Shown: positions 1 through 32,000 of the stretch, piece after piece
How positions within the stretch are numbered: position 1 is the first letter of the stretch
Layout of the letters: every line of letters starts with the position of its first letter
Assembly (NCBI RefSeq): GCF_018398935.1
Contig: NZ_CP074694.1
Coordinates: 6,560,642-6,592,641 of the forward strand
Direction of reading: 5' to 3'
Length of the DNA: 32,000 nucleotides
From: Telmatocola sphagniphila
GTDB lineage: Bacteria; Planctomycetota; Planctomycetia; Gemmatales; Gemmataceae
Made by a program: the position numbers and the translations under genes
The notes under the pieces: model-generated
The model's database searches: none
What the model saw: only the letters and a program-made list of their open reading frames with translations
Told to the model about the DNA's origin: nothing

Positions 1-723
1 AGAGGCCGCCCCGATCAACTGGATGAAGAACAGGATCATGAACAGAACCAGGTGACCGGCCATCATGTTCGCAAAAAGTCGGATGGCGAGCACCGAGCCG
101 CGAACCAGAGCCCCAAAAATTTCCAGGCCGAAAAGGCCCCAGCCGAGAAACCAGCCGAACAACTTCATGGCTGGCCCGCCTTCGATATCCACGTGCGGTC
201 GGAAGGTCATCAAATAACCGTAGGGACCGTGGTTGGCTCGCATGCCACTGAAGTGGATGACTAGAAAGCTAATCAAAGCCAGGGCCGCACAGACGGCGAT
301 ATTACCAGTTACGCTCGGAATGAACGGGAACATCCCGAGCAGATTCATCATCAGAATGAACAGGAAGATGGTCCACAAAAACGGCAGGAATCGCTTGTAG
401 TCGTGTTCGCCTATCGCCGGGATGGCGACCTGATCGCGAACGAACAGAAGGATCGTTTCGAGGAAGTTCCACATCCGACCGCGAGGAACGGCACCCGTAT
501 GAATTTTCCTGGCGACGGGTACGAACAGAGCGATCAGGATCACGGCGGCCAGCGTCATCACCAGCATAAACTTGGGATGTTCGAACAGTCCCAATTTCAG
601 TTCGCCGATGTCGATGCCGAAATTATCGAATATGTGAAAGTGCGAGCTATCGGAAATATGACCGATCGGATCCGGATTGTGGGCGCCGTGTTCTACGGGT
701 ACGGGTTCAGAGTTGAAGAGCAT
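1..723 (-). CDS. atpB: F0F1 ATP synthase subunit a (partial; C-terminus lies beyond position 1)
   Basis: Minus-strand translation from the ATG (complement of 721-723) gives a multi-TM protein. At the window edge it reads ...GSVLAIRLFANMMAGHLVLFMILFFIQLIGAAS, which carries the conserved Arg-containing helix motif of subunit a (compare E. coli LSLRLFGNMYAGE). It is open to position 1, so it is absent from the supplied ORF track. Plus-strand ORFs 52-264 and 403-936 are antisense to it. Confidence 0.9.
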   Translation of the reverse strand, partial: MLFNSEPVPVEHGAHNPDPIGHISDSSHFHIFDNFGIDIGELKLGLFEHPKFMLVMTLAAVILIALFVPVARKIHTGAVPRGRMWNFLETILLFVRDQVAIPAIGEHDYKRFLPFLWTIFLFILMMNLLGMFPFIPSVTGNIAVCAALALISFLVIHFSGMRANHGPYGYLMTFRPHVDIEGGPAMKLFGWFLGWGLFGLEIFGALVRGSVLAIRLFANMMAGHLVLFMILFFIQLIGAAS

Positions 724-744
724 ATTTACGAGTCCGATTCCGTT

Positions 745-1131
745 TTATGCAGTTCCGAGTTTCCGAGTTTCTTTGAGTCCCAGCACCGTTTCCGCGATCA
801 ACGACAGAACATACAGGGAAATTCCCCAGGCCGCGAAGCCCGCACCATGTTCCCGAACTTCCGGAAACCAGTAGAAGGCCAGTATGCCGCCGCCCAGTGC
901 CGCTCCCATTCGGAGCAGCGTTCCCACCAGCATTAATACGAGAGTCAGTTCCGGGCCATCCTGCCGGTACCAGACTATCAAACCCAAGGATATGATTGCG
1001 GGAATCAAAACTATGATCGTTGCAATCGTCGGTACTTGCCAGGGATAGTTCCACATCCCCGTTAAACAAGCCGTGGAGGCCAGGAGTCCCGGCAGTCCAC
1101 CAATCAACGCCAGCCAGGCGATCGATCTCAT
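745..1131 (-). CDS. atpI: ATP synthase protein I-like small membrane protein
   Basis: Sits between the AtpZ-like ORF and atpB on the same strand. The start MRSIAWLALIGG... overlaps the upstream stop as ATGA (1128-1131). About 129 aa with four hydrophobic helices. The track's longer 745-1215 version begins in non-membrane-like sequence. Confidence 0.5.
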   Translation of the reverse strand: MRSIAWLALIGGLPGLLASTACLTGMWNYPWQVPTIATIIVLIPAIISLGLIVWYRQDGPELTLVLMLVGTLLRMGAALGGGILAFYWFPEVREHGAGFAAWGISLYVLSLIAETVLGLKETRKLGTA

Positions 1132-1334
1132 TTTTCTTTCGCTTGCTGGACCAGATACATCATGCAGCCAATGAATCCCAGAGCCAAGCCGCCTAACACA
1201 CCCCAAGGGCTCCAACCAAAGGCATAATCCAGGAAAACACCGACCAGGATTGGACCGGTTAGTGTACCGCTAGCCGTCGACAATTTCCCCAGTAGCCTCC
1301 CTGGGGAGTCCTCTGGTGGCTGTTTCTGATCCAT
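1128..1334 (-). CDS. AtpZ/AtpI-family small membrane protein (first gene of the atp operon)
   Basis: 68 aa with two TM helices (GPILVGVFLDYAFGWSPWGVLGGLALGFIGCMMY). Its position directly upstream of atpI/atpB is typical of the AtpZ family. Confidence 0.55.
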   Translation of the reverse strand: MDQKQPPEDSPGRLLGKLSTASGTLTGPILVGVFLDYAFGWSPWGVLGGLALGFIGCMMYLVQQAKEK

Positions 1335-1459
1335 CTTCGTTCAGAATAATTAGGAGTGACCGGGAACATTGGCAAGCACAAACTGCATCTTCTTAGATAT
1401 GGCGCGCTTTTCTCATATCTGGGAAGGTTCAGGAGTTCCGATGGAATCGATTGCTCCCA

Positions 1460-3415
1460 TTACGTCGTGGCGTCTTCCAGGTAGGTGTAGCCTTCCATCC
1501 CACTCTCGTAAAATCGCATGAATTGTCGCGATTCCTTGACGGAAATCTTCCCCTGCTTCAGCGCCCTTTCCACATCTTTTCGCATCCGCTCGATCAATTT
1601 TTCGGCCGAGTACTGCACGTAATGCAGCACTTCGCGAACCGTGTCGCCCTTGATGACTTCGTCGATGTTGACCTCGCCATTTTCCTCCAGGTAGACGTGC
1701 ACGGCATTGGTATCGCCAAGCAAATTGTGCAAATCGCCGAGGATTTCCTGATAAGCGCCAATCAGAAACGCCCCGAGATAATAGGGCTCGCCATCGGTCA
1801 GGGGATGCAAAGGCAGCGTGCCGGAGACATCGCGAAGATCGATGAACTGATCGATCTTACCGTCCGAATCGCAGGTGATATCTCCAAGCACCGCCCGGCG
1901 GCTCGGTGCTTCATTCAGACGATGGATCGGCATGACCGGGAATAGCTGCTTGATCGCCCAGCTATCGGGCATCGATTGGAATACGCTGAAATTGCAGAAG
2001 TAGGTATCGGAAAGCTGCACATCCAAACCTTGCAGATCTTCCGGGACGTGGTCCAGTTCCTTCACCAGTTTTTGCAGTTTCTTGCCGACGGCCCAGAAAA
2101 GCCGTTCCGCCATGGCCCGGAGTTCGATGCTCAGGTAGCCGAGTTGAAAGAGATTGAGTGTCTCCTCCATCGCCTGCTGAGCGTCGTGATAGCTTTCCAG
2201 AAAGTTCTTTTTGTTGATATCGCTGTAGATGCCATAGAGATCCTTGATCGGCTGCGGGGCATCGTCGGGAATTTCGCTGGGGGCCGTGCAGCGATCGAAG
2301 TTGGATGTACCCAGCACATCGAAGATCAGCACGCTATGGTAAGCCACCATTGCCCGGCCCGATTCGGAAATGATCGTCGGGTGAGGGATGCCGCTCTCAT
2401 CGCAGACGCTCTTGATGCGGAACACCACATCGTTGGCGTATTCTTGCAGAGTGTAATTGACGCTCGATTCAAAATCGGTCTGCGAGCCATCGTAGTCGAC
2501 CCCCAAGCCGCCGCCGACGTCCATGAATTTTAAACCGGCGCCGCAGCGATAGAGTTCAACGTAGACGCGCGCCGCTTCGTTCAGAGCGTCTTTCACCTTG
2601 CGAATGTTGGTGATCTGACTCCCCAGATGGAAGTGGGTCATCTGAAGGCAATCGGCCATGTCCCGTTCTTTGAGATAATCGAGCGCTTCCAGAACTTCGG
2701 TGATGGTGAGACCGAATTTGCTGCGATAACCCGCCGAAGATTTCCAGCGGCCACTGCCCCGGCTGGCGAGCTTGACGCGTACGCCAATGACCGGCCGAAC
2801 GTCCAGTTCCTGAGCGTGCCGTACAATCGATTCCAGCTCGGTGAATTTTTCGACGACCGGGATGATGTTCTTGCCAAGCTTGCGGGCCAGGATCACCATC
2901 TTGATGAATTCATCGTCCTTGAAGCCATTACAAATGATCGGCGTGTCCGAACCATTGGTAATCGCCAGCACGGCCAGCAATTCCGGCTTGGAACCGGCCT
3001 CCAGACCGAACTGGTAGGGTTTGCCGAAGTCGAGGATTTCTTCGACCACCTGTCGCTGCTGATTCACCTTGATGGGATAAACGCAGCAGTAGTCGCCCGA
3101 GTAGTCGTACTCCTTGATGGCGTTGGAAAAGGCCTTGGCCAGTTCCGCCACGCGATGTCGGAGAATATCGGTGAAGCGAAGCAGAATAGGAGTTTGAATA
3201 TCGCGATCGATCAACTGATCGACAAGTTGCTTCAAATCGATCGATTCATCGGTTCTTTTATTGGGATGCACGGTCACATGACCGGCTTTGTTGATTCCGA
3301 AGTAGCCTTTGCCCCAGCCTCGGACGGCATATGTATCGAGCGAATCGGCATTTTTCCACTGACGTATAGTTTCCGGGTCGTCGTGACGCTCCAGCGCTTT
3401 GGCCATCAAAGGCAC
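1460..3415 (-). CDS. speA: biosynthetic arginine decarboxylase
   Basis: 651-aa ORF. The N-terminus (...YAVRGWGKGYFGINKAGHVTVHP...), the PLP-fold barrel motifs (YPIKVNQQRQVVEEI, HFHLGSQI) and the C-terminal ...LGDITCDSDGKID... match the SpeA family architecture. Confidence 0.92.
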   Translation of the reverse strand: MPLMAKALERHDDPETIRQWKNADSLDTYAVRGWGKGYFGINKAGHVTVHPNKRTDESIDLKQLVDQLIDRDIQTPILLRFTDILRHRVAELAKAFSNAIKEYDYSGDYCCVYPIKVNQQRQVVEEILDFGKPYQFGLEAGSKPELLAVLAITNGSDTPIICNGFKDDEFIKMVILARKLGKNIIPVVEKFTELESIVRHAQELDVRPVIGVRVKLASRGSGRWKSSAGYRSKFGLTITEVLEALDYLKERDMADCLQMTHFHLGSQITNIRKVKDALNEAARVYVELYRCGAGLKFMDVGGGLGVDYDGSQTDFESSVNYTLQEYANDVVFRIKSVCDESGIPHPTIISESGRAMVAYHSVLIFDVLGTSNFDRCTAPSEIPDDAPQPIKDLYGIYSDINKKNFLESYHDAQQAMEETLNLFQLGYLSIELRAMAERLFWAVGKKLQKLVKELDHVPEDLQGLDVQLSDTYFCNFSVFQSMPDSWAIKQLFPVMPIHRLNEAPSRRAVLGDITCDSDGKIDQFIDLRDVSGTLPLHPLTDGEPYYLGAFLIGAYQEILGDLHNLLGDTNAVHVYLEENGEVNIDEVIKGDTVREVLHYVQYSAEKLIERMRKDVERALKQGKISVKESRQFMRFYESGMEGYTYLEDATT

Positions 3416-3581
3416 CCTCTTAAATTTGCAACGAAATCATTAATCGAATCAATTATAGTACTGCCTTCAGACAGACAAGAAAGTGAAATCAGGATGAGGG
3501 CGCGGATTTTTCTTCCCGAACAGCGGGAATGGATAGTTTGCGAAAATCATCCGGCGGGCCGTACGATTCGAAAATGCTCGC

Positions 3582-4097
3582 TTACAACTTCGCGTTCTGG
3601 TGCGCGGTCAGCTCTTCGAAGGCCGAACTCGCCTGCAACCAATCCTCGCGAGTTAAATTTTGAATTGCACTCGGAGAATAACGGACGGCCTCCCCGGGTA
3701 ACAGAATTGGTTTCAAGTTCATTTCGGGATGTAGGGAGCTTAGCCGTTCCAGTATTTCCGAAGCGCTCAGGGTCGCGCTGGGGATTGCAAATTGCTCGCT
3801 CAAGTATACTCGGCAGAGTCTATCGAGTTCCAGCCAATCTGAAATTTGCGGATCGGTCACTTGCAGGATTCGCCGTTTACGGCTTTCAAAATCTTCCCGG
3901 GCGGACTGGCGGGATCGGAGTTGGATCTTTCTCCAGCGGGCGCGCACTAGAAAAACGGTAATCAAGATTACTACCAGTCCCAGAGCCAAAAAACGCAGAA
4001 TTTCCCAATCGGATAACCCGCTTTCCGCCCTCTCAACGGTCGATACCCGTTCGATCCCGGTGACCGGCCGCAGGCTTTCAATGCCCTGGTAGATCAT
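3582..4097 (-). CDS. single-pass membrane protein, DUF4381-like (Bat/MoxR-cluster accessory)
   Basis: 171 aa with one TM (ILRFLALGLVVILITVFLV) followed by a basic stretch. Its start overlaps the stop of the upstream DUF58 gene (4094-4097). The family assignment rests on context and overall shape only. Confidence 0.4.
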   Translation of the reverse strand: MIYQGIESLRPVTGIERVSTVERAESGLSDWEILRFLALGLVVILITVFLVRARWRKIQLRSRQSAREDFESRKRRILQVTDPQISDWLELDRLCRVYLSEQFAIPSATLSASEILERLSSLHPEMNLKPILLPGEAVRYSPSAIQNLTREDWLQASSAFEELTAHQNAKL

Positions 4098-4981
4098 GAG
4101 CGAACTCCGGGGTGGGCCGCCCGCCGTTCGAAGAAGCGGATCAAGGCTTCGAGATGGCCGCCGACAGTGGAGACCTCCAGCGAATCGATTCTAGCAGCTG
4201 CCAGTGTCCGTTCGAATTCCCGTCGGCGTTTTTGCACCTGTTCCTGAAAATTTTGCGGAAAGGATTTCTGATTCGTGTCAATGAGACGGATCTGCCCCGT
4301 TTCGGCATCCCGAAGCCGGATTAACCCACTCCGAGGTACTTCTATCTCCGCCGGATCAGTGACCTTCAGAGCGAAAGTTTCGTGACGGCGGGCCATCTGA
4401 CGGAGTGAATTTTCATAGTCTTCCGCCAGAAAATCACTCATCAGAAATACGACGGCCTTACGCAGCTTCAGCTTGTTCACGAAGTCCAATGCAGCCGTCA
4501 GATTGGTTCGTGGGTCGCTCGGCTCGGTCAAGAGGATATCGCTGAGTAAGCGGGGGATATTCATGCGGGCTTTGCCCGGTGGCAGATACCGCTCCACCTT
4601 GCCGGCGAACAAGAGTAGCCCCACTCGATCCCGATTTTCGACCGCGCTCAATGCCAATAACGCGGCCATTTCCGCCAGAATTTGCTGCTTGGTGTTGATC
4701 TCGGTGGAAAAATTCAGGCTGCCGGAGATGTCGATCATCAACAGGATGGTGCGTTGCCGTTCTTCGGAAAAGGTTTTGATGAACGGGGCATTCAGGCGAG
4801 CAGTGACGTTCCAATCGATCGAGCGAATGTCATCGCCCGGCTGATACTCGCGGACTTCCTCGAAAGTCAGCCCGCTGCCTTTGAAAAGAGTGTGATAGTT
4901 ACCTAAAAGAGAGGCCTGCATCTTTCGACGAACTCGCAGGTGCAGTCGTCGAATCAATAGATGCAGGTCCGCGGGAAGCAT
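4094..4981 (-). CDS. DUF58 domain protein (vWA-like, MoxR-associated family)
   Basis: 295 aa. Contains the characteristic YQPGDDIRSIDWNVTARL motif, followed by a vWA-like LLMIDISGSL segment. Confidence 0.8.
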   Translation of the reverse strand: MLPADLHLLIRRLHLRVRRKMQASLLGNYHTLFKGSGLTFEEVREYQPGDDIRSIDWNVTARLNAPFIKTFSEERQRTILLMIDISGSLNFSTEINTKQQILAEMAALLALSAVENRDRVGLLLFAGKVERYLPPGKARMNIPRLLSDILLTEPSDPRTNLTAALDFVNKLKLRKAVVFLMSDFLAEDYENSLRQMARRHETFALKVTDPAEIEVPRSGLIRLRDAETGQIRLIDTNQKSFPQNFQEQVQKRRREFERTLAAARIDSLEVSTVGGHLEALIRFFERRAAHPGVRS

Positions 4982-4986
4982 CCGAA

Positions 4987-7900
4987 CTATTCTCCGGAAT
5001 GGACGATTTCAAACTCACCCACCGAACTAGCCGGCTTCTTCACTTCGATTCGCAGATCGCCCGGATTTCCGGCCGGGAGAGTGGTGCGAACCGAGATCTT
5101 GTGCCGTCCTTTTTCCAGCTTGGATTCCAACTTGAAGGAAGACGTGCCTTTGCCAACTTCTTCTTCGTCAATCCAGATACTGATCGGATTCTTGGAATCG
5201 ATGAGGAATGCAATCTGGCCCGAGACTTTCACTTCGATCTCCCCTTGCAGGTAGACCACACTCTGGCCGGCTTTCTTCAGTTCTGTCAGAGGCAGGCTGC
5301 CGCTGGTCTGAGAGTAGACATTCTCCCAAATTTCCGGTTTGCCACCGATGAAGATCTCTCGGACCTGTTCGCGATTGGGCACGCTGTCCTTGATTTCCGC
5401 CGGAACCGATTTCAGGAGTTTCCAGCGCTGAATCGTGGTTTCCTTGCGGATGGCGTAAGGACCGGCCTTGCCCAGTTCGCTGACGAACCGCATCAGGTCG
5501 AGCAGTTCGCCCTTGGTCAGAATTCGGGTGATGCCTTCGGGCATCAGCGACTTACCGGTCTTTTCTTCTTCGATGTCCGAAACGGGAATCTTGGTGAGCT
5601 TACCGGTCGCATCCTTCAACACCACCAGGTTTTTGTTTCGCTCGACCACGATCCCGGTAATCGTCACACCCGAAGAAGTCGTGATACTCTTCGTCAGGTA
5701 TTCTTCCTTGATCTTGGCACTGGGGTTGAGAATCGACTCGACCACATAATCGACCGGCGAAGACCCGCCGATTGCACAGAGATCGGGACCAATGTTGCCG
5801 CCGGCTTTGTTCACCGCGTGACACTTCATGCAGCCCAGGTCCATCCGGCGGAAAACCGCTTCGCCCCGTTTGGCATCGCCCTGGGCGATCACTTCTTCGG
5901 TCAGTCGCTTGATTTCCGCATCGGTCGGCAGCTTCGGAGAAGCCTCCAACCCGGCGAACTTGCTGACGACGGCCGAAAGCTTCGGATCGTCCTTACCGGC
6001 CAAGTACATGGCCCGCAGAATTCGCTTGGCCCCATCCGCATCGATCTTTTGTTTTTCCAGAGCAGCGGCCAAAGCATCGGTGCCGCCCTTACGCAGAATA
6101 AACGCTTCTACCACAGGAGCCGGATCATCCGATTCCTTGGCGAGGGCCAGAGCCGAGGCTGCGGCATTAGCACCGGCGGTCAGGTCGAACTGAGCCAGAG
6201 CCGTCGCGGCCTTAAAGCGGATCGACAGCGGATTTTCTGCAGCCGTCAGCTTCTTCAGCGTTTCCGCATCTTTGAAGCTGGCCAACGCATCGAGAGCATT
6301 TTGACGCAGCGATAGGCTGGCCTTGCTGTCGGTCGCCACCTTCTCGATTTCCGGGGTTGCGGATTTGGTCTTCCAGGCGGCGGCCAGTCGGATCGCTTCC
6401 GCAATCAATTCGGGATGACTGCCCGAGAGCAGTTTCACCACAGAGGCATCTTCCACGCTAGGCAAAACCAGTCGGGAAGTGGCCGCTTCACTCAACCAGC
6501 CCAGAACTTTCTTCTGCAAGGTCGGTGGATAGCTGTCGAATTTATCCCAAATGCTCTTCAATTCCGCCTTGGTGCCGTGCTTGCAGATAGTTTCGATCAA
6601 CGCCGGTTTGCGCTCGTCCGGAATCGAACCCTTATTCAGCATCGCCACCAGCCCGGCGGCAATATTCTTCTGATCGATTTTGCCGGTGCCCAAACGTCGT
6701 TCGAGTGTCACCAGCGTTTCGTTGAATACGTAATTCAAACCTTCATCCAACGGCTGAGACAAAAGTTCGAGAGCCGCCGAGAGGGCTTCTTCTCCACGGA
6801 AGAAGCTAAGAGCCCGAATGGCTTCCAGTCGTACGCGCGGGCTGGAATCGTTGATTTGAATTCGCAGCAGTTCAATCGGCTTCTTTACATGATCGCGCAT
6901 GTAGCAGAGCACGCGGGTGGCCGCGGCCCGCGCCTTTTCTTCGGGAGCCCGCAACTCGCGAAGCAGAAGTTGCTCGTTCAGCACGTTGTGAGACTGGTGC
7001 AGCCAGAGAGCTTCCAGCATATTGTGTTCGTAGTTCGGGTCGTCGCTCTTGAGATTGTTAACCCAGACGTTCAAAGCCGCCACCACTTCCGCCGTCGGCT
7101 TCGAAGTCAGTTCAACGCGAGCGCGATAGCGAACTCTATCGTTGTTATCCTTCAGCAGTTCGAGGAGCTTTTCCGTCGATTCGCCTGCAATCTTCACCGG
7201 TTTTTCGAGTGGACGGCCTTCGTAGGTCACCCGGTAGACCCGGCCGTGCAGGTGGTCGCGGCTCGGGTCACGAAGGTTATGTTGCATGTGGCCGATGATC
7301 GGGTTCTGCCAATCCGAAATGTAAATGGCTCCGTCCGGGCCAACTTTCAAGTCGGAGGGGCGGAAGTTTGGATCGCTCGAGTATACGATCGGTTCCTGTT
7401 CGATCCCCTTGATCTCGGAACCTTGATCGTTCAGTTTATAACGGAGAATCCCCTGGAAACCGATCACATTACCGACCAGCAGGTTGCCCTGCATTTCCTC
7501 GGGGAAATTACTGCTGGAGAGAATTTCCATACCCGGGCAGGGGCGAGTACGCTGCCGGTAAACCGTCGGCGTGTTGTTGTGCTTGTTATTGCCATCGACC
7601 TGACCGCTGAACAACGCGGCTTGATAGGGAACCGAACCGGTGCCGTCGATGACAATATCCTGGCCCCAGCGGTCGAAAATGTGGCCGTGCGGATTCGCGA
7701 AGGGATACGCGACATAGACTTCCAGCGATTGCGTGCGCGGCACGTAACGGTAGACCCCGGCATTCGCGTTGCGAACGCTCGGCGTGTAAGGCGTTTCGAT
7801 TTGAGAATGGTGGAAGGTCCCTTCCTGGAAGTAGATCGCCCCACCCGGATCCAGCACGAAGCTATTCGCGGCATGGTGCGTGTCGGCACTGTCGATACCG

Positions 7901-9348
7901 CTGATAACGGTTTCGCGATAATCGGCTTTGCCCGATCCCTTGGTGTCTTTCAGGAAGACGATATTCGGTTGCTGGGCCACCAGGATGCCGCCGTTCCAGA
8001 ATTCGAATCCGGTCGGGCAATGCAGGCCATCGGCAAAGACGGTGCACTTATCGGCCACACCCGTACCTTTGGTGTCTTCCAGAATCAGGATCTTGTCGTT
8101 CATCTGATCTTTTGGCTTCCAGTGCGGGTAGGAATTCCAGGTGGCTACCCACAACCGGCCCTGGGTGTCCCAGGTCATTTGCACCGGTTTAATCAGATCC
8201 GGGAACATCTTCTCATCGGCGAAGAGGTTCACCTTCATGCCTTTGCCAACCGTCATCTTGGAGATGGCTTCTTTGCCATCGAGGAACTGGTGCAGGCCGC
8301 CCGCTAAGGGGCCCGGCTTGTTGGTTTGAACCGGAATGAAATCCTTGGTTTTCGAATCGTCGATGGTGTAGTTTTCACCTTTGCAAACGGCCCAGATCTT
8401 GTGATCGCGCAGTTCGCACATTTCATCGAGAATTTCCATTTCGCGCTGGGCGACGACGCGGTTGGTCTGGCCGCCGACGAATTTCAGGTCGGCCCGGCCG
8501 CCGTAGACCGAGTAGCCATCAACCGTGCGGTAACGCATGAACCAGTGGAAGTTGAGATCTTTTACCGCCGTGCGAATCTCTTCAAATTTGGGGCTCGGAG
8601 GTGTCGGCCCGAACAGGCTAGTATCGATGATCTTGGCCAGTTCGGCATTGCCGTGATCGTTCAGATGGACGCCGTTGATGGTCCAGGGGCGGGTAGCGGC
8701 GGGATAGGCGTTCAAGGTCGGGTGGAACAGGTCGACGAATACGACCTTATTGGCCTTGGCCACATCGGCCATCGCCTGCGTGTACAGACTCAACCGGCGG
8801 TTATGTTCTTTGCCGTCTGGTAGGTTGGTGCTGTGCAGATTTTCGAAGGCAATGGGGGAGAAGAGAACGATTCGTTGGATTTGTTTGTAAGGGCCTTTGC
8901 TTGCAGAGCGGCCACCGGTGCTCGCTTGCACGCCGAAGGGTTTGCCTTCGCGGGTGGCGACAACCCACTCCGTCAGGTCCTTTTTGAATTTTTCGAGCCC
9001 GGCGGTATCGCCGTAGGATTCGTTGTAGCCGAAGAAGGCGAAGATCACGTTGGCGCCTACTTTTTCCTGCCATTGGGCCGGTTCGCCGAACGCGGCGGAG
9101 CGGAAGCGGATCGTGAGTTCATCGCCGCTGTAGCCGAGGTTGCGGATGGTCAGGTCGTGTTTGGGGAAGCGGGAGTGCAGGTAGGTTTCGAGGTAACCTT
9201 CGTGCTGCATCCGGTCGGGCAGGGTATTGCCGACGAGGGCGATGTGGTCTTTGGGTTGGAGTTCGAGTTTTTCCTGGGTGTAGCCTTGGGAATTGATGCA
9301 AAGTAGCATCGCCAGTAGGAGTACTGGCCGGAAGGAGAGAAAACGCAT
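4987..9348 (-). CDS. secreted multidomain protein: SGNH/GDSL hydrolase-like N-terminus, PVC-type heme-binding CxxCH (membrane-bound dehydrogenase-like beta-propeller) region, HEAT repeats and a cytochrome c domain
   Basis: 1453 aa. Signal peptide MRFLSFRPVLLLAMLLCINSQG; GDSL-like IALVGNTLPDR...GYSGDE; HEAT-like repeats (DNNDRVRYRARVEL, SPRVRLEAIRAL); heme motif CMKCH followed by ...GPDL... The domain order is typical of planctomycete/verrucomicrobial proteins. Confidence 0.85.
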   Translation of the reverse strand: MRFLSFRPVLLLAMLLCINSQGYTQEKLELQPKDHIALVGNTLPDRMQHEGYLETYLHSRFPKHDLTIRNLGYSGDELTIRFRSAAFGEPAQWQEKVGANVIFAFFGYNESYGDTAGLEKFKKDLTEWVVATREGKPFGVQASTGGRSASKGPYKQIQRIVLFSPIAFENLHSTNLPDGKEHNRRLSLYTQAMADVAKANKVVFVDLFHPTLNAYPAATRPWTINGVHLNDHGNAELAKIIDTSLFGPTPPSPKFEEIRTAVKDLNFHWFMRYRTVDGYSVYGGRADLKFVGGQTNRVVAQREMEILDEMCELRDHKIWAVCKGENYTIDDSKTKDFIPVQTNKPGPLAGGLHQFLDGKEAISKMTVGKGMKVNLFADEKMFPDLIKPVQMTWDTQGRLWVATWNSYPHWKPKDQMNDKILILEDTKGTGVADKCTVFADGLHCPTGFEFWNGGILVAQQPNIVFLKDTKGSGKADYRETVISGIDSADTHHAANSFVLDPGGAIYFQEGTFHHSQIETPYTPSVRNANAGVYRYVPRTQSLEVYVAYPFANPHGHIFDRWGQDIVIDGTGSVPYQAALFSGQVDGNNKHNNTPTVYRQRTRPCPGMEILSSSNFPEEMQGNLLVGNVIGFQGILRYKLNDQGSEIKGIEQEPIVYSSDPNFRPSDLKVGPDGAIYISDWQNPIIGHMQHNLRDPSRDHLHGRVYRVTYEGRPLEKPVKIAGESTEKLLELLKDNNDRVRYRARVELTSKPTAEVVAALNVWVNNLKSDDPNYEHNMLEALWLHQSHNVLNEQLLLRELRAPEEKARAAATRVLCYMRDHVKKPIELLRIQINDSSPRVRLEAIRALSFFRGEEALSAALELLSQPLDEGLNYVFNETLVTLERRLGTGKIDQKNIAAGLVAMLNKGSIPDERKPALIETICKHGTKAELKSIWDKFDSYPPTLQKKVLGWLSEAATSRLVLPSVEDASVVKLLSGSHPELIAEAIRLAAAWKTKSATPEIEKVATDSKASLSLRQNALDALASFKDAETLKKLTAAENPLSIRFKAATALAQFDLTAGANAAASALALAKESDDPAPVVEAFILRKGGTDALAAALEKQKIDADGAKRILRAMYLAGKDDPKLSAVVSKFAGLEASPKLPTDAEIKRLTEEVIAQGDAKRGEAVFRRMDLGCMKCHAVNKAGGNIGPDLCAIGGSSPVDYVVESILNPSAKIKEEYLTKSITTSSGVTITGIVVERNKNLVVLKDATGKLTKIPVSDIEEEKTGKSLMPEGITRILTKGELLDLMRFVSELGKAGPYAIRKETTIQRWKLLKSVPAEIKDSVPNREQVREIFIGGKPEIWENVYSQTSGSLPLTELKKAGQSVVYLQGEIEVKVSGQIAFLIDSKNPISIWIDEEEVGKGTSSFKLESKLEKGRHKISVRTTLPAGNPGDLRIEVKKPASSVGEFEIVHSGE

Positions 9349-9623
9349 TTCGGGACCTCAAAGTGTCGAACGATCAAGGCAGGTACTATTTCTTTTAGCC
9401 TAATCGCGCGGGTTTGTCCAAGTACTTTATTTTAGGGCCGCTATCATTCGGACAGGCAAATTTTCAAACGATTGGGAAAATGAGCGAACCAAAAAAAATG
9501 GGCGATCTCTGCTAAAGGAGTGGGGTAGAACTCATGGACGGGGAAGAAATTGCCGATAAGCTAGAACGAGCTATCAAAATCCTCGGAAAACACGCATTTT
9601 CCAAGGATCGAAAATGGCTGAGT

Positions 9624-9670
9624 ACATTTTGCAAAACCGTCACTCCCCGGTTCGAATCCGGGCGAGGCCT
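9624..9670 (+). other. tRNA-Cys(GCA)-like 3' half (anticodon loop to discriminator); putative phage attachment-site core
   Basis: Layout: 9629-9635 TTGCAAA (anticodon-loop-like, GCA); 9636-9640 ACCGT; 9641-9645 variable loop; 9646-9662 CCCGG-TTCGAAT-CCGGG T-arm; 9663-9669 CGAGGCC acceptor 3' strand; T9670 discriminator (U73 is a Cys identity element). The partner strands GGCCTCG and ACGGT are not present upstream, so I cannot fold a complete cloverleaf. Confidence 0.6.
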
Positions 9671-9748
9671 CTCGTTCTAACCTGTTGCCGTAAGCCCCTT
9701 TATGGCTTAACCTCTCCCATCGAGAGTGCGGCGGTTTCTGGCTGAATT

Positions 9749-11017
9749 TTGGGTATCATACCCAAATTCGGCATGGAGGCCGCAATGTCCAAGAAGCTCC
9801 CCCAACTCCGATTACACCGTCCGTCCGGCCAGTATTACTGGTGGAATGGCCAACTCAAAAGACGAATCCACTGCGGCCTCATCAAGGCCGAAGCGGAGAA
9901 GAAATACCATCGAGACATGGTTCGTTATGCCGAGAGGCTAGTCTCGCCCCAGCCCCTCGAACAATCACTCACTCGCTTGGATGATCCGACCGTCGCCCAG
10001 GCCCTGGCGGCTTACGTGCGACATGCTCAGGGATACTACTCTCACGACAAAAGGACTCAATCCCGGATCAGCCAAGCGACGCAGGCGGTCGTCGAGCTCT
10101 ATGGAGATCTTCCCGCTCGGGAGTTTCGCGCCAAGCATCTCAAAGCAGTTCGCGCTTACCTGGTCGATACGCGTAAAGAACGAAGGGAGCATCTGAAGTC
10201 CCGCAAGCCTCGACCTTTGTCGCGTCGTTATATCAATCACCTGGTCGCGGCCATCCGAGCTGCCTGGCGTTGGCTGGGAGTGGAAGAAATCATTCCCGAT
10301 GAAGCCGCCACGAGCGTGATGCTCGTCAGCGATCTCTCCGAAGGCAGAGGCGGTGTCGAGCGGGGCCGTGTGATGCCCGTTCCTGGTTGGGTCGTCGAAG
10401 CCACGCTGCACTTCTGTAACCCTGTGATCGCCGCCATGATTCGCGTGCAGCTTCTGCTCGGATGTCGGCCTTCGGAAATAGCTCGCCTCAAAAGGGGAGA
10501 TCTCTCGACGTCGGTCACCGAGCTCGTGAAAGTTCCCCGCTCGAATGAGACGATTCGGGCCAGAGTGGTCAACGATCAGCTGATCTGGCTCGGAGTGCCG
10601 GGATCTCACAAAACGATCCGACTCGGCAAATTGAGAGTGCTCGCCTTTGGACCCCAAGCTCAAGAAATCCTAAAACCTTTCCTCGATCGCAATCCGGAGG
10701 AGTATCTGTTCTCGACGATTGAAGGGGGCCAGCGCGGGCCTAGAAAAGGTAAAGGGTTCTACGAGACTTCGACGTACGGCCAGGCGGTAATGCGTGCTGT
10801 CCTGCGGGCCAACGAAGTGAGAGCCAAGGAACAACTGCCACTCATTCCCCACTGGACTCCGAATCAGTTAAGGCACAGTCGCGCTACCGAGATCGTGGAA
10901 AGGTTTGACGAATCCCACGCGACGGCCGCACTCGGCCATTCCTCGCCCAGGATGCTCAGCGTCTACGCCGAACAGGCGATCGGCAAGGCTATCGAGGTCG
11001 CGCGTCTGGCGGGCTAG
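9749..11017 (+). CDS. tyrosine recombinase / phage integrase
   Basis: The C-terminal catalytic region contains ...LLLGCRPSEIARL..., HWTPNQLRHSRATEI and LGHSSPRMLSVYAE (R..H-x-x-R..Y signature). The true start is probably ATG 9773 or 9785 (MSKKLPQL...), not the TTG at 9749. Confidence 0.9.
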   Translation: MGIIPKFGMEAAMSKKLPQLRLHRPSGQYYWWNGQLKRRIHCGLIKAEAEKKYHRDMVRYAERLVSPQPLEQSLTRLDDPTVAQALAAYVRHAQGYYSHDKRTQSRISQATQAVVELYGDLPAREFRAKHLKAVRAYLVDTRKERREHLKSRKPRPLSRRYINHLVAAIRAAWRWLGVEEIIPDEAATSVMLVSDLSEGRGGVERGRVMPVPGWVVEATLHFCNPVIAAMIRVQLLLGCRPSEIARLKRGDLSTSVTELVKVPRSNETIRARVVNDQLIWLGVPGSHKTIRLGKLRVLAFGPQAQEILKPFLDRNPEEYLFSTIEGGQRGPRKGKGFYETSTYGQAVMRAVLRANEVRAKEQLPLIPHWTPNQLRHSRATEIVERFDESHATAALGHSSPRMLSVYAEQAIGKAIEVARLAG

Positions 11018-11071
11018 TTTGTCAATAAAGACGGATATTTTTGATCTGATCTGGACGTTACTTCAAGTGTG

Positions 11072-11497
11072 TCAAACTAAACCATATCGCATTCGGGTGT
11101 ATTCGAACGCCTCGTCGATCCAGTCCTCAAACCCTTCTGGAAGATCTGGGCTGGTCAGCATGATGCAGCCTTTTGATAATTGCGACTCCTGATCCTCTTT
11201 GCTGCGTTCCATCTTCAACCGTTGGAGCGGGCCGTTTGCTGTAATGAAGCGACTATCGGGTCTGACTCGCAGCTCCCATAACAGAGCATCGCCTCTTGGC
11301 TCAAAAATTGAGAGTATGTGCTTTCTGTCTGAGTTGGGATTCTCCCAACCAACTCGGACTTCTTGAATAGTCGAATTTCTGGGAAAATCGACACCGTAAA
11401 GGCCTGCACCATGTCGGCAAAGATGTGGGAGAAGTCGCGAGGCAATAAATATTAATTGCGGATTCCAGTTGGAAAACAAAAAGAAGTTCTCGTTCAC
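11072..11497 (-). CDS. hypothetical protein (integrase-adjacent, opposite strand, lower GC)
   Basis: 141-aa ORF in a lower-GC stretch (about 11.04-11.65 kb) flanked by AT-rich spacers. I recognise no motifs. Confidence 0.5.
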   Translation of the reverse strand: MNENFFLFSNWNPQLIFIASRLLPHLCRHGAGLYGVDFPRNSTIQEVRVGWENPNSDRKHILSIFEPRGDALLWELRVRPDSRFITANGPLQRLKMERSKEDQESQLSKGCIMLTSPDLPEGFEDWIDEAFEYTRMRYGLV

Positions 11498-11658
11498 AGC
11501 AAGTCTCTCTGAAGTGAGTTACCCAACTGACATTTGATTCTATTTGGGGAAGTGCTTTGAAATTGAAATATTGTTCACAACCGAGATAGAGCTCAGGGAA
11601 TTCTACAAATAAACTTTTCCTTAAGGAATTCGGCGGCCAAGGATCGGCCCTTTCTTTA

Positions 11659-11946
11659 TTGATCTACGATCCCTGGTGCCCTGTGCTCAAGCTAACCTCA
11701 CGGCAGAAAAGCGTCCTCGAATTCATCATTCAACACTTCTTGCAATTTCACTCAGTCCCATGCTGCCGGGACATCTGCAGCCAATTCGAATTCCGATCTC
11801 CGAACGCGGCGACGAACTACCTCCGCACGCTCTTCAATAAAGGCTACATTGCGAAACGACCTGTAGAAAAGCCCGGCCGCGGTTACTCCATCCTCCGAAA
11901 TCCGGACGGTTCTCTTTTTCGCATCACCCTTCTCGTAGCGAGCTGA
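11659..11946 (+). CDS. LexA N-terminal DNA-binding-domain-only protein (winged helix)
   Basis: LTSRQKSVLEFIIQHFLQFHSVPCCRDICSQFEFRSPNAATNYLRTLFNKGYI aligns by eye with E. coli LexA [53 protein letters not shown] (FRSPNAA is identical). Only 95 aa: no Ala-Gly cleavage site and no S24 peptidase domain. TTG start. Confidence 0.7.
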   Translation: MIYDPWCPVLKLTSRQKSVLEFIIQHFLQFHSVPCCRDICSQFEFRSPNAATNYLRTLFNKGYIAKRPVEKPGRGYSILRNPDGSLFRITLLVAS

Positions 11947-11958
11947 CAGAAGTCCCAC

Positions 11959-12366
11959 ATGCCTAGTAAAATTTGCGTGCGAGCATGCCTGCTCTGGTGT
12001 GCCCGATGGCTCGTTCGTCGACCTTCGGGAAAGCCGACCGGTCGGATAAGAGTCGAGATCACCGATCTGGCGACTGGTGCGTCCGTGAGAATCTGCGGCG
12101 AAGCGGACAGTCGGATGCCTTCTCCTTGGACGGAAACCATTTCTCCTTTGCCCGGTGGTCACATTGTGGCCGCCTTCAGTGAAGAGGACGAATTGATCCT
12201 CAAAGCGATTCGCGACGCCGGCGTTCTCCCACTGAAGCAGCTGATCATCGCCATGCGGAGCAACATGGGCGCCACGCTCTGCAAGTTTCACGTGAAGAAT
12301 CTCCGCAAGCGAAATGCCGTGCAACTCACGCCCGATGGATATACCATCGCCACCGACGTTCCCTGA
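11959..12366 (+). CDS. hypothetical protein, possible small winged-helix protein (start uncertain)
   Basis: Third-codon-position GC is high in this frame, especially from about 12115 (MPSPWTE...EEDELILKAIRDAGVLPLKQLIIAMRS...). The competing minus-strand ORF 11752-12324 looks like an antisense artefact. Confidence 0.45.
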   Translation: MPSKICVRACLLWCARWLVRRPSGKPTGRIRVEITDLATGASVRICGEADSRMPSPWTETISPLPGGHIVAAFSEEDELILKAIRDAGVLPLKQLIIAMRSNMGATLCKFHVKNLRKRNAVQLTPDGYTIATDVP

Positions 12367-12546
12367 TCATCGACACATCCTTTCAGTCGACCCGAGGTCA
12401 ACTCCGGTCGACTTTTTCGTTTATAGAGCCCTTTTTTCTTGGGCGAATCGAGGTTTCTTCAGGTCGACGCGCCGGGTCAACAACAGGCCGACAACTACCC
12501 CCTTCGGTTGACCCGATTCACCTGCAATCATTTACCTTGTCGCCCG

Positions 12547-12909
12547 ATGGACGAGGAAAGAGAAATGACGCGAGACGAGCAACAAGAGATGACTCGACGC
12601 CTGAAAAGGGAAGGATTGATCCGACCGAATACCGCCGCCCAGTTCGCGGAAGTCGAGCCCGCGGTGATCTGGCGATGGATCGTCAAAGGAGTTCGCGGAG
12701 TAAAGCTCGAAGCCACCCAGGGACCAGGTAACGGCTGGTTCACATCGAAGGAAGCCATCCTCCGATTCTTCGCGGCCCGATCTTCGATCGAGCGCACCCG
12801 ACTCAGCCAGGCGGAATCGCCCACCCGAAAGCAGGCGGCGAAAGGGTTGACGGAATTCCAGGAAGCGATCGCCGGATTGCGAGCCGCAAAAACGAAAGTC
12901 GCCCAATGA
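12547..12909 (+). CDS. small HTH DNA-binding protein (excisionase/AlpA-like guess)
   Basis: From ATG 12547: MDEEREMTRDEQ...NTAAQFAEVEPAVIWRWIVKGVRGVKLEA...WFTSKEAILRFF, an HTH_17/MerR-like pattern. The stop overlaps the next start as ATGA (12906-12909). Confidence 0.45.
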   Translation: MDEEREMTRDEQQEMTRRLKREGLIRPNTAAQFAEVEPAVIWRWIVKGVRGVKLEATQGPGNGWFTSKEAILRFFAARSSIERTRLSQAESPTRKQAAKGLTEFQEAIAGLRAAKTKVAQ

Positions 12910-14212
12910 AAATCGTCGAACGCCTGATCGCATCGATCAAGCCCTATGAGAAGAACCCTCGGATCAACGACGGAGCCATTGAAGCCGTTGCGAAATCGAT
13001 CCAGGAGTTTGGCTTCCAGCAACCGATCGTCGTCGACACCAAGGGCGTGATCATCGTCGGTCACACCCGGTATCGGGCCGCTCTGCAGCTCGGGCTGAAG
13101 AAGATCCCGGTGCACGTCGCCGCCGGATTGACTCCCGCCCAGGTGCGGGCCTACCGGATCACCGACAATCAGACCTCGACGCTTTCTTCCTGGGATGAAG
13201 AGAAGCTGATCGTGGAGCTGATGGCCCTGCAGAAGCTCGACTTCGATCTCGATCTCACCGGCTTCTCCGCTTCACAGCTGGCCGACTTCTTTGCGACCGA
13301 AGCGAAGCCTGGCCTGACCGATCCCGATGACGTGCCCGCTCCGCCCGATGCGGCGAAGACGAAGCCTGGCCAGATCTGGATCCTCGGTAATCACCGGCTG
13401 ATGTGCGGTGACTCCTCCAAGCCTGAGGACCTCGACCAGCTCCTGGCTGGCGAGCCGATCCACCTGGTCCACACCGACCCGCCTTACAACGTGAAGGTTG
13501 AACCGCGAAGCAACAACGCGATCGCGGCGGGGCTGTCGTCTTTCAAAGCGACCCATCACCAGGGCTTCGACGTGAGCCGGAATCCGGGGAAGGCGAAGGG
13601 CACGACGAAGAAACTGCGTGCGAAGGATCGACCACTGGCCAACGACTATGTGAGCGATGAGGCCTTCGATCGACTGCTGCAGGCCTGGTTCGGCAATTTC
13701 TCTCGAGCTCTGCAGCCAGGTCGATGCTTCTACCTCTGGGGCGGGTACGTCAACTGTGCGAATTACCCGGGAGCGATCAAATCGAACGGGCTCTATTTCT
13801 CGCAAGCGATCATCTGGGTTAAGGACCATCCCGTTCTCACCCGGAAAGATTTCATGGGGGATCATGAGTGGTGCTTCTACGGCTGGAAACAGGGGCGGGT
13901 CACAAGTTCTTTGGACCGAATAACGCTCGCGATGTCTGGTCAGTGAAGAAGGTCAGCTCCGCCAAGATGGTACACCTCACCGAGAAACCAGTCGAGCTCG
14001 CGACCCGCTCGATCGAGTACTCGTCGAAGCCCGGCGAGAACGTGCTGGATTTATTCGGAGGGTCCGGATCCACGCTGATCGCGGCCGAGCAGACCGGCCG
14101 GCGGGCGTACCTGATGGAGCTCGACGCGCTCTACTGCGATGTGATCGTCGAGCGGTGGGAGAAGTTTACCGGGAAGAAGGCGAAGCTCAGTCCCGCCAAC
14201 AAGAAGAAATAG
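12906..14212 (+). CDS. ParB-like nuclease domain / DNA methyltransferase fusion (N6A/N4C beta-class), interrupted by a 1-nt frame disruption (possible pseudogene or assembly error)
   Basis: ParB-N motifs (YEKNPRIND...IIVGHTRYRAA). DPPYN catalytic motif at ...LVHTDPPYNV. The AdoMet motif LDLFGGSGSTLIAAE is found only in the second ORF (13868-14212). The frames join as ...CFYGWKQG/AGHKFFGPN... at the G-run 13892-13895. Confidence 0.8.
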
Positions 14213-14227
14213 CGCGACTTAATCGAT

Positions 14228-14245
14228 GTGCAGCCTGTGCTGCAC
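14228..14245. terminator. candidate bidirectional hairpin between convergent genes
   Basis: GTGCAGC-CTGT-GCTGCAC (7-bp stem, 4-nt loop) followed by TTGAGATCTTT. It lies between the methyltransferase stop (14212) and the stop of the minus-strand gene (14273). The U-tract is weak. Confidence 0.35.
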
Positions 14246-14272
14246 TTGAGATCTTTGACAACTCGGTGAGCT

Positions 14273-14944
14273 TTACGAATCGCGGTTACGAATTCCGCAG
14301 TGAGGACAGCGCTTCAAATTTTTTAGTCTGAGGTGACCGCAGTCTTTACAAGACGCTAGTGGTCCCAACGGCCTGGCGGAAGCGTACACCCACCATCCAA
14401 GGGCTGCATTCACATTCACCAGAATGAAGATCCAAAACATCTCAATGCCAAAAAGTCCCCGACTGCGAGCATCTCGAAGTGTAATTCTTAACAATACTAT
14501 TTTCATAAATATCGCTGCCGACAGAAATATGAGCAGCAGTAGACTCTGCGCAATAGAAGCATGCCGATCGAATTTGTTAATGATTTGATTTCGAAGATCG
14601 TGGAAGTTCCAGTAACTGCACCAAAAAATGATTTCTATAACTATATCCGCGATGAGAAATCCAAGTGATGGATCGGCATTTAACAAGTTATTAAATCTGG
14701 AGCCTGTTATTAATTTTGCGTTTTGAACCGCCTCCGCATAATCCTCTTGCTTCGCACCGTGAATATCGGGATCGAAGCTGATCTCGACTGGCTCCTTTTT
14801 GATCGGAGCATATACGATTCCAACGCCATCCACCGCGGGAATAACAAGTTCCGTTCCGCACTTGGGGCATTCAGAAATTCGACCAATCTTGTGATTAGGG
14901 GACTTTAGCGATGCATCGCATTTTGGGCATGTGAATTGAATCAT
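14273..14944 (-). CDS. membrane protein with N- and C-terminal zinc ribbons (co-transcribed with the repressor; exclusion candidate)
   Basis: 223 aa. N-terminal CPKC...CPKC ribbon, three hydrophobic helices (LGFLIADIVIEIIFWCSYW; SLLLLIFLSAAIFMKIVLL; MFWIFILVNVNAALGWWVYA) and a C-terminal CKDC...CPHC ribbon. GC is markedly low. It starts 33 nt downstream of the XRE gene stop on the same strand. Confidence 0.7.
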   Translation of the reverse strand: MIQFTCPKCDASLKSPNHKIGRISECPKCGTELVIPAVDGVGIVYAPIKKEPVEISFDPDIHGAKQEDYAEAVQNAKLITGSRFNNLLNADPSLGFLIADIVIEIIFWCSYWNFHDLRNQIINKFDRHASIAQSLLLLIFLSAAIFMKIVLLRITLRDARSRGLFGIEMFWIFILVNVNAALGWWVYASARPLGPLASCKDCGHLRLKNLKRCPHCGIRNRDS

Positions 14945-14976
14945 GGCTCAGATTTGAGCTTGGGAGCCCAACTCAG

Positions 14977-15306
14977 TCAAGAGGATTTTTCTTCCGAGGA
15001 TGTTCCCTCGTCGTCTTTATTCGGATCCTTTGAGCGTGGACGACCTTTAGCCGGCACACCAGGATCGGTCGTCGGATCGGCGAATAGCAGCTCAACAGGG
15101 ACACCCAGGGCTTCTGCGAGCTTTTTCACTGCGGTCGCCTTGGGCTCTTTTTCGCCCCGCAACCACTCAGAAATACTGGATTGACGGAAGCCCGATCGCC
15201 TGGCGATCTCGGCGCCGCTTACTCCCTTTTCGTGGAAAAGCTCTCGTAGCCGCTGGGCAAATTGCCCGGGGGTCACGGGATCAAAGACTTTCTCAAGAAG
15301 TAACAA
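14977..15306 (-). CDS. XRE/Cro-CI family HTH repressor (putative prophage immunity repressor)
   Basis: QFAQRLRELFHEKGVSGAEIARRSGFRQSSISEWLRGEKEPKATAVKKLAEALGVPVELLF is a classic HTH_3 domain. The gene is divergent from the early operon, with operator-like repeats in the spacer. The start is TTG (15304-15306) or downstream of it. Confidence 0.8.
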   Translation of the reverse strand: MLLLEKVFDPVTPGQFAQRLRELFHEKGVSGAEIARRSGFRQSSISEWLRGEKEPKATAVKKLAEALGVPVELLFADPTTDPGVPAKGRPRSKDPNKDDEGTSSEEKSS

Positions 15307-15325
15307 CTCTAGGCCCCCAAATTAA

Positions 15326-15370
15326 ATATCGCGAACGCGATTTATTTATTGACTATATATCGCGAACGCG
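15326..15370. promoter_or_regulatory. two perfect 14-bp direct repeats ATATCGCGAACGCG (15326-15339 and 15357-15370): candidate operators
   Basis: Exact repeat with a 31-bp period (about three helical turns) in the divergent repressor/early-gene spacer. The second copy fills the spacer of the rightward promoter. The first copy is embedded in the imperfect palindrome TAAATATCGCGAACGCGATTTA. Confidence 0.6.
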
Positions 15371-15377
15371 TTATTAT
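15349..15377 (+). promoter_or_regulatory. sigma70-like rightward early promoter (PR-like)
   Basis: TTGACT (15349-15354), 17-nt spacer, TATTAT (15372-15377). It points toward the early/replication operon. Confidence 0.55.
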
Positions 15378-15572
15378 ACCTCTGTCGAATGAGTTCCGCC
15401 AAGAATTTTCGACAAAGGCCTCGGGAGCCACCCCAATCATAGCACCGCAAACATCGTCGCGGTACGGGATTCGGACCTCTCGATGGCCAATTTGATCTTC
15501 GCGTAACGATTGAGCACGATCCGCCGCCACTCCCGGATTTGCCGATTGTAACACCCGCATTCTTGAACTAGG

Positions 15573-15637
15573 CCGCAGCGGCTTGACCAAACCTGTGAGT
15601 GGGCGACACGGGGGTTGGCTTCCGCTGCGGTCTTTTT
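15573..15637 (+). terminator. terminator-like long hairpin plus T-tract in the early leader
   Basis: CCGCAGCGG (15573-15581) pairs perfectly with CCGCTGCGG (15622-15630). Further imperfect pairing (GACCAAACC / GGGTTGGC) occurs inside. TCTTTTT (15631-15637) follows immediately, 13 nt before the ATG at 15650. Confidence 0.5.
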
Positions 15638-15649
15638 GGACCCACATCC

Positions 15650-15907
15650 ATGAGCCTCACTGCAGCAATCAAACCCCATCGGATGAAACGGACGGAAGTC
15701 TGTTTCCCGGAAAACGCCGAAGACGCCCAACTTCGCTTCCGCGATGGCAGCGGCCTTCTCTGCGTGTCGATCGACGGCGAAGTCGAAGACTTCTGGCTGA
15801 ATCCCAGCGAAGAAGAATCGCTCCTCGAATTTCTGATGGCCCGCAAAATCGCCCGCGAATACGAGCGGCTCGGCGGCTTGGATCGCTTTCAAAAAAGAGC
15901 CCGCTAA
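15650..15907 (+). CDS. hypothetical early protein
   Basis: 85 aa from ATG 15650 (MSLTAAIKPHRMKRTEVCF...). Third-position GC is high in this frame. The track's GTG 15599 extension would place the terminator-like hairpin inside the ORF. Confidence 0.6.
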   Translation: MSLTAAIKPHRMKRTEVCFPENAEDAQLRFRDGSGLLCVSIDGEVEDFWLNPSEEESLLEFLMARKIAREYERLGGLDRFQKRAR

Positions 15908-15929
15908 ACCCACCCTCAAAAGGAACATC

Positions 15930-16154
15930 ATGAGCACGGAATTGGATCAACGCACCGCATTGGTGGTCACGATCAGCATCGAAGAGCCCCTCTGGATCGG
16001 AGCCGATGTCGAGCTCCAGGTAGTCTCCGTCCAGGGAGAAAAGGTCATGGTGCGAGTGGTCGCACCTCCTGAAGTGTCCGTCGATCGAGCCTCGATCCGG
16101 GCGAGGAAACTCGCCGCCCAATCAAGCCCCGCCCTCGGCCGCCGTGGCCGATAG
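15930..16154 (+). CDS. csrA: CsrA-like RNA-binding regulator (phage-encoded)
   Basis: LVVTISIEEPLWIGADVELQVVSVQGEKVMVRVVAPPEVSVDRASI aligns without gaps to E. coli CsrA [46 protein letters not shown], with about 20/46 identical by eye. The APxEVSVxR segment is conserved. The RR of region 1 is replaced by IS. There is a 9-aa N-terminal extension. Confidence 0.7.
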   Translation: MSTELDQRTALVVTISIEEPLWIGADVELQVVSVQGEKVMVRVVAPPEVSVDRASIRARKLAAQSSPALGRRGR

Positions 16155-16195
16155 CACTCTCTTCCCCACATGGAAAACGGAAAAGGAATCGGAAA

Positions 16196-17332
16196 ATGTC
16201 CAACAACCAACAAATCGAAGACGCCTCTTACACCCCCGTTGAAAACCGAGCCCTGGCCACGCTGCCCGTCGCCAATCGAGCTGTCCTCACCCGCGAGGCC
16301 CTCGATCGAGCGACCGAGGAACGCCGACTGCTGGGCGAATACATCGCCAGCAACATGATCCTGGAGGTGGATTACGGCACCGTCCCGGGCACCAACAAGC
16401 GGACCCTCTACAAGCCCGGTGCCGAGAAGCTCACCCAGCTCTTCCAGTGTACGCCGCATTACGTTCTCGAAGACAAGAAGGAAGACTGGACGGCCCCGCT
16501 GTTCTTCTACCGCTACTCCTGCCAGCTGCTTAACGTCCACGGCGTGGCGGTCGAGGAAGGGGTCGGCTGCTGCAGCTCTTGGGAATCGAAGTACCGCTTC
16601 CGCAACGAAAGCAAGAAGTGTCCGGCCTGCGGCAAGGCCACCATTATCAAGAGCAAAGCAGAGTACGGCGGCGGCTGGTACTGCAACAAAAAGCGGGACG
16701 GCTGCGGAGCCAAGTTCGGCGACGATGCCCCAGGAATCGTCGATCAAAAGACCGGCCAGGTCGACAATCCGGAGATCTACGACCAGATCAACACCATCCT
16801 CAAGATGGCCAAAAAGCGTGCCCTCATCGACGCCGCGATCTCGCTGACCCGGTGCAGCGATTTATTCACCGCCGGTGGCGGGGACGATGACCAGGGGGGC
16901 AACAACAAAGGGAAGAAGCCCGCGGGAGCGGCCGCTGGCGGAGGGCTCCAAGACAAGGATCTGGTCGATACCCTGGCCAAGACCTACCGCCAGGCCAAGA
17001 CTCGGGCCGACGTCCTCCTGGTCAACAAGCAAGTTGACGAGAACCACGACAAGCTCACTCCCAAGGGCAAGGAGCATCTCCTGGGGATAGCCCGGGAGGT
17101 CTGGAAATCGCTTCCGGAGGATCCCAACGCCTCGCCCGCTACCACTCCCGCCGATCAGATCCTAGCCAACCTGAAGAAGCTCGGGCTGACCTGGAGCCAA
17201 TGGGCACCCACCGCTACCCAGCTCCTCGATCGGGAGACGCTCAAAGCTCTGCCCGCCGGCTGGGGCCTGAATCATCTGAAGCCCGCTGACCTCGACAAGC
17301 TCCTTCAGAAAACCAACCAGCTCGCCAACTAA
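16196..17332 (+). CDS. conserved phage early protein with an embedded C4 zinc ribbon; possible ssDNA-binding/annealing (recombination) function
   Basis: 378 aa. Motifs DYGTVPGTNKRTLYKPGAEKLTQLF and ILKMAKKRALIDAAISLTRCSDLFT resemble segments seen in phage recombinase-type proteins (I recognise the pattern but cannot name the family). The ribbon is CPACG...CNKKRDGCG. The function is a guess. Confidence 0.3.
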   Translation: MSNNQQIEDASYTPVENRALATLPVANRAVLTREALDRATEERRLLGEYIASNMILEVDYGTVPGTNKRTLYKPGAEKLTQLFQCTPHYVLEDKKEDWTAPLFFYRYSCQLLNVHGVAVEEGVGCCSSWESKYRFRNESKKCPACGKATIIKSKAEYGGGWYCNKKRDGCGAKFGDDAPGIVDQKTGQVDNPEIYDQINTILKMAKKRALIDAAISLTRCSDLFTAGGGDDDQGGNNKGKKPAGAAAGGGLQDKDLVDTLAKTYRQAKTRADVLLVNKQVDENHDKLTPKGKEHLLGIAREVWKSLPEDPNASPATTPADQILANLKKLGLTWSQWAPTATQLLDRETLKALPAGWGLNHLKPADLDKLLQKTNQLAN

Positions 17333-17350
17333 CACCACCGGAGACGCACC

Positions 17351-17623
17351 ATGAGATCTGCTCTTGCTCATCTGCTCCGCCGGGTTGCGGAGCGACTGAA
17401 TCCCAAAGTCGGCGGGTCGACCACGAACCTGCCGACGATCCACAGCACCGCGGGCGAGGTGACCCTCTCGTTCTGCAGTGGCCAACAGCTCTGCTTCCTC
17501 AAGCCCGAGGAGGCTTTTAAACTCGCCCTGCGAATTCACCTGGCGGCGGGCCGGGCGGAGGAGCTGGGCCGCCTGGCGGCGATCCACTTCGCGGCGACGG
17601 GGGAGACAAACCCCCATGTCTAA
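17351..17623 (+). CDS. hypothetical protein
   Basis: 90-aa ORF with high third-position GC. Its stop overlaps the next gene's start (17616). Confidence 0.55.
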   Translation: MRSALAHLLRRVAERLNPKVGGSTTNLPTIHSTAGEVTLSFCSGQQLCFLKPEEAFKLALRIHLAAGRAEELGRLAAIHFAATGETNPHV

Positions 17624-18587
17624 CGACTGGATTAAGTTCCGGGTCAAGCTCGTCACGGATGGCCGCGTGCGTTCTGCAGCTCGCAAGTCGAAGCAGAAGC
17701 CTGCGACCATCCTGGGCGGGCTCTTGATACTCTGGTCTCTCGCTGACAGCCACGCTGAGGATGATGGAACTCTTCCCGGATACACCTTCGAAGACGTCGA
17801 CGAGCTGGTCGGCGTCAAGGGCTTTGCCGCCTCGCTTCCCCCCGACTGGATCATCGAAGCTGAAACGGGGATCCTGTTGCCGAATTACTCGCAGCACAAC
17901 GGAAACACCGCCAAGCGGCGAGCGGAAAGTAACAGGCGTGTAGCAGAGTTTCGGGAAATTCGTAACGGGAATGCAACGCAATCGAAACCAACTGGTAACG
18001 CGGCTGTAACGCAAAGTGCGTTACAGAACGGCGACAACCCCGTTACCGAATGCGTTACCAGAGAAAGAGAAGAGAAAGAGAAGAGAAGAGAAGAGACAGA
18101 AAGAGAGAGTGCGGCTAGCGCCGCTCGCCCTCCCAAAACGCCCCGGAAGAAGACCTCGGCCCCCGCGAAACCTCGCCCCCGAAACCCGCTGTTCGATGCC
18201 CTGGTTTCCGTCACAGGCGTGGATCCGACTACTGCCGGCGGCCTGATCGCCTCGGTAGCGGCGAAGCTGGTCCAGGCGGATCCGCCCTACACGCCGGCCG
18301 ACGTCGAGATCTTTGCGAAAAACTTCCCCATCTGGTGCCCTTACGCCGAGGGCCGATTAACTCCCACGCCGAAAGAAATCGAGAAAAACATCGGGTTCGT
18401 TCGCAACCCGCCGAAGTTCTCCCACCGCGTCTCCCAGCCGGAGTTGCGGGCCGAGGATGACCCAGGTTTTCTTGCCGTAACGCCGAGCGCGCCCATGACC
18501 AAAGCACGCTCTCGCGAGATCATTCATGGTCCCAACTGGCAACAAATCGACCCACTCACCACCCTTGAAGAAGCAACCCAGCCATGA
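17616..18587 (+). CDS. putative replication initiator / replisome organizer
   Basis: From ATG 17616: MSNDWIKFRVKLVTDGRVRSAA...LWSLADSHAEDDGTLPGYTFEDVDELVG resembles phage replisome-organizer N-terminal domains. It sits directly upstream of the primase-helicase (ATGA overlap at 18584-18587). A central low-complexity linker carries an iteron-like repeat cluster. Confidence 0.5.
   Translation: MSNDWIKFRVKLVTDGRVRSAARKSKQKPATILGGLLILWSLADSHAEDDGTLPGYTFEDVDELVGVKGFAASLPPDWIIEAETGILLPNYSQHNGNTAKRRAESNRRVAEFREIRNGNATQSKPTGNAAVTQSALQNGDNPVTECVTREREEKEKRREETERESAASAARPPKTPRKKTSAPAKPRPRNPLFDALVSVTGVDPTTAGGLIASVAAKLVQADPPYTPADVEIFAKNFPIWCPYAEGRLTPTPKEIEKNIGFVRNPPKFSHRVSQPELRAEDDPGFLAVTPSAPMTKARSREIIHGPNWQQIDPLTTLEEATQP
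17929..18109. repeat. GTAACG/CGTTAC iteron-like cluster plus a 50-nt polypurine tract (candidate phage origin inside the replication gene)
   Basis: GTAAC at 17929, 17962, 17995 and 18006. GTTAC at 18020, 18042 and 18054. Perfect palindrome TGTAACGCA-AAG-TGCGTTACA at 18005-18025. The polypurine run 18060-18109 has a single C (18097). Confidence 0.55.
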
Positions 18588-20422
18588 TCGAAAATCAAGA
18601 ATGTTTTGACCCTCAGGCCCTGCTGGCAGCTCTGGCGGAAGCCGGTGCGGAGATCCACAGCCCCTCCAAGATCCGATGCCCGTTTCACGACGACACGAAC
18701 CCTTCCGCTTCGATCTACGAGGAAGGCGGACATTGGCGATTCAAATGTTTTGCGGCCAACTGCGGATTCCTCGGCGACGTGCTTGATGTGCGGCGTCAGC
18801 AGGCCGGCGGTGGCAACCGCTTGGGCTCCGCGTTCAACCGGCAAACTCTTCTGAAGCCCGGCGCTCCGATGGGCTACGACACTCCCAGACCGCCTAAGCC
18901 CTATCTAACGCTGGAGGCCCTGGTACAATCCGAGCCGAATTGCAAAGAGCATTATCGCTACACAGACCCGGAGACCGGCACGGTCGATATGCTTGTGCTT
19001 CGCATCGAACCGCCGGGCGAAAAGAAGCGGTTCGTGCAGTGCCACTTTTCGGCGGAGTATGCGGGCTGGATTAAGAAGCATCCGCCGCTTCCGTTTCCGA
19101 TTTACAACCGCAAGCGGGTCCTGACCGCCAAAGTGGTAATCGTCGTCGAGGGCGAGAAGTGCGTTCACGCCTTGCAGTCGATCGGTATGGTGGCCACGAC
19201 TTGCCCAGGAGGAGCTCGGCGGAGTTTCAAAACTAACAAGGGGACTGCGGAAGAAGCGGACTGGCGACCATTGGCCGGGAAGATCGTTTTCCTCTGGCCC
19301 GACAACGACGTCGTCGACCCAAAGACTGGCAAGCGCGGCGGCGTCGAGCACATGCGGGCGGTAGCGGCCGAACTCGCCCAGCTCGAACCGCCGTGCAAGT
19401 TGATGTGGATCGACCCGGATGCGATTGCCAACAATCCCCCCAAGGGAGATGCTGCCGATTTCGTAGCGCGTTTTGCGGGTCAGAATAGGTCTGAGGAAGA
19501 TCTCCGGGATCAGGTGGTTTTGGAGGTGCTGGATAAAGCGGTCCCGTTAGGCGGCCCGGCTCAATCCCTGGAGCAGTTGATCGAAGACACGATCGCCGGC
19601 AAGCGTACATCGATCGAATGGCCCTGGCGTCAATTTACCATTTTGACGCAGGCCCTGCTGCCGGGAACCGTGACGATCTTCTGCGGTGAGCCCGGATCCG
19701 GAAAGAGCTTCATGCTCCTGCAGGCGATGTTCCACCTTTTTGAAAACGGCGTACCTTTGGCGATGTACATGCTGGAGGATGGAATCGACATCCATCTGCT
19801 TCGCGTTCTGGCCCAGCTCTCGAACAAATCGGATATAACCAACGCCAGCTGGGTGAAGGACAATGGCCCCTTCATTCAGTCCTGTTTGTCCATTCACAAA
19901 ACGGTCTTGGATCAATTCTCCCGATGCCTGACTGCTGAAGGGGAATCCAACGATATCCCGACCTATGCGATGCTCTTGAACTGGATCGAAAAGAAGATGC
20001 AGGCGGGGGCTCGAGTGGTAGTCGTCGATCCGATCACGGCTGCGTCACCAGCGGAAAAGCCATGGGTCGAGGATAAGAATTTCCTCCTGGCGGTAAAGCG
20101 GCTGGCTGTCCGATTCGGGTCCTCGATCATCCTGACGACTCACCCCAAGAAGCAGGGCCGCAGCAACAACCATTTGGACGATCTCGCCGGCGGAGCAGGT
20201 TTCGCTCGATTCACGCATACGATCGTCTGGCTGAAGCGACTCGATAAACCGGAGACCAGCACCGTGTACCCCGGCTGGGGCGGCTCAATTTCGGTCAAAC
20301 ACAATCGCATACTGCACATTGTTAAGACCCGAAACGCCCAGGGGGCCGGCGTCGACCTGGCCTTCAGCTTCAGCACTGAATCTCTGAAGTTCAAAGAAGA
20401 AGGCATCATCGAGAAGGATTAG
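18584..20422 (+). CDS. bifunctional DNA primase / replicative helicase (CHC2 zinc finger, Toprim, RecA-like P-loop domain)
   Basis: CPFHDDTNPSASI...KCFAANCG zinc finger. Toprim motifs VVIVVEGEKC and LWPDNDVVD. Walker A GEPGSGKS and Walker B-like ARVVVVDP. C-terminus of DnaB/RepA type. Confidence 0.85.
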   Translation: MIENQECFDPQALLAALAEAGAEIHSPSKIRCPFHDDTNPSASIYEEGGHWRFKCFAANCGFLGDVLDVRRQQAGGGNRLGSAFNRQTLLKPGAPMGYDTPRPPKPYLTLEALVQSEPNCKEHYRYTDPETGTVDMLVLRIEPPGEKKRFVQCHFSAEYAGWIKKHPPLPFPIYNRKRVLTAKVVIVVEGEKCVHALQSIGMVATTCPGGARRSFKTNKGTAEEADWRPLAGKIVFLWPDNDVVDPKTGKRGGVEHMRAVAAELAQLEPPCKLMWIDPDAIANNPPKGDAADFVARFAGQNRSEEDLRDQVVLEVLDKAVPLGGPAQSLEQLIEDTIAGKRTSIEWPWRQFTILTQALLPGTVTIFCGEPGSGKSFMLLQAMFHLFENGVPLAMYMLEDGIDIHLLRVLAQLSNKSDITNASWVKDNGPFIQSCLSIHKTVLDQFSRCLTAEGESNDIPTYAMLLNWIEKKMQAGARVVVVDPITAASPAEKPWVEDKNFLLAVKRLAVRFGSSIILTTHPKKQGRSNNHLDDLAGGAGFARFTHTIVWLKRLDKPETSTVYPGWGGSISVKHNRILHIVKTRNAQGAGVDLAFSFSTESLKFKEEGIIEKD

Positions 20423-20424
20423 CG

Positions 20425-20793
20425 ATGGGATTCAAACTCCCCAAAGGATTCCAGGGTCTCGGCTCGCCGGTTCTCGGGACGGAACTGCAGGCCCAGATCC
20501 TCGAGCTGCTCGCCCTGCACCGGATAGATGCCTGGCGGCAGAACTCGGGCGTGGCGGTCTACATGGGCCGGGACGGCAAGAAGCGTTACGTGCGTTACCT
20601 CGGCGTCGACGGGGCGGCGGACATCAGCGGGATTCTTCCTGCGAATGGCCGGCGGCTCGAAATCGAGGTCAAGAAAGAGGGCGAGGAACCGGAGCCGCAC
20701 CAGCTCGCCTTCCTCGCCATGATCAATCGCAACGGAGGAAAGGCCTTCGTTGCCCGCAGTGTTCAAGACGTCCAGCGCGAGCTGGGCCTGTAA
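20425..20793 (+). CDS. VRR-NUC domain nuclease (PD-(D/E)xK)
   Basis: 122 aa. ...GVDGAADISGILPANGRRLEIEVKKEGEEPEPHQLAFLAMINRNGGKAFVARS matches the D...E-x-K...Q VRR-NUC layout. Confidence 0.7.
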   Translation: MGFKLPKGFQGLGSPVLGTELQAQILELLALHRIDAWRQNSGVAVYMGRDGKKRYVRYLGVDGAADISGILPANGRRLEIEVKKEGEEPEPHQLAFLAMINRNGGKAFVARSVQDVQRELGL

Positions 20794-20837
20794 TCCGAAA
20801 ATGCAAAATTGCGATTTCTCGCAAAAAGGAGTTAGCC

Positions 20838-22079
20838 ATGTTCCAAATCGAATGTGCCCCGGCCGATCTCGCCCAGGCGATCGCCTCGGTCGAGCGAGGC
20901 TGTTATCCCTCCGCCGTCAAGCCGGTACTGGGGATGGTGAAAGTGACCGCCGATCGCGAGGAGGGGATTCTCTTCGAGGCGACCGATCTCAATGGCGGGA
21001 TCCGTCGCCGCCTTGAGAAAGCCACGGTGCAGGACGAAGGCGCGATCCTGATCCACCCGGCCCTGGTCGGCCAGTACGCCTCGCAGTGCCGCGATGAGCT
21101 GCTGACGCTCGCCGGCAACGGGAGCGCGACCTCGATCACCACCTTCCGCACCGAGTGGGAGATGCCCGCCGAGGATGTCGGGCTCTTCCCGCCGCTGGCC
21201 GAGATCCCGAGCGGTCCGGAGACGATCGAGGTCAACCAGAAAGATCTGCACCGCGTGCTCAATAGCGTGCTGTTCGCCGCCAGGAACTTCGGGGAGACTG
21301 CCAAGTTCGGCTCCTCCGATGGCAAGGCGATCATCATCCTCGAAGTGGAAAAAAACCTCTTAAGGGCGATCGGCACCGATCTCAAGCATCTGGCGGTTGC
21401 GGAGGTTCACGCCCGCGTGCACCACTCTCTGATCGGTTTTTCCTGCATGGTGCCGGTCGGCTCGATCCGCATGTTGCTGGAAAATCTGGAAAGCGTCGAG
21501 GAGCTGGCCATGGTCTTGATCCGCCGCCAGGGCCACGGCCTGTTGAGCTTCAGCGCGAAGACCTGGGACATCATCGCCCGTCTGGCCGAGGGCCGCTCGC
21601 CCCCTTGGAAGAAAATCATCCCGACGAATCCCAAAGGCAAGATCACGGCGGACGGTGATTCCTTGAGCCGGGCCTTCCGCCAGGCGGCGATCTTCGCCAA
21701 TCAGGAGTACCACACCGTCCGCCTGAGCTTCACCGCCGCCGTGGGTCCGCACACCAAGGAAGGCATCACCTTCGATACGTTGTCGCGAACGGGCGAGCGC
21801 AGCCAGGTCGACCTCGACTGCAATTACCAGGGACCCGATCTGTCGATCGCCATCGACGTCCGCTATCCGATCCGCTTTCTGGAAGCGAGCCGCCACGACC
21901 AGGCTACCGAGGTCACGATCGAGATTACCAGCGACCAGAAACCGCTGGTCTTCCGGCGCGGTCCTAAGGTGCTGTTCATCATGGCTCCGCTCGATCTGAA
22001 AGCAATCGAAGCGGCCCGGGTGGCCAAGCTGGAGGAAGAAGCCGAGAAGGAAGCCCGGAAGAAAGCGGCCGCCGCGTGA
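20838..22079 (+). CDS. dnaN: DNA polymerase III beta sliding-clamp homolog (phage-encoded)
   Basis: 413 aa. The N-terminus L..AI..V.........PVLGMV...........FEATDL, a mid-region AIGTDLKHLAV (compare ATDGHRLA), ...GRSPPWKKIIP (compare G.FP.Y..VIP) and the C-terminal ...PLVFR....VLFIMAPL follow the three-domain DnaN pattern. RBS AAAGGAG. Confidence 0.75.
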   Translation: MFQIECAPADLAQAIASVERGCYPSAVKPVLGMVKVTADREEGILFEATDLNGGIRRRLEKATVQDEGAILIHPALVGQYASQCRDELLTLAGNGSATSITTFRTEWEMPAEDVGLFPPLAEIPSGPETIEVNQKDLHRVLNSVLFAARNFGETAKFGSSDGKAIIILEVEKNLLRAIGTDLKHLAVAEVHARVHHSLIGFSCMVPVGSIRMLLENLESVEELAMVLIRRQGHGLLSFSAKTWDIIARLAEGRSPPWKKIIPTNPKGKITADGDSLSRAFRQAAIFANQEYHTVRLSFTAAVGPHTKEGITFDTLSRTGERSQVDLDCNYQGPDLSIAIDVRYPIRFLEASRHDQATEVTIEITSDQKPLVFRRGPKVLFIMAPLDLKAIEAARVAKLEEEAEKEARKKAAAA

Positions 22080-22513
22080 GCCAGGCCAACTTATTTGATG
22101 AACCCGAGGAAGAGCGATCGCCGGCGGAGGATGCCATTCCTGCCCGGCCTCCGCTCAACTTCGATGGGCTGCTCGTGGAAACGCGGCGGAAGTTCGAGGC
22201 GGCTCACTCGACGTTCGACGATCAGGTGCGGGCCGCGCTTAAGCAGCTCACCCTGGCGGCGGGTCGCGGGATGGCCAATCTCGAATATCTCCGCTGGTTC
22301 AACGGGGAGCTGCCCTGGGTGCCGCGGCGGTTCCTGTCGATCGACGAAGCGGCCCGCTGCTTCCTTCGGCTGAGCCGCGACGGGCATGTCTACCAGTCGC
22401 AGGTGGCGAGAAAGAACGAATATGTGTGGTACCTGGCCGGCATCGAGCCCGATCCGATCGAGGACGAGCCGAGCCAGGTGCCGATCGCTGAAGAAGAAAT
22501 CATTCCCTTTTGA
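22076..22513 (+). CDS. hypothetical protein
   Basis: 145-aa ORF. The GTG start overlaps the clamp-gene stop (GTGA). High third-position GC. No motif recognised. Confidence 0.55.
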   Translation: MSQANLFDEPEEERSPAEDAIPARPPLNFDGLLVETRRKFEAAHSTFDDQVRAALKQLTLAAGRGMANLEYLRWFNGELPWVPRRFLSIDEAARCFLRLSRDGHVYQSQVARKNEYVWYLAGIEPDPIEDEPSQVPIAEEEIIPF

Positions 22514-22523
22514 AGGAGAGTTA

Positions 22524-22775
22524 ATGCCTGAATTACGTGAAGGAACCTGTGCGTCGTGCGGAGCCAAGATGCTCTGGTCAACGACAAAAAGCGGCCGCTC
22601 GATGCCCCTGGATACGGAGCCCGCCGCGACGGGAAACATTCTGCTGCACCCCGATGGGACTTGTGAAGTCGTTCCCTCAGCCGAGCTGGAAGCGAAGCGG
22701 AACGAGACACCGCTCTACCTGAGCCACTTCGCGACCTGCCCGGGTGCGGCCAGCCATCGGAAGCCTAAGGAGTGA
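22524..22775 (+). CDS. small zinc-ribbon-like protein
   Basis: ATG 22524 preceded by GAAGGAGAG. MPELREGTCASCGAKMLW...HFATCPG carries a CxxC plus distal Cys/His. The track's longer 22386 start overlaps the preceding gene. Confidence 0.55.
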   Translation: MPELREGTCASCGAKMLWSTTKSGRSMPLDTEPAATGNILLHPDGTCEVVPSAELEAKRNETPLYLSHFATCPGAASHRKPKE

Positions 22776-22778
22776 GAG

Positions 22779-22985
22779 ATGACCCGCCTTCCACCGCCCG
22801 ACATCTGCTGGTACGAGTTTCTGCTCAACCCGTTCGATGGGAAAGGCCGCCTGACCCTGGGCGAGAAAATCGTCTGCGTGAATGCCGTGATTCAGTACGA
22901 CCGGGAACAGGACATGATTGATAGGCTACTCGACGAATTGTGCGGGCCGGTGACCAAGGACCGCACTCTAACCGAAAGGAACTAA
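22779..22985 (+). CDS. hypothetical protein
   Basis: 68-aa ORF with AAGGAG upstream, tightly packed in the operon. Confidence 0.5.
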   Translation: MTRLPPPDICWYEFLLNPFDGKGRLTLGEKIVCVNAVIQYDREQDMIDRLLDELCGPVTKDRTLTERN

Positions 22986-22987
22986 AC

Positions 22988-23473
22988 GTGAACGCAACTC
23001 GCGAAATATATATCCGATGGCTGATCCGAAGCGATCTGAGCCGTGTCCTGGAGATCGAGCGGGACTGCTTCGACAACCCCTGGGACGCCGATGATTTCAA
23101 CGCCTGCCTCCGGCAACGCAATTGCATCGGCCAGGTGGCCGAGATCCGTTCAGTGCCGGGCGGACTGCCCGATCGCGTACTCGGCTTCATGATCTACGAG
23201 CTGGAGAAGGAGACGATCCGGGTCCGCAACTTCGCGGTCGATTCCCAGGCTCGCCGGACGGGAGTCGGGACCGCCCTGGTCGGCCGTCTGTTCCGCAAGC
23301 TCGGCCGCTTCGGCGAAGTGCGGCGATCGCGAATCGCGGTGATCCTTCGGGAGTCGAATCTGGACGCCCAGAGCTTTTATCGGCATTTCGGATTCAAGGC
23401 GGTGAAGGTCTTGAGGGCCTTCTACCAGGACACCGGCGAGGATGGCTACGAGCTGGTCTACCGGAGCAACTAA
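22988..23473 (+). CDS. GNAT family N-acetyltransferase, RimI-like
   Basis: IRWLIRSDLSRVLEIERDCFDNPWDADDFNACL... is the typical RimI N-terminus. The acetyl-CoA motif is VDSQARRTGVGTALV, followed by NLDAQSFYRHFGF. The start is probably GTG 22988, just after the previous stop. Confidence 0.75.
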   Translation: MNATREIYIRWLIRSDLSRVLEIERDCFDNPWDADDFNACLRQRNCIGQVAEIRSVPGGLPDRVLGFMIYELEKETIRVRNFAVDSQARRTGVGTALVGRLFRKLGRFGEVRRSRIAVILRESNLDAQSFYRHFGFKAVKVLRAFYQDTGEDGYELVYRSN

Positions 23474-23512
23474 CGTCCGCCCAGGGTCCGATTCTCTCAC
23501 ACGGTAACAGGA

Positions 23513-23935
23513 ATGATTCATATGGCAGTACGCCGCCGCAAGCTGGTTCTGGACCCGCCCGATTTGGAACTGTTGCTCGATCGACTGGAATCGGCTGTCG
23601 ATCCGATTTTTGAATTGGTCTGCGAACTTTTCGACGAGCACTACCAAGGCGCTGCCGAGGGGCAATTCGCCGAGGCCTGCCTCTTCGCCAACAAGATCGT
23701 CGGGATTCTGCTGATGCGAGCCCTGCCGGAAGAGTTCCTCTCGACCGCCCCAACGCCGACCCGGGCCGATGTCGGCACGCCCAAGAAGGTTGCCGTGCTG
23801 CGGCAGCGCTTTCGTCGTCAGCAGGAGCTCTTCAGCGAACTGGACGCCCAGGCCGATCAGTTCCGCTCCGGGCTCAAGGTGCGGAAACCGCAGGGAATCC
23901 GCCGGCCGATCGTGGTGGGGCGGGAAGCGGGGTGA
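23513..23935 (+). CDS. hypothetical protein
   Basis: 140-aa ORF, the last high-GC gene before the low-GC cassette. No motif recognised. Confidence 0.5.
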   Translation: MIHMAVRRRKLVLDPPDLELLLDRLESAVDPIFELVCELFDEHYQGAAEGQFAEACLFANKIVGILLMRALPEEFLSTAPTPTRADVGTPKKVAVLRQRFRRQQELFSELDAQADQFRSGLKVRKPQGIRRPIVVGREAG

Positions 23936-24142
23936 GGGAGAGAAATCGATCAGAATATGCTTTTACGCTAATGAATAAAGTGAGCTGAGGGTCGATTAGG
24001 AATAAGACCTTGTTGGGGTCAAGCTGGATACTTCATCACTCGACGAATCAGAACTGAGAAAAAATTTGGATTGCATTTGACAAGTTTGGCTCTAAAGCTG
24101 AAGATACGGCATCCTTCAATCCTAGAGCCTACCTAGAAAACT

Positions 24143-25174
24143 ATGAGCGACAGTAGCTTTTATGAGCGATTAGAAAATATCGCCACTTCCAAGCAACTAC
24201 ATCAGATACTCAGAGATCTCAAAAAGGACCATCCTAAGGAAATACAAGTCACTGGGCCAAAAAGTGATCTTGTCCAGAGACTACGGCGCGCTGTAGATGA
24301 CGGGCTTATTCCAATTACAGAAGTTCGTTCATTGCTTCACGAATGCGAAGAAAATGGCCATCAGCATATCTGGTACTATCTGCCAAACTCTGGATCTTTG
24401 AGTTTTTGTAAAAATTTCAAACGATTCGCTAGCCAGTTCGAGGTAAAGAATGAAGTAGATCTTAGCGACTTTCCGAAATTTAAGGTGACACGGGGCAAAC
24501 TGGAATGGGCTGATTTCAGGGAAGAAGAGATTTCCAAGCAAGATAAAGCTGGTAAATGGACGATTAAATTTTACGGCCATGAGGATCGCCACCAATGGGA
24601 TTCTCCACCTATAATTAAAGGCAACACAATAACCCAGCACGGAAAAGTAGTCGACGATTACTACACTGCGGTAGTGAGATGGAATCCGCCTGACATTTTG
24701 GAACTCCGACTCACAATCACGCATAGCAGGGCCAAGTTGCTAGCAAGGCTAGAAGCCATTTGGCAAAAGCTAAGTTTTGGAATTAAGTTTGCAGATTGTA
24801 CTCCGTGGGATCTTTCTGAAGCGAGAAACAATCTTTTTGCGTCTCGTGGCGTTAACTCCAAACGGTACCAAATTTGCACGACTACTATCATAGATCCAAG
24901 CTCAGGAAGTACGTCGTTCTCGCCACGCGACAGCGCAGAGCTTTTAGAAGATGAAAGGGTTAGAGCAGATGCTGTCAAACTTTTTGAACAGAATGGGTGT
25001 AAGCCATCTACGTTCGCAGTGAACTGGTTGGATTTGCCTAATAAAGAACAAACTGAGCTAAGAACGATTATTACCCCTCGTCTTACTCACAATAACGAAA
25101 TCGTGATTACGTCAAAAACTTCTTCTAGTACCGTAGATTATGTCACGCGTGAACTTCGAAAATTTAGCTCATAA
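24143..25174 (+). CDS. cassette gene A: hypothetical protein with SAP-like N-terminal motif
   Basis: 343 aa, low GC. The N-terminus ...SKQLHQILRDLKKDHPKEIQVTGPKSDLVQRLRRAV resembles the SAP helix-extended-helix motif (G.K..L+.RL). The remaining roughly 290 aa have no motif I recognise. Confidence 0.65.
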   Translation: MSDSSFYERLENIATSKQLHQILRDLKKDHPKEIQVTGPKSDLVQRLRRAVDDGLIPITEVRSLLHECEENGHQHIWYYLPNSGSLSFCKNFKRFASQFEVKNEVDLSDFPKFKVTRGKLEWADFREEEISKQDKAGKWTIKFYGHEDRHQWDSPPIIKGNTITQHGKVVDDYYTAVVRWNPPDILELRLTITHSRAKLLARLEAIWQKLSFGIKFADCTPWDLSEARNNLFASRGVNSKRYQICTTTIIDPSSGSTSFSPRDSAELLEDERVRADAVKLFEQNGCKPSTFAVNWLDLPNKEQTELRTIITPRLTHNNEIVITSKTSSSTVDYVTRELRKFSS

Positions 25175-25496
25175 GAAGCCTGAACTCGCCAGCGTTTTCC
25201 GTGAGCTTCAAGCTTGGGTTGATCGCCATCCAAGGACGAATTTTTTGGAGGGTGTTCGACTGACGAAAGAAATGCCTGACTTGGCTATTTCTGATTTGTA
25301 TGCGGCTCTGCTCCTTAGTGTCGAGAGCGGGCTAACTCATCGAGTATTCAAGTTTCGGGACCCTCACGGTCAGCTACTTGATGATGACTTTGAAACGTTG
25401 GATAAAATCCCTGAAACTTTTCCGGATCGCCTACATCAACATTATTATCGACGTGAGGATTGTGATCTGATCTCCGGCTACAAGCTTGAGGGGTAA
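25140..25496 (+). CDS. cassette gene B: hypothetical small protein
   Basis: 118 aa. It overlaps gene A by 35 nt, and its stop overlaps the gene C start (TAATG). An alternative later start exists at 25272. Confidence 0.55.
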   Translation: MSRVNFENLAHKKPELASVFRELQAWVDRHPRTNFLEGVRLTKEMPDLAISDLYAALLLSVESGLTHRVFKFRDPHGQLLDDDFETLDKIPETFPDRLHQHYYRREDCDLISGYKLEG

Positions 25497-26080
25497 TGGA
25501 AGAGTTCCAATTTCCATTCCCTGTACACCTACCTGATGAAATGCACTGTTTCGTCAGAAATTTTCGCGATGCCCTCAGGAACGGAGCAAATCCGTTCACT
25601 CTCAAATTTGATCTAACATCAGAAGCTAGTAAAATGTTTGGTGTTACTTTTTCTCATGACTTCCTGGAAATTCTCTCTCATTTTGAACGGGGTAACATCG
25701 TGGTCAACAACTCAGGATCAGGAAACGTTTCGGTTCAAAAAGCTGGCGGCTCGATGGTAGGAGTCGTTGGCGCAGGCGCGACGGCAGAATTTGGAGACAT
25801 CAATGCTTTTTGTACTTGGATTAAAGACAGTGAAGTGAATGCTGATCTGAAGTCTGCAATTCTTGGCGGTCGAGATGAAATTAATCGTGAAGTAAAAGAC
25901 CCAGAAGAAAAGGAAGCGGTTCTCGAAGCGTACAAGAAACTCGCCGAAGAAGCTGTGAAACAACAGCCTAAACCGAGCGTGTTGAAGACAGCTTGGGGGG
26001 CGATAAAATCGATATTAAGTTTGGGAGAAGCAGTTCCCTGCCTGGTCAAGTTAGGAGAACATCTAGGCTTGCCAATTTAA
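25496..26080 (+). CDS. cassette gene C: hypothetical protein with a Gly-rich segment and a hydrophobic/amphipathic C-terminal tail
   Basis: 194 aa. NNSGSGNVSVQKAGGSMVGVVGAGATAEFGD, then a charged helix (DPEEKEAVLEAYKKLAEEAVKQ), then KTAWGAIKSILSLGEAVPCLVKLGEHLGLPI. Confidence 0.6.
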   Translation: MEEFQFPFPVHLPDEMHCFVRNFRDALRNGANPFTLKFDLTSEASKMFGVTFSHDFLEILSHFERGNIVVNNSGSGNVSVQKAGGSMVGVVGAGATAEFGDINAFCTWIKDSEVNADLKSAILGGRDEINREVKDPEEKEAVLEAYKKLAEEAVKQQPKPSVLKTAWGAIKSILSLGEAVPCLVKLGEHLGLPI

Positions 26081-26262
26081 GCTCACCTTCTTGTTTTCAG
26101 AAGTTAATTTAGATGCGTTCCAGGATTCAATTAATTTATAGAGTCCTGGCTTGCTGTAATTGCAACTCCTTTCTCTAATCTTGTCAAAAAGTTTCAGCCT
26201 GCCCACTTCTCCCCCATCTGCTACCCTCAAGCCTGTGCATAGCTACCGCACGCATAGAAATT

Positions 26263-26907
26263 ATGGCCAAAAAACCGACCAAGCGGCCCCGGAAGGCCGC
26301 GTCCGTGCCCCGTAAACCGCCGCCGCGCAGCGTCCGCCAGGAGGTCCTGGGCGAGCGCCGGCTCGTGGAAATCGCCGAGCTGTACGCCACCGGATTCACG
26401 CAATGGGAAATCGCCGAGCGGTTCGGGCTGAACCAGAGCACCATCTCCCGCGCCCTCGACGATTGCCGCAAAGCCTGGCGGGAAACGTATGCGGCTCAGT
26501 TCAACGAGCGGATCTACACCGAGCTGGCCAAGATCGACGCCCTGGAGATCGAGGCCTGGCGGGCCTACCGCCGCAGCTGCCAGGATCAGAAGCGATCCAA
26601 GATCCGCACGATCGACCAGAAGAAAGAGCAGGCGGTGACCATGGGCTCCCGCGACGGCGAGCCCCGTTATCAGGAGATGGTGCTGAAGTGCATAGATCGA
26701 CGATTGCGATTGCTCGGCCTGGATGCCCCGCAGAAGTTTGCCCCCACCACTCCCGATGGGACCGAGCCTTATGATCAGCTGTCAACGGAGGACCTGATTG
26801 CTCGCCGCCAAGCCATTGTCGAGCGACTCCAGTTCGTCGAGAAAGCAACAGGAGCGCGAGCTGCTGAGGCTCGACCGCGAGCTGCTGATCCGATCCGCAA
26901 GAAGTAA
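26263..26907 (+). CDS. terS: terminase small subunit (HTH type)
   Basis: Basic N-terminus, HTH (GFTQWEIAERFGLNQSTISRAL), then ...ELAKIDALEIEAWRAY...CIDRRLRLLGLDAPQK..., a pattern common to small terminase subunits. It sits directly upstream of TerL. Confidence 0.7.
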   Translation: MAKKPTKRPRKAASVPRKPPPRSVRQEVLGERRLVEIAELYATGFTQWEIAERFGLNQSTISRALDDCRKAWRETYAAQFNERIYTELAKIDALEIEAWRAYRRSCQDQKRSKIRTIDQKKEQAVTMGSRDGEPRYQEMVLKCIDRRLRLLGLDAPQKFAPTTPDGTEPYDQLSTEDLIARRQAIVERLQFVEKATGARAAEARPRAADPIRKK

Positions 26908-28338
26908 CTTCGCGGCGTATGCCACCGCGATCAATCCCTCGACCTACCGCTACGATTGCGATTCCCATTTCTACGGCGATCTCTATTCGCACGTCGATGC
27001 GTTTGCCCACGGCGAGATCCCGCTTCTCATCATCGAGGCCCCCGCCGGCACCGGGAAATCCGAAACGGTCTCGCAGCTGCTGCCCACGTTCCTGGCGGGC
27101 AACTTCCCCAACGATCGCACGATCGCCGCCGCCCACACCGCCAGCCTGGCCGAGGAGCAGGCCCGGGCGGTGAAGATGATCATCGAGCCCGGCATCGAGA
27201 AGGCCGATCCGCTCGATATCCAGTTTTCCGATGTCTTCCCGCATATCAAGCTCGGCTCGTCCCGGACCGGTCGACGCAGTGATCGCACCCGGCAGGATCT
27301 CTTCGATTACTCGGGCTTTCGGGGCGGCTATACCTGCGCCGGCGTGGATGGCCCGATCTCCGGCCGGCGGGCCAAGTGGCTGCTGCTCGATGACCCGATC
27401 AAGGATCGCCTGGCCGCCGACAGCCCGGTGCACCGCGAACACGTTTGGCGATGGTACACCGACGTCTTCCGTCGCCGTGGTACGCCCAACTGGCGGATGT
27501 GCATCGTCTCGACCCGCTGGCACCTCGACGACCTGGTCGGCCGGATTCGCAAGAAAGCGAAGGAGAATCCCAAGGTCCCGCAGCCGGTCGTGCTGACGTT
27601 CCAATCGCTCAAAACGCAAGATCCGCGAATCGAGCCCCGCCCGAACGATAAACGCAAAGAGGGTGAGGCCCTGGTCCCCTGGATCCGCTCGAAAGAGCAA
27701 TTGGAAGAGGAGCGAGCTCTGGAGCCGCGGGCCTTCGCTGCTCTCGACCAGCAGCTCCCGGAGGCCGAAGGCGGCTACGAATTCAACGCCGACTGGTTCG
27801 AGGGGTCCGATCTCTGGTTCGACCAGTTCCCCCGCGGCGACCTCACCTTTACCGGGATTGCCCTCGATCCTTCGCTCGGTCGCAACGCCAAGCACGGCGA
27901 CTACTCGGCGTACGTTCTGCTCGCTTCCGACGATTCTGGTACGCTCTGGGTGGAAGGGGACCTGGCTCGCCGACCGACGACCACCATGGTCGACGATGGG
28001 CTCGACCTGGCTGTTCGCTTTCAGCGTGAGACCGGTCGCTACCTGGATGGCTTTGGCTGTGAGACGGTCGGATTCCAGGAGCTGCTGCAACCGCTGTTCG
28101 ATGCTCCTGGTATGGCCTGGATAACTCGCCGAAAGAGGGCAGCAAGAAAACCCGTATACGCCGTCTGACGCCGTTCCTGCGGGATCGCAAGATCCGCTTT
28201 CGGTCGACACCCGGAACCCGGCTCCTGTTCTCGCAGACGCAAACCTATACGGGCGATGAACGCAATCACGACGATGGGCCGGACGCACTGGAGATGGTGA
28301 TCCGGCTTCGCAACTCGTTCTTACTGGATGCACAATGA
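26798..28338 (+). CDS. terL: terminase large subunit, interrupted by a 1-nt frame disruption near 28109-28113 (possible pseudogene or assembly error)
   Basis: Walker A IIEAPAGTGKS. Walker B KWLLLDDPIKD. Nuclease domain IALDPSLG...GDYSAYVLL. Frame A stops at 28168, but the -1 frame continues ...YGLDNSPKEGSKKTRIRRLTPFLRDRKIRF...NHDDGPDALEMVIRL, the usual TerL C-terminus, ending at TGA 28336-28338 (ATGA overlap with the portal gene). The start codon is uncertain: no in-frame ATG, so TTG 26798/26816. Confidence 0.85.
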
Positions 28339-29933
28339 TTACCACGATCGCTAATGATTCGCCGCCGGAGCTGACGCTCGAAGAGATGCGGGCCGAGCGG
28401 CAGAGATTACTCCAGGAGAAGCGGCTCCGCCAGGAGCGGATCAACGTCCGCAAGCTCCGGCTGCAGGAAAGCTTCGCCCTGGACTACGGCCTCTCCGACC
28501 TGGTGCAGGAGCTCGGCTCGCTGACCACCGATCGGATGAACGTGCTCTCGGGCGGTCGTTACACGCGTCGATCGGACGGCCGCTCCTACCCGCTGATCCA
28601 GGATGAGCGGCAGCTCGGGCTCTATCGCGATGCGTCCCGCATTATGTGCCAGTCGAACGAGTTCGCCGGCGGGCTGGTCGAGGGGGTCTGTGCGTACGTG
28701 GTGGGCGTGGGTTTTAGTTACAACGTCAAGCCCCAGCCCGATTGCTCGGATGTGCCCAAGGAGCTGGTGGAACGCTGCAAGGGCTGGATCCAGGAATTCC
28801 AGACGATGAATCAATGGTTCGGCGAGGAGATGCCGGGCCTGGAGGAGGAGTCGTGCAATCGGCTCGATGAGGATGGAGAGTTCTTCCACGCGTTGTATCA
28901 CGAGATGGACGGGACCACTTACGTGCGAACGGTGGAGCCAGAGTACGTCACCGCCGGCGGCCGGACCTCCGATGAGGAGACGTCGTGGACGTTCGGCATC
29001 CAGAGCCCGAAGCACGATCCGCAGCAGGTGCTAAGCTATAACGTGCAGTGGGGCGATTCGGTCGAGGATGAGGAGCAGATCGACAAGGGCCGCATGATCC
29101 ACTGCCGGATCAATTCACGGCGTACGCTGAAGCGAGGTCTCACCCCCTTCAGCTTCAACACGTATACGCTCTTCTACCAGGCGGCCGTGCTGGCCGATGC
29201 CCTGGTCGACACCGCCGGCCAGCAGGCCAAGATCGTCAGCGTGAAGCAGTTCGCCAACTCCGGACCGAGCGGGATCACGGCGTTCGGAGCCAAGCAAAAC
29301 AAGACGGGCTCGGATGGCCAGCCGGTCGCCTCGAAGCTCCAGAAGGGCCGCAACGAGGTCCTGGGGGCGGGGCAGACTTACCTGGCGGGGCCCATCGCGG
29401 CCAACGGCTCGACGCACCTGGCTATCCTCACCTCAACGCTCCGCTCGGCCGGTCGCAAGTGGAACGCTCCGGACTGGCTGGTCTCCGGCGACCCAGCGGC
29501 GAACACTTATGCGTCGTCCCTCACGGCGGAGAGTCCCTTCGTGCTTTGGGTGAAACGCCGCCAGGCCCTGCTGTCGAGCTGCTTCAAACAAATCGTCTGG
29601 CGGGCTCTGCTGTGGGCGGCTCGCTGCAAGCAGATCTTCGCCGCAGGCCGGATCTGGACGGCCGAGGAGCTGATGGCCCTGATCGTGATCGAGGTGAATG
29701 CTCCCAGCCCGATCGCTCGCGATGCCCTGCAGGCCGCCCAGGCCAATCAGACGGCGATCGCTGCCGGTTGGAAATCGCAACGCATGGCAGCCGAGGAAGA
29801 GGGGATCGATTACGACCAGGTCGTTCGCGACCAGATCCAGCATGAGCAGGACATGATGGGCACCCGGCTCGATCTGAAGCTGCCCGATGATCCTCCGGGC
29901 AATCCGGCGGGAGGCGGCAATGCCTCCGCATAA
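28335..29933 (+). CDS. phage portal protein
   Basis: 532 aa immediately after TerL. ...RIMCQSNEFAGGLVEGVCAYVVGVGFSYNV... resembles the lambda-family portal N-terminal region. Size and position are typical. Confidence 0.8.
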   Translation: MITTIANDSPPELTLEEMRAERQRLLQEKRLRQERINVRKLRLQESFALDYGLSDLVQELGSLTTDRMNVLSGGRYTRRSDGRSYPLIQDERQLGLYRDASRIMCQSNEFAGGLVEGVCAYVVGVGFSYNVKPQPDCSDVPKELVERCKGWIQEFQTMNQWFGEEMPGLEEESCNRLDEDGEFFHALYHEMDGTTYVRTVEPEYVTAGGRTSDEETSWTFGIQSPKHDPQQVLSYNVQWGDSVEDEEQIDKGRMIHCRINSRRTLKRGLTPFSFNTYTLFYQAAVLADALVDTAGQQAKIVSVKQFANSGPSGITAFGAKQNKTGSDGQPVASKLQKGRNEVLGAGQTYLAGPIAANGSTHLAILTSTLRSAGRKWNAPDWLVSGDPAANTYASSLTAESPFVLWVKRRQALLSSCFKQIVWRALLWAARCKQIFAAGRIWTAEELMALIVIEVNAPSPIARDALQAAQANQTAIAAGWKSQRMAAEEEGIDYDQVVRDQIQHEQDMMGTRLDLKLPDDPPGNPAGGGNASA

Positions 29934-30864
29934 CGCTCTCAGCTTCGAGGCGGGCCAGCATAAGGATCAGGAGATCCTGCAGTCGCACATCGACTCCGCG
30001 GCCCGCTCGGTCGATCGAGCGACCCAGGACATCTGGAAGCAACTGATGGGGGTGATCCACTCCGATACCCCGCACTCCTCGGCGATCTATTTCCGAGCCC
30101 TGGCGGAGACCCGGAAGCTGGTCCCGGAGATCTTCTCCGAGCTCACCAAGCAATTCGTCCACCTGGCCGAGCTCTCTCACGATCTCACGCTAAAGGGCCT
30201 CGTCGATCGGCTGCCGCCGCAGTACCAGCGGATCCTGCAGGAGCGGGCCAATGCCGTTCGCAGTATGGTCGGCCAGGCTCTGCCCGGGAACTTGAATCGC
30301 TTCCATCCCTATCGGATCGATGAGCTGACGGGGGAGACGGTCGCCAACGAATTCACGCGTTATTTATTCCGGGCACCCTCGCAGCAGAAGGTCGGCGAGA
30401 TCCTCCGCAAGAGCGGCTGGGAGGGCCGCTTCACTTCGCTCACGAAGATGGGCAAGCCGGAGCAGATGGCCACGATCATCCAGTCGGGATTTTCGCAGGG
30501 CCTGACGCCTCGGGAGATCGCCCGGGAATTGAAACCGATGATGGAGAACGCTTCCGCCTCGGCTCGGCGGGTCGCTCGCACCTTCGGCCAGGAGATCGCT
30601 CACTCGGTCCGCATGGACGCGTACGAGCAGCTCGGCGACCTGTCGGACGGCTACCAGATCCACGCCACCCACGACTCGAATACGCGACCGGAGCACATGC
30701 AAAGAGATGGCCGCAAGTACTGGAAGGATCCGACCAAGGGCCAATACACCACGGCGAAGATGCCCCGCCCGCCGCTGGAGGACGATGGCACGATCGCGCA
30801 TAACTGCCGGTGCTGGTTGTCGGTAATGCTCGCTCCGCTCCGCTCGCTCCGCAAAGCGGCCTGA
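29920..30864 (+). CDS. head morphogenesis / minor capsid protein (SPP1 gp7 / Mu F-like)
   Basis: ATG 29920 preceded by GGGAGG. The C-terminal ...RVARTFGQEIAHSVRMDAYEQLGD...YQIHATHDSNTRPEHMQRDGRKY... matches the MuF-family motif (T.D.rtRp.H..ldG). Confidence 0.75.
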   Translation: MPPHNALSFEAGQHKDQEILQSHIDSAARSVDRATQDIWKQLMGVIHSDTPHSSAIYFRALAETRKLVPEIFSELTKQFVHLAELSHDLTLKGLVDRLPPQYQRILQERANAVRSMVGQALPGNLNRFHPYRIDELTGETVANEFTRYLFRAPSQQKVGEILRKSGWEGRFTSLTKMGKPEQMATIIQSGFSQGLTPREIARELKPMMENASASARRVARTFGQEIAHSVRMDAYEQLGDLSDGYQIHATHDSNTRPEHMQRDGRKYWKDPTKGQYTTAKMPRPPLEDDGTIAHNCRCWLSVMLAPLRSLRKAA

Positions 30865-30913
30865 TTCTCCGGACCGCCCACTCACTTCCGGGCGACTTGT
30901 TACAGTCGTTCCC

Positions 30914-32000
30914 ATGAGTACCACCAAACCCAAAATTCAGCTGCAGGAATCGCTCGGACTGTCCTCCGGAGCCGATGCAGGCAAACGCGTCGACCGCGAG
31001 GCCGGGATCATTTACGACGTCCGGGTGCTCGGTCCGAAGAGCCCCAACTGTCACGGCGTGCGGGGAGTCAGCGAGGGGACTCTTTACACCCGCAAGGCCA
31101 TGGAGGGTTACGTCAAGCTTCTGGAAGGGATGGAGGTCAACGTCCATCACCTGCAGAAGAAAGAGCTCGGTCGCGATCGCAACCTCGACGAGGGGATCGC
31201 CACGCTTCGCAGCGTGCGGATTGTCGACAGCCAGGAGGGGCCGACGATCCGGAGCAACATGCATTACTCGAAGGTCCACGCCTTCACCCCGCTCCTGCTC
31301 GAAAGCTGCGAGCGGGACGATCTCCCCCGGATCGGCCTGTCGCATCACGCGTACCCCGGCGAGTACGAGGTCAAGGATCGTCAGCTGGTGATCCAGTCGA
31401 TCACCTATGCGGAATCGGTCGACCTGGTCCGCAAGCCCGCAACCAATCACACCCTTTTTGAATCGGAGAGAAAACAAGTGGCTGTAATCACCCTGAAATC
31501 CCTGCTGGAATCGCAACGCAAGCGGCTGCTCGCCGCCGGCAAAAAGAAGCCCCTCACCGTGCTGCTGGAAGACATCGGCGATGAGGTGATGGCCACGCCG
31601 GTCGAGGATGTGCCCGAGGATGCCGATGAGGCCCTCGACGCCGGCATCGCCGCCAGCTGTTACGCCGTCATCGATTCCATCATCGACGGCGAGACTGAAG
31701 TCGAAGAGGGCCTGGGCAAGCTCCGGCAGCTCCTGGAGTCGCACGAAGAGCTGACCGGCGAAGGGGGCGGCGATGGGGGCGATGACAACGACGAGGGCGA
31801 CAAGAAGACGGTCACCGAATCGGTGAAGCGGAAGGGCAGCGAGAACGCTCGCCTGGCTTTACTCGAGGCGAAGGAGAAGGTCCGTGAGATGCTCGATGAG
31901 AACGGCGTCACGGCCACGCCGACGCTGGTCGAATCGATCGCTTCGCTGAGCACCGATGCCGCTCGCAAAAAGGCGATCGAGGATCTGAAGACGATGCAGG
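30914..32000 (+). CDS. putative capsid scaffolding / prohead protease-like protein (partial; continues beyond the window)
   Basis: Open from ATG 30914 to the window end, so it is absent from the track. The N-terminal domain (...IIYDVRVLG...MEVNVHHL...LVIQSITYAESVDLVRKPAT) loosely recalls P2 gpO-type scaffold/protease. The C-terminal part is acidic and coiled-coil-like. Its position after portal/MuF fits. The minus-strand ORF 30476-31744 is antisense to it. Confidence 0.4.
   Translation, partial: MSTTKPKIQLQESLGLSSGADAGKRVDREAGIIYDVRVLGPKSPNCHGVRGVSEGTLYTRKAMEGYVKLLEGMEVNVHHLQKKELGRDRNLDEGIATLRSVRIVDSQEGPTIRSNMHYSKVHAFTPLLLESCERDDLPRIGLSHHAYPGEYEVKDRQLVIQSITYAESVDLVRKPATNHTLFESERKQVAVITLKSLLESQRKRLLAAGKKKPLTVLLEDIGDEVMATPVEDVPEDADEALDAGIAASCYAVIDSIIDGETEVEEGLGKLRQLLESHEELTGEGGGDGGDDNDEGDKKTVTESVKRKGSENARLALLEAKEKVREMLDENGVTATPTLVESIASLSTDAARKKAIEDLKTMQ

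Follow-up and report, generated by a model that had tools for sequence, protein, structure and literature searches.

What does a membrane protein encoded directly behind the lysogeny repressor of a planctomycete prophage do, and where did its gene come from? We analyzed this question for one such gene (the target gene) within a 32,000-nucleotide stretch of Telmatocola sphagniphila DNA (contig NZ_CP074694.1, positions 6,560,642 to 6,592,641; hereafter the window), for which an original prediction had proposed a superinfection-exclusion or abortive-infection factor co-transcribed with the repressor in a cI-rex-like layout.

The repressor locus and its genetic switch

Both genes lie where the original prediction had placed them, with the 223-aa ORF directly 3' of an XRE repressor gene on the same strand; the gap between them is small, as described, but measures 32 nt rather than 33 nt (Table 1). 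The target gene encodes, in order, an N-terminal Zn ribbon, a linker, a first transmembrane helix (TM1), a PLDc_N-like TM2-loop-TM3 hairpin and a C-terminal Cys4 ribbon. Prophage genes in its vicinity include an integrase (9749-11017), an excisionase-like DUF1580 protein, a ParB-methylase and a replication initiator, with a primase/helicase, a clamp and a Mu-F-like head protein as further members, and the gene order runs from int through the target gene and the repressor to the early genes on the far side of the switch. The DUF1580 match of the excisionase-like protein is sub-threshold, and DUF7133/HEAT genes flank the prophage. Both features, together with the taxonomy of the relatives described below, fit a planctomycete host. 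Within the window, the 3' neighbor of the target gene is a convergent methylase gene that is broken by a frameshift, suggesting some decay in the prophage.

Table 1 Positions of features at the repressor/target locus, counted from the first letter of the window
Feature	Position	Strand	Basis or detail
Target gene, 223-aa integral membrane protein	14273-14944	-	ORF list; start MIQFTCPKC
N-terminal zinc ribbon, LysW/ZitP type, aa 2-34	14843-14941	-	CPKC...CPKC
TM1, aa 94-112	14609-14665	-	Hydropathy, alignment, AlphaFold helix 92-122
PLDc_N-like two-helix hairpin, aa 131-191	14372-14554	-	Invariant columns, hhalign
C-terminal Cys4 ribbon, aa 196-217	14294-14359	-	CKDC...CPHC, pLDDT 88-90
CI-like XRE/HTH_3 repressor gene, 109 aa	14977-15306	-	Pfam HTH_31 and HTH_3, PHROG repressor families
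Intercistronic gap, 32 nt	14945-14976	-	Weak hairpin without U tract
7-bp GC-rich hairpin, convergent target gene/methylase intergenic region	14228-14245		Stem GUGCAGC/GCUGCAC
Operator copy 1, perfect palindrome ATCGCGAACGCGAT	15328-15341		In repressor leader, upstream of rightward promoter -35
Operator copy 2, ATCGCGAACGCGTT	15359-15372		31 bp from copy 1; inside rightward-promoter spacer
Leftward (PRM-like) promoter	15373-15402	-	TTGGCG, 18-nt spacer, TATAAT; 10/12 consensus matches
Rightward (PR-like) early promoter	15349-15377	+	TTGACT, 17-nt spacer, TATTAT

The reading of the XRE gene as the lysogeny repressor held up. Its product matches Pfam HTH_31 (1.5e-12) and HTH_3 (3.4e-12) above their cut-offs as well as PHROG transcriptional-repressor families, lacks an S24 peptidase domain and ends in a charged, low-complexity tail, and the gene adjoins a switch with divergent, overlapping promoters and two operator copies. 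The promoters are sigma-70-like and lie face to face, the -10 element of the rightward one overlapping the -10 element of the leftward one, and this divergent pair (15349-15402) comprises the only promoter-like sites between positions 14000 and 16200. When up to two mismatches are allowed, the operator motif has 4 matches in the window vs. 0.64 expected, the two best being copies 1 and 2; the leftward transcript is predicted to start at copy 2. With an HTH repressor, divergent promoters, repeated operators and facing early genes, the locus has the elements of a CI-type immunity region. A terminator-like match was also observed on the opposite (+) strand inside the repressor gene (14995-15010).

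Neither the 32-nt gap nor the target gene contains a promoter-like or terminator-like site by consensus sigma-70-like signals, which may not be those of the host, and the hairpins in the gap (z = -0.74) and after the gene are statistically unremarkable, with z-scores that are not significant. The 7-bp hairpin between the convergent target and methylase genes may mark where the operon ends, although it does not qualify as a canonical terminator. This arrangement supports a placement of the target gene for read-through from the repressor promoter, and from the absence of consensus signals alone we infer that the two genes would be co-transcribed.

Base composition sets the target gene apart from its surroundings. 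Its GC content is far below that of other phage genes, as the original prediction had noted, although the spot count of about 42% given there becomes 44.6% over the whole gene. GC at third codon positions (GC3) is 45.1%, vs. 65-81% in the integrase, methylase, CsrA, phrog_10048 and replication genes, and 400-nt windows drop to 41-46% GC at the target gene, which is compositionally foreign, as a moron should be. The repressor gene falls in between (GC 55.5%, GC3 54.5%), and its likewise atypical GC3 suggests that repressor and target travel as one cassette.

Membrane architecture and family membership

The protein had been described as carrying an N-terminal CPKC..CPKC ribbon, three TM helices and a C-terminal CKDC..CPHC ribbon, and our analysis agrees on each element. 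Both cysteine motifs (C6PKC9...C26PKC29 and C199KDC202...C213PHC216) are conserved in homologues and are therefore not due to chance, and the three hydrophobic segments (at about residues 94-112, 131-153 and 166-188) match AlphaFold helices at 92-122, 130-161 and 167-190. TM1 is moderately hydrophobic in the target, with D98 and E102 inside it, and clearly hydrophobic in relatives of the same architecture, while the loop of the hairpin carries the conserved stretch L-R-D158-A-R-S-R162-G163, followed by W171, G183, Y187, R191 and P192. AlphaFold run on the single sequence gave a poor model (pLDDT 57), whereas the model built with a 120-sequence alignment reached a pLDDT of 76.6 overall and 93 in the N-terminal ribbon.

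For this N-terminal ribbon, the target itself has a sub-threshold Pfam match (Zn_ribbon_LysW, 7.4e-5), a family profile matches LysW (3.4e-5), ZitP (2nb9, 0.005) and GltJ/AgmX (7zok, 0.0058), and Foldseek returns LysW (prob 1.0) and ZitP (prob 0.92); the marginal E-values reflect the very small size of the domain. The likeness to ZitP, GltJ (AgmX) and LysW is one of fold and is confined to the ribbon, that is, to the N-terminal 35 residues of the target. In ZitP and GltJ, which are membrane-anchored and whose ribbons the N-terminal ribbon of the target resembles, this domain is a cytoplasmic protein-binding module N-terminal to the membrane anchor. The original prediction had looked to structure searches for a fuller identification, but Foldseek comparison of the target model with the PDB and BFVD matched the small ribbons and nothing in the membrane core, and no structural analogue among viral proteins was found in BFVD.

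A cytoplasmic location for both ribbons, as initially assumed, is impossible with three TM helices, since the ribbons then lie on opposite membrane faces. An N-terminal hydrophobic segment is present in 79 relatives (median start residue 6), several of which have clear signal peptides, suggesting that the C-terminal ribbon is periplasmic; relatives with two TM helices carry acidic N-tails. In the topology that we propose, the N-terminal ribbon would be cytoplasmic, TM1 would run outward, TM2 inward and TM3 outward, and the basic R-D-A-x-x-R-G loop would lie in the cytoplasm and the C-terminal Cys4 ribbon in the periplasm. The C-terminal tail is strongly basic (8 K/R vs. 2 D/E), which conflicts with a periplasmic placement under the positive-inside rule.

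A word-indexed homology search with the target found the target alone, but an exhaustive phmmer/HMMER search reversed this picture by returning 611 homologues, and we therefore rejected the reading of the protein as an orphan. Residues 131-217 form a PLDc_N (PF13396)-type two-TM hairpin followed by a conserved Cys4 ribbon, and hhalign comparison of the target with a four-member profile gave 98.3% at E 2e-14 over residues 132-222. Two of the four profile members (P0066 and P0030) pass the PF13396 cut-off; relatives that exceed its gathering score of 23.3 bits include P0066 (29.3 bits), P0030 (25.5 bits) and P0024 (26.3 bits), and PF13396 is matched by 12 of the 18 aligned relatives. Searched alone against Pfam, the target does not reach the gathering score of PF13396, and its TM region has no match even at E ≤ 10.

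Conservation across the family is concentrated in a small set of residues, with 13 invariant columns in an 18-sequence alignment and 10 in a 120-sequence alignment, among them D158 (in the 18-sequence alignment), R162, W171, G183, R191, G194 and the ribbon cysteines. C199, C202, C213, P214 and C216 are invariant in the 120 sequences, and H215 is nearly so. The target shares with the family the hairpin with its D-A-x-x-R-G loop, the W, the G-x-x-x-Y and the R-P-x-G-x-L that precede C-x-x-C...C-P-H-C, and the subfamily motif R-P-x-G-x-L-x-x-C-x-x-C-(x10)-C-P-H-C after the second hairpin helix runs from R191 to C216. On these sequence comparisons, homology is statistically secure: the target belongs, in diverged form, to a large family that combines PLDc_N (PF13396) with a C-terminal zinc ribbon, which corrects the original prediction, where no named family had been recognized. 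The subfamily itself is unnamed, its source annotation being "PLDc N-terminal domain-containing protein"; a literature search found no functional study of PLDc_N/PF13396, most matches being to the name of a Leishmania plasmid.

The whole architecture (one or more N-terminal ribbons, three TM helices and a C-terminal ribbon) occurs in 36 of 193 matches, and thus in at least 36 proteins. The closest relative, P0002, is 44% identical to the target and is the sole protein above 40% identity among about 15 billion; like the target gene, its gene stands out as an insert of low GC, here in a 1.1-kb contig of high GC on which its neighbors have no PHROG or Pfam matches. Target and P0002 both deviate from the family at nearly invariant positions (W154I, A156L, D165F and N204H).

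Genomic settings of relatives and comparison with known systems

In 72 of 78 cellular loci, a gene of the core family immediately precedes yidD on the same strand, an operon-like arrangement that spans Acidobacteriota, Planctomycetota, Verrucomicrobiota and Gemmatimonadota. The target differs in lying on a prophage and beside a repressor, with no yidD adjacent to it in the window. Most of the relatives examined, including those of the same architecture, are in chromosomal settings; one lies among mobile-element-like genes and one has a toxin-antitoxin neighbor, and apart from the latter there was no linkage of relatives to XRE genes. A toxin-antitoxin reading of the target was considered and rejected. 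Together, the chromosomal settings and the yidD linkage point to a cellular role in membrane biogenesis or homeostasis rather than in immunity.

The expectation that the same pair of repressor and membrane protein would recur in other prophages was not borne out, the relatives whose setting could be read being mostly chromosomal. Searches of 50,697 deposited phage genomes with the target and a typical family member (tblastn) and a megablast search with the phage region gave no match, and phages related through the phrog_10048-like gene of the neighboring replication region lack the repressor/target cassette. In IMG/VR, the single family match adjoins yidD beside a prophage and is thus probably host flank, scans with the repressor and with a neighboring 378-aa protein found no close relatives, and the matches from a metagenome scan for the closest clade were all out of frame and spurious.

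In lambda lysogens, the maintenance promoter drives expression of rexAB. The proposed cI-rex-like layout is retained as far as position is concerned, as in both cases extra coding capacity for a multi-pass membrane protein lies 3' of the repressor on the same strand. The target, however, is one gene with three TM segments, vs. four in RexB, and is accompanied by no RexA-like sensor; it has no Rex match in Pfam or PHROG, and the likeness is one of layout and not of sequence. Lactococcal Sie2009, HK97 gp15, P22 SieA and T4 Imm are single-protein membrane exclusion factors. Another comparison is Ltp of S. thermophilus TP-J34, a small membrane-associated exclusion protein that is encoded in the integrase/repressor region and expressed from the prophage (PMC3952083). 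The target resembles all five in being a small membrane protein with a lysogeny-module gene, but has no sequence or fold similarity to them, and Ltp is a lipoprotein. In the C. jejuni prophage CJIE4, the PLDc_N-domain gene CJE1442 forms part of an alternative repressor cassette (CJE1439-CJE1442), and its product went undetected by proteomics (PMC3995785). Compared by domain description, this cassette and ours both join a PLDc_N hypothetical protein to a CI-like repressor in an exchangeable unit, although the CJIE4 cassette also has a nuclease and its repressor an S24 domain.

Candidate roles in the lysogen

Drawing on these comparisons, we tentatively favor a reading in which the target is a captured, diverged host membrane gene carried as a lysogeny-module moron, most probably for superinfection exclusion. 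The gene would be a strongly diverged copy from a cellular inner-membrane family with a PLDc_N-type hairpin and Cys4 ribbon, here in a three-TM version with an added N-terminal ZitP/LysW-like zinc ribbon. The leftward promoter would drive it together with the CI-like XRE repressor, so that its product would be made in the lysogen. There, the protein, for which we see neither an enzymatic domain nor a partner gene, would most likely act stoichiometrically at the cytoplasmic membrane and interfere with genome entry or with membrane steps of incoming phages. Membrane character and a lysogeny-module location, as in known exclusion factors, are both present, and expression in the lysogen is predicted; superinfection exclusion is plausible, and a Rex-type two-component abortive system less likely. 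No Rex, known Sie, Abi or holin homology was found in PHROGs, and PADLOC-DB 2.0 defense HMMs gave 0 families at E ≤ 0.1. The layout is unexceptional, and what we describe is, as it stands, typical of the unannotated morons of lysogeny modules.

More doubtful is the stronger proposal that a captured yidD-linked membrane protein has been re-tooled as a single-gene immunity factor, representing a new Sie or Abi family. If so, it would provide the first functional handle on the uncharacterized PLDc_N/zinc-ribbon family and the first defense gene described for a planctomycete prophage. Should the target exclude phages, the few known single-gene exclusion factors of the membrane would gain an unrelated family, in a phylum about whose phages almost nothing is known. 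Regardless of role, the target is now linked to a large family that is highly conserved across phyla and whose members almost always lie directly upstream of yidD, and its diverged, phage-borne copy offers a natural entry point for genetics on the PLDc_N/Cys4 family.

Several other roles would also account for parts of the evidence. It is possible, if rather unlikely, that the target is a lysogenic-conversion or host-physiology factor that performs, or interferes with, the role of its cellular relatives and benefits the lysogen or later phage development. Judging from the tight linkage to yidD and from a hairpin also present in cardiolipin synthases, that role probably relates to the insertion of membrane proteins or to the lipid interface. 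The operon-like yidD arrangement in four phyla, the chromosomal settings of same-architecture relatives and the retention of every family invariant in the phage copy all speak for this role. Against it, the four substitutions shared with P0002 are in keeping with an altered function, the link to yidD has been lost in the window, and exclusion genes typically sit where the target gene does, last in the immunity operon. An abortive-infection effector like RexB, AbiP or PdpSau, in which the N-terminal ribbon would sense a phage product and the three-helix core would oligomerize and depolarize the membrane so that the infected cell dies, is unlikely. It would suit the position 3' of the repressor, as in rexAB, and the pairing of a membrane core with a cytoplasmic ribbon of protein-binding type, and a single membrane-anchored prophage Abi protein offers a precedent (PMC10127798); but a RexA-like partner is missing, the protein has no homology to RexB or Abi models, at most one ribbon can be cytoplasmic, and an intrinsically toxic pore is improbable in view of the conserved cellular relatives.

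We consider it improbable that the target regulates the lysis-lysogeny switch as a membrane-tethered partner whose cytoplasmic ribbon would bind or sequester the repressor, or which would pass envelope signals on to it. The repressor, at only 109 aa and without a peptidase (S24 autocleavage) domain, the atypical composition that it shares with the target as if the two were co-inherited, and the resemblance of the ribbon to protein-protein interaction ribbons are consistent with such a partner; the target has no protease or other signaling domain, we found no precedent, and the relatives' lack of linkage to XRE genes outside the one toxin-antitoxin case also weighs against it. Least credible is a holin or lysis-timing protein like the class I holins, which would share the three TM segments and basic C-terminus: the gene is part of the lysogeny module, shares the strand of the repressor and is distant from any lysis genes, the protein has no PHROG or Pfam holin match and is homologous to conserved cellular proteins, and constitutive expression of a holin would be lethal to the lysogen. 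Finally, the foreign composition of the gene and the decay suggested by the frameshifted methylase would fit a passenger without function, a gene fragment acquired recently and either retained passively or in decay. This too is improbable, marginally more so than a switch regulator, as the 223-codon ORF is intact, its start aligns with that of its homologues, and neither the invariant residues of the family nor any of the eight ribbon cysteines have been lost.

The lysogeny switch and its probable transcription unit

The window consists of a host flank and, after it, a prophage. Between the prophage methylase and early genes lie two minus-strand ORFs, the 109-aa XRE/HTH_3 repressor and the 223-aa membrane protein studied here (the target). 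The coordinates, two ORFs, two cysteine ribbons, three hydrophobic stretches and lower GC content described in the original prediction were all present, with the intergenic gap measuring 32 nt rather than 33 nt. The target gene has a GC content of 44.6% and a third-position GC (GC3) of 45%, compared with a GC3 of 65-81% in surrounding phage genes; the repressor gene, at 54.5%, is well under the rest of the phage and intermediate between the target and its neighbours.

Features of the window, in order along the forward strand
Feature	Coordinates	Strand	Remarks
Arginine decarboxylase	1460-3415		host flank
DUF58 protein			host flank
DUF7133/HEAT/GDSL protein			host flank; 1453 aa
Tyrosine integrase	9749-11017		prophage start
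141-aa ORF	11072-11497	minus	GC 48%
DUF1580/excisionase-like gene			prophage, after integrase
ParB-N6/N4 DNA methylase	12906-14212		prophage; ORFs 12906-13946 and 13868-14212
Target	14273-14944	minus	223 aa
Repressor	14977-15306	minus	109 aa
Palindromic core, copy 1	15328-15341		perfect
Rightward promoter	15349-15377	plus	TTGACT, 17 nt, TATTAT
Palindromic core, copy 2	15359-15372		one mismatch
Leftward promoter	15402-15373	minus	TTGGCG, 18 nt, TATAAT
CsrA-like gene	15930-16154		early gene
Replication initiator, primase/helicase, clamp			prophage
Low-GC island	24143-26080	plus	ORFs of 343, 118 and 194 aa
Mu-F-like head protein			prophage

Within 14000-16200, sigma-70-like promoter matches are confined to one face-to-face pair with overlapping -10 hexamers; on the rightward side of the switch follow an 85-102-aa ORF without matches, the CsrA-like gene and then the replication genes. 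A 17-nt direct repeat occurs twice at the switch, 31 bp apart, with one copy of its palindromic core (ATCGCGAACGCGAT) filling the rightward promoter spacer and the other lying within the repressor transcript's leader. These elements have the anatomy of a CI/PRM-PR type immunity region. We found no promoter-like or terminator-like site in the gap or inside the target gene, and a small hairpin in the gap lacks a U tract and is not statistically unusual, so that, from sequence, the simplest reading would be co-transcription of repressor and target. The short repressor ends in a charged, low-complexity tail (…KGRPRSKDPNKDDEGTSSEEKSS) and has no S24/LexA-type peptidase domain, and prophage induction must therefore rely on a route other than RecA-stimulated self-cleavage.

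Family membership, structure and topology

A word-indexed search across 5.8 billion clusters retrieved only the target itself; searching 1.84 billion representatives exhaustively with phmmer yielded 611 proteins at E ≤ 1e-3. These matches fall into two modules. Residues 2-37 of the target correspond to zinc ribbons of a kind often present in several copies in multi-ribbon proteins, and residues ~131-217 to the C-terminal portion of many 80-260-aa proteins. Aligning 18 relatives gave 13 invariant columns (D158, R162, G183, Y187, R191, P192, G194, L196, C199, C202, P214, H215 and C216), with W171 and C213 nearly invariant; R162, W171, G183, R191, G194, C199, C202, C213, P214 and C216 were still invariant across 120 sequences. 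The Pfam domain PLDc_N (PF13396) was matched by 12 of the 18 relatives and by most of the best 120 of 236 profile-search hits; its gathering score was exceeded by P0066, P0030 and P0024, the last a relative with the full architecture. The target itself has no PF13396 match; against a profile built from four short members of the family, all of which match PF13396, two above its cut-off, it aligns with 98.3% probability (E 2e-14). Profile comparison thus places the target, which the original prediction assigned to no named family, as a diverged member of a family that combines a PLDc_N two-helix hairpin with a C-terminal Cys4 ribbon. Among 193 hits carrying the core motif, 72 consist of hairpin and ribbon only (two TM), 79 have one extra N-terminal hydrophobic segment and no N-terminal ribbon (three TM), and 36 share the target's type, with three TM and one or two N-terminal ribbons.

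The target's cysteine motifs (C6PKC9...C26PKC29 and C199KDC202...C213PHC216) lie on either side of hydrophobic stretches at ~94-112, 131-153 and 166-188. An AlphaFold model built with the 120-sequence alignment scored the N ribbon at pLDDT 93, the hairpin at 80-90 and the C ribbon at 88-90, with the linker (residues 40-90) disordered. Foldseek returned ribbon matches only (LysW, probability 1.0; ZitP zinc finger, 0.92) and nothing resembling the membrane core among solved or viral structures; by sequence, the family profile touches the ribbons of LysW, ZitP and GltJ/AgmX.

Given three membrane helices, the ribbons must lie on opposite membrane faces, which contradicts the earlier picture of two cytoplasmic sensing ribbons. 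The path is probably N-in, with TM1 leading out, TM2 in, a basic R-D-A-x-x-R-G loop inside, and TM3 and the C ribbon out. In the 79 ribbonless three-TM relatives the first hydrophobic segment begins at median residue 6, with textbook signal peptides in P0051, P0054, P0064, P0129 and P0135; two-TM members have acidic, K/R-poor N-tails, as expected for translocated tails; and an N-terminal domain of 88-93 residues that contains a folded ribbon and lacks a signal peptide would be expected to remain cytoplasmic. Against this path stands a strongly basic C-terminal tail (8 K/R vs. 2 D/E in the target; family mean ~5 K/R).

In the family alignment, many signal-peptide members (e.g., P0051, P0059, P0072 and the gene at L003:5815-6222) carry an additional conserved CxxC (consensus AAAGCxxCG) right before the first hairpin helix. 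Its position puts it on the membrane side that bears the C-terminal Cys4 ribbon, for a total of six cysteines on one face that could form a metal or redox site.

Distribution of relatives

One exact motif alone places the core group in 172 GTDB species, mostly Acidobacteriota, with others in Planctomycetota, Verrucomicrobiota, Gemmatimonadota and further phyla. This cellular core family (~80-140 aa) retains 64-85% identity across several phyla, and in 72 of the 78 loci where its gene could be located that gene is followed on the same strand, at a fixed distance, by yidD (identity Pfam-confirmed), which encodes the membrane protein insertion efficiency factor. The distance from ribbon to YidD motif is fixed at 171-174 nt (loci L005-L084, GTDB genomes), and at one locus (L003, 5815-6527) there is a 25-nt overlap between the two. 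We found no account of this linkage. Full-architecture relatives mostly have ordinary chromosomal surroundings (P0152, P0156, P0153, P0256), and one (P0158) has a ParE/XRE toxin-antitoxin pair as well as mobile-element-like genes for neighbours.

The original prediction proposed looking for the same pair in other prophages. Phages related through the 378-aa phrog_10048-like neighbour gene lack the repressor-target cassette, a tblastn search of 50,697 deposited phage genomes gave no match to the family, and the only IMG/VR match adjoins yidD beside a prophage. The only relative above 40% identity to the target is P0002 (44%), which lacks the N ribbon and, on a metagenomic contig of 1.1 kb and very high GC, has uninformative neighbours. 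Its gene (L004:191-685) is a low-GC insert (GC 56% vs. 69.5% in the flanks; GC3 70% vs. 95%). Where the family is nearly invariant, the two proteins share changes (W154I, A156L, D165F/H and N204H/C), which makes them a diverged, apparently mobile branch, and the low-GC insertion suggests that this branch moves horizontally.

Candidate functions and other prophage features

Among functional readings we put a superinfection-exclusion (Sie)-like role first, tentatively and at somewhat below even probability, because the target's position and type resemble those of single-protein exclusion factors of lysogeny modules and a PLDc_N gene occurs in the CJIE4 repressor cassette. Sie2009, HK97 gp15, P22 SieA and T4 Imm are single-protein exclusion factors. 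Ltp sits in a lysogeny module and is transcribed while the phage is a prophage (PMC3952083), and in the CJIE4 prophage of C. jejuni an exchangeable repressor cassette includes a PLDc_N-domain gene (PMC3995785). A moron downstream of the repressor is a well-known kind of layout; the proposed likeness to lambda Rex holds for that position only. No Rex, Sie, Abi, holin or PADLOC model in Pfam, PHROGs and PADLOC is homologous to the target, so any exclusion or other defence role would act through a new protein family, and we found no description of PLDc_N biology in the searchable literature. The target gene is intact and conserved, encodes a membrane protein, has a foreign composition and stands last in the prophage immunity operon. 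The target would be expressed in the lysogen and, having neither a catalytic domain nor a partner gene, would most likely act at the cytoplasmic membrane by binding to something there.

That a cellular yidD-linked membrane protein was captured and turned into a phage-exclusion factor is conceivable, if doubtful, and a non-defence membrane or physiological role inherited from the cellular family is unlikely. An abortive-infection (Abi) type depolarising effector is distinctly improbable. We consider it very unlikely that the target regulates the switch as a partner of the repressor, which lacks a peptidase, and slightly less likely still that it is a functionless passenger; a holin is the least probable reading.

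Elsewhere in the prophage, the two overlapping methylase ORFs lie in different frames and cover successive phrog_498 profile positions (33-332 and 323-431); the split is a frameshift, and the gene is either a pseudogene, recoded or affected by a sequencing error. The 141-aa ORF, of lower GC, between the integrase and excisionase-like genes matched nothing in Pfam, PHROGs, NCBIfam or PADLOC. Between the replication and packaging modules, another low-GC island (GC 43-46% vs. ~61% in the flanks) holds three ORFs without Pfam, PHROG or NCBIfam matches, the third of which weakly matches the PADLOC candidate defence protein PDC-M14B (3e-8); a further moron or defence cassette may reside in this island. 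Finally, the CsrA-like RNA-binding regulator gene, among the first rightward early genes, has a counterpart (6091-6309) at the equivalent relative position in a related phage contig (L087), upstream of the phrog_10048-like gene.

Follow-up and report, generated by a model that had tools for sequence, protein, structure and literature searches.

A low-GC cassette of three genes, here called A, B, and C, lies between the early and packaging modules of a Telmatocola prophage; it is conserved and unannotated, and it moves between phages, plasmids, and integrative elements. We infer, with a confidence just short of even, that the cassette is a Rex-like abortive-infection or exclusion system in which a DNA-sensing A-B unit would be coupled to a membrane-active C protein. 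More tentatively, and as a rather less probable proposition, the cassette could be the founding example of an unnamed, widespread, mobile abortive-infection family of about 530 clusters, in which an RdgC-fold DNA clamp and its small partner would sense phage DNA and unleash interchangeable membrane-disrupting effectors, making it a three-component, sequence-unrelated analogue of RexAB.

A compositionally foreign cassette in the prophage

The cassette is compositionally foreign to the prophage that carries it. A first reading of the window (the whole stretch of 32,000 nucleotides that was analyzed), made from the sequence only, had noted a drop in GC content, and this was borne out by systematic measurement. 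In 500-nt windows, the GC fraction is 0.42-0.45 across 24001-26000 versus 0.58-0.66 in the flanks, and the boundaries, viewed in 100-nt windows, are sharp and lie near 23930 and 26200. The GC content of A, B, and C is 0.43, 0.47, and 0.45, with GC3 values of 0.40, 0.44, and 0.39, compared to 0.58-0.64 (GC) and 0.68-0.83 (GC3) for 11 flanking phage genes.

The gene layout was confirmed in full. Three open reading frames occupy the plus strand: gene A at 24143..25174 (343 aa, 39.6 kDa; KIH39_26445), gene B at 25140..25496 (118 aa, acidic, pI 5.6), and gene C at 25496..26080 (194 aa; KIH39_26455). A and B overlap by 35 nt (25140..25174, plus strand), a dual-coding stretch in which the ATG of B falls within a conserved C-terminal DYVT motif of A, and the stop codon of B and the start codon of C share the sequence TAATG. 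AT-rich spacers bracket the block as described, one at 23936..24142 (207 nt, GC 0.41), forming the left edge of the low-GC insert, and one at 26081..26262 (182 nt, GC 0.43), forming its right edge. In the left spacer, a perfect TTGACA hexamer lies at 24077-24082 with no more than a weak -10 candidate after it, and a promoter scan of this spacer returned no qualifying sigma-70 site. A terminator scan of the right spacer gave no convincing terminator-like site on the plus strand. RNA folding was nonsignificant for both spacers (z = -0.8 and -1.7), and neither matched Rfam. Inspection of the flanks yielded neither a convincing target-site duplication nor convincing terminal inverted repeats, and an inverted pair, TTTGACAAG, with one copy per spacer, occurs at chance level.

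Neighboring genes place the cassette where it had been thought to lie, between the early and packaging modules and upstream of a terS-like gene. On its 5' side are genes for a replication initiator, a primase-helicase, a DnaN-like clamp, and a GNAT protein; on its 3' side are an HTH/terS-like gene, terL (phrog_38, E = 5e-54), a portal gene, and a head-morphogenesis gene. A gene for a cI-like repressor is found at 14977-15306, about 9 kb from the cassette. The proposal that the slot upstream of terS is variable was overstated, as the single related Gemmataceae prophage available for comparison (L020) does lack the cassette but also differs in all of its upstream genes. The insertion boundaries cannot be defined by this comparison because L020 has only terL, the portal gene, and the head gene in common with the Telmatocola prophage.

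Linkage and mobility of the cassette

On the evidence of their homologues, A, B, and C are genuine genes and not chance open reading frames of AT-rich DNA, because homologues at 16-39% identity occur in the same order on unrelated contigs. The expectation that the three genes travel together was upheld in all 14 loci sampled, each of which has A, B, and a C-position gene in that order. Homologues of B were found at 20-39% identity in 10 other loci, and B is fused to the C terminus of A in 2/14 loci and in about 3% of the family representatives; the fusions are supported by both hhalign (probability 97.5%, E = 7e-12) and BLASTP (E = 5e-13). Where B is unfused, its start codon lies in or near the last codons of A across the family. 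In the nine loci with a complete B call, the A/B overlap, including the stop codon, spans 17-50 nt (35 nt in five), and the ATG of B lies inside the DYVT codons in most of them. In L005 and L019, an open B frame reaches back to an ATG within the 3' end of A. B itself had no match in Pfam, NCBIfam, PHROG, PADLOC, or the PDB, and Pfam scans of 11 homologues gave nothing consistent.

The family of A comprises 530 cluster representatives (clusters at 50% identity) among 1.84 billion. Scans for A with degenerate patterns recovered only 3 metagenome loci, and neither the species-representative genomes nor the IMG/VR viral contigs gave a match. A tblastn search with A as the query was likewise negative in 50,697 phage records and 72,556 plasmid records. 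The cassette has a lower GC content than the rest of its locus in every one of the 13 loci measured, and it was found on mobile elements of several kinds, namely prophages, a conjugative element, a plasmid, and islands with flanking integrases. Specifically, it is found on a phage-like contig with portal, terminase, and integrase genes (L005), in a Mu-like phage between tail and other genes (L016), on a conjugative element with TrwC (L006), on a ParAB plasmid where a gene of the HigA family (dnstrm_HI1420) is its neighbor (L018), and at integrase- or IS-adjacent sites (L001, L007, L017, and L019, with an IS element beside the cassette in L017).

The C position is swappable, and window-type C is interchangeable with membrane proteins. 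Window-type C proteins occupy the position in 10/14 loci, and the remaining four loci encode unrelated proteins with two strong transmembrane helices each, one of which (L002) carries a DUF676 esterase/lipase-like, alpha-beta-hydrolase domain; three classes of C-position protein are represented among the 14 loci. An N-terminal adaptor common to the two-helix proteins and window-type C was considered and dropped, since the best HMM match (E = 0.18) was at the level of 92 decoys. Among the operational marks of a defense system, the cassette displays conserved multi-gene linkage, a modular effector position, and mobile carriage. As to a further mark, enrichment beside known defense genes, a screen of 92 neighbor proteins from 11 loci at E <= 1e-5 with no background control gave a few scattered matches to single defense components (a PD-T4-6-type kinase, mad2/mad6, an LTD protein, MkoA, and MzaA), and no complete defense system was seen in this set. 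A TIR-domain gene lies near L008.

These features could also describe a toxin-antitoxin or addiction module, in which C would be a membrane toxin and A-B an antitoxin and autoregulator, so that cells losing the element would be killed and no phage would be sensed. The locations on a ParAB plasmid beside a HigA-family gene, on a conjugative element, and on integrative elements are consistent with this explanation, and tight translational coupling of the genes would suit a fixed stoichiometry. A swappable toxin position and the truncated C-like remnant that adjoins an intact cassette in L006 are likewise in keeping with addiction. We nevertheless consider it unlikely: A (343 aa) together with B is large for an antitoxin, the gene order and sizes fit no known toxin-antitoxin family, and neither PADLOC nor Pfam gave a toxin-antitoxin match. 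This explanation also overlaps the Rex-like one, because many modules that resemble toxin-antitoxin systems prove to function in phage defense.

Predicted fold of protein A

Protein A is predicted to begin with a four-helix domain (residues 1-72), and the rest of the protein (residues 73-343) forms a basic core of pI 8.8. The SAP-like DNA-binding motif that had been read near its start (residues 35-50, nt 24245-24292) was not established, as its score of 13.3 bits (E = 0.069) falls short of the 23.9-bit cut-off of the Pfam SAP model and the match was seen in only 2/52 family members. The family is represented by no model in Pfam, NCBIfam, PHROG, or PADLOC, and for A itself no Pfam or PADLOC family was significant at E <= 1. 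Member-by-member Pfam scans of 52 A homologues (E <= 0.1) returned nothing consistent, RdgC being absent, and a profile of A matched none of the PDB sequences at E <= 10.

The AF2 model of A has a pLDDT of 72.9 and a pTM of 0.70. Foldseek searches of the PDB matched it to RdgC (2owl/2owy, E = 3e-4) and CENP-N (E = 9e-4), and in BFVD it matched RdgC-like proteins of phages, eight in all, with E values from 4e-8 to 2e-4. The matches to RdgC-type structures have a Foldseek probability of 1.00 over about 300-390 aligned columns, nearly the full length of A, in a comparison made from a predicted model (pLDDT 73) with TM-scores of just 0.31-0.40. RdgC and the phage RdgC-like proteins are the best structural matches; the cores are comparable in size, at about 270-300 residues, and A carries an added N-terminal domain. 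On these data, the model of A has the three-dimensional fold of RdgC. The sequence-only reading had reported no signature from known families, which was an overstatement in that the A model falls into the RdgC/CENP-N fold class, like RexA (PMC11077077). In the literature, we found no described system in which RdgC-like proteins act in defense or membrane abortive infection, the only relevant link being the same study (PMC11077077).

Assignment of A to either family by sequence was rejected. Comparison with Escherichia coli RdgC by hhalign gave a probability of 0.2%, and RdgC was absent from the Pfam families reported for A at E <= 1. The 52-sequence A profile likewise gave a probability of 0.2% against lambda RexA, a comparison limited in power because one RexA sequence was used, and the RexA structure was absent from the top 50 PDB matches of the A model. 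We propose that A, with its RdgC-like core behind a small helical domain, is a putative DNA-binding sensor.

An RdgC-like protein might instead serve DNA metabolism, with A modulating RecA, recombination, or replication restart on behalf of its element, B and C acting as helpers, and no part in defense. Structurally, A comes closest to RdgC and to phage proteins that carry the annotation recombination-associated RdgC, which would fit such a role, as would the position of the cassette directly 3' of a replication module with a primase-helicase and a DnaN-like clamp. Several observations make this distinctly improbable. The eight phage matches, annotated as RdgC, recombination-associated protein, or exonuclease, are individual proteins, whereas A is always tied to B and an effector-like, membrane-type C-position gene and moves with them as a low-GC mobile cassette. 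The composition of the cassette is foreign to the replication genes that precede it, and cassettes also occur away from replication modules (L016 and L017). Furthermore, A has no sequence similarity to RdgC, and no Pfam match of A was better than E = 0.069.

The C protein and a proposed mechanism

Protein C is laid out as an N-terminal helical region modeled with low confidence, a Gly/Asn-rich segment of predicted disorder (residues 49-98, nt 25640-25789), and a C-terminal helical domain (residues 100-194, nt 25793-26077) that ends in an amphipathic, hydrophobic hairpin. The AF2 model has a pLDDT of 61.6 overall and 72-88 over residues 100-194, and a fold search with it found no structural neighbor (best E = 0.34). 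Pfam, NCBIfam, and PHROGs gave nothing significant, and a C profile gave nothing credible against all PDB sequences. The earlier statement that the cassette holds no recognizable motifs stands for A and B in Pfam, NCBIfam, PHROG, and PADLOC but not for C, in which residues 97-189 match the PADLOC model PDC-M14B (E = 3e-8, profile positions about 155-257 of 267). The same profile region was matched by four of the five other window-type C proteins tested.

PDC-M14 is a computational PADLOC candidate, on which our literature search found no paper. The Gly-rich segment and C-terminal helical domain of C align to positions 166-257 of the PDC-M14B profile, but the match covers only the C-terminal third of the profile, leaving the N-terminal 150 or so positions unmatched. 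For the partner PDC-M14A, neither A, B, an A-B fusion, nor another A homologue gave a match (E <= 0.1-1), and no other PADLOC model matched them.

The tail of C had been described as hydrophobic or amphipathic. It is amphipathic, but it is not a clear transmembrane segment: the maximum 19-residue Kyte-Doolittle mean in the window C is 1.28, with no segment at 1.6 or above and hence no predicted transmembrane segment. The two-helix proteins that take the C position in 4/14 loci and the PDC-M14B domain lend indirect support to the suggestion of a membrane-active effector, set against the lack of a predicted transmembrane segment in the window C itself.

We envisage that A and its obligate partner B would form a cytoplasmic DNA-binding sensor and that C would be a membrane-active effector kept inactive until the sensor is triggered, an arrangement in which A, B, and C would interact. 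During superinfection, the A-B unit would detect a structure of DNA, or of DNA and protein, that the phage generates, and would in response set C free or activate it. C would then use its C-terminal helical domain and amphipathic hairpin to damage the membrane or depolarize it. Growth would stop and the infection would be aborted, giving an anti-phage phenotype.

Accessory genes at the module boundaries of prophages frequently encode exclusion proteins, and the cassette might act by superinfection exclusion or by modulating the lysis-lysogeny decision without suicide, with C blocking DNA entry at the envelope or A biasing the switch. This is the least probable of the three alternatives, even with small membrane proteins as alternative C-position genes and with lambda RexA able, according to PMC11077077, to tilt the lambda switch to the lytic side without RexB, since the plasmids and conjugative elements that carry the cassette have no lysis-lysogeny switch, simple entry blockers need no cytoplasmic DNA-binding partner, and the esterase/lipase-type C-position protein of L002 resembles a destructive effector.

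Significance and comparison with RexAB

Should the Rex-like function prove correct, the Rex-type design, in which a sensor of this fold class works with an exchangeable membrane effector, would be widespread and not a peculiarity of lambda; on the more tentative proposition of a founding example, the RdgC/RexA/CENP-L/N fold would be tied to immune sensing more generally. It would also provide a role for about 530 protein clusters named in no database and a function for the effector domain of PDC-M14B. A defense-type system would be added from the Planctomycetota, whose phage biology is, to our knowledge, almost unexplored. The natural A-B fusions, the three classes of effector at the C position, and invariant motifs such as EENGxQH would offer comparative material that could help trace the path from DNA binding by an RdgC-type protein to membrane killing. 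Even as an addiction module or a recombination accessory, the cassette would still represent a new, widely distributed mobile-element gene set.

RexAB is among the oldest known phage-exclusion systems. We know of no settled mechanism for its sensor and of very few characterized relatives. The RexA-type fold is RdgC-like, with a split globular domain plus a dimerization domain, and the crystal structure of RexA groups it with RdgC and IML3/CHL4 (CENP-L/N) in a single class of DNA-binding folds (PMC11077077). In Pseudomonas putida, RexABpp (PP_5643-5644) pairs a RexA-fold DNA binder with a membrane protein and provides prophage-encoded defense involving membrane damage, and the sequences of lambda RexB and P. 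putida RexBpp are unrelated (PMC12894663).

The cassette differs from these systems in several respects, and membership in the RexAB family by sequence was rejected. Neither RexA homology, nor a partner with four transmembrane segments, nor a two-gene operon in the immunity region was found. It has three components rather than two, B having no Rex counterpart. Comparison of sequences and profiles linked neither A to RexA nor C to RexB (hhalign probability 0.2% for the C profile against lambda RexB, by which homology of C to RexB was rejected). The fold search with A gave RdgC and not the RexA structure, and A has an extra N-terminal helical domain. The window C looks soluble and helical, with an amphipathic tail, whereas RexB is an inner-membrane channel with four transmembrane segments. 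Finally, the cassette lies between replication and packaging modules, whereas the Rex genes lie beside the repressor and are expressed from the immunity region.

The likenesses concern the design. Both are prophage-borne, small, same-strand operons that combine a cytoplasmic protein of the RdgC/RexA/CENP-L/N fold, assigned for A from its model, with a downstream effector, which in several of our loci is a multi-transmembrane-segment membrane protein; and in both cases the sequence of the effector differs from one system to the next. The fold class that A appears to have in common with RexA therefore suggests that the cassette resembles the known RexAB design and is not without precedent.

Composition and position of the cassette

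The cassette lies in the chromosome of Telmatocola sphagniphila, where A is 100% identical to KIH39_26445 and C is 100% identical to KIH39_26455. GC content was 0.42 to 0.45 in 500-nt windows of 24001-26000, versus 0.58 to 0.66 in windows alongside, with sharp transitions near 23930 and 26200, and GC3 was 0.40 for A, 0.44 for B, and 0.39 for C, versus 0.68 to 0.83 in eleven flanking phage genes. These measurements bear out the low-GC block described in the sequence-only reading. The proposed layout was also confirmed, with three coupled open reading frames on the plus strand, A (24143-25174, 343 aa), B (25140-25496, 118 aa), and C (25496-26080, 194 aa), a 35-nt A/B overlap, and a TAATG junction between B and C. 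The AT-rich spacers, put at about 200 and 180 nt, measured 207 nt (GC 0.41) upstream and 182 nt (GC 0.43) downstream. Each spacer holds one copy of the inverted pair TTTGACAAG (24076-24087 and 26177-26188), the upstream copy containing a perfect TTGACA. The pair could mark cassette ends or promoters; it is not significant, since chance alone would give about 0.14 such pairs between both spacers.

Host genes (arginine decarboxylase, DUF58, and a DUF7133/HEAT/GDSL protein) extend to about 9.3 kb. The left prophage boundary falls between the DUF7133/HEAT/GDSL gene (4987-9348, minus strand) and a tyrosine integrase (9749-11017), which marks the left end of the prophage. No tRNA gene was found anywhere in the window, and therefore the attachment site here is not a tRNA. 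A rightward replication block (replication initiator, primase-helicase, DnaN-like clamp, and GNAT) precedes the cassette, and an HTH protein in the terS position, terL (phrog_38, E = 5e-54), a portal, and a head-morphogenesis protein follow it, so that the cassette sits at the boundary between replication and packaging modules, where it had been placed by eye.

Several other features of the prophage were recorded. The DnaN-like sliding clamp (20838-22079) has all three beta-clamp domains, with weak E-values, and a further gene encodes a fused ParB-N-like/DNA methyltransferase protein (12906-13946; phrog_498, E = 3e-88). A second low-GC patch (0.44 at 14501-15000) corresponds to a 223-aa zinc-ribbon open reading frame (14273-14944, minus strand), which directly adjoins the gene for a cI-like HTH_3 repressor (14977-15306, minus strand) and may be one more accessory gene acquired in the immunity region. 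Small open reading frames without a family match occupy a third dip (0.48 at 11001-12000), to the immediate right of the integrase. Inside the terS-like HTH gene, a 20-nt direct repeat, GGAAATCGCCGAGCTGTACG (26367-26386 and 26406-26425; 90% identity, 39-nt spacing), encodes a repeated EIAE(L/R) peptide.

A and B are linked in every locus sampled

Only five relatives of A came from a word-indexed search. When 1.84 billion cluster representatives were searched with a profile, 530 scored E <= 1e-3 and 171 scored E <= 1e-30, and none has a name beyond "hypothetical protein." We sampled 13 further loci with enough flank, giving 14 with the window. In 13/13, A was followed by a B homologue and one more same-strand gene; the three-gene linkage anticipated from the window alone, with some gene in the C position (the slot after B), was thus present in 14/14 loci. 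Identity among B proteins was 20 to 39%. In unfused loci the ATG of B lies in or near the last codons of A, mostly within a conserved DYVT motif (GAT TAT GTC AC, read as ATG TCA C). The junction seen at 25140-25174 of the window recurred in L001, L002, L004, L005, L008, L010, L014, L016, L017, and L019, and this dual-coding overlap is kept across proteins just 25 to 37% identical. Its stop-inclusive length was 17 to 50 nt in the nine loci with B called in full; B had been shortened by automated gene calling in L005 and L019 and overlooked in L007. Five of 146 A representatives (about 3% of the family) are long, at approximately 470 to 520 aa, and in these B makes up the added C-terminal stretch (hhalign probability 97.5%, E = 7e-12; BLASTP E = 5e-13). 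Taken together, the fusion, the overlap, and the invariable adjacency point to A and B acting as a single unit.

Directly upstream of one such fusion, in a TrwC-relaxase element (L006), lies a 117-aa truncated C-like copy (L006:9546-9896, plus strand; C-family HMM match E = 4e-32; 39% identity to window C residues 70-168). An apparently frameshifted end replaces its hydrophobic tail, so that this locus carries, next to its intact cassette, a decayed second copy of the putative effector gene.

The cassette is mobile

Besides the window prophage and the relaxase element, the cassette was carried by a Mu-like phage (L016), a phage-like contig with portal, DnaB, integrases, and terminase (L005), and a ParAB/RPA plasmid (L018). 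It stood beside integrases in L001, L007, and L019 and adjoined an IS1595 transposase and a P4 cII-like gene in L017. Its GC content was below that of the rest of its locus in 13/13 cases, by 2 to 14 points. The probes available detected no copy in 50,697 annotated phage and 72,556 plasmid records, in IMG/VR, or in species-representative genomes, and the family is therefore essentially environmental. The plasmid and island contexts, together with the tight gene coupling, also fit an addiction or toxin-antitoxin module, a reading that overlaps with defence instead of excluding it.

A PADLOC scan of 92 proteins neighbouring cassettes gave only scattered single-component matches. The most defence-island-like neighbourhood sampled was that of L008, in which a pentapeptide-repeat/TIR-domain protein (L008:4174-5250) and a protein with weak MmeI_N/HSDR_N_2 matches (2557-3363) stand within 6 to 8 kb upstream of the cassette.

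Protein A has an RdgC-like predicted fold

Protein A matched no Pfam, NCBIfam, PHROG, or PADLOC family and had no sequence relative in the PDB, and the SAP-like motif first reported in it fell below threshold (E = 0.069). An AlphaFold2 model built from six sequences (pLDDT 72.9, pTM 0.70) had four helices at the N terminus and, after them, a mixed alpha/beta core, which is basic (pI 8.8). In the PDB, only Escherichia coli and Pseudomonas aeruginosa RdgC and human CENP-N matched the model at E < 1e-3. Among predicted viral structures, the top eight matches were phage proteins (E = 4e-8 to 2e-4, 324 to 390 columns aligned), five of them annotated RdgC, recombination-associated, or exonuclease. 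TM-scores were modest (0.31 to 0.40), which limits confidence in the fold assignment, and such values are expected for a horseshoe-shaped multidomain protein. An EENGxQH motif (window A residues 69-75), located where the N-terminal helical domain meets the RdgC-like core, was invariant or nearly so in 52 diverse family members (alignment A4).

The crystal structure of lambda RexA placed RexA, RdgC, and kinetochore IML3/CHL4 (CENP-L/N) in one common DNA-binding fold (PMC11077077), and the A model matches two of these three groups, RdgC and CENP-N. RexA was absent from the top 50 structural matches, and A showed no sequence kinship to RexA or RdgC. On the basis of the model, therefore, A probably belongs to the RdgC/RexA/CENP-L/N fold class and to neither the RexA nor the RdgC family. 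A pure RdgC-like recombination accessory would fit this fold and the position after replication genes, but would leave unexplained why the composition is foreign, why B and C genes are obligatory, and why some loci have no replication genes.

The C position is variable

The family of window C fills the C position in 10/14 loci. In the model of window C, a low-confidence helical N terminus is followed by a Gly/Asn-rich region predicted to be disordered (residues 49-98) and a confident C-terminal helical domain (residues 100-194, pLDDT 72 to 88) ending in an amphipathic hairpin, in agreement with the Gly-rich stretch and amphipathic tail noted earlier. The Gly-rich segment and C-terminal domain matched the C-terminal third of PDC-M14B, from a candidate system in PADLOC (E = 3e-8), as did 4/5 other C proteins of this family tested. 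No PDC-M14A-like partner was present, and we found no literature on PDC-M14. No structural neighbour of C turned up in the PDB, and none of its segments was sufficiently hydrophobic for a transmembrane call.

In the other 4/14 loci the position holds unrelated proteins with two strong transmembrane helices each, three of them small (155 to 175 aa). The fourth (L002:9451-10503, plus strand) is a 350-aa DUF676/alpha-beta-hydrolase, esterase/lipase-like, with weak similarity to the Tle3 phospholipase, and from its sequence looks like a lipase-type alternative effector. It carries an HSFG nucleophile-elbow-like motif, and its two transmembrane helices are C-terminal. Such a conserved two-part front end, joined to exchangeable back ends directed at the membrane, typifies sensor-effector conflict systems. 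This pattern is the main argument, an indirect one, that window C may also act at the membrane.

Proposed mechanism and comparison with RexAB

The cassette is real, conserved, mobile, and unannotated, and we hypothesize that it functions in defence. The analysis shows how its genes are arranged and linked, that it is mobile, which fold class the A model falls into, and that the effector position varies; we infer the DNA binding, protein-protein contacts, membrane action of window C, trigger, and phenotype. In the proposed mechanism, A and B would form a DNA-binding sensor and C a membrane-active effector, and activation in the course of infection would damage the membrane and abort the infection, as in the lambda exclusion system RexAB. 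The cassette might instead act in exclusion without cell suicide, or modulate the switch, though the copies on plasmids suit such a role poorly. A RexAB-type system of Pseudomonas putida offers, by analogy, a tested precedent for the sensor-effector mechanism: a RexA-fold DNA binder and a membrane protein without RexB homology provide prophage-encoded defence, and sensor overexpression causes effector-dependent membrane permeabilization (PMC12894663). The cassette opens a large uncharacterized family to direct experiment. It differs from RexAB in having no RexA sequence homology, no four-transmembrane RexB, and no two-gene operon by the repressor; RexAB is nevertheless its nearest described analogue, the likeness being one of design and fold class rather than of family membership.
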